Shown in pieces: positions 1-64,000 of a DNA stretch of 64,000 bases. A program made the translations under genes and the position numbers. Each line of letters opens with the position of its first letter. The stretch's first letter is position 1. This DNA comes from Marsupella aquatica (taxonomy: Eukaryota; Plantae; Marchantiophyta). Location of the stretch: contig OZ316899.1 of NCBI GenBank assembly GCA_973895155.1, positions 3,741,455-3,805,454 on the forward strand, read 5' to 3'. Below the pieces are notes generated by a model. The model did no database searches and was not told the DNA's origin. It saw only the letters and a list, made by a program, of their open reading frames with translations.

Positions 1-269
1 AATGAGCCACCATTCCTTGCGATCAATCCTTACCCCTCCCTGACTGGTCTTCCTTCCCGTTAGTTACCCATAGCCGCCGGCACTTAGCGCGCCCTAACCC
101 TAATCGTGTTCCCCCCCGATGTTCTTACTTCCGGCCTCGGCTCGGGTTCCATAGCCACCCTTAATTGTTTATATTTTCCATCTTTTTGCTACTATACTAA
201 TGTGTTTCCAGGGTTTACTCCTTATTTTATCATTTAAACTGGCCTAGTTATTCCTGGCTAGGCATCACA
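1..269 (-). mobile_element. 5' end of a family-B LTR (runs off the window edge)
   Basis: Reverse complement of 6364-6634; terminates at TGTGATGCC (read on minus from 269). Confidence 0.85.
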
Positions 270-715
270 GGGGACTATCGTGTCAGCCGTTGATCTTAGG
301 TTGTGTTCCCCTTTTGATCCTCATCTGTTACGGTCCCGTCATTTTCTACTCATACCATGCCCTTTGTTGAATCCTATATATGTAGCGATTAGTATATAAA
401 TAGCAGGTACATCCATAAGCTAAATAAAACGTTGCATATTGGTAGTGGACAAGACATCACAAATAGACATTGCTCCGTGTTAAAATTAAATTAAATGGAT
501 GTGTATGTGCTATATGATGCTCCGGTTTTGAAGTGAGTTTTTAGCCCCGGGCAGGATTTCTTGTGGCTATACATACAGCCAAAGTAAAAGGGTGTCAGGT
601 GCAGAGCACTAAAGTTTTGGAGGTAAATTGCGGAAAATCCCTCGAATGCTACGGAGCACGACAAAATAACTAACCCACAGTCATCACAACTGGTGGTTGT
701 GCCAATTATTTTTAA

Positions 716-871
716 TGATATAGGCCGTCCGCCTAATTTGAATAAGTAACCTGAAGTAGATTTGCGGTCTACCACACATTGGCCGTATGCATCATCGGAG
801 TAAGCATGAAAACCAAGTGAATGGATGTGCATTTGGTTGGATTGAGGACCCTGAAATGAAAGGTCCAACAT
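716..871 (-). pseudogene. Ty1/copia RT-RNaseH junction remnant
   Basis: ORF 491-871 contains HAYSDDAYGQCVVDRKSTSGYLFKLGGRPIS, matching the copia YxDADWAGCxxDRKSTSGYxFxLGGxPISW motif. Confidence 0.75.
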
Positions 872-1103
872 ACCTGCTTGAGGGCACTTTGATGTTCCAT
901 GGAATAACTTAGGGGAGGGGACCGGATTTCACAAAATCCATATTAAGTGCTCCTAGCATTGCCTGGTACTACCGCTGCCGCGTGTACGTATTCACAGGGA
1001 GGCATCCGTGGAAATTGTTCATGTTCAGGGTTGAGGGTGCATCATGATTTGGGCCATTGCATATTCAATTTGCTTTGTCTTGTCAAAACAAATGAAGGAG
1101 TAG

Positions 1104-4100
1104 AAGAACTCATGGAATAGATTCATGATGGGGGATCTACGCTTTCGGATCACGACCCACTGGTGATAATAATTGGACTGGGAGAGTGGACGAACAACAC
1201 TCCCCCCCTTGGGGGGGTAGTTTTGTTCAAGGCCGATCCTACAATGGTAAGAAATCAGGAAAATTTGACCGCACTAGAGGGCGCATGGAACATAGGAAAG
1301 GGAGGATGCATGGAGCCGTTGCTGGCTTTCGATCGAGCTAGTAGTAGGATGCGACAGATGTACAGGATGAAATAGAGCTCCCCAAAAGAACGGGCGGAAG
1401 AGACGAGGGTGCTGCAAAATAAGCTACGGGAATGCAAGGAGGCTTTACTGGATGCCCATTCGGAGGATGATCTGAGAACGTATGTCGATGCAGAAGATCT
1501 TTTGCATGTTGCTGAACTAGAAGAAGCAAACATAAGTAGACGTCATGCTAGGATCAAATGGCTGGGTGGAGAGGATGAGACCACCTAGTTTTATTTCGCT
1601 ACAATGAAAGCTAAGAGAAGCAGGGAGGCCATGAGGACTCTATCAACGGAGGGAGGAGGTACTATTACCGAGCCGATGGCTATTCTGCAAGAAGTGGTAC
1701 GACATTGTAAAGAACTGTATGCCCCCCCTCCTCTTACAACCGGGGAGCACCAAGAGCGGCTGAGAGCAAGGAGCACCCTCCTAGCCCACACTAGACATAC
1801 AGTAACCATATCAGATTTGAATAGGATTGAAGCATTGCCCACTAGCAAGGAAATCAAGCAAACTCTCTGGCTACTGCCGTCGGATAAGGCCCCAGGCCCG
1901 GATGGTATGATTGCTGAGGTATACCGGGCCTGTTGGGAGTTTATGGGAGTGGACATAGTTGCCATGATACATGTTTTCTGGCTGACAGGTAAACTGGCTG
2001 CAGGAGTGAAAGATGGGATTATTAAATTTATTCCAAAGAAGCCTGATAAACGTTTCTTGAAGGACTGGAGACCCCTGACTATGTTGAACACGATTTACAA
2101 GCTTATTGCTAAGATCTTGGCCAATAGATTGAAGCTGGTTCTAGTTAAGCTCATCAACGTACAGCAGATAGGGTTCATCCCTGGCAGGAATATTTTGGAG
2201 AACATTTTGCTTGCCTGGCTAACATGTGATTGGGTTAAGAACAGGAAAGTGGAATCCCTGTTTCTTAAGTTGGACTTTGAAAAAGCCTTTGATAGAGTAG
2301 ATCATGAGTACATTTGGGAATCAATGCATCTGCTAGGGATTGGCAGCAACTTTATCAAGTTGGTACAGGAATTACTAAGGGACTCATCTTTGCGAATACA
2401 GGTTAACGGTGTGCTGTCAGAATCGGTGGGCGTGGAGCGGGGCGTTAGACAGGGCTGCCCGCTTTCACCCTTACTATTTGTTATCTCCACTCAACCACTC
2501 ATGGATCTCATGGATGCTGAGCTTGAGGCTGGAAGATTACTGGGGATCAAAATCACGAAGGAGCTAACAATATTTTATAGGTTATTTGCGGATGACATGG
2601 GGATGTTTATCCCTGCCACTTTGAGGAGCTTTACAATGGCCACAACTGTTTTGCATTGCTATGAAACAGCAACTTGAGCAAAACTCAACCTGTGGAAATC
2701 CATTGTCATCCCACTGTCACTGGATACTATACCGAGGTGGCTGTCAAATATAGGTTGCATGATTAGTCACAAAGGAGAGCTACAAAAGTACCTAGGTGCC
2801 CCCTTGGGGGTAGACTTGAAGACGGATCAACTGCACAGATTTGTTCTAGATAAAATCAGCATGCGCTTATCCTCTTGGGCCAATAAACTTTTGTCCTTTC
2901 AGGGCGGACACTTTTGGTGAGACACATTTTACAGGCTATTCCTATTTACCACTCCATGTTCCTAAGAGCATCTGAGGGACTTGCGAAGAAAATGATTGTG
3001 CTATGCCGAGACTTTTTATGGGGATACAACTCGGAGGGGGGCAAGAGGATCCCTCTTGTTTCATGGGCCAGAATGGCCAGACCTAGGATGGAGGGGGGAC
3101 TCGGGCTGAAGGACTTCCACAGCCACTCTGACGCTCTGCTAGCCAAATGGTTCACTGGAGCTCTAGATTGCCCAGAGACGGAATGGGCCTCTGTCTTTGC
3201 AGAAAATCTAAAACTAGTGAGCTGGATGAATTATAAGTGGATACGCCGGAACAAGTACTCCATTCAAGATAAGATGTTGTTATGCAGTCCTCGGTCCTTC
3301 AATGGACTGGCATATATTGGAGGACTGTGGAAGGCGTGGGTACAACTTCGTTCCCACCTGATTTTTGCACCCACTGTTATGATACCTGGTAGGTGGAATA
3401 TCATGGACACTATACGCTGTCTCATTGGTTTCCAATCTTGGCCCAACACAAATTTTGATGTGGTCACTGTGCTGTGTGGCCGAATGGGCATCAGAGGCAT
3501 TCAGGATTTATGGTCTGCTGAACGGAATGAGTGGCGTAATCTGAATGAGCAACTAGAACACCTTTGAGGCTTTACTTTGCTTGAGAAAACTTGCTGCAGG
3601 GAGATCTTACAGAAGGTCAGTGCTATAGATGGTTGCAGGATGAACTATGTTACTGGTTCCCGAGTCTGGAGATGGGCTGACAGACCTGATCCTATCAATA
3701 CTTTTAGGATATCCAATCTGAGGGCATACATGTTGATTTGCCCCCCGATCAGAGACTACGACAGCCTGAATCACACTTGGGGTAGCATGAAAACGGAAGG
3801 TGAATGGAATGCAAGGCGGAGTGGACTGTGGCGCTCTGACCTTTCCTCCCGTGCTAAGACATTTCTTTGGAGAATATTGGCTTCAGGTCTCTTTACGGGT
3901 GTGCAAGCCAGGCGCATTGATAAAGGAGAAGGGCACTGTAAACTGTGTAGTGGAGAAATAGAAACTATCCCCCATCATTTTGCACAGTGTGCTCATGCCA
4001 AGAGATGTTGGTCACTTGCTGCCACTTGTTTTTCAAGGACCTTTACGGATTACTCGGATAGACTACTAAATCTACTGATTCTCACAGCAGCGAAGGACCC

Positions 4101-4593
4101 CAACACAGTAGCCAAACTATTTATTCTCTATCAGATCCTTTGGTCTTTATGGCAGATCGAGTATGAATGTGCACATGTTTCAGGCCAATGGCTTTAGGAC
4201 ATTTTATCTTCGCTTTATTCTCTCAGAGGCAGCTGACCATGCATCGGCGGTGGGCCTGTGTTTACCCCCAAGCAGATGACACACACAATTGTTATGAGTG
4301 AAGGAGATCCTTATCCAGGAAAGATTAGTGTGGCTGAACAACCGGCAGACTTGGATTACAATCTAGATAGGAATTATGCTGGCCAATGGGGAATGCAGTA
4401 CTTGAGCTCTGCTTTCACCTGGCGTGGATCACTATTTTTGTGGTGGACAGCCTGGTCTCTGGGCTTTCATCGCATGTTGTTGTTTCCGCTCTTCAGGCGG
4501 GGTGGTTGATTGTGTGTTGTGGGACACTTCCTGTTTTTCCTTGCCACGGGGTTTTCGTGGTCACTAATAAATTAAGAAAAAACATTTCCAAGG
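1104..4593 (+). mobile_element. L1-clade LINE, 5'-truncated inside the endonuclease
   Basis: Flanked by a perfect 19-bp direct repeat AAAACAAATGAAGGAGTAG (1085-1103 and 4594-4612); A-rich tail AATAAATTAAGAAAAAA at about 4567-4582; carries ORF2. Confidence 0.9.
1145..4197 (+). pseudogene. LINE ORF2 (APE endonuclease tail, reverse transcriptase, zf-RVT-like Cys/His domain), interrupted by stops and frameshifts
   Basis: SDHDPLV at 1145; KAPGPDG, WRPLTMLNTIYKLIAKILANRL, LDFEKAFDRV, GVRQGCPLSPLLF and LFADD in 1604-2677; WRILASGLFTG...CKLC...ETIPHHFAQC in 3577-4197. Confidence 0.92.
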
Positions 4594-5299
4594 AAAACAA
4601 ATGAAGGAGTAGTATCATCTGCCTTAAACAAAGGCACAATGTACACCAGATACTCATGTATCAATTCAGAACTCCAAATTTCTGAACCCAATTTGGGGAG
4701 ATGCGTGACCCTTACAAAATATGATCTTCAACAAAACAAGGGAAGTTCAGGGTTATCACAGGGGAAGTGCCGTCATCACCAAAATAAGGAGTATTGCCCT
4801 TTCTATATGTACTTAATAGTCGTGTGGCTGAAAAGGTAAGTTTTGGGAATCATCCGGAACCCTATGGACAATATAACTTTATGTACGCTTTGTAGAGCAC
4901 ACGTTCTTGGGCTGAAAAACATTCGATTATGCAATCGACCCTAAACTATCATAAAAAGGCAGGGGCAAGCCTATGAACCACACATTGTGGCACCAGCTTG
5001 GGGAAATGCATATCTATGATGAGGCATCATCTGGAGGCCAGTGGCATGATGCCACTGACATGACGATGGGGTTAAGGGCCCCCCATGATGACTTTGCCCA
5101 TGAACTGCTAAAAGGCAGCCTCAAGCACAGCCAAAACATGGATGGAAAGGCCACCAGCTCCTGAATATTGGAAACCCACCAGAGAGACGTTGCAAGCTTG
5201 TCTGGTAACCCCCCTAGCTATGTTGGAAGACTATAAAGTTCAATGTACGTCTCTTGCTGGCTTCTCCCCCTTTTTGCAATCCACACTTGCCTGATCCAC

Positions 5300-6130
5300 A
5301 AATGCCTGATCCACACTGACCTGCGTGCCCAACAGCCTCGGCAATTCCATCACTTTACACCTCCACGTATCCGTAAACCCTATCCCCGGTAGTCCAATTA
5401 TATGATCCACAGTTTGAGTGGCTCGCCCATGCCTGTGTACAAGACAACACATTGCAAAAGAAGTGAATGAATAGTAATCATGAAACTGACCCTTGTAACA
5501 CAGACAAGTAAGATGACAATAGATTGGTCTTTTCATGGTCGAATGATCTGTGTGGCATTACTTGATGTTTAGTGTGTTGGAATCAAAGCGCCTACCAATT
5601 CCTGAATGAACAACTTGCTTTATATACAGGTACCAGATCCTTAGGAGATATGCTTCCCTCCCTAACGTGACTTGGTGAAAACTTAACAATGTGCCCTACA
5701 AAGTATAGAACAAACCACATAAACCTCCCTGGCATTCGGTTAAAAGGCGGGGCATGATCCATGACCATAACAAGCAATTGGTTCTATGCCAGCTGCCAAA
5801 ACTCCCCTCTTGGGAATTTTGGCAATCCTGGGCCCTGATTTACCTCCAAGTTCAGTCAACCGTAAACCCTACACCCATTAGTTGCTTCAGCTGGTTTAGC
5901 TGATTTTGTGCTTGCATTTTCAGAAGCTGATTCCGGTCGAGGAGATCTTTGCATTCCCCCCCAATTTCTATCTCTCTGCAGCTGCTAACATCAACTCCTC
6001 ATTAGCCTTTTGCAATTGATGTTGGAGTGCCTGGTTCTCCAACCAAAGACTTGCAACCTTTGTCTCAAACTTAGCTTCCATCTCCCCAAGTTTGGCTTCT
6101 GACTTATTTTTCTCGGCCTCCAGTTCTTTA
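5300..6130 (-). pseudogene. Possible highly degraded gag (coiled coil, zinc knuckle) and protease remnant
   Basis: Minus-strand translation gives KELEAEKNKSEAKLGEMEAKFE... followed by weak Cys/His-like and protease-like fragments with stops; weak match only. Confidence 0.3.
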
Positions 6131-6227
6131 GCGGCTAAGCCCAACTTGTGGATGGAGTTGTCCCTTTCCTTGGCCAGGTCCTAAACTGCTCTGGCCAACT
6201 TGACTTCCAAACTAGACACTTGTTGGT

Positions 6228-6363
6228 GCCGGACTCAAGGTCGACCATCCGGGCCCCCAGACGGACTTTGAGTTATGAGGGCTTGAGTGTGAGCTCCTCA
6301 TGGGCCCAAGGCCAATGGAGTGACGCCATGGGCAACGGACTCTTGGGGCATGAGTTATGGCCC
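6228..6363 (+). mobile_element. Family-A LTR fragment (probable left piece of the 5' LTR of element A2)
   Basis: Matches 43055-43182 and 9280-9385 (GGGCCCAAGGCCAATGGA...GAGTTATGGCCC); breaks exactly where B begins. Confidence 0.75.
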
Positions 6364-9300
6364 TGTGATGCCTAGCCAGGAATCACTAGGCCAGTTTAAA
6401 TGGTAAAATCAGGAGTGTACCCTGGAAACACATTAGTATAGTAACAACAATAAGGAAAATATAAACAATTAAGGGTGACTATGGAACTCGAGCCGAGGCC
6501 GGAAGTAAGGACGCCAGGGGAAGGAACACGATTAGGGTTAGGGCATGCTAAGTGTCGGCGGCTATGGGTAACCAACGGGAAGGAAGACCAACAAGAGGGG
6601 GGTAAGGACCGATCGCAAGGAATGGTGGCTCATTTTGCAAGCACAAACTAAGAAGACAACTACGTGAAGCCAACTACTGTCAGCTGCTTAGGCAAACACT
6701 CCGGGCAGGAGCAGATACGGACTATCAACTCAAGAAGGGTATGAGCAACGTCAATCAAGCTGCTCATTTTTGGGGATGCCTGTTTGAACGGGCAATTGAG
6801 TACATTGGGACCTACGAGGATGAAGAATCGGAAAGAGCAGCTTGAGAACGGCAGGAGCTCGCTTGACTGTGGGAGCTACAGAAGTCTGCCTTCTTAGGAG
6901 GAGAACTCATCTAGGCTGAATTCCTATGGACACCTACTGGCGATGAGCTAGACGACCTTCTGTTTTGCGAGAACAGAATCGTCGGCATCCGGGAAGCCAT
7001 CAACCACTGCAACGACATACACTGGGAGTTGAAGGGTAGCACGAAGGGGTGGACGAAGGCAACCATGCTTGGAGAAACATCCATGGCAGCCGCTATGAAG
7101 AGGAAAGGGAACAACAATGAAGAGGCCACCCCTGCAAAAAGAACAAGATCGGCGGCACCAAGGAAGCCAGCCGAGCAGGGAAGCAGGAGGCAAGAAGAAG
7201 CCGAAGAAGAGGAGGTCGACCCCATCAATGCCATTCCAACAAGGGATGACACCTGGAAAGGCTGGGCGGCGACCCTCCCCAAGGAAGTGGCATTATACTT
7301 TGCATGTGAAGAGGATGCATGCTTTATGACTATGCAGACTCAGAAGTACCAGGGCTTCTTGGCCGGATCCGGCTTGAAAACCTTTGTAAAATTACCATGG
7401 CTGAAGCTGGAGGTGACGGTCAGACTTATTAAAATTTGTGGGATCATGGGAGCTCAAGACCAATTCCACAAGGGTGTATGGGAAGGATTTATATCTCACT
7501 CCCCGGATGATTGCCGAAGCATTTGGCTTGCCAATAGGCAATAAGACCAAAGTTGAGACCAGGAAGACTTTGCTTGACAAGGAGTTCTGGTTGTTCCCAG
7601 GGCCATCAACGAAGAATGGCTTCTTTCGGAACACCTGCACCAACCCGCACATTGGAGAGATGATCGATTTCTTGCGGGTAACCATGCATTGTAACTTGCC
7701 GAGGCCAGAGATTGGCAAGGCACAGGTCTACCTGGCGGAGAGGCCAGACCCAAGCCGGGATTACAATGGGTACCTCCTCACCCAACTAAAGAAGACATTG
7801 AAGGAGGAACAACAGGTGATCGGCAAGGGAAGCGTGTCCCGATTTAGCTATCACATGCCACTGTTGCGCCGGTATGCCCGAAGTCAGATCTTTGCCCCGG
7901 TACTTCCCCTGCAGCCAAGGGCACCAGAGGAGGTTCCAAAACAGAGGCCGGCAACAGAGAAACCCAACCAACCCGATAGTCCTACAATCGAGCAAGTGTT
8001 TAGGCCAAGGACAGAAGACTTGCCGATGCAGCAACCAGGCATGCAAAATCTGCTGAAATTGCTTGAGAAGGAGAAGAGGACGGCAACGGCAACGGTAGAG
8101 AACACTGCCCCAAAAGTTGGCCTAAGCCGACTCATGAGGGAAAACCCCTTTACCGGAGCCAAGGAAAGAAGGAGGCCGGAACACAAGCCGGGGGTACAAA
8201 TGTGTGTAGAAGCCTCGAGTCCCAAAGCCGAGGAAGAGCAGCCTAAAGCTCCTTTCGCGGTAAACAGAAGGAGAAGACAGCCTGGAAGCCGGAGGAGGAA
8301 CTAGGACCTGTGAGTGATGATCGGCAAGAGGCCATGTTCACAACAAGACAAGGAGAGCAGCGGGGGGAATCGGTAGTGGAAGCCGGGGAGGTGGGGGAGG
8401 ACTATGGCAATAATGACTCCGGCTACGGGTCGGACCATCATGTCCCAGGAGTAAGGACCTGTGGTCGTTTCATCCCCACACTTCCAAGGGTAGTTTAAGG
8501 GGACCCCATCCAGCAGAGCAGCCCGGAGTCTCCCCCACCAGATGTCGCTCCCCCGAGCTTTGACGGGATAAAACAGATGGCACAGGAGTTTCAGGAGCGA
8601 CTCAGGGAAGAAAAAGAGGCAGCCTTGGCTAGGGAGAAGGATTTACCTAGGGAGGAGTGGCCAGAGGACATCCGGCGACTTGCAGAAAGACGGGGCAGCC
8701 CTCCAGCCATGATAGAAGAAATAAGGAAGGCGGCTTGGGAACAAAGGCCGCGGTGGTTGATGCCGATGACTACTACTCACCTATGCTAAAGAAAGAGCGG
8801 TGGAGTACGGGGAGATGTGTGGGGAACTTGCGCTCAACATCTTTGGGGAGGAGTTGGAGCACGGACCTCTTTTCCAGAGAGAGATGTTGGAAAAATGCCG
8901 ATTGGAAGAAGCGGTGGCTTTGGAAAGAAGAAAGAAGGATGAGGTCATCCAACGGCTTAGAGAGAAGGAAGCCAAGGCAGAGGACCTGAAGGCGGCCAAG
9001 AAAGCCCAAGATGAGCTGCGGATTAAGCGGCATGAGCTAAACATCATGTAGGGCCAACTGGATACCAGTCGCGGAACTTGACTACCTTAACACTTAGCTC
9101 CGGCATCGCTGACTCCAACGCCGAGCTCCCTTATAGGCCATCCGGGGAGGACTTAGCATGGGGAGACTTGTGGGCAATGAGACGTGGCACTAGCGAGGCA
9201 AGGAGCCAAGCTGGGGGCACACACTAAGGACTTGGACTAGCCTATGGCTGGTCGGGTCAAGGATGGCTGTCCGGACCTTTGGATGGACTTTGAGTTCTGA

Positions 9301-9473
9301 GGGCTTGGGAGTGAGCTCCTCTTGGGCCCAAGGCCAATGGAATTGACGCCATGGGCAACGGACGCTTGGGGCGCAAGTTACGGCCCGATCCGGGTTAGGC
9401 CGATCGGGGACCCCAAGCGGCGATGAGACCTGAGGGCCTAGGCATGAGCACTGGGTCGGCCCGGTCACAACGG

Positions 9474-10341
9474 TGTCGCAAGGACTTAAAGTTAGGGGCT
9501 CCTCGGGCAAACTACGCGTTTTTGGCTACGATCGGGATAGGTGACAAGCACTTTTCGGAGCGAACTCTCACTCCTTTATATTTTTTACTTTTCTCACAAA
9601 GGTTACAATAGGTGCCCTCGAGTAAGCTTGCCCGCAAGAGTCTGGTCGCTGGCCCTATGGCGGGCCGCTACCTCTAACTTGTCGGGTAGAACTCCTTGAG
9701 TGACTAACTACTCAAAATCTGACGGAAAAAACTATCCTCCTTAGCTCACAAAACCAAAAACTCGACTAGCTACTCCACTAGTCTAAACCAGGTCGCACGG
9801 AACTCGGGCCTCGACCAACAAGGCCCCAAACTCGAGAAATCCTCGCCTAGATCGACAAGACTCCAAACTCGAGAAATCCCCGCCTGGATCGACAAGACTC
9901 TAAACTCGAGAAATCCCCGCCTGGATCAACGAGACTCCAGACTCGAGAAATTCCCCGCTTGGATCAAAAACTCACTCGGAACTCCAAAACCGCCGCACAA
10001 CAGTCGAGTTCTGTAGAACGGAGTGGAACTCACAGAACGCAACTCAACAGATCTCAATAGACAACCGCCAACCTCAATGAGCCGAGGCTCAAGTCTTAAG
10101 TAGCATCGGAAACCCAACCATCCAGCCTGAGCCAGCTGCCAGTAGCGAGGCTCATCCAAACTCCAAGCCTGGTGACTCACCCAAACACCAAACCTGGTGA
10201 CGACGAGTCACCCAATCACCAAACCTCAATCCAACCAACCAAGCAGCCCCTCCAAGTCAGCATGCATGCAACCCAATTGGGAGGCCTCGCCCATCATCCC
10301 CTATAAAAGCCATTCCTGAGCCAAAATCTTTTGGCACGACA
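9474..10341 (-). mobile_element. Family-C/K solo LTR (868 bp)
   Basis: TGTCG...CGACA termini; 4-bp TSD ACGG (9470-9473 and 10342-10345); orientation taken from the PBS next to the copy at 61476. Confidence 0.92.
9831..9966. repeat. About 37-bp tandem array inside the C LTR (also about 20905-21045 and about 61826-61947)
   Basis: Repeated CTCGAGAAATCCCCGCCTGGATC...GACTCCA(A/G)A units. Confidence 0.85.
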
Positions 10342-12449
10342 ACGGGCTAAGGCACTCCGCTTGCGGATGCCTATCAAGAAAGTTATGGGCGTTGCCAATT
10401 GGTGGCGCGCCCATTATGCGCGATGGGATCCGGTTTGGGGGCCAAATGGTTAGGAACCAAAGCTAGTCCGGGGGTGGCAGGTCTCCAAAAGCATATATGA
10501 GGGGAGTGGTGTCTCCCTGGGGGCTAAGGGCGAGCCGAAGTCGTGAGCCGCGGCGGTCGCGACACTAAGGGAAAACGCCAAACGGAAATGGCGATATCTT
10601 CCCAACGGGAAGTCCGTTGGAGGACTTCTTAGGTGCATTGGAAAGCTCTTGAGAAGGGCTACGCCCTCCTGAGATCAGATAGGTCTGGGGGTGCCGTGGG
10701 TTCTTGTGGTTTTTGGGTGTTAGCTCGCCCGCTTGCCAAATCCTGCCAAACAGCAACCAAGCTGCGTTCAGTCTCCCAAAGGAGCTTGCGTTGGGGAGGC
10801 AAGGCCAAGTAGGTGCGGAGGCTGAGTTCCAAGGGTGCTTGGTCCCTAGACCACCAATGGGGCAAACCGGGAGCGGTTGCTAGAGTCGGGGCCGTTTTGG
10901 TCCCGGCGTGTTGGGACAAGCTACGCTAATTGGGCCATGAGCATGTCCTCAGGTCAGGGCGGTCAGTTGGTGATGGATAGGGTTGAGGGGGAACCCAGGC
11001 CGCGCCCAAGGAAGGAGCTATTCTGGATGAACAGCGGGCGTGGGTTCTGTTTCCGGCTTGTGGCATTGGGAGGACCTATCGCTGATGTCTGTTGAGCTTG
11101 AGTTAGGATGCTAGACTTGGCGAGTTCTAGATCCTAAAAGGTTACTTACCAAGGTGTTTGGTTGCTTGTGCAGATAGGGAGGACCGTTGAGTAGCGGTCG
11201 TGTTAGAGAGCAAGTGCGGCTTCGTATGGGAGGGGCCGCTGGCGGTGCAAGGGGCACTAGGTTGCTTGCTCGAGGTATTCCGTGGAGGCGTTCGGGCACC
11301 AAGGGCACTTAGGCGTGAGTGCTAGGATTGGCGAGGGCGCTGGGTGGCAAGGTCCACCACTATATCGCTTAGTCTGATAATCAGATTATCAAGGATAAAC
11401 TGACTCAAACCCAAGGGGAGTTGGCCAATGCTATCAAGGAAAGGGAGAAGTGGAAGCGAGAGCTGAGGGACGCAGAGGCGGCCCATACTGCAACCAACAA
11501 TCGGGCCATGGCGGAGACCCAGAGGAGGGAGAGGGCGTTGAAGGGGGAGCTCGAGGATATCCGTGGAGCCCTTGAACAGAAGGAGGCCGAGTTAGGGAAA
11601 TCCTATGAAGGGATTATTGTGCTGCAGCAGGAGCTTGCATCCCTGACGGCTAGCTTCAAGGCCAACATGCATGAGAAAGATGACTACCTCAATTAGACTT
11701 ATGCCAAGATGACCAGCTCGATTAGACTTATGCCAAGATGAACGGAGGAAGCGTTGGGGGCGTCCATTGAGGATCAACCATTGCTACCATGACGGTGGTG
11801 GAGGGCTGCTCCTTTTAAGGAGGGCGGACGTGGAGGGAGGAGGCGTGAGTGGGCAGGGCGGGCTCAAATCTCCAAGTTTAGACTTAGGATCAGGACCAAG
11901 AGGTGGCCCTGACACTTAGATTAGTGGGATTGCGGATCCATTGATAAGAGCAACACTTGTGCTCTTGCCTCGCTGTACATAGGTAGATTACAGTTATGAT
12001 ACATTAGGCTTATGCTGCAATGAATTACGCGGATCCATTGCCAGGATAAATACCTGGGCAGCGGGGAGTTGAGGGCCTTCTTCCTTAGCAAGTTTTTAGT
12101 GCACCAACAGGGCTGGGATCAAGTAGTAAAAGAATCTCTTGGTTAGTTATACTGTGACACTTGTGTATATTCATGTTTCCTCATGCCTAAGAGATGAATA
12201 GAGTTGGCCTCATGGCTTAGTTTGCAGATCTTGTGTATGAGAAGTACTGTTTGTATGACAAATGCATGGTATAACTCAGTCAGAAGGAAAGGATCCAACG
12301 GTTGAAATCCAGCGGATTGGAGTTATGACCTAATCCATGCTTGATCACAAGGACCCCTAAGTGACGGCTTCGGAGTAAGGTGACCAATACTCTACCATTT
12401 TGCATTCTCGTGTACACGGTTTTGACATTGAGGAGCGACTGTCAGTCGA

Positions 12450-13010
12450 GTGCTAAGGTGGATTGGGAGATTGCGCAAGTTCTTGGCATTCGGTGGAATG
12501 AACACCGTGAATCAGGCAGGGAAGTTTTGGGGCTGTTTGCTTGAAGAAGCAAGGCAGTTGATACCTACGTATGAAGACGTTGAGCCGGAGCACGCAACCA
12601 AAGAACAAGCGGAGCTTGCGCGATTGTGGGGAATTCACAAAACGACATTCGTAGATACGGAGGAGGTGTTGGAAAAATTCTCGTGGACACCCACCAGTGC
12701 GGAGCTTGACGAATTGCTGATCCGGGAGAATAAGGTCGTGGGGATTAGGGAGGCAATCAAGAACGTAGGGCAGCCACTTTGGGAATTGAAGGGTCACACT
12801 GCGAAGTGGACAAAGGAAGCCATTCTTGGGGAGTATTCAGGCGCTGAAGAGATGAAGCGCAAGGGAGGTTTGGCATTCGCTACTCCAGCAAAGCAAACTA
12901 GGTCGGAGAGACCAATCAAGATGGAATCCGGGCCAGTTAGAGATCGGGCTGTAGAGGATAAAACCATGACAGGGTGGGCAAACAGGTTACCTGTCGATTT
13001 ACAATTATAG
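12450..13010 (+). CDS. LTR-borne accessory protein, domain a (unknown function)
   Basis: 186-aa ORF homologous to B 6740-7100, I 22595-23338 and D1 36500-36780 (EA+..+...++.LKG/LSG motif). Confidence 0.65.
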   Translation: MLRWIGRLRKFLAFGGMNTVNQAGKFWGCLLEEARQLIPTYEDVEPEHATKEQAELARLWGIHKTTFVDTEEVLEKFSWTPTSAELDELLIRENKVVGIREAIKNVGQPLWELKGHTAKWTKEAILGEYSGAEEMKRKGGLAFATPAKQTRSERPIKMESGPVRDRAVEDKTMTGWANRLPVDLQL

Positions 13011-13054
13011 TTCGCAAGAGATGAGGATGAGGTCTTCAGTGTCGTTCAGGATAT

Positions 13055-13678
13055 ATGAATGACACTGGGTTGGAGGGCTTTGTCAGGTTGTCCTGGAGGT
13101 TGGTAGACATACCAGATGAGGATCTGTTGGACTTTGTGGGATGCTGGGAGGCTTCTTCCAACACGACGCTGCTGTATGGAAAGGTGTTCCAACTAACACC
13201 TGCGCTTATCGAAGCCATCTTTGCTTTACCAACAGGAAGGAAGACTAAGGTGGAGCAGAGGAAGACGTTGTCGGATGACCAGTTCAGGTCATTTCCAGGG
13301 CCTTCCACTAAGAATGGGTTTTTCAGGAATCAATGTACCAACCTACATATAGGGCAGCTGATTGATTTCCTGAGAGTCACGTTGCATTGTACCTTGCCGA
13401 GAGCAGAAATCGGCAAAGCCCAGGTATTTTTGGTGGAGAATATCGATGCAAGCCGAGACTACAACGGCTATCTCTTAATGCAGTTGAAGAAGGCATTAAA
13501 TGAAGAGAAGCAAAGCATTGGAGAGGGAGCGGTATCCAGACTAGGGTACCATCTACAATTACTTTGCCGATATGCAAGAAGCCAGTCTTTTGCACCGGTG
13601 TTGCCTATACAGGAGCGGATGCCGATCACTGCACCACTTGAGGAGGTGGAGGAGGACGAGGAGCCTTTAAGCAAATGA
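13055..13678 (+). CDS. LTR-borne accessory protein, domain b (resembles plant-transposon accessory domains of the Transposase_32/PMD type)
   Basis: 207-aa ORF; F..L.W, DF+..W, IF.LP.G, NGF...C, LH...PR.EI motifs shared by five loci. The family resemblance is by eye only. Confidence 0.7.
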   Translation: MNDTGLEGFVRLSWRLVDIPDEDLLDFVGCWEASSNTTLLYGKVFQLTPALIEAIFALPTGRKTKVEQRKTLSDDQFRSFPGPSTKNGFFRNQCTNLHIGQLIDFLRVTLHCTLPRAEIGKAQVFLVENIDASRDYNGYLLMQLKKALNEEKQSIGEGAVSRLGYHLQLLCRYARSQSFAPVLPIQERMPITAPLEEVEEDEEPLSK

Positions 13679-13693
13679 CGCCATGGGAGGAGG

Positions 13694-15169
13694 TTGGCAA
13701 CACCGGCAACAAGAGAACGGGAGCATTCCCCTATCAAGAAGTCAGAGGTAGTAACATATGATGTAGTGAGAAATCCGTTGCGTCGGCCTACTCGTAATAA
13801 TCCATATGTAGGCATCCAATTGGTCGAAAGGAAGATGACTGCCCAAGTGGAGGGACCTGTGGAGGAAAGTCAACCAACAGCAGCCCAACAATATTCGGAG
13901 GAAGAGATCGGGGGCTTTGGAGGAGAGGCCAGCATGCTAGGTAGTCAGGTTAATGTGGATGATTACGACGATGACTATGTTGATCACGGGGAGAGGCCGG
14001 TACCAGGAGTTAGAACGATGGGAAAGTTTTGTAGAAGACTTCCCGCAGTCTTCTATGGCAAGCCCGAGGACCAGAAAACACCAGAATCTCCTCCACCAGA
14101 TGTGACGCCATTGGAATTTGACAAGATGAAGGAAGTTGAAGCCGGGCTACAAGAGAGGATTAAGGAGTGGGGGGCCCGGAATGCAGAACAGGAATGCCAG
14201 CTACCAGGAGGAGAGTGGCCGGAAGAAATAAGACGGCTTAGTGAGAGGCAGGCCGAACCTTTCACTGACTTTGATCAATTACGGGCAGAGGCTTGGGAGA
14301 GACGACCTCGATGGCAGATGCCAGTATCACCTGGGAGGTCAAACTATGCAAGAAATCGGGCTAAGGAGTATGGAGACATGTGTGGACTCTTAGCCTTAGA
14401 AATCTTCGGTAACGAGTTGGAATCCGGGCCATTTCTTAGAAAAGAAGTGGCTAATCAAACGAGACTGGAGGAGGCAATGACGTTGGAGCGGTTAAAGAAA
14501 GACGAGGTGATCGCTCGGCTTCGCTCCATGGAAGCCAAAGTTGCTAAGACGAAGTTTGGTCAACCAACTCAGCAGGATCTCTTGGCTAAGCAGCAGGAAT
14601 TGGAGGTGGCGAACAACCAATTGGAAAACTACCAATTGGATAACCAGCAGATCAAGGAAAAATCGACGAAGGTAGAGCTGGAGTTAGCCAATTCAAAAGC
14701 AGAAGTACAGGGTCTAAATTGCCAGGTCGAGAGGCTCAGAAAGACGGCTAAGGATCAGGCCACCCAGAGCAAGAAGGCTTTGGCAGAAGCCCAAAGGAAA
14801 TATGACAAGTTACTCGACCGGTTGGAGGCCATGCGTGAGAAGCATGATGACGCCATGTGCATAGCGGCCAATGATCACCTAAACCAGGTTCAACAGATAC
14901 GCAAGGAGCTTCAGGAGGAGCTAACCAGGACAAAGCAGGCATGGACGGACGAGGTCACAAAATTGGAAGGCATCAACGACTCCTTGAAAGCAGCCGTAGA
15001 TAAGCAAGAGTTGGAGATCGTGCAGATCTTAAATGAGGAGCTGAAGATGGCCAGGTCCGAGATACAACGGCTTAATGATGAAGTTGAAGACGTATCTCAG
15101 GAATTGGAGGAGGCCAGGGATAAGATGCTCGGGTTGCACAGCGTGCCGACAATCAAACGGAGAAATTGA
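13694..15169 (+). CDS. LTR-borne accessory protein c with a long C-terminal coiled coil
   Basis: Uninterrupted 491-codon ORF; E/K/Q/L heptad-rich C-terminal half; homologous to B 8310-9066 plus 11362-11696. Confidence 0.7.
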   Translation: MATPATREREHSPIKKSEVVTYDVVRNPLRRPTRNNPYVGIQLVERKMTAQVEGPVEESQPTAAQQYSEEEIGGFGGEASMLGSQVNVDDYDDDYVDHGERPVPGVRTMGKFCRRLPAVFYGKPEDQKTPESPPPDVTPLEFDKMKEVEAGLQERIKEWGARNAEQECQLPGGEWPEEIRRLSERQAEPFTDFDQLRAEAWERRPRWQMPVSPGRSNYARNRAKEYGDMCGLLALEIFGNELESGPFLRKEVANQTRLEEAMTLERLKKDEVIARLRSMEAKVAKTKFGQPTQQDLLAKQQELEVANNQLENYQLDNQQIKEKSTKVELELANSKAEVQGLNCQVERLRKTAKDQATQSKKALAEAQRKYDKLLDRLEAMREKHDDAMCIAANDHLNQVQQIRKELQEELTRTKQAWTDEVTKLEGINDSLKAAVDKQELEIVQILNEELKMARSEIQRLNDEVEDVSQELEEARDKMLGLHSVPTIKRRN

Positions 15170-15693
15170 AGAAGTATGCCGAAGCGGGATATGGGTCACC
15201 AACTGAAAGGCTTCCCGTCAGTAGTATGGTAGGCGGAAATATAGTGAAGCCGAAGCCGAGCTCACTATTGTCAAGCGTGACTGGGGGCAAAGCCATGCAG
15301 TTGGTAGCAAATTTGGCAAAGGCGTTCATGGGGCCAAGCGTGGCCGCTCACATTTGTGGTACTGTGGCCCCGAAGGCACCTATGGTAGAGGTAAGTACTG
15401 TGGATCAACTTGGAGCTACGGTAATAGGTTCAGACGATGGTACTACTTCTATGGACGCCCAGAACGTGAAGCCGTGGGTTATCGAGACCGAGCGCATCGG
15501 GGAGCAGACTTGGATTGAGGAAGTTAAGGCAAAAGCTCTCCAAGCCATTTCCCAAGAGGATGCCGATGCAGGAGCCGATGCCGGGGCCGACAAACCAGAA
15601 CCCAAAGTCGAGGAAGCCGAAGGGGTCAAGCCGGAGCCGATGGCAGGAGAAGGTGCAGAGTCGGAAAATTTGGACTTACCCCCGGTCATCTGA
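15166..15693 (+). CDS. Low-complexity E/A/P-rich ORF ending the G cassette
   Basis: 175-aa ORF overlapping the previous stop; same position and composition as 63582-63929. Confidence 0.45.
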   Translation: MKKYAEAGYGSPTERLPVSSMVGGNIVKPKPSSLLSSVTGGKAMQLVANLAKAFMGPSVAAHICGTVAPKAPMVEVSTVDQLGATVIGSDDGTTSMDAQNVKPWVIETERIGEQTWIEEVKAKALQAISQEDADAGADAGADKPEPKVEEAEGVKPEPMAGEGAESENLDLPPVI

Positions 15694-16601
15694 CAATTAA
15701 GGAGGGCCAGTCATTGGTTGGAAGGAGGACGTGGCGGCAAGAGAAGGGCTTGGGCCAGAAGGGCGCGGCCGTTGTAGGATGGGACAAGGCAAGTAACGCC
15801 CTATCGGCTTAGGTAGTATTAGATGCTCGGTTCACACAGGGTTTCGGGCTAGTCAAGTTTTTTAGGTGATAGTTTTTTAGTAGGATTATCGCGGTGGAAG
15901 GCCGTGAGTTGTGGTTAGGATTTCTGCCTTTTCCCCTGAACGCGCTGCAAGGATAAAAACCTGGGCACCGTGGCCCGGGGGGCTTTTTCTTAGTCAAGGC
16001 TTTAGTGTAAATCTGTATTGTTGTGAGCACAGGAAGCTCTCGGCTAAATCTAGACCGCAGGGTATCAGTAAACCACCAGTTCCCTTGGATTTCTGAGCAA
16101 TTGTTTGAATTGAGTTGGCCTCGTTGCATAGTTCGCAGATTCTTGCCATCCAAGAAGTTGAGTGTTATGATATCTGTTGCTTGATCGATTTAAGTCAGAT
16201 AGGGTGAACTGTTGAGCAAAATACAATCGCATTGTCTTGATTGGAGACTGCCCAATCAAACTTTGAGAGAAAAGTGAGGATTGAGAGTGTTTAGTCGGTG
16301 AAGTGTGGGTTGAGTCAGTTTGAAAAAAACCTTCAACCGGCTTAAGAAATTAAGCCATAGGGGTACATTCCGGGGGCAGAATACAAATATACCTGAAGAA
16401 GTTAAAGAGGAATTAGGTGTCTCAGTTGTGCACAATTCACAAGCCCAGTGAAAGAATCGGTCCGGTAAGTGTGGATCGAAAAAGAGGATCGCGTTTCCAA
16501 ACCAAATAGCTACCAAAGGGCAAGAGGACGGACATAAACAAGTGGTTTATGATTGACTGAGGGTAGTTCTTGGGGTTAGAGGTCTTGGAAAATGCGCCAC
16601 A

Positions 16602-18627
16602 GTTATGGGCATTGCTAGTTGGTGGCGTGCAAATTATGCGCGATAGGATCCTGGTTGGAGGCCAAATGTTTAGGGACCAAAGTTGGTCCAGGGGTGACAG
16701 GTCTCCAGAAGCATATATGAGGGGAGTGGTATCTCCCTAGGGGCTGAGGGCGAGCCGAAATCGTGAGCCGCGGCATTCGCGACACTAAGGGAAAGCGTCA
16801 AACATAAACGACGATATCTTCCCAACGAGAAGTCCGTTGGAGTACTTCTTGGGTGCATTGGAAAGATCTTGAGGAGGGCTACGTCCTCCTGAGATCATCT
16901 GGGTCTGGGGGACCATGGGTTCTTGAGGTTTGAGGGTGTTAGCTCGCCCGCTTGCCAAATCCTGCCGAACAATAGCCAAGCCGTGTTCAATCTCCCAAGG
17001 GAACTTGCGTTGGGGAGGCAAGGCCAAGTAGATGTGGAGGTTGAGTTCCAAGGGTGCTTGGCCCCTAGATCATCAGTGGGGCGAACCGGGAGTTGGTTGC
17101 TAGAGTCAGGGCCATTCTGGTCTCGGCTGCTGTTCGTAAGGATTTGGCAAGCGGGCGAGCTAACACCCGCAAACCTGGAGATCCCATGGTGCCCCCAGAC
17201 CCAGCTAAGCTCAGGAGGGAATAGTCCTCCTTGAGATATTTCCAACGCACCCAAGAAGTCCTCCAACTGACTTCCCATTGGGAACATATCGCCGTTTCCG
17301 TTTGGCGGTTTCCCTTAGTGTCGCGACTGCAGCGGCTCACGACTTTGGCTCGCCCTTAGCCCCCCAGGGAGACACCAATCCCCTCATATATCCTTCTAGA
17401 GACCTGCCACCCCTGGACCTGCTTTGGTCCCTAAACATTTGGCCTCCAACCCGGATCCTATCGCGCATAACGGGCTCACCACCAACTAGGAACGCTCACA
17501 ACTCTCTCGTTAGGCATCCGCAAGCAGAGTGCCTTAGCCCGTTGTGATTGGGTCAACCCAATGCTCATGTCTAGGTCCTCGGGTCTCATTGCCGCTCGGG
17601 GCCCCCGATGGGCCCAACTCGGATTGGGCCATAACTTGCGCCCCAAGCGCCTGTTGCCTATGGCGTCAACTCCATGGGCCTTGGGCCCAAGAGGAGCTCA
17701 CACCCAAGCCCTTAGAACTTAGTCCATCTAGAGGTCTGGACGGTCGTCCTTGAGCCCGACCCATTTCCCCTTGACCCAACCAGCTCTCAACTAGCCCAAG
17801 TCCTTACTGTCTGTCACCAGCTTGGCTCCTTACCTTTGCTAGCGCCACGTCTCGTCGCTCACAAGTCTCCCCATGCTAAGTCCTCCCCGGATGGCCTATC
17901 CGAGCCTCGACCATAAGGGAGCTCGGCGTTGGAGTCAGCAACGTTGGAGCTAAGTGTTTCGGTAGTCGAGTTCTGCAACTCTTAGTGTGTGTCACCAGCT
18001 TGGCTTCTTGCCTTTGCTAGCGCCATGTCTCGTCGCTCACAAGTCTCCTCATGCTAAGTCCTTCTCGGATGGCCTATCCGGGCCTAGACCACAAGGGAGC
18101 TCGACGTCGGAGTCAACGACGCTAGAGCTAAGTGTTATAGTAGTCGTGTTCCGCAACTGACAAGCTTGGACCATGAGCATGTCTTGGGCCATGAGCATGT
18201 CTTGGGGTCAGGGCGGTCAGTTGGTGAAGGATACGTATAAGGGGGAACCCGGGCCGCGCCCAGGGAAGGAGCTGTTCTAGACGAATAGTGGGCGTGGGTT
18301 CTGGTTTTGGCTTATGGCATCGGGAGGACCTATTGCTGACCTATTTACCAACGTCTGTTGAGCTTGAGTTAGGATGCTAGACTTGGCGAGTTCTAGATCC
18401 CGAAGGGTTACTTACCGAGGTGCTTCATTGCGTGTGTAGACAGTGAGGACCGTTGAGTAGCGGTTGTGTTGGAGAGCAAGTGCGGCTTCGTATGGGAGGG
18501 GCCGCTGGTGGTGCAAGGGGCACTAGGTTCCTTGCTTGAGGTATTCCGTGGAGGCGTTTGGGCACCAGGGGCACTTAGGCGTGAGTGTTGGGATTGGTGA
18601 GGGCACTGGGTGGCAAGGTCCAGCACT
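16602..18627 (+). mobile_element. Remainder of the A2 5' LTR (16602-17128 and 18159-18627), split by inverted A-LTR pieces
   Basis: Matches 10382-11361; ends CAGCACT at 18627, then TG and the PBS. Confidence 0.8.
17126..18158 (-). mobile_element. Two head-to-tail inverted family-A LTR 5' pieces (termini at 17980 and 18158)
   Basis: Two GTT(C/T)(C/T)GCAACT termini; the block 17810-17980 is repeated at about 17990-18158. Confidence 0.8.
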
Positions 18628-18629
18628 TG

Positions 18630-18641
18630 TGATATCAGAGC
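18630..18641 (+). promoter_or_regulatory. Primer-binding site, initiator tRNA-Met (A2); second copy on minus at 32048-32059 (A3)
   Basis: TGATATCAGAGC and TGGTATCAAAGC versus the canonical TGGTATCAGAGC. Confidence 0.85.
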
Positions 18642-20182
18642 GATTGCTGGCATAGACACCGGGCAGGGGTTGTGCTAAGTCGGAATCCAAAAATCTTAAC
18701 AGATTTTTGAGGGGACTTAGTGCTTCAACATGACCGGCGGGTTGACTATGGGCAGATTTGATTGATGGGGACATGGCAAAAAACACTCGATCAAAGAGTG
18801 GCAAACAGGCTCCCTTCGCAAAGAGGAGAGCCCAAGTTCAAGATGAACGGAAGGAGGACGGGTTGACTTCCCTAGACAAAGGTTACAAGCAGGTTGACAA
18901 AGACGTGGCATCCGAACCATCGACCGTCGCAATGAACATGTCAAGTGCAGAGCATCGTTGACTTAAAGGGAAGGAGGTGGCCAATCCTTCAAAGGATGAG
19001 TGGTGGACCGTGCCACCTAGCACCCTCACCAATCCCAACACTCACGCCTAAGTGCCCTTGGTGCCCGAACGCCTCCACGGAATACCTCGAGCAAGCACCC
19101 TAGTGCCCCTTGCACCACCGGCGGCACCTCCCATACAAAGCCGCACTTGCTCTCCTACATGACCGCTACTGAATGGTCCTCACTGTCTGCACAAGTGTTG
19201 CACCCCTAACCCAGGCCTTAAATCCAGTTTAGCTCCATGGGGCGACCTTGACCACCAGTAGGGGTGAGGGTTCGGGCAAGGAGGTGTGTAGTGGCCTGGA
19301 TTGGCCCTAAGTCGGGCTAAGGCAATATACTTATTGGTATAACACTCACGCAACTTGTACTAGTCATAGGTATATTTGTTTTCCACCGCTAGAATATTCC
19401 CACAGTTAGTGACTCGGACTAACTCCCGGCTTGGGGCTTTCAAGCCATCGACGCGACAGAACCTTGTGACATGCAATGGGTGGCAATCCCTACCATTAGT
19501 CCGCACCCGGTACGTCCCTGGAAATGGCGCCTTTGCCCAGACAAAGCATACACACAACATCAGTAACTCGCGGAAACATTAGAGGGAAAAGACTACATTT
19601 ACTCAACGAAGAATCAGTTTACATAGTTGACTCGACTTCTAAGGGGGTCAACAGGCCCAACGGCAGTCAATGCCCAGTCTCTACGAGGCCCCGCCCCACA
19701 CTTGCCCAGCAAGCTTGACTCTGGCTCTCACTCCTTGGTGCGCTCTGACCCTGCTCAGGCCGGGACTCCCCGTGCCTCGCCTTTTCTTATGCTGAGATAA
19801 CTAAGCCTTCTCCCCCTCCCACAGCGGAAAGGGAAGCCTAAATACTACGGTTGCGGAAAGGAACCGGAAGATACTACCTTCCGGGGTAATGCCTACTGAC
19901 TACCTACCCTCTGACTAGCCGACCGCACTCCTTTGACCGGTTGACCGTCGACGACAAGGGCGCTGACCGGAATGGCAGCAGCTAAGTCTACTAACCAAAA
20001 TCTAGTCTGTTGATGGACTCTATCCTACGTTGGCTAATCCTAACTGATCCGGTCCTAATTCTTCCTACTGTGCCGCTAATCGGCGCCTATTGACAGCTAT
20101 TTTGTCATTACGCCTAACCAAAAGATGCCGCTGACTGAACCGCCTTGCGCGGCGCCTGCTTCCACCCTTCGCTAACCACCTC

Positions 20183-23100
20183 TTACGTGCGAGCTGTGGT
20201 CGGACCAGGGTTTGTCCACCTGTCGAGGCGAGACCTCGAGCCGCCTTGATCAGAGGTGGGCCCAGGTCTTCCCCGCTGGAGGACGAGCAGGGTAATGCGG
20301 TCCTGCAAGGCCTTGTTGTCCCGCACAGCCTCCTCCGCCTCGTTTGCAGCTTCATCAACCTCTGTCTGGAGCCGTGCTACCTCCAGGTTGAGCTGGTCGA
20401 TGGAGTCACGATGGGTCTGGTCTTGCATCAGCAATTTATCCCGTTCGGCAGAGAGACTAGCCACCTACTGAGCTGCTTGTAGGAATTGGTTGTTGAGGTC
20501 GGTCAGGCTGGTAACCCGAGCTAAGGATTCTGGGCGCAACTGAAGCACGGTGTCACGTGGACTTTAAGTTAGGGGCTCCTCGGGCAAACTACACGCTTCT
20601 GGCCGCGATCAGGATAGGTGACAAGCACTTTTCGGAGCGAACTCTCACTCCTTTATATTTTTTACTTTTCTCACAAAGTTTACAATAGGTGCCCTCGAGT
20701 AAGCTTGCCCGCAAGAGTCTGGTAGCTGGCCCTACGGCAGGCCGCTACCTCTAACTTATCGGGTAGAACTCCTCGAGTGACTAACTACTCGAAATCTGAC
20801 GGAAAAACTATCCTCCTTAGTTCACAAAACCAAAACTCGACTAGCTACTCCACTAGTCTAAAACAGCTCGCACGGAACTCGGGCCTGGACCAACGAGGCT
20901 CCAGACTCGAGAAAACTCCCCGCCTGGATCAACGAGACTCCAGACTCGAGAAACTTCCCGCCTGGATCAACAAGACTCCAGACTCGAGAGACTCCCCGCC
21001 TGGATCAACGAGACTCCAGACTCGAGAAACTTCCCGCCTGGATCAAAAACTCGCTCAGAACTCCAAAACCGACGCACAACAGCCAAGTCCCACAGAACGG
21101 AGCGAAACTCAAAGAACATAATTCAACCGACCTGAATAGACAACCGGCCACCTCAATGAGCCGAGGCTCAAGTCTAAGTAGCATCAGAAACCCAACCATC
21201 CAGCCTGAGCCAGCTGCCATCAGCGAGGCTCATCCAAACTCCAAGCCTGGTGACTCACCCAAACACCAAACCTGGTGACGACAAGTCACCCAATCACCAA
21301 ACCTCAATCCATCCAACCAAGCAGCCCCTTCAAGTCAGCATGCATGCAACCCAACTGGGAAGCCTCGTCCATCATCCCCTATAAAAGCCATTCGTGAGCC
21401 GAAATCATTTGGCACGACAACGGTGTCGTCCAGCTTCTTGAGATCCGCTTGCGCCCTGCTCAACTCCTGGGTTAGTCCGTCCCGCTGTTCAACGGTGCGG
21501 ACTAACTCCTCACGGCGGGTAGTGGCCTCCTCCTCGAGGTGTTCTACCAGCATTTGGAGGCGCCCGATCTCATTCCCCTTCGCCATGAGTTCTTCTTCCA
21601 AGCGGCTTACAATCCGTGGTTGGTGCTCTAACATGAAGAAGGCTGGTTGAAAGTACGTCGAGACTTGTTGTCCAATGTACATCGCTAGCTCCCCTGACAG
21701 AGTCTGACTAAACTTCTGGACCAGGTCGTAGGCCATGGTCCCCGGGGCTACTTGGTAGTCCTCCATCCTCTCGGGTACCGGTGGTTCCTCCTCTGTAGTC
21801 TGCACTGGGGAAGGAAAGGTTTCTTCAGGTGGTGGCTGTACTGCGGGTAGCGGAGGCTCGACGGAAGGGGGCGGCGGAATTTCAGCAAGAGGTGGTGACG
21901 GAGTACTAGTTGGGGCCTCCGGCTCGGGGTTTGGCTGAGGCACGATAGTCCGCTCACTCGGGGATGCCTCCCTTGGAGCGGGGGTGACATTAGTCGGGGT
22001 TGAGGTGGCCATATTCTTTCCTCTGGCCTCCCGCTATGCCTTGTACCAGGCGAGGATGATGGCGATATGACTTCCCAAGTAAGTCTTCCCCCCAATAGCC
22101 ATACCTCCCTAAGCCCGCTTAAGCTCCCCCGAGAACCTTCGGTAAAAGAATTGGGCCCAGTTCCGCCGTTTGTACTGTTCCACCTGCACAATCATGGAGA
22201 GGGAGATCTCGGATCGTGGCTCAATCATGTGTAGGGTAGTCCGTATGAAGTTAAGCCGCTCCATGCAGATTAAGTTGGTGCACAACCCCTGCTTGTATCC
22301 GTTGTCCGTCTTACCTTTGGGTTTGAAGTGCCAAGGTGTATACTCCTTATCCCGAATTCGGAGTTCAACCGGTATCGGCCCGGTTGGCAGGCAGAAGATC
22401 TGTGCCATCCGATGCTCCGTAAGTGATAAGGTCTGTCTTGAAACCTTGGTGGTCGATGCGTCGGTGTCAAAATTGGAGATGAACTCACAAATCTCCTTGG
22501 GCCCGGCCGTGCACGGTCTCCATAGCAAGTGAGCAAACTGCTCCAACTGATGCTCCATGAGGTAGTCCGCATGGTCAAGTTTCTTGATTGCGATTCAGAC
22601 TACCTCGGGGACGCGTATTACCTGTAATAAGTTAGACTTTGGATTATCCAGGGGAAGTCGGGCCTGGTTGGCCGGGGGGTTAGCCGGGGCAGGTGCAGGA
22701 GCGGCGTTGGTTCGCATTGTCGATTTGGGGGCCGACATCGTCCTTGCCCGCTTATGAGAACGCTGCTCAAGATGCGGACTAACTCGCTCGGAACCCGAAG
22801 AACACTTGGTGTTGTTCATGGGATGGACTTGGGACTGATTTGGGGATACGCCGGTGGTCACCGGTTGAGGGGCTGGTGGGGTCGGTGTAGCCATATCCCA
22901 GTTGAAGGCGTTGGAGATTTCCCCAAGGAACGTAAGATTACGCGTCGCTTCCTGTTGTCTACTAATGTCTTCTTGGCACTTTTTGGCTGCGATCTGCTGG
23001 TCTAGGTACCCCGGGATCTTGTCGAACTCCGCTTGAGTAAGCCATTGGCTGCCCTTCAGCCTAAAGAACATCGCGGGGACTTTGAGAATCGCCTCTGCTA

Positions 23101-23338
23101 CCAATCTAAGCCCTTCCTCGCTGAGATATAGCTCGGTGATGTAGTCTCGCAGCTTGTTGTAGCTAGAATCCCTGGTGATAGCTGTCTTCTCGCAGTTAAC
23201 CTGCGCTACCTTGGCCACCAACTTTGCGTATCTTCTTTCATAAGCAGCTTTCTTGGGACAAGAGTACCAGTAAGTCTTGGAGAACTTAGCACCTACCTCA
23301 CCAAACAAGGTCCAGAATCCCAAGGCTGTAAGGGTCAT
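20183..23338 (-). pseudogene. Family-I accessory cassette: a (22595-23338), b (22109-22558), proline-rich and coiled-coil c (21424-22012 and 20183-20546)
   Basis: Motif-level homology to the G, B and D1 cassettes; frame c is restored when the C LTR and one ACGG are removed (KLDDTVLQLR). Confidence 0.75.
20551..21419 (-). mobile_element. Family-C/K solo LTR
   Basis: TGTCA...CGACA termini; 4-bp TSD ACGG (20547-20550 and 21420-21423); near-identical to 9474-10341. Confidence 0.92.
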
Positions 23339-24516
23339 ACTAACCTTTGTAGTCTGGTTCGTCGAGTCCGTGTTCCTGCTGTTTGGTCCGCTTACTGGTG
23401 GAGGCCTTCCTCGCCCTGACTAAATCTTGCCACAACCCGCTCTTATCCCTCAATGATCTCCTCGTAAAGGTCAGTTTGATTCGAGCAAGAAGGCAAGAGA
23501 ATGGCAGCGTCCGCAAATTTTGAAAGGTAGAAATGAGCAAATGGCCCGCAACGCCATCGACTCCGCTCTTATGGAGGTGCTAGGGTGAGCTTCGGGCGTG
23601 AGTGGGCAAGGTCGTTCCGGTCGTTGATGATGAGTAGAAGTTGGCGTCTCGGTCCAAGCATGATTCTTCTAACAGATTTTACTCCGCCGCCGCCACCGTA
23701 CCACGGTCGAGCGTAATAACCCTCTGTTTTAATTCATAATCATCCGATCAACTAACCTACTCCTAACCTATTCATAATGGCAAAGACGGCTATTCGTGCT
23801 ATTCAACGCTACGGCTACGGTCCTAATGACCGTATAAGACCTAATCTATGACCTGCGTTCGGTTAAGTGACACGTTACCCGTGTCACAACAAGCAACCAA
23901 GCACCTTGGTAAGTAACCCTTCAGGATCCAGAACTCGCCAAGTCTAGCACCCCAACTCAAGCTCAATAGACGTTGGTAAATAGGTCAGCGATAGGTCCTC
24001 CCGATGCCATAAGTCGGAATCAGAACCCACGCTCACTGTCTGTCCAGAATAGCTCCTTCCTTGGGCACGGCCCAGGTTCCCCCTCGTACCTATCCATCAC
24101 CAACTGACCGGCCTGACCTTAGGACATGCTCATGGCCCAATTAGCGTAGCTTGTCCTAAAGTGTGGTGCGTTTTCCAAGACCTCTAACCCCAATAACTAC
24201 CCTCAGTCGATCATAAACCACTTGTTTATGTCCGTCCTCTTGCCCTTTGGCAGCTATTTGGTTTGGAAACGCAATCCTCTCCTTTGATCCACACTTACCG
24301 GACCGATTCTTTCATTGGGCTTGTGAATTGTGCACAACTGAGACACCTAATTCCTCTTTAACTTCTTCAGGTATATTTGTATTCCGCCCCCTGAATGTAC
24401 CCCTAGGGCTTAATTTCTTAAGCCGGCTGAAGGTCTTTTTCAGACTGACTCAACCCACACTTCACCGACTAAACACTCTCAATCCTCACTTTTCTCTCAG
24501 AGTTTGATTGGGCAGT

Positions 24517-27500
24517 TTAAACCCTTCTACCAGTTTTTGCTTCAACTGTATCATAACCGTAACTCGTTCAGGTGTTGGTTTGAAGTCTGACCCTGTTTTG
24601 AGCATGTTGGTTAATGGCAGCGCTAGTTTGGCAAAATCTTGGATAAATCTTTGATAGTAACCAATACAACCCAAGAAAAATCTGATATCTTTTATATTCT
24701 TGGGTTGCATGATATCCAACCAAACTGCCAATTTTCCTTTATCAATTTCAATACCCTTCTTGGATACCTTGTGACCAAGCAAGACCCCTAAGTTACTCCA
24801 AAAAAACATTTATCTGGATGTAGCTTCAATCCCACCTGTCTGCATCTTTCAAAGGTTCTTCGTAAGTACTTGGCATGTTTGGACGCCTTCCCAAACACAA
24901 CAAAATCATCAATGAATATCTCCAGGAATTTCCTTAGGTAGTCGTGAAATATGTTAACCATCAACCTTTGGAACATAGCTGGCGCATTACACAATCCAAA
25001 AGGCATCCGGTTAAACACATAAATTCCCCACTCCGTAATAAAAGCGGTTTTGATCTGGTCCTCTTGCCTGATTCTGATTTGATTATATCCAGAGTAGCCA
25101 TCCATGAAAGAATACAACTCATGGCTAGCTACAGTGTCTAGCACCATATCAGTAAAAGGTAACGGAAAATGATCCTTCAAAGTGGCATCATTTAACTTTC
25201 TGTAATCCTGGCACACCCTTATCTTTGGCTTGCCATCCGGTCCTGCCTTCTTGGGTACAATGACAATAGGAGACACCCAGTCCGAATGGAGAACTGGTGT
25301 AACAAAGCCGGCTTCTACCAACTTGTCGATCTCGGCCTTTACCAACAATGAGTACTTTGGGTTCATCCTCCTCATTGGTTGCCGAAATGATTTGGCTCCC
25401 AACATAAGGTCAATTTGATGCTCCCCCAATTTTGGGTCCACTCCTTGTAAATCCAGGTGACTCCAAGCAAAAACATCCTGGTATTCCAGAAGTAACTCAC
25501 TGATCTCTTTTTTGATTTCAGGAGAAAGATCCCTACCCAGATTTACCTCCCGACCCTCTCCCAACTTGAGCTTCCTGTATTGCTTTGATTGAATCATGTT
25601 GATTTGCTTCTTTAGAGTTGGATCTAGGTCTGCTTCCAACCTGTCCAACCTCATTCCTCCATATACTGGAATTTCGGGCTCCGTGGTTGCTTCCATCACC
25701 TCCGCTGTTGACTCCCCTCGGGAAGAAGTAACTTCTTCAATGATGGTGTTGATCTCCACTGGAGTAGATCCAATCGGCCTCGGCTTGCCTTTTAGCTTTA
25801 TCATTTTCAATCTCATTTTTTAGTAGCCGGCCGACACCTTAGTTCGCTCGGAACAATTGAGTCCAAACTCACTTTATTTATTGTGACAGCAGGTACCCCT
25901 TCTTGAATTGACTGCAACGCCTCCTGATTCGTCTGCGTAGCTGCTTGGTCTGCCGAGTGAGTCTTTGTAAGCGGAGTGACCTTTTCATCAACCAGCGTTG
26001 CCAACTCCGGCCACTGTGCCATAGCGCTTGATGAAAATCCACTATCATGGCATTGGGATCCTTTGATAGAACAAGTTCCTCCACTTGAACCTGTGATTCG
26101 GTTTCTTTATCCATGATAATTGATTCCAAAAAGGCTGCCTCAATTGCGAAGCAATTGTTAGCCGGGACTTCCTGTAATTCTGAATCGCCTTCCTCTATGA
26201 TAGGTTCCATCTGACTCTTCCTTGCTAACATTAGTGGAATTGAAATGGGCTCCTCCTCAATTTCCGGAATGATTGGCCGCATGGAATCTGTGTCTCCCAT
26301 CCAAAGTCCGCTGGGAGGTGTGTTAGGTCCAAACACACTCGCTTCTGATACCCCTGATAAGCATTCTAGCCAACACACATCATCAGCAGATTCTAACCCA
26401 GTATCATAACCGTCTGCTTCACGAATCAACCTGGCTGCTTCATCCTCTACCTCCCATGACATGGTAATAGGTGGAGTTCCAAATGTAAATTTTTTTGTGC
26501 CCCAATTTTCCACAACTTTTGCAAGGTACGACCAGGGTCGTCCTATCAACACCCAAAATGAGGTAGGGTTCACCGGCTTCATCACAATGTAATTGATGCT
26601 GAATGCGATACCACCAATCTCCGTGCGTATTCCTTTAAGGATGCCAGTGGGAACTACCTAATAGCCATTCGCCATATTCAACACCCTTCCTGTCAATTCT
26701 GGTTTGAATCCCCAAGCCATCGCTGTTGAATCAATGAGTATGCATACCCCAGACCCTCCATCAATTGGTACATGCATAACCTTTTCTTTATTGATGATGA
26801 CTGGTAAGCAAGGGGCTCCCCTATCCTCCTGAATCATCATGACATCCGTACGAGTGGCTACTCTAGGAAGCCTTGGCTTCCCAGCAATGGCTTTTTTTAA
26901 CTGCTTCCAAAAATACGGGCTATTCTTTAATAATTGACCCACAGTAGCCGTGATGCGTGATTCCAACACATCCTTTGCCAAGTTGTATGGCACCAGCTCT
27001 TTCCCTGTGTCATCCTCTTGGGGTAATTTAATTGCTCTAAGAGGATTCTCCTGAGTTGGTAATGATTCTGGTTCCTTTGGTTCTAGAGGTGTGCTTGGTG
27101 AAGTCAGTGGTGACACACTTCTGTCCTCCACTATTTTCATTGAAGCGGAAACAATTTCCTCCTTCATTCGCTTGCCAGCTCTCTTAATATCCTTCTGGAG
27201 TGCAACCTCATTCTCGTCCTTTTCCAGCTCTACCAACTGCTCCTTCACACTAGCCGTGACTGCCGGAAAAAATAAACTGGGATGCGTTTGATCAAAATCA
27301 CTATCCTGGGAAGGACTGGGATCACCAGGTACGACTTGCGGGTCCTCATTGACAGGGGCCTTGCCGTTAGAACCCAAAGACGTGGAATCAGACGCATCTT
27401 CCTTCCATGGCTTCTGGTTCTTGATAATTCCCTCCCACCTTTGCTTCCTTCTGGTGGATCTAATGGACACACGGTAACAATTGGCATCAGTCTCTTCTTC

Positions 27501-27659
27501 GGAATAAGTGGACAGGGCGTCTGCTTCATCGTCACAAGGTGCAAATTCCCCTCGTGCTTCTTCACGCCATCCTAAGTCAATATGATTTACCTGGGCTCCT
27601 CCTGGCATTGTTCCTGCCTGCAATACCTTTGGTGCGGGTTTGACAGGTACAGCAGCCAT
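24517..27659 (-). pseudogene. pol: G pol: aspartic protease, spacer, reverse transcriptase (truncated)
   Basis: VPIDGGSGVCIL protease; WVSPIVIVPKK, DYRKLNDATLKDHFPLPF, FMDGYSGYNQI, MPFGLCNAPAMFQR and FIDDF. Confidence 0.9.
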
Positions 27660-27686
27660 CCCGGCTAACCAAATAGCGGCATTGGG

Positions 27687-29180
27687 TCAGTATATGCCCT
27701 TCTCCTTTACAACCCATACAAAGCTTGACTGGCTGACCATTGGCCTGCTTCCTTGCATTGGTGCACTCCCGGGAGAAGTACCTGGTTGACCGCAGTTGTA
27801 GCATGCTGCAAATCTCTGAACATTTGGTTGTGGAGGGGTAGTTGGATTTTGAATGATGCGGGGATACATCTCCCCTGCATTGGTTCTCAATGCTCCCCAC
27901 AAAGAAGTGGGTCGGTTAGCCAAATCTTGGGCTCCGACCTCACTAATGCCGAACACACTATCTGCGGCATCTCCAAGTATGTACTCCACCTCCAACTCTC
28001 CTATCGTTCCCTCGGTTATCAATCAAACATGCTTAGTACCACGCTTTGGACAAACATCCTTGTGATGTCCGGTGGTATAACAGTGAGCGCACCATAATGA
28101 GGTGTCATTGGCTGGCTCCTTCTTCACCGGCTTTGCGTTGGCTAATAATGCCTTCAACTGCTCCGTGATAGCTGTCAACTAATCCGGAGATGCCTTCTTG
28201 GGATCCAACTTGGTTTTCACCTTTTCTGCAACCCTTTTTTTTGTGATTTTCTTTTTCTTACTCCTATCACCATCCTCCAAGCTGGAAGATGTTTCACTCT
28301 TATTGGTATCACTCTCAGAGTTACTACTCTCCTTGGCTTTCTTGGATCGCTTCTTCTTGGCCTTTTTCTTGCCGCATTTCTCCTTTGAAGATGAATCCTC
28401 AGACTTATAGTGTTTTTTCCTGCTCGTGATATCTGCATTGATGTAGAGCTGAATATCACGAATCACCTCCGCCAAAGACTCTGGATTCCCCTTCCAAATC
28501 GCGAAACTCATCTTCTGAGGTAGAGCATTAACCAACCACTGCAACTGCATTTCGTCTGATGCATTGGTCTTGGTTTGTCGCACCAATTTGTGGAATCGTT
28601 GCAAGAATTTCCGGAAAGACTTGTTCTCCTTGAATTGAAGCCGTCCTAGCTTCAACATTGCCAATTCAGACGTCCCAATGGGACGGAATTCCTTGACAAA
28701 CAACTGCTTGAAGGTGACCCATTCATTTTTCTCCCTTGGTTCCAAATTGGAGTACCATGGTCGAGCCTCACCCTTAAACAACCCGGGTAAGATCTGCATC
28801 TTGATAGCGGACTCTCCATTAGCAGTTGCAGTCCCATCAAACTCCTCAAGCCAGTCATCCGGATCCTCCTCATGCTTACCATGAAATGCTTTGTAATGGA
28901 TTCGTGATCTCTGACTGAGCTGTGGTGCTGCTCGCCCACCAAATTGTGGATCCAACTCACCCATCTCTTGCACTGGTGAACTGGGTTGGGTACTGGGCGC
29001 GTTACTACTCAACAGATCCCCTCCCTCGTTCTCTAGTTCCACTCCAAATGCACTTTGTGAACTGCCATTGCCGATTGCAGTCTTCACCCTCTTGGTCTCC
29101 CTCCACCTTGCGATTTGCTGCAACCGCGCTTCTTCCCTCAGTGTTGCTCGCTCTTCTCGTGGTGTGAATTCGTTCATCAC
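27687..29180 (-). pseudogene. gag: G gag with zinc knuckles
   Basis: FHGKHEEDPDDWLEEF...LFKGEARPWY capsid-like region; CYNCGQPG and CMGCKGEGHILTQC knuckles. Confidence 0.85.
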
Positions 29181-29217
29181 CTAACACTGCACAACAAACA
29201 ATTCACAAGTAAGAATG

Positions 29218-29236
29218 CCCCCTCCATCTAGCGCCA
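29218..29236 (-). promoter_or_regulatory. Primer-binding site of G, probably tRNA-Asn
   Basis: TGGCGCTAGATGGAGGGGG four bases after the LTR-terminal CA; the tRNA assignment is recalled from the plant tRNA-Asn 3' end. Confidence 0.75.
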
Positions 29237-29767
29237 AAAATGTGGTGCGTTTTCCAAGACCTCTAACCCCAATAACTACCCTCAGTCGATCATAAACCAC
29301 TTGTTTATGTCCGTCCTCTTGCCTTTTGGCAGCTATTCGGTTTGGAAACGCGATCCTCTCCTTCGATCCACACTTACCGGACCAATTCTTTCACTGGGCT
29401 TGTGAATTGTGCATAACTGAGACACCTAATTCCTCTTTAACTTCTTCAGGTATATTTGTATTCCGCCCCCGGAATGTACCCCTACGGCTTAATTTCTTAA
29501 GCCGGTTGAAGGTCTTTTTTAGACTCACTCTACCCACACTTCACCGACTAAACACTCTCAATCCTCACTTTTCTCTCAGAGTTTGATTGGGCAGTCTCCA
29601 ATCAAGACAATGCAATTGTATTTTGCTCAATAGTTCACCCTATCTAACTTAAATCGATCAAGCAACAGATATCATAACACTCAACTTCTTGGATGACAAG
29701 AATCTGCGAACTATGCAACGAGGCCAACTCAATTCAAACAATTGCTCAGAAATCCAAGGGAACTGGT

Positions 29768-32047
29768 CAAGAACATCTGCCAGCGCATTTCCTTTGGGTT
29801 CAACCTTGGCTTAGAACTGAAGTACTTGGTCGGCGAGCTATCTGTGTGGATTACCACTTTCTGACCGTTCTTAAGGTAAATCTCCCACTTCTTCAACGCA
29901 TAGATCACAACATACATTTCCCTTTTCGGTGTGATCCAATGATTTTCCAACTTACACAACTCAAAGGCCACAAGACGCCCATCTTGGTGAAGACAGGCGC
30001 TAATGGCATAATCACTTGCGTCTGTCCAAATCTCGAACGGCTTCCCCATCTTAGGTAACTTTAGAACCGGCGGCGTTATCATTAATCGCTTAAGTTCTAG
30101 GAATGCTAACTCGCAATCCTCTGTCCACGCAAACACTTTGTTTTTCAACATTAGCGCGATTAGGGGCCTCGCGATCCTCGCATAGTATTTCATGTATCTC
30201 CGATAGAACCCCATAAATCCTAAGAAGGCTCTAACCTGCCTTACATTGGATGGGCGCTCCCATTATTTGATCTCCTTAAGTCCTGACTAGGCATAATCCC
30301 TTCCGGGGTAAAGGTATGGCCGAGGAACTGAATCTTGTTCATTGCAAACTCGCACTTGCTAGGTTTAGCAAAGAGACGAGCCTTACGAAGGCGAGAGAAC
30401 ACTTCTCTGAGCAACTGCTCATGTTCCTCCAACATTTTTGAGTAGATTAGGATGTCTTCAACAAAGACGACCACTCCTTGGTCCAACAAGTCATGAAAGA
30501 TGGTATTCATCATCTTCATGAACGTTGCGGTTGCATTACACAACCCAAACGACATAACCAAAAACTCATAGGATTTGAACCTTGTGCGCATCGCGGTCTT
30601 ATACTCATCTCCCTTAGCCATGCGGATCTGGTAATACCCAGACCACAAGTCCACCTTTGAAAACTTCCTAGCCCCAGAGAGGCAATCAAAGAGGTCATCC
30701 ATGTGAGATAACGGGTACTTGTTCTTTACTGTCTGCTTATTGAGGGCCCGATAATCTGCGCACAATCTCAAAGTACCATCTTTTTTGGACACAAACAGCG
30801 CGGGCACCCCATAAGGACTCTTACTAGGACGAATGAACCCTTGGTTGATCAACTCGTCCAAGGCGTTCTTCAACATCATTTGTTTGTTTAGGTTCAAACA
30901 ATAAGGAGCTTTAGCTTGAGGAGCCAAACCTAGCTCCAACTCAACTTGGTGATCCACTTCTCTCCGCGGGGGTAAACCTTTAGGTAGCTTCTGCGATAGC
31001 AAGTCATTGAATTCCTCTAAAATTTCAGGAATTTGATCGTAGTCGGGCCCGACCTTAGCTGACTTAATCTTTGGCTGCGAAGCAACCTCCTTAACTGGGT
31101 GGAGATGAAAGAAGAAACATTCATGTCCACCCTTGAAGTTTTTCCACCATTGCTTTGCCGATACACACGGAGACAGCCACGACACTTTACTTACTTTGAG
31201 AAATCTTTCTTTATTTTTGATAACTTCGTGTACAACGATGGGCTCACCGCCCTTATTGGGAAAATGGAGCACTTCACCCCCCGGTTTTAAGGTAACATTG
31301 TGCTTTCTAAGATAACCTACCAACAAAATGAAGTCTATGGCTAGACCGTCTAGAATGTAGAACATCTCCTTACTAACAAAATTTTGTTGTTTGCCTATGA
31401 CCTCTACTCGAAGTCTATGTACTACTCTCAACACTATCCCGTTTGTGTCATTGGCGAACTTGCACACTAACGGTTGTAGCAACTCTTGGACGTCCACCCC
31501 AAGATGTGTCGCCACCTGCCCACTTATGAAGCAGGCAGTCACGCAGGTATCCACCAAAGCAACACCCAGATTACCGTTAGAAGTGACATTCACAAAAATC
31601 AGTTTTTCAAGATCCATTGTCTTAACTTTAGGTATCTTCTCTCACAACACCTTCTCTCCGGCAGGAACATCCCCTACAGGAACCTTGCTAGCTACTAAGG
31701 GTTTGGTTAATGCGATACTTACCTTAATGCTCTTCTGCCCTCCATCTCCGCTTGGCTTGCCACCTTTTGTGGAACAATCCTTACTTTGATGGCCCATGGC
31801 ACCGCACGTGAAGCACGAACCTTCCTCCCACCTCTGCTCCATGAGGGCCTGCTTCTTTGCTTTCTGCGCTGATGAGGTTCCTTTCTTGAAGTTGTCGGCC
31901 TTATGGTTTGGCTTAGCTTCTCCATTCTGGGGCTGGGGGTCCGAACCACCAGCCCCTGCCCCCTTAGGTTGCTTATGCTTATTCCTGGGACCTTTTGCTT
32001 TCCCAACTTCCCCCTCGGATCTTAGCCCGGTGTCTATGTCAGCAATT
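29768..32047 (-). pseudogene. pol: A3 internal region: gag C-terminus (CCHC), protease, RT, partial RNaseH; most of gag deleted
   Basis: CFTCGAMGHQSKDC; ALVDT; [15 protein letters not shown]; DLWSGYYQIR; WTDASDYAISACL. Confidence 0.9.
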
Positions 32048-33551
32048 GCTTTGATACCACAAGTGGTGGACCTAGCCACCCAGCGCCCTCACCAATCCCA
32101 GCACTCACGCCTAAGTGCCCTGGTGCCCGAACCCCTCCGCAGAATACCTCGAGCAAGCACCCTAGTGCCCCTTGCACCACCGGCGGCACCTCCCATACAA
32201 AGCCGCACTTGCTCTCCTACACGACCGCTACTCAACGGTCCTCACTGTTTGCACAAGCAACCAAGCACCTTGGTAAGTAACCCTTCAGGATCTAGAACTC
32301 GTCAAGTCAAGCATCCTAACTCAAGCTCAATAGACGTTGGTAAATAGGTCAACGATAGGTCCTCCCGATGCAATAAGCGGGAACTAGAACCCACCCCCAA
32401 TGTCCGTCCATAACAGCTCCTTCCTTGGGCGCGGCCCGGGTTCCCCCTTGTACCTATCCATCACCAATTGACCGCCCTGACCTCAGGACATGCTCATAGC
32501 CCAATTAGCGTAGCTTGTCCTATAGCTTGTCCCAACACGTCGGGACCAGAATGGCCCCGCCTCTAGCAACCAACTCCCAATTTGCCTCACTGACAGTCTA
32601 GGGACCAAGCACTCTTGGAACTCAACCTCCACACCTACTTGGCCTTGCCTCCCCAATGCAAGCTCCCTTGGGAGACTGAACGCGGCTTGGCTACTGTTCG
32701 GCAAGATTTGGCAAGCGGGCGAGTTAACACCCGCAAACCTTGAGAACACATGGTGCCCCTAGACCCAGCTGAGCTCAGGAGGGCGTATCCACCCTCGAGA
32801 TCTTTCCAACGCACCCAAGAAGTACTCCAACGGACTTCCCGTTGGGAAGATATCGCCGTTTCCGTTTGGCAGTTTCCGTTAGTGTCGCAACTGCCGCGGC
32901 TCACAACTTCGGCTGGCCCTTAGCGCCTTGGGAGACACCACTCCCCTCATATATCATTCTGGAGACCTGCCACCCCCGGACCAGCTTTGGTCCCTAAACA
33001 TTTGGCCCCCAACCCGGATCCTATCGCGCATAATGGGCGCGCCACCAACTGACAATGCCCATAACTTTATCGTTAGGCATCCGCAAGCGGAGTGCCTTAG
33101 CCCGTTGTGATCGGGCCGACCCAGAGCTCATGCCTAGGCCCTCAGGTCTTGTCGCCACTCAGGGCCCTCGATCAGCCCAACCCAGATCGGGCCATAACTT
33201 GCGCCCCACGTGTCCGTTGCCCATGGCGTCAACTCCATGGGCCTTGGGCCCAAGAGGAGCTCACACTCAAGCCCTCGGAACTCAAAGTCCATCCGGAGGT
33301 CCGGACGGTCGTCCTTGAGCCCGGCCCATTTCTCTTGACCTGACCAGCTCTCAGCTAGTCCAAGTCCTTAGTGTGTGTCACCAGCTTGGCTCCTTGCCTT
33401 TGCTAGCGCCACGTCTTGTCGCTCACAAGTCTCCCCATGCTAAGTCCTCCTTGAATGGCCTATCCGGGCCTGGACCATAAGGGAGCTTGGCGTCAGAGTC
33501 AGCGACGCCGGAGCTAAGTGTTAAGGTAGTCGAGTTCCGCGACTGGACAAG

Positions 33552-34865
33552 TTGGACAACAACGGCTCTGAGGCGGATGGAAGCGACGATGATGCAGAAG
33601 CTGAATCGGAGGAAGAGGGTCAGAACCCGGAGGAGGAACTGATCCCAGCCATGAGTGGGTTGGATGCGGAACTAGAGGATGATGTTGAGCCGGACGTCAT
33701 CGTGGATAATCTGACCAAGCAAAACCAGGGCGATGCGGGTGATGCCTCAGCCCCAAGAGGTCACGGTGCCCGCAGACGCAGGGGATTTCACCAAAATCCA
33801 CAAAGGAACCTAAGGATAGGCAGCTTGCAAAGGAAAGACGGTTGGAGGACCGTCCTCATACAATTGGCAAGGGCCCAGCCTCTGACGACGGTTTGGGTCC
33901 GTTGACTCAAGACCAACAACTCATTTATGAGCAGTTGGAACACAACAAGGGGGCCCGGATTAAGTACTTACTTAGTCTGGGTAGTCTGAGTGCGACGTGT
34001 CCCGAGGGGGGAATGGTAGTTGGACGGAGTATGTTCCAAGTGAACCAGCTACGGACTCCTCCAACTTATGATGGGGCCTATGAGCAAAGTGGTCAAAAGT
34101 TCCTAAGTTGGCTCTCCACAATGGAGATTCATCTCCAGGCGTGCATTGAGCGTTCCACTTGGGCTACCGCAACCGCTCCTTTCCTGAAGGACTATGCCTT
34201 GACTTGGTACAAGTCATGGAAGAAGTTGCAAGAGGACTCCTCCTTGCCGTTAACTTGGGAAAACCTGGTTGAAGGTCTACGTGCTCATATCACCACTAAG
34301 TACCCAGAGCACCACGCTCAGAAATGTGTAATGGAGATGAGCTTCAGGGGTGATATCCAAAATTTCATCACTTATTACCAAAACCAGTTAGCGTGTATCT
34401 CGGCGGGACAGGAGACCCTACATATGCAGCTTCACAACTTTATAGTAAAGCTCCCGCCATTGCTTAGGGAAAAGTTATAGGAAAAGTGGCACGAGTTCAA
34501 AACGCTTTTAGACGCCTTTGACAAGGCCACTAAGTTGGTGAATAACTGGCTGGACTTGGCAAAGGTGGGTGGCAAGGGATCCAAGCGGGAAGCTGGGAAA
34601 GCAAAAGGTCCCGGGAATAAGTGGAAGCAACCTGAGGGGGCGGGGACCGGTGGTTCGGATCCCCAGCCCTAGAATGGAGAAGGCTAAGCAAAACCGGAAG
34701 GCCGGCAACTTCAAGAAAGGAACCTCATCGGTCCAGACAGCAAAGAAGCATGCGCTCACGGAGCAGAGGCGGGCTGAAGGTTTGTGCTCGACGTGTGGCG
34801 CCATGGGCCATCAAAGTAAGGATTGTTCCACAAAAGGTGGCAAGCCAAGCAGAGATGGAGGGTAG
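33552..34865 (+). pseudogene. gag: A2 gag (leader continues from 18642-18998)
   Basis: FLKDYALTWYKSW...LTWENL capsid-like region; CSTCGAMGHQSKDC. Confidence 0.85.
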
Positions 34866-35961
34866 AAGAGCATTAAGGTAAGTATCGCATTAACCAAACC
34901 CTTAGTAGCTGACAAGGTCCTTGTAGGGGAGGGTCCTGCCGGAGAGAGGGTGTTGTTGCAAGAGAAGATACCTAAAGTTAAGACAATGGATCCTGAAAAG
35001 CTGATTTTTGTGAATGTCACTTCTAACGGTAATCTAGGTGTTGCTTTGGTGGATACAGGCGCGACCGCCTGCTTCATAAGTGGGAGGCGGTGGCACGTCT
35101 TGGGGTGGACGTGCAAGAGTTGCTACAACCGTTAGTGTGCAAGTTCACCAACAACACTAAAGGGGTAGTATCGAGAGTGGTACATAGACTTTGAGTAGAG
35201 GTCATAGGCAAACAACAAAATTTTGTTAGTCAGGAGATGTTCTACGTTCTAGACGTTCTAGCCGTAGACTTCATTTTGTCGGTAGGTTATCTCAAAAAGC
35301 ATAATGTTACCTTGAAACCGGGGGATGAGGTGCTTCATTTTCCCAATAAGGGCGGTGAGCCCATTGTTGTACACAAAATCACCAAAAATAAAGAAAGATT
35401 TCTCAAAGCAAGTAAAGTGTCGTGGTTGTCTCTGTGCGTATCGGCAAAGCAATGGTGGAAAGACTTCAAGGATGGACATGAATGTTTCTTCTTTCGTCTC
35501 CACCCAGTTAAGGAGGATGCGTCGCAGCCGAAGGTTAAGTCAGCTAAGGTCGGGCCCGACTACAGTCAAATTCCTGAAATTTTAGAGGAATTCAATAACG
35601 TGCTCTTGCAGAAGCTACCTAAAGGTTTACCCCCGCGGAGAGAATTGGATCACCAAGTTGAGTTGGAGCCAGGTTTGGCTCCTTAAGCTAAAGCTCCTTA
35701 TCGTCTGAACCTAAACGAACAAATTATGTTGAAGAACGCCTTGGAAGAGTTGATCAACCAAAGGTTCATTCATCCTAGTAAGAGTCCTTATGGGGTGCCC
35801 GCGCTGTTTGTGTCCAAAAAGGATGGTACTTTGAGATTGTGCGCAGATTATCGGGCCCTCAATAAGCAGACGGTAAAGAACAAGTACTCATTACCTCATA
35901 TGGATGACCTCTTTGATTGCCTCTCCAGGGCTAAGAAGTTTTCTAAGGTGGACTTGTGGTC

Positions 35962-38822
35962 TGTGACGCCGCCAGCACGACAGTTAATGAGTGATCCGGT
36001 CTAATCCGTGCTTAGCACGCGCGCTAAGGACATAGTAGTCTGTAGTAATTAGCATAACGACACTAAAGTAGGTAGTAATCACGACTAGGACATCATTAGT
36101 CAATAAGGAGCATTTACGCTTGGGCTGGTGGCAGAGTGCCATTCGTACCCCCGGGTTACAGGCGTGTGGGGATGTCCCCTTGGGTCCGTATAAAGACTCA
36201 AGGGGGTGGCTCACTGACACGCTTTGACCCGGACCTGCGGAGTGGCTGGTACATTGCAAGCATGAAAGGATTGGCCTATCAAAAGGAGGAAGGGGCCGTT
36301 CGGCCGATGAGCCCTCAGGGTATAAAAGGAGAGCTATTCTCTTGCAAAGCACCAGCACTTCACCCATCACGCCAGCTTCGACCCCAGCTTGCTCATTTGC
36401 TCCTTAGTAACCCACCACCGTTCCCTGTATTTCTGTCACAATTATGTCCAGTTTTGCCCTTTGGTTTTGGCTTCAATTTCTATCCATCGGAAATCATTTA
36501 GCAAAGTCGCTGACCAAGGTCAACCCACGCTGGTACAAAACCAAAAGGCAGTATGAACGACTCATCTGCCTGGCCGGGCGCTCTCACTACAATGGAAATT
36601 TCAACCTCCCGTTGCAGAGCAAGCTCTGTTGAGCTGACAAAATCTCCAAATACTTCTTCGACGGCCCAAAGTACGTTGGTTTCCAGGAAGCACTCATTTG
36701 GCTTTGGGACAAGGTCTTCACACTCTCGGGCACGATTGACCTATAGCGACACCACTTCAATCGTATCCCTGCCAAAGTCTAGGCTTCCATAGACCATCAG
36801 TTTGGTACCGCAGCTACAGGCAAGACATCTATCCTCACCTCACTTGGTTTCCCCTCAGACTTGTTGAATCTTATGGCGCCTCCTCCAGCTACAACTGTCG
36901 CCGACTCATTGGTGCCCGCACCAACACCACCTCGGCCTCAGCCAAGCCGATCTCCACCACCGGTTGCACCACCCCTCCGGGTGGGATCCGTGGTAAACGC
37001 GGTGAACATCAGTTCCAAAGACGAGGAAGCTCACCCTCCCTTGAACCGACAACCTCGAGGTGAAAATCAGCATGCGCCGGGCAACCCGACACCACCCACA
37101 CAAGCCCGAGTGGATAACACGGTGACAGTGGCAACCCCAGCACCAGTGCTTACGGTGGTAGTGCTGCCGCCGCCCGATAGAGAGGATGGGGAGATGCCCC
37201 CCTCTACAAGTCACCCCGGGAACCGGTCTCGGGGTAGGAAGAGAAAGGAACCCGCAGCTATATCCGGGCTGCCTTTGGCCACAGTTGCGGTGGCCAAGCT
37301 GACCATGCATCGCATGGGGGAGAATGTCCACAAGAACATTCTCCACCCCAAGCATGCATGCTACCTGAAGACCCAAGGGTTTGAGCACCTCGCCTCTCTC
37401 CCTTGGAATGGAAGCAGGTACTACCGGCAGGACATGACGGAGTTCATCTCAAACTTTGACAAGGCCCGCCAACAAACCCGTGCGCACAGGAGAGTGATGT
37501 CCCTCAATGAGGCACGGCTTAAGGTGATCTTTGGCCTACCCAAAGGAATAAATTAGGGGGAATCATGGGCTCTTGAGGGCAAAGGAGCCAAGTATCAGTC
37601 CTCTAGCTTCCCGGCCAAAGGAGCAATGGACAACGGATTCTTGATGAGGACATGCCTCATCCCGGAGGTAGCAAAGCGGCTGGAGTTCCAGAGGTACGCC
37701 CTCCACATGATGGAACCCAGGGGCAAAATATCCGCTGCCCAAGTCATCCAGGTCGAGAACTACCGGCCTAGGAAGTGGGCTTCTTTCTTTGTCAAGAAGT
37801 TCCACGAGGAGATGGAGCGATGAAGGAAGACTTTGTACCTTGGTGGGAAGGCATACCTTGCTAGCCACATTGAAATCATCATCAAGTGGTACGCCCGTTT
37901 TGACCACCAAAGCCTCCCTTGGATCAACGAGCCCGAGCTAACCCCATCATGGTGGGTATTCCCGGCCCAGGAAAGGTGACCCCAGCCCGAGGCCATAAGT
38001 CTGGAAATCATGAGGCCCACAACTACCCCGGTCCCACAACCAGCAGCTGTCGCTCCTCCGTTTGTACCAGACAATGCGGTTATCACGACCCTGGATTCTA
38101 TCAACCAGGCCAGCGCAATCGAGGCCGGGTTGTCAATGGCCGGTCCCGGCCGAGATTGCGGATATGGAGGACATTGTGTTACCCTCCATGGCTGTCCAGG
38201 AGAACCCCCCATCCCGTGCAAACCCAGCCCCCTCTACCAACATAATTTCAAGGACTGGACGTCACCACTCCAACTCCCGCGCGAGCTGAGATCTGTTCTT
38301 GCCCAAACCCGGATGGGCATAGTCTAGAGTACCCAGAACTTTTTGCATTGGGCACGTATTTGAATGGGTTGTTGGGAGACTTCTCCCAACAAATTGCGCG
38401 GGATACCGGGGAGTTCATGGCACGGAAGGTGGCCTACTTCTTCAACCAGGAATGGTTGCAGCCGTGCAAGCAGGGCATGCATAGGCTAAGGCTACACAAA
38501 GGATAGAGCGATATTGGCTTGAGTCTGCCCACCTGAAAGGCAAAGTGTCAGCCTGGGAGACCGAACTCCAATTGCTTCAACCTCAAGTAGGGTCATTGAA
38601 GATCAGGTGGCCAAAGCTAGGGCCCAAGAAGCCTTGGTACAACAAGCCGGAGCACAAACTATACCCATGACATTTCTGTAAGTAGGAATAGGCGCACTTA
38701 GCGCTAGATTATGGGAGTAAGGTTCAGTTTGCACATCCCTCCTTGCCCAAACCCTCAAAACTAATGAAGGTTATGTCCGTCTAAGCCAAAATCCGTGTAA
38801 GGACGAGGCTTACAGTGTGACA
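35962..38822 (+). mobile_element. Family-D1 solo-LTR-like unit with a coding cassette, inserted in the A2 RT
   Basis: TGTGACGCC...GTGTGACA termini; 5-bp TSD TGGTC (35957-35961 and 38823-38827); TATA-like GGGTATAAAAGG at about 36318. Confidence 0.92.
36444..38640 (+). pseudogene. D1 accessory cassette (a, b, c), fragmented
   Basis: RWYKTKRQYERL...VGFQEALIWLWDKVFTLSG (a); LPWNGSRYYRQDMTEFISNFD...IFGLPKG and NGFLMRTC...LHMMEPRGKIS...WASFF (b). Confidence 0.7.
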
Positions 38823-40910
38823 TGGTCTGGGTATTACCAGATCCGCATGGCTAAGGGAGACGAGTACAAGACTGCAATGCGCACAAGGTTTGGATCCTAT
38901 GAATTTTTGGTTATGCCATTCGGGTTGTGTAATGCAACCGCAATGTTCATGAAGATGATGAATACCATCTTTCATGACTTGTTGGACCAAGGACTGGTCG
39001 TCTTTATTGACAACATCCTAATCTACTCGAAAATGTTGGAGGAGCATGAGCAATTGCTCAGAGAAGTGTTCTCTCGCCTTTGTAAGGCTCGTCTCTTTGC
39101 TAAACCTAGCAATTGCGAGTTTGCGATGAATGAGATTCAGTTCCTTGGCCATACCTTTACCCTCAAGGGGATTACGCCTAGTCAAGACAAGCTTAAGGAG
39201 ATCAAAGAATGGGAGCGCCCGTCCAATGTAAGGCAGGTTAGAGCCTTCTTAGGATTTATGGGGTTCTATCAGAGATACATGAAAGACTATGCAAGGATTG
39301 CGAGGCCCCTAAACGCGCTAACGTTGAAAAACAAAGTGTTTGTGTGGACATAGGATTGCAAGTTAGTATTCCTAGAACTTAAGCGGCTAATGATTACGTC
39401 GTTGATTCTAAAGTTACCTGAGATGGGGAAGCCGTTCAAGATTTGGACAGACGCAAGTGATTATGATATTGGCGCCAGTCTTCACCAAGATGGGCGTCAT
39501 GTGGCCTTTGAGTCATGTAAGTTGGAAAATCATTGGATCACACCGGAAAGGGAAATGTATGCAGTGATCTATGCATTGAAGAAGTGGACGATTTACCTTA
39601 AAAACGGTCCCAAAGTGGTAATACACACAGATAGCTCGTCAGCCGGGTACTTCAGTTCTAAGCCAAGGCTGAACCCCAAGGAAATGCGCTGGTAGATGTT
39701 CTTGGCGGATTTCAATTTCAAAGTCCATCACGTTCCGGGGAAGACAAACATGGCAGCTGACGCGTTATCGCGTAAGGACCATCATTGTGTCAATGGCATC
39801 ATGATGCTTGAATCCGAGTGGCCAAAGGTTTTGGCCAAGGCGTATGGGGATGACAGGTTAGCTATGGAATGGCAAAGCAATGGGGGTAGCCAAGGCAAGG
39901 TAATGCACGTTTCATTGGGGTTGGATACGACGCATAATGTCCAGTTATGGCAATACAAGCAGAGGCGTGTGTACATCCCAGAGTCTCTAAGGTTAGAGGT
40001 TTTGCAAAAGTACCACAACTCACACTAGGGAGGGCATGGCGGACAAGCTGCTACGTATTGCAGCATGTTGCGAGATGTGTATTGGTCGGACATGAAGCAA
40101 TCGATCCTTTGCCACGTGCAAAGTTGTTACTCGTGCCAAAAGAACTGAACGGTCTATAGGGCAAAAGGAGGACTTTTGCAACCCTTACTAGTAGTTGCGG
40201 CTCCATGGGAGTCTATCTCCATGGACTTCATTGTTAGATTACCTGAGTCCCACGGCAGTAACTCCATCTTAACAATTGTGGATCAGTTTTCCAAGATGGC
40301 ATATTTCTTGCCAATTACAAAAATGGTTTTGGCCCGAGAGGTTGCCGGTCTAGTGTTTGACAATGTCTTCCAATAATGGGGATTGCCGTTGCATATCCTA
40401 TCCGACTGGGATACCAAGTTCACGGGCCATTTCTGGAAGGCGTTGTTCCAATTACTAGGGGATAGGCGTATCATCACAAGACAGATGGCCAAACGGAACG
40501 GGTGAATGGTATTTGGGAGGACTACTTGCGTCACTTTGTGACGGCCAATCAAAGGATTGGGCAAAGCACTTAACAATGGCTGAGTTTAGGTATAACTCGA
40601 CCAAGCATTCAATGACGGGGTTTGCGCCGTTTGTGTTGGCCACAGGGAGGACGCCAAGGGCACCCTCCTGGTTCATAAATTCGGAAGCTTGGCAAACGGA
40701 AAGCAAGGTTCCTTCTGCGGACAATTTATATGAGAGCGGCGCCTAGTTGTGGAAGCGGCTACCAAGGGTATGACTCTTGCCCAAAGTTGGTACAAGGAGC
40801 AAGGGGATAAACATCGACGCCAGGTAAGCTTTGAAATTGGGGAGAGCGTCTGGTTGCAGTTGAGACCTAAGCAATATCACGGGAACATAAGTAGGAAGTT
40901 GGCTCCCAGA

Positions 40911-41252
40911 GGGTATGGCACGCGTGACAGTAAACAGGAAACAGGTTTACTGGTACCAGAAATTTTTTTCCTGTTACCAGCAAAAAGTTACTGTTACCAG
41001 GAAAAATAACCATGTCAAAATATTTTCTAAAAAGTTTCATTTTCCAAAAAAATCTAAGTTACAACATTTTCTGGCTAGCTTTGGGCGCTAGCATTACCAG
41101 CGCCGGGCGCTAGCAAAAAAATAAAATTTTGAAAAAAAAACTTTTTTTCCCCAAAAAAAATTTCAAAACAAAATTTCAAAAAAATTACCACTCATTTTCC
41201 TATTACCAGTTTCTATTTTCTGTTACTGTTTGCTGTCATTTGTAAATACCCC
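40911..41252. mobile_element. Mutator-like MITE (about 340 bp) in the A2 integrase
   Basis: Imperfect TIRs starting GGGTAT...TGACAG.AAACAG; 8-bp TSD CTCCCAGA (9 bp with one mismatch); AT-rich non-coding interior. Confidence 0.85.
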
Positions 41253-42009
41253 CTCCCAGATATGTGGGGCCCTATCGCATCATACAATGGGTCCACAAGG
41301 ATAATCCAGTTTGGTGGTGTTGGAGACACCCAAGGAAATGGAGACACCGGGATCAGGTCTTGCATCCGGACGCCATGCTAGTGGAGGATGCGGAGGAGTT
41401 TGAGGTGGAGACAATTCTGGACCACCATGACAAACGCAAGTTGGGAAGGCAAATCTTAGAGTATTTGGTGAAGTGGGCTGGCTATGATCAGGCTGAGAGT
41501 ATTTGGGAACCAAAAGAAAATTTGGGTAATGCCTCAGAGATCCTTGGAAGCTATCGTAAGCAAAGCGGCCTAGCGCCATTGTGAACTGGTACAGGCAAAT
41601 GTAGCTACCTTTGTGAGTTGTATCCTAGTTTCACTCCTCTCATCCTCTTAAGGATAAAGTCATATTGCGTTGATGCTAGAGGTTGTTGAGCGGCCAATTT
41701 GTTTTTTGCGAGTGGAAGTTGATGGTGCCCGCCTTACATCTGTGGGCGGGCTGGTTTGAACCAAAGGGGAGTACCCCAAGGAGAGGATAATGTGTCCAAT
41801 GTGTTTGGAGTTAGCTTACCCGCTTGGACTGGCATCCTACTTGGATAAGTGGGATAGGTTGGAATTTCCTAAGTCTGGAATGCGCACACCAACCTGGTTT
41901 GCATCACCCTTATGGGCAAACCATTTGTTACCTCATAAAAAATTTAAGACCTATAGTGGTCTAGGTGTTCTGGAATGTTTACTGAGGTCTTGCGGACGTG
42001 ACTATTTTT

Positions 42010-42026
42010 AAGGGGGGGGGGGGGTG
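42010..42026 (+). promoter_or_regulatory. Polypurine tract of A2
   Basis: AA plus a G run and TG, followed by CA and the 3' LTR start AGTCGCGG. Confidence 0.85.
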
Positions 42027-42129
42027 CAAGTCGCGGAACTCGACTACCTTAACACTTAGTTCCAGCGTTGCTGACTCCAACGCCAAGCTCCCTTATGGTC
42101 CAGGCCCGGATAGGCCATCTGGGGAGGAC

Positions 42130-42924
42130 TGTGACGCTGCCAGCACGACGGTTAATGAGTGATCCGGTCTAATCCGTGCTTAGCACGGGCGCTAAGGACA
42201 TAGTAGTCCGTAATAATTAGCATAACGACACTAAAATAGGTAGTAACCACGACTAGGACATCATTAGTTAATAAGGAGCATTTATGCTCGGGCTGGCGGC
42301 AGAGCACCATTTGTACCCAGGGTCACAAGCATGTAGGGATGCACCCTTGGGTCCGTATAACAAATCAAGGGGGTGGCTCATAGACACGCTCTGACCCAGA
42401 CCTGCGGAGTGGCCGGTACACTGCAAGCATGAAAGGATTGGCCTATCAAAAGGAGGAAGGGACCGTTTGGCCAACGAGCCCTTAGGGTATAAAAGGCGGG
42501 CTATTCTCTCGTGAAGCACCACCACTTTACCCTTCGTGCCAGCTTTGATCCCAACTTACTCGTTTGCTCCTCAGTTACCCACCGCCGTTCCCTGTATGTC
42601 TATCACGATTATGTCCAGTTCTTCCCGGGTTGCAAGCCCAGGTTGGATACCCGTATCATCGGATCCGGATTGGAGGCAGACATTACAAAGGCTTAGAAGC
42701 CCTTAAGCCGGGGTCGATCTAGCTATCAACTTAAAATACGTTCCGGCAGCAAAACACAAACTATACCCATGACATTTCCATATGTAGGAATAGGCGCACT
42801 TAGCGCTAGATTACGGGAATAAGGTTCAGTTTGCACATCCCTCCTTGCCCGAACCCTCGAAACTAATGAAGATTATGCTCGTCCGAGCCAAAATCTATGC
42901 AAGGACGAAGCTTACGGTGTGACA
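42130..42924 (+). mobile_element. Family-D2 solo LTR (795 bp, no coding cassette)
   Basis: Both ends match D1; 5-bp TSD AGGAC. Confidence 0.92.
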
Positions 42925-43713
42925 AGGACTTAGCAGGGGAGACTTGTGGGCAATGAGACGCAGCACTGGCGAAGGCAAGGAGCCAAGCTCGTGACACACA
43001 CTAAGGACTTAGGCAAGCTGAGAGTTGGTCAGGTCAAGGGGAAAGGGGCTAGACTCAAGGTTGACCATTCGGCCCCCCGGACGGACTTTGAGTTCTGAGG
43101 TCTTGAGTGTGAGCTCCACTTGGGCCCAAGGCCAATGGAGTGACGCCATGGGCAACGGACGCTTGGGGCATGAGTTATGGCCCGATCCGGGTTTGGCCGA
43201 TTGGGGATCCGGAGCGGCGATGAGACGTGAGGGCCTAGGCATGAGCACTGGGTAAGCCCGATCACAACAGGCTAAGGCACTCCGCTTGCGAATGCCTAAC
43301 GAGAAAGTTATGGGCGTTGCCAATTGGTGGCACGCCCACTATGCGCGATAAGATCCAGGTTGGAGGGCAAATGTTAAGGGACCAAAGTTGGTCCTGGGGT
43401 GGCAGGTCTCCAGACGCATATATGAGGGGAGTAGTGTCTCCTTGGGGGCTAAGGGCAAGCCGAAGTTGTGAGCCACGGCGGTCACGACACTAAAGGAAAG
43501 CGCCAAACGAAAATGGTGATATCTTCCCAATGGGAAGTCCGTTGAAGGACTTCTTGGATGTGTTGGAAATCTCTCAAGGAGTCTACATCCTCCTGAGCTC
43601 AACTGGGTCTGGGGGCACCATGGGTTCTTGAGGTTTGCGGGTATTAGCTCGCCCGCTTGCCAAATCCTGCCAAACAGCAACCAAGCCGCGTTCAGTCTCC
43701 CAAGGGATCTTGT

Positions 43714-46367
43714 TGTCACGCGATTGACATGGGTCTTAACACCAAAAACGTCACTATGGGTGCCAAAACCATCTCCTTGTACCCGAGGATCACGAAGGGA
43801 TGTTGTGAAGGCCGGTAAACAACAATTTATGCCCTTAACACCAGACTATCATAGCAAGACTCTATCACACATCACCCAAGCTCAATCCCAAGGAACCAAG
43901 GTTGGGGATCAGATCTGTGCTCATGATAGTTTTGGTGAGAAGGGGTCTTCATATCGGGCTCGTACACACAGGGCCTAGCGCTACGGTGCGCATAGGTCTA
44001 TACGTATGCTTACTGTCATAGGTATGTTTCTATTCCGCCGCCGGAATGTACCCATAAACCAGTGACTCCTGACTGATTCCCGGCTTAGGGACTTCTAAGC
44101 CATTGCCCCACCACTCTGTCATTCCACTCTCAACAATCAGAGCTATGATAGTCCTCACCCAGCCCGCTTCAATGCACCCTGTACACCTCTCAGTGGCGCT
44201 GCTAGTCCCATCATACACTCAGATTGCCTCACACACACACACATCCATGAGAGAAATGAGGCCGAAGAGGAAAACTCAATTAGATTCAAAGATGTGCACA
44301 ATAGTTCATTGAGAACACTTGATCCGAACACTAGGCCCAAAGGCTGTCTCCTCCAGATTGCGACGTGCTTGCCCCGCAAGCCCTGTGCTTGTCATGCAAG
44401 CTCAATCCTGAACCTGAGCCCGGCTCACTCCAGATTGCGACGGCAGATTGGACTCGAACCAATCCCGTACTTGCCTTGCAAACTCAATCCTGAACTCAAC
44501 CTCCTTCACTGCACTTCATTCTTGGGGGCACATACAGATCTCACACCTCCATTTCCGAATGTCAAGTTACGCATGCACAGTTGACTCGACTTCAAAGCTG
44601 GTACCAGGCCTAACGGCGATCTACCCCAGACTGCAATGAGGCCCGGCCTCATGCTTGCCCTCCAAGCTCCGCTCTAGCCATAGATCCCTTAGTGCTCTCC
44701 ACCAGACAAAGGCCGGGACTCCCCATGGATCACGTAGCCTTGCCAGACTGAACTGTAAATGCTCCTCCTGCTGCCCCTCAATCAGTGTCTCAGCCTCCCT
44801 AACGTGCTCACCACAAATCAAATTGACATCCTCCCCACAGTTTACAATCACCAATACATCACCTATCACCAAGGCTCTGTATCAGGGGAAAAGAACCCAG
44901 TTGTGCTGCCCACTAGAAAGAGCCACAATCCAACTCGCAAACCTAGCAACCCATTGCAGCTGTGAAGCTTGGCTGATTACTCCCTGAGTAATAGCACAAC
45001 CAAGCTCTCCCCAACATGCAGCGTCCAAGTCCAGCCTTGCTTGCACAGAGCTCCTCCCTGTTGCTCAGTCTAAGTGAGATCACACAACTGAAGTTCCCCC
45101 CTGCCTCTATCGGGGGCTGCTCTATATACTCTCATATTGAGCCCAAATGGGTGGATACTACGCTGTTGGAGCCCCATCCCAGCCCTAACAGAGCCACCAC
45201 TATCTCTAACTACTGAACCCTAATTCGCAACTTTATTTCTATTTCGAATTGGCTATGTACTTCGGATTTGGCCCTCCTCCATGGTTTTTGCGAGCTTGCG
45301 CCTCCTCTCCTGATTTCTCTATTCAACCATTTGCTGCGTGGATAGCAGCGTTGGAAGCGGCTTGAGCTCCTCTTTCCAACGAGGTCAATTATAGCCGATT
45401 TGGTCAAATACACAGAGAGTTATGCCCCCGCAACGGAGAGGGGGTACTCACTACTGCGCTAACCCGAGTTACATAGCTAACCCGAGTTCGGCTAACCTAG
45501 CTATCCTATCTAACCCGAGTAGAGCTAACCCGTGGTCTCGGGTTAGGCCGCTATCCGCTATCCGCTAACCGCTAACCTAAGCTGAGCCCGAACCCGAGCT
45601 TACCTATGCTAACCTGAGCCCGAGTTTAGGCTAACCCGAGTTAAGTCTAACCCGGGATCAATCTAATCCGAACCCGGGTTAAGCCTAAGCTGAAGCCGTG
45701 CTTACCTGAGATAAGCTGAAGCCATGCTTACCTAAGCTAAGCTGAAGCCGTGCTTACCTAAGCTAAGCCGTGGCCGAGCTTGGGTTAACCCGAAACTGAA
45801 GCCGAATCCGCTAATTCCGGTCACAAGTTAACCCGTCACACTAATCAGGCCGTATCTTCCTTAATACACCTCCGTTTCCCGAGTGTTTTATATCGAGTTT
45901 ACTCGCCTTGACCAGATCTTTCCAATGCTCTTTACAGATCCGGATTTGGTGACATATTGAACGAGATATGGTTGCCAACCACGCGCGACATAGCCTTTTA
46001 TTTCCCTAACATTCTAAGACTAGACTATGAACCACTAACCTAACTAACAAAATGAAGCTACACACCCAAGACATTCAAATTTTATCATGAGAACAATCAC
46101 CATACCACACAACTTCATATTCAGTTATGGAGACTCGCTTCCTCCTCTCTTCCCCAGCTTCTCCTTTGTGGCCTTGACAGTGACTACCTCAACTGTGTCT
46201 GCCTTGGTTGTGTTCAAGCTGAAATACCTTTATCCCTACTCTTAACACCATGATTGCCCTTATTCTTGCCAGCTTGCTAATTGTTATGCGGTATCAATAG
46301 CTACTCCTTGCATACAGCAACCTAGTTACTCAGATTATAGAATAAGGACCATGTCATCGGCGTCACA
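43714..46367 (-). mobile_element. Family-E large solo LTR (2.65 kb, apparently non-coding)
   Basis: TGTGACGCCG...CGCGTGACA on minus; 5-bp TSD CTTGT (43709-43713 and 46368-46372). Confidence 0.88.
45459..45835. repeat. Degenerate CTAACCCGAG / CTAAGCTGAAGCC micro-repeat array in E
   Basis: About ten CTAACC(C) cores plus repeated GCTGAAGCCGTGCTTACCT blocks. Confidence 0.85.
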
Positions 46368-47630
46368 CTTGTGTTGGGGAGGTGAGGCCAAGTAGGCGTG
46401 GAGGTTGAGTTCCAAGGTTGTTTGGCCCCTAGACCATCAGTGGGGCAAACCGGGAGTTGGTTGCTAGAGTCGGGGCTATTTTGGTCCCGGCGCGTTGGGA
46501 CAAGCTTTAGGACAAGCTATGCTAATTGGGCCATGAGCATGTCCTGGGGTCAGGGCGGTGAGTTGGTGATGGATAGGTGCGAGGGGGAACCCGGGCCGCG
46601 TCCAAGGAAGGAGCTATTCTGGACAAACAGTGGGCGTGGGTTCTGGTTCCGACTTATGGCATCGGGAGAACCTATTGCTGACCTATTTCCCAACGTTTGT
46701 TGAGCTTGAGTTAGGATGCTAGACTTGGCGAGTTCTAGATCCCAAAGGGTTACTTACCGAGGTGCTTGGTTGCTTGTGCAGACATTGAGGACCGTTGAGT
46801 AGCTGTCGTGTTGGAGAGCAAGTGCGGCTTTGTATGGGAGAGGCCGCTAGCGGTGCAAGGGGCACTAGGTTGCTTGCTCAAGGTATTCCCTAGAGGCGTT
46901 TGGGCACCAGGGGCACTTAGGCATGAGTGTTGGGATTGGTGAGGGCGCTGGGTGGCAAGGCCTACCACTGGCCCTGAGGCAAATAGTCGGAGGCACCACC
47001 TGGTTTTTTTGTTTGCAGGTCTGGACGCGATAGGAGCCGCTCTCAGCGGCATTAGGGTATACCATACATGACTAGCTGGACGTCCACCTGCATTTTGTAC
47101 ATTTTTGGCAAAAACATATTACGCCACCCATTTATAGTGGCATTCCCGACTTCATATGTCTAGTTTATGTGTATTTTGTGTGTGTATGAACCTAAAGCCC
47201 ACCCAACTAAGATAGCCTGGAAGGATGTGACATACAAGATTAATGTTTACCCTAAATGGCACTCCATTCACGTCTCTCCATTCTTGGTACTATTTTTAAA
47301 CATTCTTGTTAACACCATCTCTACTAATCCTCAGACGACTTACTACTCATACGTCTTGGACACACTCATCATTAACAACGTCACAAACTACATAATCTTC
47401 CCTTAACGTTGTTTTAAACGATGTTATATGGTGATTTTCCTGTTCAATCTGCGTCCAGCATAACGACTCTATTTACAACGTTAATATGTAATGTAGTACA
47501 TTTGGACACATGTAATGACGCAGAGGACGATGTAAACTATAACCTTTGTTACTTCGTACAAACCGTGCCCTCATTCACGTTGAGTGTGACGCCTTTCTTT
47601 AGCGGCAAGGAGACGTCGGGCTTAAAGTTT

Positions 47631-49064
47631 TCATGTAACACATAAAGAGTCTTGATAATGTAGTTGTGTTGGTACCGTATCGGGTGTACCTGCTTGACTT
47701 CTTGCCATTGCCGTGGTCTTTGGAGTAGTGGTCTCGGGTAACTTTTGTGTTGGACTTGCTCTCTTGTTTGCTTTGTTCGATGCTCGCTCCTTCTCTGTCA
47801 TGATTTGGGTTAATCGTCTATTGACTTCTTCCGTGCTTAAATTCAGGCCAACTTTCGATTTTGTTATCGACGGCATCTGCCGTACTTGTGTATTGATTCC
47901 CACTATTGGTTCTGAATGGGTTCCCTTCTTGTAGCTTTCCACCTTCATTGCTACAACAATTTGTTCTGGTGCTATTATCTTTGTAGCTCTCTCTTCATTG
48001 GTTTCTTCTTATTGGTTCACTTTGGTTTCCAAATCCCCTTCGCTTGCCTCTTGCTCCACATCCATTTGCTGATTGCTATTCTCGTCTTTGTCATTCTCTT
48101 GATCCTTGGTTTGGATTCTGGTGTTCCCAATTCCTGCTTTTGTAGAATCTTGTTCTTGATCATTGTTGCTGATAGCTCTTGTATCTGCTCCTAGTTCTTT
48201 CTCCATTCCGATTCTTGGGCTCAGAGCTTTCTCCCTTAACTCGTCTATTTCCACGGGTTCTTCTTCTATTCTTGCTTTCTTACTCTACTTCTTTCCTCTT
48301 AATTGATATCGCTTTGGTGTTAGTTCGGTTGCCTTCTCAGGATTCTTCCCCGTAGTTAAACAGTAATGCAGTAATACTCTCGTATGTGTTCCCACCTCCA
48401 GCGTAATACTGTCCTCAAAACTCAAGTGGTCCTTAGCTCCCACTAAAGCCTTCCGTAAACTCTCGTAAAATAAAGCACTCCAGTTCTTCCTCCCTTCTTC
48501 ACAATCCTCTACTAGTTTGATGATGTACCTCGAACATTCGTTCCTTGGTTTCTTCCACATCATTGCATGGCTGATAAACTTCGCCCTCTGTTTGACAAAA
48601 CTCAAGGTACATTGAATCATCATGAATCCTGATCCCTCTGGCTTACGGAAGCTCTCATGAAAGTGCTTTGACTCATAAGTGGCTGCAACCCTTTGAGTGA
48701 TTTTTGCTCCCCCTTTGCCTAATCCGAAAGTAGCCATCACTATCTGGTAACTAGTGCTTATGGTCTGATTCAGAAATCTGCCCTTGTTCTTCTACTTGTT
48801 CCAACTCAGAATGAAATCTTCAATGTCACGATCCTTATACCGAGTGATCTCCCAATTCAGATTGATGAACTCTGTCAAAAATTGTGCCTTCACAAACTCC
48901 TAATGTATTTTCGACCTGATAAACCCCACTGTTGTAATGGACATTTTCTCTAGTCTTGATTCTTCCTCCGATTTCATTTCCTCCTTCTCTCCCTTGCTAC
49001 TACGATTGTTGATAGGATCGCGACAAGTTTTCCTCCTTCCTTCCTTGGCTCAATTAGAAGACAT
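47631..49064 (-). pseudogene. Accessory-domain-b gene (about 478 codons) outside any LTR, with an acidic low-complexity tail
   Basis: ATG at 49064; ORFs 48285-48740, 48009-48254 and 47631-47948 share one frame, separated by single stops; FLTEFINLNW...DIEDFILSW...FGLGKG...NWSALFYESLRKAL. Confidence 0.75.
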
Positions 49065-49235
49065 GGTTGTTTTCAAGGCTTTTCACGGTGACAGCAAATA
49101 GCAAATAGCAAACAACAAACAGTAAAGCTCATAACAGCAAATGTCTGCACCAAAAAAATCTTCCCTAAACCTACATCTCTCGCAAAATGAAATTGAAACC
49201 TCTAAAATCCATTATTTTGAAACATATTGTAATAC

Positions 49236-50813
49236 TAGCACCCAGCGCTACAGTATTGAAACAGTCTAGAAAACCCAAAACCTCATTTAAAACATCTATA
49301 TGCAAAAGTATGCCAAAAAGCAACTGTATACTAGCAACAGGCGCTAGTATACAGACCTCAATAATAGACCTAAAATAACATAGATCAACTAGAGACCATC
49401 AGATGCCAATTTATGAAAAATTGTGAAGGGGGGCAGTTGCAGTCTAATATCACCAAATTATAATACATTCCAAGTTAAGATTCTCCTCTTCCCAGGGGAA
49501 AGTAGAGTCAAAAAACAATCTAGACAACACATGTCTCACTTTATAAACACCCATCAAAATTACATGTGTTCACAATAGCGCCAAGCGCTAATTTGTAAAA
49601 TAGCCAATATCTCTATCCAACAGCTATTTTTAAAGTCTGGCTAGCCATCAGATTCTAAATTAGTCGTATCTAGTTTTGATTCTTCTTCACTACTTTGTGA
49701 TCTATCAGAAGACTCAGCTTTGTCGTCTACATACTTGCTTGGCACAATGTCATCGACATAGCAGTTCTTCAAAAACTTCCTATCCGAGCCCCTTTTGAGC
49801 CTCAGGCCTTTACTTTCCCAAGTCAGCATTCTCACAAAATCTGCCTTTCGAGCCGCCTTTTCTGCATAAGAAGGCAAGAGATACGGCTTCTTCGGGGTTT
49901 CTATTGCATTCCTAGCGACTTTCCTCCATAGTTGAAAGCGCTTCCAAAGATTCCACTTAGACCTAGAAAGTTGAATCCGATATCTTTAGTTGGATCCGGG
50001 AAAATGGTGGAATTTTGGAGACACTAACGTCACCCTTAAAAAGAAAAGAAAAAAGATAGGGAAGCCGCAGATCATTACTCATAAGACTCTTCACTATCCT
50101 CAGATTTAGAAGACCCAAGGTTCACCACATTCTTGGAGGCACCATCGTCTTTGGACTGTTGAGTACTGTCGCCTCCATCATTGTCCTTGTCAGAATCAAA
50201 ATTAAGAACAACACGGAGTTTGTCATGCTTCTTACTCCCCACCTGCCAATGCGGAGGCGTGGACGTGGAGGCTTCTTTGTTCTCAAGAAGTCCAAAGAAA
50301 ACTTTTGTGGCAATGTCAAGAAACTCTTTACAATTTTCAACCCCGACTACAAACCTCCCACAATGATCTCCAACAACAAATGTACTTCCGGCCCCGACTG
50401 TCTAGTCCATGACAATATCCCCAGGGAGGGTAATTAATTCTAAAACTGACTACATGAAACCCACAAGCAGCCTTGAATTCCCAGCAAACGCAAGCTCCGG
50501 AAGAGGATCATTTTTTGGCACAAGAAAACCAATGAGATTGGTTATCGAAGGACCCTCTGTATGTGAAAGAGGTCAAAATTTGGGATCCTTTGGGACCCTA
50601 CCTTTGGACAAAACACGCCCAAAAACATTGAGAGTGAGCGTAAAAATCTGCATATCAAATTACATTTTGTTCATAATAAACATTAGATACTTCTTCAAGA
50701 ATACGGAAACCATTCATCAAGAGGATATGCCACACTAGTGCCTGGCGCTAGCATCACCTTCAATGTCGAAAGAAGGACACAAAACAGAAACTCCAGAATA
50801 GCGCCCGACGCTA
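49236..50813. repeat. Five dispersed copies of the palindrome TAGCGCCNGGCGCTA
   Basis: 49236-49250, 49332-49346, 49576-49590, 50736-50750 and 50799-50813; also 41076-41090 and 41098-41112 in the MITE. Confidence 0.85.
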
Positions 50814-51010
50814 TTATACGTACCTGAATACCCGAGCAGGGCCTGTACATTGGTGTGCCCATCACAACATTGTGTGTCGAGATACACTGAAATTTATGTG
50901 AATCTTGACAAGCTGCAATGACTTTTAGAGACTTGGTCATAGTCGCCCCGGTGCAAAATCGCTAGCAATCCATCATCTGCCAGGAAGGATCCATTGTTCT
51001 CCGGGTACAT
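49641..51010 (-). pseudogene. Spliced beta-class N4C/N6A DNA methyltransferase-like gene, N-terminus lost
   Basis: FLADDGLLAILH (motif VI-like, from 50986); LELITLPGDIVMD*TVGAGSTFVVGDHCGRFVVGVENCKEFLDIA (motifs X-I-II, 50309-50443); phase-0 GT-AG intron 50648-50823 joins the frames. Confidence 0.72.
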
Positions 51011-51499
51011 GGTCTGGTCCACATCCCTGCCAAGCACCCAACCCGGGTCCTTCCTGATCGGTTTCCCTTTCTCCGGCTCTTTCTCGCTCATTTCCTCTTC
51101 TTCGAACCTAACCCTTCTTTCCTTGTCTTGAGTATCCCGCCTCTCTCATTCCCCTGATTGAGACGAAGTGTCATCCTCGTCGGTTTTCTTCCTTTTTGAC
51201 TCAACCGAGGCATCCCAACTAGCCCCAACCTCAACCATTATCGCATTGATCAGCACTGAGTCACTCCATCCGGATCTCTCTCGCATCAGATCCGCCAAGC
51301 GCTTGTAAAACTTATCCGTTTCCGTCACGGGGCCATCCAACTCCACATTGTAAACATTTACTTCCAGGTGCGAAGAGGACGCTGTCGTGATAATTCAATT
51401 ATTCATGATGAAATCATTACCACTAAGTATATTAGTAAGTATATAGGTTAGATTTATATTTTGTTACGGGGTAACTAAATAATTTGACTATTACGTATG

Positions 51500-51870
51500 T
51501 GCATGCAAGGTAAGCAACTATGCAAACCACAAGATGCATGCACAAATTGTTTGGATGCATTTACAAATTGTTTTATTTGCATGCAATAGTCGTTTTATGT
51601 GCATGCAAGGTGAGCAAATGTACAAGCCACAAGGTGCATGCACAAATTGTTTTAGGTGCATGTAAATTGTTTTATTTGCATGCATTAGTTGTTTTATGTG
51701 CATGCAAGGTGAGAAAATGTGCAAGCCACAAGGTGCATGCACAAATTGTTTTAGATGCATGCAAATTATTTTATTTGCATGCATTAGTTGTTTTATGCGC
51801 ATGCAAGGTGAGCAAATGTACAAGCCACAAGGTGCATGCATGCACAAATTGTTTTAGGTGCATGCATTAG
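51500..51870. repeat. 99-bp tandem array rich in TGCATGCA in the J 5' LTR (one unit fewer at about 59196-59470)
   Basis: 33-aa periodicity in the spurious ORFs; LTR lengths of 1367 and 1268 bp differ by exactly 99. Confidence 0.9.
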
Positions 51871-52753
51871 TTGTTTTACTTGCATGCATTATTTGTTTTG
51901 GTTGCAATAGTACTAGCATACATTCCTATGTTGAATGTGTGCCACTTGGCTTTCATCCAAGCATTTGGGCGTAATCCATGTCCTCTTGGATTCAATATAA
52001 ATAAAGTGGTGAGGGACACTCTCTCATCATTCCCACATTTTGATAATTTCCGCGTCGAAGCGATCCTCTTTTCTTCATCTTTCTCTTCTATTCTTTGCCT
52101 TATGTATATAATAGTGGGACATCCTTTGGCCCGAATAGCAAAGGAATAAGTGGTAGACTTATAGATGGGACCTTAGGGAACAAGGTCTCTTTGGAAACTT
52201 AAGGGTGGGGCATCCTTTGGCCCTGATAGCAAAGGAACAAGAGAGTCATTATGAATCCAAGAGGGAGAGATATCCCTAATCTTCCCCTTCGTAACCCATT
52301 TTTGGTTAGAGTCCATCTTTTAGACAAGCCATCCACGAGGCAGCATTTAACTTATCACTTTGGAGCTCAATTTGCAACTGTTGTTATGAGTTCTGATGAG
52401 CCAATAGTATACCCAGTAGTGTCTTACCGAGAGGAGTGGGAGTGCATTATCTTTGTCCTTTATTGAAGTCATGGATCTAAATAGGAGTCCAAATGACATT
52501 CCTATTTCATTTTCTCTTTGAGATATTAGGATTGTATGTTGTAGAAAAATTAGTTTCCGAGATGTGTTGATCCGCAAGTATGGCGAAGTAAGATTTAATA
52601 GTATATTAGTTTCACCTGAACCTTTCTTAATACCCACCACCTTTCTTACAAGAGTTATCATTTTGGTTTTAGTGTAGAACTTATGGGCATGCAAGGTTAA
52701 CTTCATAAGAGCCAACATGCTCTTACGAAAAAACACGGTCACCCGGACATAAG

Positions 52754-52771
52754 TGGCGACCATACTGAGGA
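52754..52771 (+). promoter_or_regulatory. Primer-binding site of J (tRNA-Arg-like)
   Basis: TGGCGACCATACTGAGGA, nearly identical to the K PBS; the tRNA identity is an inference. Confidence 0.75.
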
Positions 52772-52960
52772 ACCGCTGGATTTTGGAGTTAGCTTGTGCA
52801 TGTTTAAGTTTTGGTTGATGGAGAGAGATATGATTTTGGAACTATAAGTCCTTAAATTGTGAGTATATCATTAATTAGTCAAGAGGGAAGGTTTGTAATC
52901 ATGGGAACTGAGATTAATCCAACTGACATGGAAAGGTTTTCATCTTTGGTTGCTGCATAC

Positions 52961-54700
52961 TTACATGGAATGAAGGAGAAGGAGATGGAGTAGAACAAGA
53001 AGAAGAAGTTGCTTAGGAGGATCACAAAGTACTTGCACTCGGTTCTTACTAAGCAAGGAGAATTGGATGGGCAAAATGTGATAAGGTATCTCTAGGGATA
53101 CTGGACAGAGGCTATAATTCACAAGATTGATGCTGAGATAGCAATCAAGGAGTTTGTGTCTTTGGCGGAACCTAAACTCAAGGAAATTGTTGTTTCCTTG
53201 ACAAAGGGAGCTAATGGAGAAAAGGCATGGAATATTTTTGAGCTGAGAATGAAAGAAGAATTTCAGCTGGAAGATCCAGATAGGGTCACCCAGGCATCTT
53301 TCCTTGATTGGGTGACTGACAGAAGTAAGAAGTTGGGACCTCAAGAGTTGATGAGGGAGTTTGTCAAGAAGTTCAATCAACTTCCAAAGATAGGATCTGA
53401 AGTTATCAAGATCCAGAAGGCTACTCTACTCATTCGGGCTGCTGATGAGAAGCTTCAGGATGAGTTAGAGTTTGCTCTTGAGCTAATGAACCCGAGTCGT
53501 GGGGCTAATCAACCAACTTGGGAGAAGGTTGAGATTGCTGTGCTAAGAGTCAGTCAAAAGCATAGAAGGAAGAAACTCAGTCATGAAGGTGTTCTGGACA
53601 CAGTAGCACCTGTGACTTCTATGAGGAGAGTGGAGAAGATGGAATCAACAACCGGTAGAGGTGAGAAGAGTGTGGACAAGATGGATGAGTTGTCTGAACT
53701 CATGAAAAATCTTATCATTCTTGCCACTCAAGCTTTGGGACAAATTGGAGGCAACACATCGAGACCACCATCAAGAGGTAGTGGAGGAGCAGGAAGTTCT
53801 ATCGGAGGACCAAGAAGCTGGAATTGCATTTGGTGTGATAGCAAAGAGCACTCTAGAAGAGAGTGTGCTGAGCTGTCTGCTGATCTAAAGGAGAGAATGG
53901 TTAAGTTTGTTGAGCATGATGGCATAAGAAAACTTGTCTATCATGATTCGGGTGAACTTATTCCAGTCAATGCCAACAAAGGTGGGATGAAGGTACTAGT
54001 GGAGAAGAGAATGGCTGAACATCATAACTCAGCCATTGTTGCAGCTTATGAGGATAAGGGTGAGCATGAAGCAGATGTCTACACTGGGTTTGAGGATCCT
54101 TTGTCAGCAGGATCCTCAGAGACAGAGAAGAAAATGCTAGCAGAGTTTGTAAGGAGGAAATCAAGTTGGAATGATCATGTTTTGATCTCTACTTTTACTG
54201 CAGAGGTAGGGTCTCTATGGGATTCTATGGTGGAGGAGAAGAGAAATTCTGTGGAGCCTTTGGAAGAACGTGCTAAAGAAAAACAGAAAGTGGATTCTGG
54301 ACCTTCTACTCCTAGGCCATCATCTGATGTGCCAATGAAAAGGAGTGTTTGATTTGAGGACAGAGTAAGCACACCAAAAGAGTCTACTTCAACCCCTTCA
54401 AAGGAGTTTGAAGTAGTAAAAAAGGAGAAGATAAAAAAAAGACCTGGTTGGATACTTGGAAGGGATGTGGAGCAACACATAGAGTATGACCAGGTTGCTC
54501 ACAAGTTTTGGAAAGCCATAGTGAGTGGAGTCACCAATGAGGAGTTTTTTGCTTGCATAAACTCCAAAGTGCAAGATGCTTTACTTGCAAAAGTGAAGCA
54601 AAAATGATTTTATAAAGAAGGACCTCATGTATTGGGAGCAGAGTTTTATTCTGAAGTTGGAGAGGATGGAGAAGGTTCATTTTCAAGAGCTAATACAGAG
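52961..54700 (+). pseudogene. gag: J gag with zinc knuckle
   Basis: 398-aa ORF 53156-54352 with CIWCDSKEHSRREC; homologous to K gag. Confidence 0.85.
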
Positions 54701-54706
54701 TGTTAA

Positions 54707-57700
54707 GTGTATCAAGTAAATGTTGAGAAGATCCCCGGACCACAGATGCTAGAGTCTTCAAAGGAGGAGATCCTTGGACCACAGATGCCAGGGTCTTCAA
54801 AGAAGAAGATCCCTAGACCACAAATGCTAGGGTTTTCAAATGATGAAGTTTCTAGATCACAAATGCTAGAGTCTTCAAAGGAGGTAGTTTCTGAACCAAA
54901 GATATCAGAAGCTAAGTTATTGGACTTGGGAAGATGGGAACCATTGATGGGAGAAAAATTTGACAAGTCACAAGAAGTGGCAAAAATCAGTCAAGAGGAG
55001 ATACTCAAGGCTTCACAAAGTGTGTGGGTCATGTGTGCCTCTACCATGAAGAATCTTGAATTGGAAGATGACAATGAGTCCATCTTGGAACCATTTTGGG
55101 CAAGAACTTGCTCAGTGGTGGAAGTGGAACTTGTTGGGATGGAGGGCAAAGCCCGAGCATTGATTGATACTGGATCAGAGGTAAATCTAATGTCAAGAAG
55201 CATCTATGTTCTTGGGCAATGGATGGTTGATTGTGATACCCAGTGGTCGGTAAACTCAATCAATCGTTCAAAGAATACACTTTGGGAAGGATGTCCAGGA
55301 GTTCCAGTGAAGGTTGACAATGTGATTGAGCCAACTAACATCTTTGTGCATGATAGCTTACCCTATGATTTGATTTTAGGGCAGCCCTACATTACTCAAG
55401 CTCGATTGGAATACAAAGTTTTGCCAGATGGTACTCATATGGCAAAGGTGAGGAGTCGAGATGATTTGCGAATTATCCAGTTTCCTGTGGTGAAACCTGG
55501 ACATTGGAGGAATCGGAAGGAGTTGAGAGGACCTGAATCCAAGGAAAGAAATGAGGATTTCCGGAAGGTGTCTCGTTAAACAATGCGGGATGGCGGGGCA
55601 CCGTCTCTGATGGCTTGGAATGTGAATAGTTTGTTGGCAAGTTCATTTAAAGGTGAAAGCTTGCATTGTCGAATTTCTTATGTGAAAGTGTGTGAAACTA
55701 CTAGAAAATTCAAAAAGAAAATTGCGAGGATTGAGGATACTATGCAAATACATGGATTGCTAGAGGAATGTGAGGAGATTGAAGGCCTTCTAGATGAAGA
55801 AGGAGTGGTTGTCTCTTTGGAAGAAGTAATTGAAGGTCTTTCAGAGGGGAGAACTTTTATGGAAATCAGTCATGAGTTGTATGGTGAATTATCTCAATTT
55901 GTTGAGGTCAACACCATGTACAAAATGGTGGACAAGAAAGTGAGACCAACGACACTTCCTTTGCCTTTGGATGCTAAGGAGGTTCTGGAGAAGGCAAGGA
56001 AGGAGACCAGTCTTAGAGATCGGACTAAGATTGGCCATAAATTCACAAAGGAAACCCTTAATCAACTAAGGATTGACGATGATGGGTTGTTGACAAGGAG
56101 AGAAAGAAAGAAGTTTTGACAAATGATTGGTGAACATGGTAAGGCTTTTGCATTTTATCTTGAAGAGATGGGATGTGTAGATCCTAGTGTAGTTACTCCT
56201 ATGGTGATTTTCACTGTCCCTCATATTCCTTGGGACTTGAAACCTATTCCGGTGCCAAAGGTTTTGTTGCCTAAACTTATTGATCTATTGAAGGAGAAAC
56301 TTTCCACTAGGATCTTGGAAAGAGCAGATGCACCTTATTCTAATTGTTGGTTTACCATTCGCAAGAAAAATGGTAAACTTAGATTTATTCAAGATATGCA
56401 ACCATCCAACAAGGTTACTATTCGCAACACTGGGATAGGACCTATAGTTGATGAGTTTGCAGAAGAGTTTGTCGGTAGAGCCATCTATTCATGTGGTGAC
56501 CTCTATTCAGGCTATGATCAGTTTCAGTTGGCTCAAAGTAGCAGAGACATCACTACAATGAGGACACCTTTGGGGCTACTTCGCATGTGTACTTTTCCTC
56601 AAGGAGCAACCAATTCAGTGACACACATGCAGATGCCATGAATAAGGTACTACATCGTTTATTCCAGAGAAGACTCAACCATTCCTTGATGATATGCCAA
56701 TCAAGAGGTGCTTGGAGGCAAAGAAGAATGAGACTGTACAAGAAGATGGGTTGCGACAGTTTGTTTGGGAGCACATTCAGGATGTGAAGGCCATCTTGAA
56801 GAGACTGATTGAGGTTGGGCTCACTCTATCTGGAGAAAAATCTTCATTTGGACTCCGTGTAATCCTGATTGTGGGACAGATTTGTGGAGTTGAAGGGAGG
56901 AGGCCAAATGAAGGAAAGGTGGATACAATCAATCAGATGAAAGATTGCAAAACATCTTCAAAGGTGCGAAGATTTCTTGGTGCTTGTTTGTTTTACAGGG
57001 TTTGGATTGCACACTTTGCACATATTACTGATCCCTTGTATGGATTACTAAGAAAGAATGTGCAATTTATTTGGATTGAGGCACACAAGGAGGCTATGCA
57101 AAGATTAAAGGAGGCATTACTTAGCCCCCTTGTTCTACGTTCCTTATGCTATGATGGGAGGCCAATCATTGTTATTATCGATTCAAGCCCTGATGCTGCT
57201 GGATGGGCAGCAGGGCAAGATGATGAAGAGGGAAGGGAGATTTGCATCAAAGTATGGGGCTAAGGTCTTTTCAGCAAGACAAAGACATTATCCTAAAATC
57301 AAACGAGAATTATGGGGTGCAAGAACAGCTTTGTGCCAAGAAAAGGTCTACTTGATTGGAGCACAAGTAATTCTTGAGACAGATTGTTTACCACTTTTAG
57401 GGATGATTGCTAATTGTGATACTCCAGATATTGCTATGCTACGTTGGATAGCTTTTATTAGAATGATCAATCCTGAGCTTTGACATATTGCTCGAAAAGA
57501 TAACCCCTGTAGCTGATATGCTGTCAAGAGCTCAATATGATTATACTGAGATATCTGAAGCAGTTCAAGTAATGAGTGGAGAATTTGAGATTTTACAATT
57601 TCAAGAGGAACTGTATTCGGGCCAGTTGCTTTTGATTGGGAGGTATCTTAGTACTCTTCAAAGCTCTTCTGAATTGACAGATGATGAGTTTCAGCGATTA

Positions 57701-59036
57701 CGAAAGAAGGCTTACAAGTTCATGCTGAAGGATGGTGTCTTATGTAGAAGATCTTTGAAAAAAAGACATGTTCCATGTAGAGTCCTTGATACTAAAGAGG
57801 AGAAGAATAAGGTCTTGTGGGACTTTCATGATGCAGTTGAAGCAGGACATCGAGGAGTTAGAGCTACTTATGAGCGGATTCAGAAATGGTATTGGTGGTC
57901 AGGCATGTATGTGGATGTGAAATCATATGTTTGATCTTGTAAGACTTGCCAATATTACTCTAAAGTTTGATTTAGGCATGTATGTGGATGTGAAATCATA
58001 TGTTTGATCTTGTAAGACTTGCCAATATTACTTTAAAGTTTGATTTAGGGATGGGTTTAATCCTACTAGTTCTTTATCATTACATTTTCAGTGGGCAATA
58101 GATGTGGTGCACATGCCATTGGGAGTTAGAGGAGCAAAGTACCTTATCCTTGCAAGAGAAGATTTATCTTCTTATGTGAAAGGAAGGGCTTTGACCTCTA
58201 ATACTACTGAAGTAGTATGCAGGTTTGTACTAGAAGATATCATTGCACGTCATGGTTATTTTATGCAAATGAGAACAGATAGAGGAGAACTCAATTTGGA
58301 TGAGGCTATAGATTTCTTTGATCGATTCAACATCAAGCTCGAACTTACTACTGCCTACAACCCGGAAGGCAATGGGAAGATTGAGCGAGGACACCCACCG
58401 ATTGTAAATGCCTTGGTAAAGTCTTGCCAAAGAAAAGCATCAATGTGGCCAAACCTTCTACCATTTGCTCTTTTAGCAGATCGGATGATATGCACTTCAA
58501 CAATAGGATTTGCACCTACTAAATTGGTCTGTGGACATTTACCTTTGATGCAGATTGAAGAGAATGTTCAAAGCTGGAGAACAATTGATTGGGACGATGA
58601 CATCACTCGAGAGGAATTATTGGAACAAAGGATTGAGCACTTTAGCCAGACCAAGGAGAAAATTGAGGAGGCTTTACTAAAGCTAAAGAAGGCTCCTGAG
58701 AAGAATAAGGAGCGATTTGATAAGACTCATCGTCTGAGGCCTATCCCAATCCAGAGTGGAGATTGGGTATTGATCTATGAAGGAGGACTTGAGCAACAAC
58801 ATTCTACGTTAAAAAAGTTTGCACGTCGTTCGAGAGGACCATTTGTTGTTGAAAAAGTCAATCCTAATGCAACCTACTTGGTTAGAGAACTGGATGGAAC
58901 AATTCATCGCACTCCCTATGCAGGAAAACGAGTGAAATTGTTCAAGCGACAAACTCACTTTATGGCAGAAGAAGAAGAGTTTGAACCAGATGACTTTGAA
59001 GCTTTGGATGAGGATGAAGATTACCGCGATCTATAG
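54707..59036 (+). pseudogene. pol: J pol: protease, RT, RNaseH, integrase (no chromodomain seen), with stops and frameshifts
   Basis: ALIDTGSEVNLM; GDLYSGYDQ...TPLGLLRMCTFPQGATNSV; LETDCLPLLG; HD...GHRG...CKTC zinc finger; TDRGE...YNPEGNGKIERGH. Confidence 0.92.
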
Positions 59037-62000
59037 GTGTGGTGCATCCGAAGGTTGCATAGGTTTGGTAGGGGTGATATGTCATGATAATTCAATTATT
59101 CATGATGAAATCATTACCACTAAGTATATTAATAAGTATATAGGTTAGATTTATATTTTGTTACGGGGTCCTAAATAATTTGACTATTACGTATGTGCAT
59201 GCAAGGTAAGCAACTATGCAAACCACAAGATGCATGCACAAATTGTTTGGATGCATGTACAAATTATTTTATTTGCATGCAATAGTCGTTTTATGTGCAT
59301 GCAAGGTGAGCAAATGTGCAAGCCACAAGGTGCATGCACAAATTGTTTTAGGTGCATGTAAATTGTTTTATTTGCATGCATTAGTTATTTTATGTGCATG
59401 CAAGGTGAGAAAATGTGCAAGCCACAAGGTGCATGCATGCACAAATTGTTTTAGGTGCATGCATTAGTTGTTTTACTTGCATGCATTATTTGTTTTGGTT
59501 GCAATAGTACTAGCACACATTCCTCCGTTGGATGTGTGCCACTTGGCTTTCATCCAAGTGTTTGGCCGTAATCCATGCCCTCTTGGATTCAATATAAATA
59601 AAGTGGTGAGGGACACTCTCTCATCATTCTTACATTTTGATAATTTCCGCGTAAAAGCGATCCTTTTTTTTCTCTCATCTTTCTCTTCTATTCTTGCCTT
59701 ATGTACATAGTAGTGGGGCATCCTTTGGCCTGGATAGCAAAGGAATGAGTAGTAGACTTATAGATGGGACCTTAAGGAACAAGGTCTCTTTGGGAACTTA
59801 AGGGTGGGGCATCCTTTGGCCCGGATAGCAAAGGAACAAGAGAGTCATTATGAATCCAGGAGGGAGAGATATCCATAATCTTCCCCTTCGTAACCCATTT
59901 TTGGTTAGAGTCCATATTTTAGACAAGCCATCCATGAGGCAGTATTTAACTTATCACTTTGGAGCTCAATTTGCAACTGCTGTTATGAGTTCTGATGAGC
60001 CAATAGTATACCCAGTAATGTCTTACGGAGAGGAGTGGGAGTGCATTATCTTTGTCTTTTATTGAAGTCATGGATCTACATGGAAGTCCAGATGACATTC
60101 CTATTTAATTTTCTCTTGGAGATATTAGGATTGTATGTCGTAGAAAATTAGTTTCCGAGATGTGTTGATCCGCAAGTATGGTGAAGTAAGATTTAATAGT
60201 ATATTAATTTCACCTGAACCTTTCTTAATACCCACCACCCTTCTTACAAGAGTTATCATTTTGATTTTAGTGTAGAACTTATGGGCATGCAAGGTTAACG
60301 TCATAAGAGCCAACATGCTCTTACCAGAAAACACGGTCACCCGAACAACGCCTCTTTGACTTGCTTCCCAGCTCGCTTTTCAGCCAAAACCTTCATGCCT
60401 CTCTTGTTGGAGTTGAATGGAATCGGCTCTTCAGTATTGGCAAACAATATCTTTTTCTGACCAACTTCACCGATGAACTTGATCAGCCCTTTATCCACAG
60501 CTTCCCTCAGGTCCAGGCACTCCCGTTTGTCATGCTCTTTGCTGTCGCACCACATGCATGGCCAACATTGCATCTCTCGCTTCCTCTCGGGAGCACTCAC
60601 AACCCTCGATTTTGGATTCTTGACTGCATGTGCCGCCAAGATCTTCAGGTTCTGCATCATTTCCGCGAGATCATCCACCGATGGTTTGATCTCATCCTTT
60701 GCTGGTTCTCGCTTCCCTTTCCTCAATATCGGTTCCGGCGGCCTTAGGTCAAGAGTGGTAGCCTCCTTGTCTAGCTCTTGCCGCCGGTGTCAATTGCTCA
60801 CTTTTGACATCGCTTTCTCAACTTGGTTCCAGTCGTTAGACAAGATAACTCTCAAAGGTTCTAGCAGCTCCATCGCGTTCTCAAGCTCCTCTCGAAGGTC
60901 CTCATCGGCTGCCCTCAAGAAGAGCGTCGAGCGCTGCAACTCGATGATTCCCACATCCCGTGTCGGTAATTGAGACACCCTTCTCTTGAACTCCCTTAGG
61001 AGCTCTTGTGGTCCCTTCAACTTCTTGTTCCTATCATTCACCCAATCCAAGAAGGTAGCCTACGTGACCCAATCAGCATCCTCCGCTTAGAACTCCTCTT
61101 TCATCTTCTGGTCGAAGTCATCCCAGCCCTCAGCTGACTCAATGATGGTCCGCACCATTGAACTCAACTCCTTCTCAACTAGCACCATGAACTCTTTCAC
61201 CGCCATCCCTTCGTCCAACTTGTAGACAACTGCTTCTGTCAAGTAAGACTTAAGGTAGCTTGTCACATTTCTCCCATCGAACTGCCCATTCTCCTTCAGA
61301 ACCTCTTGGAGACACCGAGTAGTTCTATTTGCTTCCCTATTTGCCCTTTCTGCCTCAAGCTCTTCCTTCCTTATGGTTCTCATCATCGACATGACAATGC
61401 TCAAGATCCAATCGACTTTGTCATAGTCACCCATCTCATCCAATCGCCCCAAGGAATCCCTAGTATGGTCGCCAATGTCGCGAGGACTTAAAGTTAGGGT
61501 CTCCTTGGGCAAACTGTGCATTTCTGGCTGCAATTAGGACAGGCGACAAGCACTTTTTGGAGCAAACTCTCACTCCTTTATATTTTTTACTTTTCTCACA
61601 AAGGTTACAATAGGTGCCCTCGAGTAAGCTTGCCCGCAAGAGTCTGGTAGCTGGCCCTACGGCGGGCCGCTACCTCTAACTTGTCGAGTAGAACTCCTCA
61701 AGTGACTAACTACTCAAAATTTGACGGAAAAACTATCCTCCTTAGCTCACAAAACCAAAACTCGACTAGCTACTCCACTAGTTTAAAACAGCTCACCCGG
61801 AACTCGGGCCTGGACCAACAAAGCTCCAAACTTGAGACATCCCCGCCTGGATCGACGAGGCTCCAAACTTGAGAAATCCCCGTCTGGATCGACGAGGCTC
61901 CAAACTTAAGAAATCCCCGCCTGGATTGAAAACTCCACACCTGGATCCAACACTTGCCCAGAACTCCAAAACCGCCATACAATAGTCAAGTTCCGCAGAA

Positions 62001-62323
62001 CGGAGTGGAACTCACAGAACACAACTCAACAGATCTCAATAGACAACAACCAACCTCAATGACCCGAGGCTCAAGTCTTAAGTAGCATCGGAAACCCAAC
62101 CATCTAGCCTGAGTCAGCTGCCATCAGTGAGGCTCATCCAAACTCCAAGCCTGGTGACTCACCTAAACACCAAACCTGGTGACGACGAGTCACCCAATCA
62201 CCAAACCTCAATCCATCCAACCAAGCAGCCCCTCCGAGTCAGCATGCACGCAACCCAACCGAGAGGCCTTGCCCATCATCCCCTATAAAAGCCATTCCTG
62301 AGCCAAAACATTTTGACACGACA

Positions 62324-62369
62324 ACGCACAGTTTACCCGAGGAGCCCCTAACTTCTTGTCCTTGTGACA
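62324..62369 (+). mobile_element. Last 46 bp of a plus-sense family-C LTR into which K inserted
   Basis: Reverse complement of the C terminus (...CCCCTAACTT..GTCCTTGTGACA), flanked by ACGT. Confidence 0.75.
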
Positions 62370-62687
62370 ACGTCCTGAAGGAATCACTGGCGGTCATGCA
62401 TCTGAGTAAATTACTCACTCTGCCTTGGTCTGTGATGGGTAATTGTAATGTGCAAGCAAACAGTAAAACTTTTCCTTGCACGAGAAAAAAAATCCTATAT
62501 GACCCCTATTTTTATACATGCAACTGCCTCGCTATCAACTCCCTGGTTGGTAGTATCACTTTTGGGGACTCCCTTTTTGCTAGCAAGCTCGCTAGCAATC
62601 TGGATTCTTTAAAAAACACCAAAAATGTAAAAGGCACCAAAAGCCAACTGAAATTTGGAACCATCATTTTCTCGTTATCAAAATCTC

Positions 62688-64000
62688 TATGGTGCGTCCC
62701 ATGGCTCCCTACACCCAAGAAACCCCCTGCACAAGCCGATTCCTATAGGTTTTGCTCTTGGCGAGGCCGGTTCCGCGGCTTAGCGGCATGGGACGCTGCT
62801 AACCTCACTACTAACATTTTACACACATATACTGGACAGATCCTTCATTGGGTCATGAGATACGTAGTTGGCCTATTTTATGCCTTCCCTTCTCTTCCTC
62901 TCGTGGTCTTCCTTTAGGTATGTTTGGATTCCGTCGCCGGAATGATCCCCAACTGGCTTGGGTAAGCCGCTAAGACCTCTCTCAGCTTGACACGTCCAAC
63001 TCTTACTACCTCGCTTACTCCCTTCTCTTGGTTGATGTGGACAATCTTCAAACAAGTTAATGCAACACACAAATAGCAAAATGACTCCTTCTGACTGAGT
63101 TACACCATGCATTTTCCATACAAACAGTACTTCTCATACACAAGATCTGCAAACTAAACCGTAAGGCCAACTCTATTCATCTCTTAGGCATGAGGAAACA
63201 TGAATATACACAAGTGTCACAGTATAACTAACCGAGAGCTTCTTTTACTACTTGATTCTAGCCCTGCTAGTGCACTAAAAACTTGCTAAGGAAGAAGGCC
63301 CTGAACTCCCCGTTGTTCAAGTACTTATCCTTGCAGTGGATCCGTCTAATTCCTTGCAGCGTAAGCCTAATCTATCCTAACTGTAATCTACCTATGTACA
63401 GCAAGGCAGAAGCACAAGTGTTGCTCTTACCAGTGGATCCGCAATCCCACTAATCTAAGTGTCAGGGCCGTCTCTTGGTCCTGATCCTAAGTCTAAACTT
63501 GGAGATTTGAGCCCGCCCTGCCCACTCACGCCTCCTCCCTCCACGTCCACCCTCCTTAAAAGGAGCGGCCCTCCACCACCATCATGGTAGCGGTGGCTGA
63601 TCCTCAATGGACGCCCCCAACGCTTCCTCCGCAGCCACTGTCGTAGGTCCGTCTTCTGACAAATTACCTACCCCAGACCGAGTCAACTCTCCATCGGCCT
63701 GACTGGGTCCACCCTCGGCTTCAGCCTCAGCATCGGCCACAGCCTCCAATACGGCTACAGCCTCCCGGGCATGCTCTAGTGGTGGATCTGGTACCCCGGC
63801 TTCATCACTGATTGTCCTGGCCTCGGTTTTGCTATCCTCGCCTTCTAGGATAGTTGGATCCTCTGCCGTGACCTTGCCTGAGGTTGGTGCCGGGTTCTCC
63901 TCCGTGGTCACGACGGCTTGAGAAGCCATGTTACTCCCTGACCCATAAGGTTTTTGCTTCTTCTTCTTCCCTGTTTTGGCAGCTGGTCCCTTCCCCTTGC
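62688..64000 (-). mobile_element. 3' part of a family-B LTR with the cassette tail (ORF 63582-63929)
   Basis: 63100-63620 is the reverse complement of 11745-12288; G-like terminus CGCACCATA at about 62688; conserved sub-terminal motif at 62917-62949. Confidence 0.75.

Follow-up and report, generated by a model that had tools for sequence, protein, structure and literature searches.

We found that two units in a stretch of liverwort DNA, which we call I and D1, are very probably solo LTRs of Ty3/gypsy elements in which every LTR holds one complete accessory gene and so reaches a length of 3-5 kb. Their status as LTRs is suggested by their own anatomy and by their relatives. Annotation pipelines mask LTRs, which are regarded as non-coding regulatory repeats. 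If LTRs can hold a conserved gene, here of roughly 760 to over 1000 codons, the annotation of such elements and of their many solo LTRs would change. We found no description of such a gene-within-LTR layout for plant retrotransposons. Table 1 lists the features in the window, by which we mean the entire 64,000-nt stretch that was analysed.

Table 1. Features of the window, with the evidence for each (+ and minus are strands; S is a nested element)
Feature	Position	Strand	Evidence
Unit B, LTR with intact 5' end (TGTGAT) and gene; 3' end missing	6364..12288	+	comparison of copies
Unit G, LTR lacking ~170 bp of its 5' end; 3' end (...CGCCACA) intact	12289..16601	+	comparison of copies
TSD ACAAG, left copy of unit I	19191..19195	.	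single ACAAG in paralog at 32253-32257
Unit I, probable solo LTR, TGTGAC...GCAACA	19196..23888	minus	ends, empty sites, absent terminal repeats
3' non-coding part of unit I: hairpin, CAAATATACC	19196..20182	minus	motifs common to relatives
LTR-borne gene, last part, coiled coil	20183..20546	minus	joins the frame of the first part once S is removed
Element S, nested secondary insertion, TG..CA, 873-877 bp, splits the gene	20547..21419	+	repeat copies, S-free family copies
LTR-borne gene, first part, codons 1-640	21420..23338	minus	frame analysis
PMD/VANC-like domain, conserved ("ORF b")	22112..22591	minus	profile, fold and alignment comparisons
5' non-coding part of unit I, AT-rich stretch ~100-190 bp from LTR start	23339..23888	minus	sequence
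TSD ACAAG, right copy of unit I	23889..23893	.	sequence at unit I end
G-type 3' LTR, last 355 bp, deletion-joined to truncated pol	24162..24516	minus	repeat comparison
G-type element, internal region	24517..29217	minus	gag 28179-29180, RT 24788-25816
Primer binding site TGGCGCTAGATGGAGGGGG	29218..29236	minus	identical in C. fissa L001
G-type 5' LTR, last 527 bp, 95% identical to G	29241..29767	minus	repeat comparison
Unit D1, probable solo LTR with heavily decayed homologous gene, TSD TGGTC	35962..38822	+	ends, empty site
Unit D2, D-type LTR, 795 bp, whole gene missing	42130..42924	+	comparison with D1
B-type LTR, 3' part, runs off the window; then leader, S, gag-like ORF	62711..64000	minus	sequence comparison

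As the first-pass annotation had described, I and D1 have TG..CA ends and perfect 5-bp target site duplications (ACAAG for I, and TGGTC on both sides of D1, whose termini are TGTGAC...GTGACA). The termini of each unit also form a short inverted repeat. Empty sites in paralogous sequence add support. The flanks of unit I are contiguous in a paralog at 32062-32522, and contigs from public sequencing runs also link both flanks, with joints (19192->23891) that correspond to an empty site. For D1, an exact empty site is at 30625-30660. Unit I is 4693 bp long, or ~3820 bp without its nested element. Our repeat comparison and Pfam scan also agree with the earlier claim that neither unit contains a repeat of its own ends, a primer binding site (PBS), or gag-pol. 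When we compared the two halves of each unit, there was no direct repeat, and the best matches were at chance level. Pfam gave no gag or pol matches in I or D1, and a search inside both units for a PBS, a polypurine tract, gag-pol, or a second LTR copy found none. We saw no full-length I or D elements, and the window has no I-type internal region.

The coding region of unit I had been described as a three-part cassette of ORFs a, b and c, but it is a single gene that is broken. These ORFs and a fourth piece (20464-20183) lie in one common frame. With the nested element S (873 bp) excised, this frame has 760 codons and 5 stops, of which 4 are premature, while each of the five other frames has 20-45 stops. 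Because a, b and c share one low-stop frame, we consider them to be parts of one gene. Three of the premature stops are in its first part, at 22597-22595 (TGA), 22111-22109 (TAG) and 22036-22034 (TAG). The last part has another at 20467-20465, before the natural stop at 20185-20183. S-free copies of the family, with the joint 20546->21420, are present in two of the public runs (X3 and X4). Two more copies of S are in the window, at 9474-10338 and 61476-62326. The insertion of S in unit I was not in the first-pass annotation.

The unit I family is abundant in public DNA runs. The contigs that we compared are fragmented and come from five public sequencing runs, none of which is recorded as RNA. 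At 22595 and 22111, all of the family contigs have TGG and CAG, respectively; of the four premature stops, these two are unique to the unit I copy. Unit I differs from the family contigs at ~6% of positions. With this divergence, four premature stops, and a nested insertion, this copy of the gene is dead.

The gene product has an N-terminal region, a domain of the PMD/DUF1985 (VANC-like) type, a proline-rich linker, and a long coiled coil. The domain is 27-38% identical across I, D1, G and B. Its profile is matched by 65 representative proteins, and the top 10 of these were traced to Calypogeia fissa, to public-run contigs, and to metagenome contigs. The model of the domain has a confident fold. 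When compared to model clusters for PMD, DUF1985, ATHILA and Transposase_32, it gave TM scores of 0.60-0.67 (0.62-0.64 for the PMD-bearing clusters); Foldseek by itself was weak (E = 1.5). At the level of predicted structure, the family shares its fold with the Plant mobile domain / DUF1985 (VANC) superfamily. At the sequence level, a Pfam scan of window proteins and of 23 aligned family members found no match to PMD or DUF1985 and no family above the cut-off. Transposase_32 matched 2 of the 23 members below the cut-off, with E about 1e-3 (1.3e-3), and Pfam on all of the ORF pieces gave weak coiled-coil noise only. A word-indexed protein search with the 207-aa domain of G found no match within the length range searched, the exact look-up of the 491-aa ORF of G had no recorded match, and a PDB sequence profile search found no match. 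When the N-terminal region of the unit I gene was queried against a protein atlas, no usable match was returned.

Units B and G carry the same gene. Over 576 codons, pN between B and G is 0.31, well below pS of 0.83, and differences are distributed across the three codon positions as 216/157/358, a pattern that is absent from the shifted frames. B and G diverged under purifying selection. All four copies in the window (I, D1, B and G) are pseudogenes. The G gene, for example, is in four pieces of 186, 207, 491 and 175 aa, with two frameshifts and one stop. The earlier proposal that the cassette survives solo-LTR formation as a gene is therefore not true of these copies.

B and G had also been described as having the same layout as I and D1. 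They are indeed collinear and gene-bearing, but B is truncated at its 3' end and G at its 5' end. Because B and G are joined to each other with the loss of ends and of host DNA (about 122 bp of the host element is missing at the junction), neither has a TSD pair of its own. Within B, a nested foreign LTR and S are at about 9054-11361. As D2 demonstrates, D-type LTRs do not always carry the gene: in D2, 134 bp replaces positions 493-2691 of D1. D2 has AGGAC on both sides, and it is preceded by a chromodomain-bearing pol and then a short purine run. It is either the 3' LTR of the adjoining chromovirus, as the pol and purine run upstream would suggest, or a solo LTR, as the AGGAC flanks would suggest.

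The window also contains G-type LTR ends next to the internal region of an element. The 3' end of G recurs at 29767->29241, and it is followed by TTTT, TGGCGCTAGATGGAGGGGG, gag (PF03732) and RT (PF00078). The first-pass annotation was thus right that the 3' end of G is an LTR end, as the PBS, gag and RT directly adjoin it (29241/29236). On its other side, this 5' LTR remnant is cut where a truncated chromovirus pol adjoins, and the break in the G-type pol falls within the RT/RNase H linker. About 1.2 kb downstream of the B-type LTR end (including the nested element), there is a gag-like ORF (61533->60337) that has a zinc knuckle.

A relative from the liverwort Calypogeia fissa places the gene within a larger element. 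At locus L001, which lies reversed on CBCUJL010000001.1 and ends at position 16689178 of that record, RT is 65% identical and gag is 41% identical to the G-type element, and the two share the same 19-nt PBS. The start of the L001 LTR occurs at 8738 and again at 19927, right after integrase. In L001, the entire homologous gene (9917-11557) sits downstream of the LTR start and upstream of the PBS at 13656. The first 1.6 kb of the repeat, including the start of the gene, recurs after pol. Because the locus stops at that point and covers 1.6 kb of the 3' LTR, a second complete copy of the gene is not directly visible. Homologous genes are also present in C. fissa, at loci L002 and L005, and in Logan contigs L003 and L004, with no LTR pair within reach. 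(The 1.3-kb repeats in L005 belong to another element and encode pieces of its RT.) The initial proposal that the LTR includes the coding region is supported by the single TSD-flanked units I and D1, by the PBS and gag next to G and B ends, and by the position of the gene in C. fissa.

The LTRs share an order of parts: TGTGA(C/T), ~0.5 kb of non-coding sequence with an AT-rich stretch, the gene, a hairpin with CATTCC..GGAAT.CAAATATACC, and an ..ACA end, which adjoins the PBS in full elements. The hairpin and CAAATATACC are common to I, D1, D2, G, the G-type 5' LTR, the B-type LTR, and C. fissa. In unit I, the hairpin (GGCTTGAAAGCC..AAGCC) is at 19446-19428 and CAAATATACC is at 19378-19369, 183 bp before the LTR end. 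The gene had been placed between a TATA-like region and a conserved 3' end. It does precede a conserved 3' end, but the conserved TATA-like element, CAAATATACC, is downstream of the gene, 183-227 bp from the LTR 3' end across copies. If CAAATATACC is the core promoter for the genomic RNA, then the gene would be in U3. The AT-rich stretch near the start of unit I is a candidate promoter for the gene itself. We also considered GGTTAG as an array of binding sites: the sense strand of unit I has 7 in its non-coding parts and 0 in its coding part. We rejected this idea because the motif was chosen post hoc and is not enriched in D1, D2, B, G, or the C. fissa LTR.

A polypurine tract upstream of the gene would give a simple path to duplicating an accessory ORF, as reverse transcription would then put the gene in both LTRs. 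Recombination between the LTRs would leave the gene in the solo LTR. The protein might target the chromatin or DNA of its own element, possibly to counter silencing, by analogy to VANC21.

Instead of solo LTRs, I and D1 might be internal-deletion derivatives of elements with short LTRs, and the gene might be an ordinary internal accessory ORF, either before gag or between pol and the 3' LTR. In plant Ty3/gypsy elements, accessory ORFs have been described only in the internal region (PMC7264820), the 795-bp D2 has no gene, and the L002 gene of C. fissa begins 3.5 kb past the last pol ORF. This scenario requires a direct repeat between the ends, which I and D1 do not have. In L001, the repeat runs from integrase through the start of the gene, and the gene is upstream of the PBS. 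Furthermore, what remains of the G-type 5' LTR spans at least 527 bp, and its 5' side is a cut rather than a true end. We consider internal deletion, which had been named as what would overturn the LTR assignment, to be largely refuted and quite unlikely.

It is also improbable, to a similar degree, that the units are separate single-gene mobile elements with LTR-like ends that are mobilised in trans by integrase. The abundance of the I family and the lack of an I-type internal region in the window fit with this idea. However, collinear G and B units occur as 5' LTRs before PBS or gag, and I, D, G, B and the C. fissa LTR have 3' cis-motifs in common. We know of no mechanism for retrotransposition of a lone LTR. 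Finally, the ORFs could be chance frames, or a host fragment that was captured once and then decayed neutrally inside LTRs. Every copy in the window is broken and none has a Pfam match at the cut-off, but this explanation seems barely plausible given the strong third-position bias and low pN/pS between B and G, the 65 representative proteins, and the confident fold. Also, two of the four premature stops in unit I are sense codons in all of the other copies read.

Solo LTRs that carry an accessory gene, which we prefer, have a partial precedent. In mouse mammary tumour virus, the superantigen gene sag lies in U3, downstream of the polypurine tract, and is thus in both LTRs. The liverwort gene is similarly a complete protein gene within an LTR, but its host element is a plant retrotransposon instead of a retrovirus, it takes up most of the LTR (2.3-3.6 kb), it encodes an unrelated protein (PMD/VANC-like with a coiled coil), and its position in U3 is one that we infer. 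The giant-LTR non-autonomous elements of cereals (the LARD/Sukkula type) also have long LTRs, of 4-5 kb, and many solo LTRs, but these are regarded as non-coding, while the liverwort LTRs hold a gene.

In plants, the additional ORFs of Athila, Tat/Ogre, Retand, Grande and RIRE2 elements are in the internal region (reviewed in PMC7264820). As with those ORFs, the liverwort gene is a conserved accessory gene beside gag-pol in most copies of the family, and its domain model resembles those of ATHILA ORF1 and Transposase_32 at the level of the fold. It differs in lying between the LTR start and the PBS (in L001) and inside a TSD-flanked unit (in I and D1), which makes it part of the repeat, to be retained in solo LTRs. 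VANDAL21, a Mutator-like element of Arabidopsis, encodes the anti-silencing protein VANC21 (PDB 9lnj; Hosaka et al. 2017, PMC5735166). The liverwort domain is 7% identical to VANC21, with no match at the sequence level; also, the liverwort gene is in the LTR of a class I element, its product has a long coiled coil, and any anti-silencing or DNA-binding activity is putative. PMD is thought to derive from Ty3/gypsy elements, and it has been described as limited to angiosperms (PMC8616336). The liverwort family resembles PMD proteins (PF10536, such as MAIN and MAIL1) in fold, but it is from liverworts, and the Pfam scan of window proteins and of the 23 aligned members gave no match to PMD. The similarity would tie a fold known from silencing and anti-silencing proteins of angiosperms to class I elements of early-diverging land plants, and the idea of transposon-carried counter-silencing factors of the PMD type becomes testable in liverworts.

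More speculatively, and we think this rather unlikely, carrying a VANC/PMD-like chromatin factor in the LTR might be an adaptive strategy, with copies across the genome adding up to a dosage of an anti-silencing or self-recognition protein whose targets are motifs in the element's own LTRs. If so, two promoter-equipped copies would arrive with every insertion and one would persist in every solo LTR, and the system would be the first of its type both among class I elements and among bryophytes. D1 and D2 would then represent the gain or loss of the module as a unit.

Transposons are densely nested in the window, whose proteins have their nearest annotated relatives in a leafy liverwort, Calypogeia fissa. 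Unit I must be an insertion, because its flanks (18999-19195 and 23889-24161) are contiguous in a paralog at 32062-32522, with a 5 bp overlap, when the window is compared with itself. The flanks are also joined in contigs from public DNA runs (for example, 19192->23891). Read on the minus strand, I begins with TGTGACACGG and terminates with GGGGTGCAACA, and ACAAG flanks it on either side. Unit D1 has TGGTC at both flanks, and an empty site that exactly matches its target is present in a paralogous pol copy (30625-30660). Within either unit, we found no direct repeat between the halves, no match resembling a primer binding site (PBS), and no gag or pol domain, as the first-pass annotation had described. 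Deletion products of LTR-internal-LTR elements are ruled out, as both are single units with LTR-type ends, target duplications, and no inner repeats. The I stretch is a decayed solo LTR. (GGTTAG occurs 7 times in the non-coding parts of I, 19196-20182 and 23339-23888, always on the sense strand, and 0 times on that strand of the coding part. This motif is not enriched in the other units and might be due to chance.)

Features of the window
Feature	Positions	Strand	Remarks
Unit B	6364-12288	plus	
Unit G	12289-16601	plus	
Unit I	19196-23888	minus	feature under study
ORF a	23338-22595	minus	unit I; same frame as b and c
ORF b	22558-22109	minus	unit I; same frame as a and c
ORF c	22012-21335	minus	unit I; same frame as a and b; runs into foreign element
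Foreign element in I	20547-21419		873-877 bp
Further copies of foreign element	9474-10338; 61476-62326		within the window
G-type gag/RT element	24162-29767	minus	G-like LTR remnants
Unit D1	35962-38822	plus	2861 bp; gene present
D2 (D-type LTR)	42130-42924	plus	795 bp; gene absent

ORFs a, b, and c of I had been reported as a three-part cassette, but they are one broken gene. Only stop codons part them, and once the foreign element is taken out, their common frame carries on into a coiled-coil ORF (20464-20183), which gives a native gene of 760 codons, from 23338 to 20183. This frame has four premature stops, while the other five frames have 20-45 stops each. The stops at 22595 and 22111 read TGG and CAG in every family contig from public DNA runs, so these breaks are private to this copy. 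Compared to those contigs, I differs at about 300 of about 4700 places, mostly by transitions, so I belongs to a family with many copies and is itself old and dead.

The foreign element of about 870 bp is absent from I-family copies in contigs from two runs (joint 20546->21420). It begins with TGTCGC, finishes with CACGACA, and contains 37-bp tandem repeats; we did not find a recognisable protein in it. Of the three copies in the window (87-91% identity), one interrupts I, another lies in a foreign LTR nested within B, and the third is in a B-type element's leader; ACGG flanks two of the three. The element may be small and non-autonomous, or else a solo LTR.

The homologous genes in the other units are also damaged. 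The gene of D1 is more decayed than that of I, and the gene of G is in four pieces (186, 207, 491, and 175 amino acids), with two frameshifts and one stop. The middle domain is 27-38% identical among I, D1, G, and B, and the DNA of these units no longer aligns. B and G are collinear along the entire gene. Across 576 aligned codons, pN is 0.31 and pS is 0.83 (saturated), and the differences by codon position number 216, 157, and 358; when the frames are shifted, this pattern is absent. These codon patterns argue that the LTR-borne frame is a real protein gene.

What shows that these units are LTRs? A second copy of the final 527 bp of G (95% identity) runs from 29767 to 29241 and is followed by TTTT, the PBS TGGCGCTAGATGGAGGGGG (29218-29236), gag (PF03732), and then RT, which bears out the earlier claim that G ends as an LTR. 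The pol of this G-type element breaks off in the RT/RNase H linker, where the final 355 bp of the element's 3' LTR follow directly, so both LTRs are remnants of something longer. Similarly, at the window's right edge, a B-type LTR can be aligned with G as far as this LTR's own end, near 62711, after which come a leader and a gag-like ORF that encodes a zinc knuckle. Thus, the 3' ends of the units are LTR ends. An intact 5' end of the G/B kind is supplied by B (TGTGAT). B and G were said to have the same layout as I, but B lacks its 3' end and G its 5' end: B and G are side by side because one deletion removed both of these ends along with 122 bp of host DNA.

We noticed several other rearrangements and insertions nearby. 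Inverted copies (91% identical) of one chromovirus gag-pol are at 29768-32021 and 34578-39704, and the former stops at the RNase H/integrase border, where it is fused with the final 527 bp of the G-type LTR. Both this fusion and the RT-to-LTR joint (24516/24517) resemble products of deletion or template switching. Direct repeats of 1.2-1.4 kb (51383-52749 and 59080-60347; 94-95% identity; 7.6 kb apart) are probably from a complete younger LTR element inserted in the B-type element's gag region. Another 5' end of a B-type LTR is at 269 (TGTGATGCC); this LTR (1-269) runs off the window start and does not adjoin a polypurine tract, and a fragment of Ty1/copia RNase H (491-871, minus strand) is 220 bp away.

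A locus from C. fissa (L001) has a relative of the G-type element (RT 65% and gag 41% identical), and the PBS is identical over 19 nt in the two liverwort genomes (13656-13674 in L001). A direct repeat begins at 8738 and again at 19927, directly after integrase. The homologous gene (9917-11557) lies between the repeat start and the PBS, so the 5' LTR is about 4.9 kb and the gene is inside it. The repeat (94-95% identity) covers the gene's start and reaches the end of the locus sequence we examined, which includes part of the 3' LTR. Given this layout, the single units I and D1, and the G and B ends at PBS or gag, the coding region is very probably part of the LTR in the I, D, G, and B families, as originally proposed, although not in three parts. 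(At another C. fissa locus with a homologous gene, L005, an ORF with a Tet/JBP 2OG-Fe dioxygenase domain, at 16220-17107, PF12851, E = 1.8e-11, adjoins RT-coding repeats; the PMD-like gene is about 5 kb away.)

D-family LTRs come in two forms, one with the gene and one lacking it. Homology between D1 and D2 stops at the gene's start (position 492 of D1) and restarts 170 bp short of the LTR end; the gene thus behaves like a module. D2 comes directly after a pol with a chromodomain (41264-41584) and a run of GGGGAGGA, with AGGAC on both sides. If D2 is the 3' LTR of this chromovirus, then two different Ty3/gypsy lineages have LTRs that bear the gene.

A hairpin (GGCTT..AAGCC), a CATTCC..GGAAT pair, and CAAATATACC are common to all of the units, 183-227 bp from where the LTR ends, and these motifs are also kept in C. 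fissa. The gene is upstream of this promoter-like element. If the element serves as the genomic RNA's core promoter, then the gene is in U3, rather than between a TATA-like region and the 3' end, as first suggested. The genomic RNA would carry the gene at its 3' end, and reverse transcription would copy it to the 5' LTR as well, because the polypurine tract would precede it. In effect, it would be an ordinary sense 3' accessory ORF with the polypurine tract shifted upstream. A candidate promoter that may drive the gene independently is an AT-rich stretch, 0.1-0.2 kb in from the LTR start.

Accessory ORFs of plant LTR retrotransposons are placed in the internal region (review, PMC7264820), in agreement with the background of the first-pass annotation, whereas this gene is very probably inside the LTR. 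Our search for LTR-encoded genes in the literature found retroviral cases only, and the literature on liverworts, the plant mobile domain (PMD), and VANC yielded no LTR gene of this kind.

A profile of the middle domain matched only 65 representative proteins among 1.8 billion. We looked up ten matches: 4 are from C. fissa and the rest are from public-run and metagenome contigs. On one of those contigs, the stretch upstream of the domain also matches the N-terminal region of the I gene. The AlphaFold model of the G domain (from a 23-sequence alignment) is confident (pLDDT 88.5). Foldseek against PDB gave weak matches, with VANC21 (the anti-silencing protein of VANDAL21) top-ranked, and atlas models with PMD, DUF1985, ATHILA ORF1, or Transposase_32 matched with TM of 0.60-0.67. 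By sequence, none of the Pfam families reaches its cut-off, with two members of the domain family touching Transposase_32 (E = 1e-3). Since the structures match but the Pfam matches are below the cut-off, we place the modelled domain in the PMD/DUF1985 fold group and outside any Pfam family. PMD has been called angiosperm-only and Ty3/gypsy-derived, and the same review raises the possibility that transposons produce PMD proteins of their own to counter silencing (PMC8616336). The anti-silencing factor VANC21 belongs to a Mutator-like element (PMC5735166). The PMD/VANC-like domain occurs a fifth time at 48339-48878 (minus strand; 26% identical with the G domain across 182 amino acids, E = 1.6e-11), within a Mutator-like region of the window, which is reminiscent of the VANC genes of VANDAL elements.

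Follow-up and report, generated by a model that had tools for sequence, protein, structure and literature searches.

Eukaryotes rarely possess amino-methyltransferases of the prokaryote type. The small number of eukaryotic cases studied, the bdelloid N4CMT and the Marchantia DN4MT1, have proved to be real epigenetic writers; N4CMT matches PF01555 and has conserved introns (PMC8885841), and the catalytic motif of DN4MT1, TSPPY, is intact (10.1101/2021.02.12.428880). In the brown alga Ectocarpus, the transposon Sola1-1_Ec32 carries a ParB-like plus N4C/N6A methyltransferase protein (PMC12477816), and the same paper credits similar green-algal proteins to Iyer, Abhiman and Aravind 2011. ParB-fused Dam-type enzymes were reported in chlorophytes by Iyer et al. 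2016, with few N6A methyltransferases in land plants (PMC4738411). In the Plavaka elements of the red alga Bostrychia the two parts lie on separate accessory genes, an N6-adenine methylase on PAG2 and a ParB-like domain on PAG3, and inverted-repeat arrays adjoin PAG3 (10.1101/2025.02.11.637652). Eukaryotic transposon-borne genes of such a kind are already published for algae, and the concept is to that extent less new.

We analysed a locus in a 64,000-nucleotide stretch of DNA from the liverwort Marsupella aquatica (the window). The best overall explanation, to which we give a probability of about 0.8, is that it is the relic of a multi-copy transposable-element accessory gene, the intact members of which would be DNA-binding accessory factors on their own palindromes. 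The minus strand of 49641-51000 would represent the 3' two-thirds of a decayed copy of this gene of at least three exons. The middle of the protein would descend from the AdoMet-binding subdomain of a permuted beta-class N6A/N4C DNA methyltransferase and be followed by the region encoded by the third exon (exon C). At a gag junction at 51000/51001 the window copy was deprived of its 5' part, and with it of the start and of whatever catalytic motif there was; one frameshift and three nonsense codons came afterwards, largely through C-to-T decay. Since no description of land-plant transposon-borne ParB-methyltransferase genes was found in the literature searched, the family may extend the known algal kind to a new host group.

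Like the algal genes, the family would be intron-bearing and eukaryotic, with a prokaryote-type amino-methyltransferase domain in multi-copy mobile DNA, and both have element-specific inverted repeats or palindromes as proposed protein targets. The family differs from the algal type in that no ParB-like part was detected (the window copy is truncated, and the upstream part of one relative, contig L005, was negative), no transposase lies beside the fragment, and a search of the relatives L005 and L006 gave no catalytic motif. N4CMT (PMC8885841) and DN4MT1 (10.1101/2021.02.12.428880) are likewise eukaryotic, prokaryote-derived DNA amino-methyltransferase genes, but they belong to the host, are low in copy number, keep their catalytic motif intact and have demonstrated activity, whereas the window family is multi-copy, its window member is dead and no reader domain was found in its exon C. 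We judge the window locus to be a real but ordinary relic. What it contributes is a corrected exon-intron model, palindromes conserved in non-coding slots across deep divergence, and a hint of a non-canonical catalytic motif.

Similarity to beta-class DNA methyltransferases

The original prediction described a minus-strand frame interrupted by two TAG stops, and translation of the window bears this out. The frame reads ...LLVGFM, TAG (50452-50450), SVLELITLPGDIVMD, TAG (50404-50402), TVGAGSTFVVGDHCGRFVVGVENCKEFLDIA...; read over a longer stretch, it runs PLSHTEGPSITNLIGFLVPKNDPLPELAFAGNSRLLVGFM, TAG, SVLELITLPGDIVMD, TAG, TVGAGSTFVVGDHCGRFVVGVENCKEFLDIATKVF... and then into an acidic Ser-rich tail up to 50078. 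A third stop in the same frame, TGA at 50575-50573, lies upstream of both TAGs and had been overlooked. Further upstream, beyond the first intron, FLADDGLLAILHRGDYDQVSK lies in one frame and VIAACQDSHKFQCISTHNVV / VIAACQDSHKFQCISTHNVVMGTPMYRPCSGIQ in another, the two being one base apart at an A run at 50923-50927, in agreement with the frameshift predicted near 50926.

When the stop-free pieces were searched alone, no match was found in Pfam or PDB. A 72-residue peptide in which X stands for each of the two TAG stops matched PF01555 (N6_N4_Mtase) in Pfam with an E-value of 4.1e-6, over profile positions 171-221 of 221; its score was 27.3 bits, the curated cut-off being 26.7. With the same peptide, PHROGs returned DNA methyltransferase families only (best E 9.8e-6) and NCBIfam DNA methyltransferase only (CcrM at E 1.8e-4). 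A tblastn search against phages gave 981 records, and the best of those listed were all annotated as methyltransferases, adenine-specific or DNA; the best matches included Stenotrophomonas phage CUB19 (E 5e-5) and Loktanella phage pCB2051-A (41% identity over 54 residues). These phage enzymes are 251-275 residues long and the match falls at their C-terminal end, where the permuted beta class should have it. An HMM made locally from 123 enzymes of this sort matched residues 121-174 of the 355-residue conceptual protein with 26.4 bits, and hhalign of the family profile against that enzyme alignment gave a probability of 95.2% (E 2.6e-8). Among Atlas features, N6_N4_Mtase was present in 91 of 100 matches. 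The agreement between Pfam, PHROGs, NCBIfam, tblastn, the local HMM, hhalign and Atlas indicates that the methyltransferase homology is real. The predicted prokaryote-type, beta-class N6_N4 origin thus holds for part of the frame, the repaired peptide scoring above the Pfam cut-off and returning DNA methyltransferases.

The matching stretch, 50303-50455 on the minus strand, covers motifs X, I, II and III and reads MxSVLELITLPGDIVMDxTVGAGSTFVVGDHCGRFVVGVENCKEFLDIA. Within it, the motif I loop and motif II, DIVMD(stop)TVGAGST...GRFVVGVE, align with DVVFDLFMGAGST...GRQFIGVE in the enzyme of the Loktanella phage. The window family has a degenerate HPxxKP in its motif X. The PF01555 match is at the C-terminal end of the profile, and the at least 120 coding residues upstream of it have no significant similarity to the catalytic half. 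When the N-terminal halves alone were compared with methyltransferase catalytic halves, hhalign gave a probability of 0.2%, which is no signal. FLADDGLLAIL, labelled motif VI in the original prediction, lies in these N-terminal halves and is a plausible pattern only. Judged by its sequence, the recognisable methyltransferase part is the AdoMet-binding half only, with motifs X, I, II and III.

Compared with the phage and bacterial beta-class N6_N4 enzymes (PF01555; CcrM and the CUB19 and pCB2051-A enzymes), motifs X, I, II and III follow one another in the same order, with 35-41% identity to the phage enzymes over about 55-63 residues at the C-terminal end of the domain. Unlike these enzymes, the window gene has introns, an acidic tail and a third exon, and it lacks both a recognisable catalytic half and an intact HPxxKP in motif X. 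That the likeness to methyltransferases arises from chance, bacterial contamination or a very recent transfer is, in our estimate, improbable to the point of being negligible. In favour of chance, the pieces between the stops match nothing in Pfam or PDB alone and the Pfam score is only 0.6 bits over the cut-off, but independent libraries and methods concur, and the same motifs occur in relatives without the stops. Contamination and recent transfer are excluded by the introns, the multi-copy status and the identity of only 35-41% to phage enzymes.

Relatives, introns and decay of the window copy

An exhaustive search of representative proteins found three exon-sized relatives, P0002-P0004, with 43-46% identity. 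A profile search seeded with these relatives added one fragment only, P0005; a word-indexed protein search with a 108-aa piece and a metagenome scan gave no match. An ankyrin protein returned by the exhaustive search was spurious, drawn in by the acidic tail. Three contigs with relatives, L001, L005 and L006, all come from one public run, and match the window in the same order along exons A to C, in three blocks with 31-48% protein identity. Each is decayed with its own stops and frameshifts, so that this run contains several deeply diverged, independently decayed copies.

The 5'-most surviving exon of the window copy, the truncated exon A' (50824-51000, minus strand), reads NNGSFLADDGLLAILHRGDYDQVSK / VIAACQ...CSGIQ, with an extra A in 50923-50927, and is homologous to L006 197-358 and L005 1573-1737. 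It is followed by intron 1 (50648-50823, minus strand; 176 nt, phase 0; GTACGT...TATGCAG), which contains two palindromes. Its ends, CAG/GTACGT and TATGCAG/ (slashes mark the exon boundaries), join the flanking frames in phase 0. In all three copies the donor lies at the same codon boundary, CAG/GTACGT in the window, CAT/GTAATT in L006 and CAA/GTAAGC in L005, and the intron itself is unalignable, ending near a pyrimidine-rich AG. The predicted intron at 50823-50648 is borne out by this exact donor boundary, which the two diverged copies share. Exon B (50079-50647, minus strand) encodes the methyltransferase-like core and the acidic Ser-rich tail, and it contains all three stop codons, TGA 50575-50573, TAG 50452-50450 and TAG 50404-50402.

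For intron 2, the original prediction was of a 44-nt intron (50078-50035). Its donor at 50078 stands, since the donors of the window, L006 and L005 line up (GA/GTAATG, GA/GTAAGG and AA/GTAATG, respectively). Its acceptor does not stand, being a non-homologous AG. The acceptor of the relatives, GAGCAG/GTCAnAATGGAACC (CAG/GTCA(T/A)AATGGAACC), lines up with TTTCTAG/GTCTAAGTGGAATC of the window, where the intron ends at 49963. Because the donors coincide and the L006 and L005 acceptors align with TTTCTAG, we place intron 2 at 49963-50078 on the minus strand (116 nt, phase 2; GTAATG...TTTCTAG). With this acceptor, exon C (49641-49962, minus strand) is stop-free in frame, and the further stop predicted in the third exon disappears. 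Exon C reads SKWNLWKRF...PKKPYLLPSYAEKAARK...DDKAESS...LESDG and ends with TAG 49643-49641. It is conserved, being homologous to L005 2507-2801 and L006 1108-1218 up to a common acidic C-terminus. It matched no Pfam family, with no chromodomain or other reader domain, and an Atlas search with it gave scores of at most 0.83 and no usable lead.

Comparison of the three diverged copies supports a gene with two position-conserved introns of the spliceosomal GT-AG type. Among the Logan contigs of four public runs, no spliced joint was found at either intron. Contig depth dips across 50673-50806 within intron 1, and one odd contig skips 50673-50819 without GT-AG ends.

Logan contigs of the four public runs, from two organisms, were aligned to 49400-51400. 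Each run gave hundreds of contigs that were 90-99% similar over the whole of 49534-51000, introns included, which identifies 49534-51000 as a multi-copy repeat. Most sister copies have G at 50452 and C at 50403 of the plus strand, giving CAG (Gln) and TGG (Trp) rather than TAG; the residues at the two TAG positions are Q and L in P0003, and P0004 has W. Many sister contigs have one base fewer in the run of A at 50923-50927 and so read through exon A in a single frame. At both TAGs and at the extra A, the window copy shows private or minority states. The best-supported differences from sister copies comprise 6 synonymous and 15 non-synonymous changes, many of them TGN where the others have CGN, a pattern resembling the neutral decay of CpG sites in methylated repeats.

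Loose contig ends at 50999-51002 and a 3-5 fold rise in word depth at 51008 place a breakpoint at 51000/51001. Upstream of it the sister copies go on with different coding sequence, and the window runs into a fragment homologous to the C-terminus of a gypsy-type gag (51001-51394, minus strand; the original prediction's K). This fragment has no relation to the methyltransferase-like gene and begins right where that gene is cut off. A tblastn search matched it to the intact gag region of the plus-strand gypsy element at 53156-54481, with 49% identity at 54116-54244 and a further match at 54443-54481. The loss of the catalytic region at the junction with K, predicted at about 51010, is therefore confirmed, with the cut at 51000/51001. 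The missing 5' part of the gene was absent from the rest of the window. Truncated at its 5' end and carrying one frameshift and three nonsense codons, the window copy is a pseudogene incapable of encoding a functional product. The truncation, the extra A and the three stop codons do away with the notion of a hidden working gene.

The window is 48% G+C and packed with retrotransposon ORFs, and the ORF at 48285-48740 contains a domain also present in LTR elements in other parts of the window. The window yielded neither a transposase nor a terminal inverted repeat or target-site duplication that could be linked to the fragment, whose neighbours are pieces of LTR retrotransposons. The predicted location inside transposon DNA is supported as to a multi-copy, transposon-like repeat, with no transposase or terminal repeat beside the fragment in the window. 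With such neighbours and no transposase, the locus could be the pseudogene of a host, non-transposon methyltransferase caught between retrotransposons, for example of a 4mC enzyme like Marchantia DN4MT1, a prokaryote-type N4-cytosine methyltransferase in land plants (10.1101/2021.02.12.428880). We consider this very unlikely in view of the hundreds of 90-99% similar contigs in each of four runs, introns included, the deeply diverged and independently decayed copies in another run, and the palindromes dispersed along with the copies. A ParB-like part is absent from the window, the copy being 5'-truncated, and no Pfam match to a ParB-like domain was found in nine stop-free upstream pieces of L005 (1.5 kb) and one of L006.

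Search for a catalytic motif in the relatives

L006 and L005 reach about 65-100 codons further upstream than the window copy. Their upstream parts share the pattern ...GKDL(T/I)..G.R....VI.GGKE..F..N..FIYLP..L.P.V.D..V..., followed by ...FF(K/Q)AM(N/D)PFLS..GMLAILY. Both are decayed, and no in-frame (D/N/S)(P/L)P(Y/F/W/H) was found in either. About 25 codons beyond, at nt 1299, a single NPPW lies out of frame in L005 and is consistent with chance. In a profile alignment of low confidence, the DPPY of the template lies opposite G-Y-R-K in L006 and G-stop-R-E in L005. The AdoMet loop (V/M)G(A/S)GST is kept in the window copy, P0002 and L006 (VGAGST, MGSGST), and P0003 and P0004 have degenerate motif I loops (VGSTST, IRSGII). 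With L005 and L006 both pseudogenes, the evidence leans towards a family enzyme that is non-canonical and possibly inactive.

These observations bear on the original prediction of a transposon-carried 4mC/6mA writer. A spliced, repeat-borne gene derived from a methyltransferase survives the analysis; the writer is not supported even for the family, no in-frame (D/N/S)PP(Y/F/W) having been found in L005 and L006. For intact copies, an active, eukaryote-adapted 4mC or 6mA writer marking its own transposon would fit the retained AdoMet-binding loop in the window copy, P0002 and L006, and the conservation of the exons across deep divergence, implying selection on the protein; the same role has already been proposed for the algal ParB-methyltransferase transposon proteins (PMC12477816). 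We nevertheless regard an active writer as unlikely, given that no (D/N/S)PP(Y/F/W) lies in frame upstream in L005 or L006, that the low-confidence alignment sets DPPY against G-Y-R-K and G-stop-R-E, and that the HPxxKP of motif X and, in P0003 and P0004, the motif I loop are degenerate. Under our preferred reading, an accessory factor of the transposable element, intact members would either methylate the palindromes (6mA or 4mC) or, more likely because the canonical catalytic motif is absent, only bind them via the methyltransferase fold.

Palindromes in the non-coding slots of the family

The diverged copies share a 15-bp CpG-rich palindrome, TAGCGCCNGGCGCTA (TAGCGCC-N-GGCGCTA), repeated in their intron 1 and 3' flank. 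In the window, allowing up to 2 mismatches, it occurs at 50799-50813 and 50736-50750 in intron 1, at 49576-49590, 49332-49346 and 49236-49250 in the 3' flank (49236-49590), and elsewhere at 41098. With up to 3 mismatches, L005 has it in intron 1 (1764), in the 3' flank (2886, 2913 and 3125) and upstream (928), and L006 has it in intron 1 (402), with none in the 3' flank or elsewhere. The three in the 3' flank of L005 occupy the same position as those of the window, after its stop. The six palindromes observed in the window compare with 0.18 expected, and the six in the relatives with 0.11.

Copies with no more than 31-36% protein identity keep this CpG-rich palindrome in matching non-coding slots, which speaks for a cis-acting function in the family. 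We infer that the family protein binds it, intact members being putative sequence-specific DNA-binding accessory factors that would act on the CpG-rich palindromes of the element in intron 1 and the 3' flank.

The VANC anti-silencing proteins of the Arabidopsis VANDAL Mutator-like elements, reportedly described by Hosaka and colleagues in 2017, are said to recognise short motifs that have accumulated in non-coding parts of their own family. The proposed likeness is that of a DNA-transposon accessory protein which recognises motifs in the non-coding DNA of its own family; VANC has no sequence relation to the window family, whose binding to its palindromes is putative. A transposon family with a methyltransferase-like domain and palindromes of its own could be marking itself or counteracting silencing. 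It is a tentative suggestion, possible but some way short of probable, that intact members, active or not, recognise their own palindromes as a self-recognition system that marks or shields plant DNA transposons. Such self-recognition would parallel VANC-type anti-silencing and the self-binding proposed for the algal ParB-methyltransferase proteins, the window copy being only its fossil. In the 3' flank, the copy depth of the Logan contigs drops at positions below about 49534.

Copy depth across the methyltransferase-like family

Contigs from four public sequencing runs were aligned to window positions 49400-51400, which include the decayed methyltransferase-like gene relic (49641-51000, minus strand). 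In these runs, the depth of copies was lower inside both proposed introns (50823-50648 and 50078-49963) and below about 49534. This drop within the introns shows that the exons of the family are more conserved between copies than its introns. Above 51008, in the abutting gypsy-type gag fragment (51001-51394, minus strand), copy depth was 3-5 fold higher.

Shared sites in diverged copies

The first intron and the 3' flank (49236-49590 in the window) of family copies retain a CpG-rich palindrome, TAGCGCCNGGCGCTA, in copies whose proteins are only about one third identical. Its occurrences lie within 49236-50813 in the window, and within 928-3139 and at 402-416 in L005 and L006, two contigs carrying diverged, decayed copies. 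The variant TAGCGCCCGACGCTA is the same sequence at window position 50799 and at L005 position 928. The window copy (50452-50450) and the distant L005 copy (about 2044-2046) also have TAG in place of the same Gln codon (GFM-Q-SV). These are independent events, representing recurrent C-to-T change at a single site.

Other features of the window

A gypsy or chromovirus-type pol, split into several ORFs, lies on the plus strand at 38817-41600. Its first ORF matches Pfam RVT_1, and the later ORFs were judged, by eye only, to be RNase H-, integrase- and chromodomain-like. The minus-strand ORF at 48285-48740 encodes 151 aa without a Pfam family and has 24-28% identity to the stretches 13208-13597, 22052-22396 and 37530-37814. 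Since these are within or near retrotransposon coding regions, the ORF represents an uncharacterised domain found across several element families. Positions 51496-51910 hold a tandem repeat array with a unit of about 99 nt and GCATGC-rich 22-nt sub-repeats. The array gives long ORFs on the minus (51518-51847) and the plus strand (51520-51870), probably as repeat artefacts.
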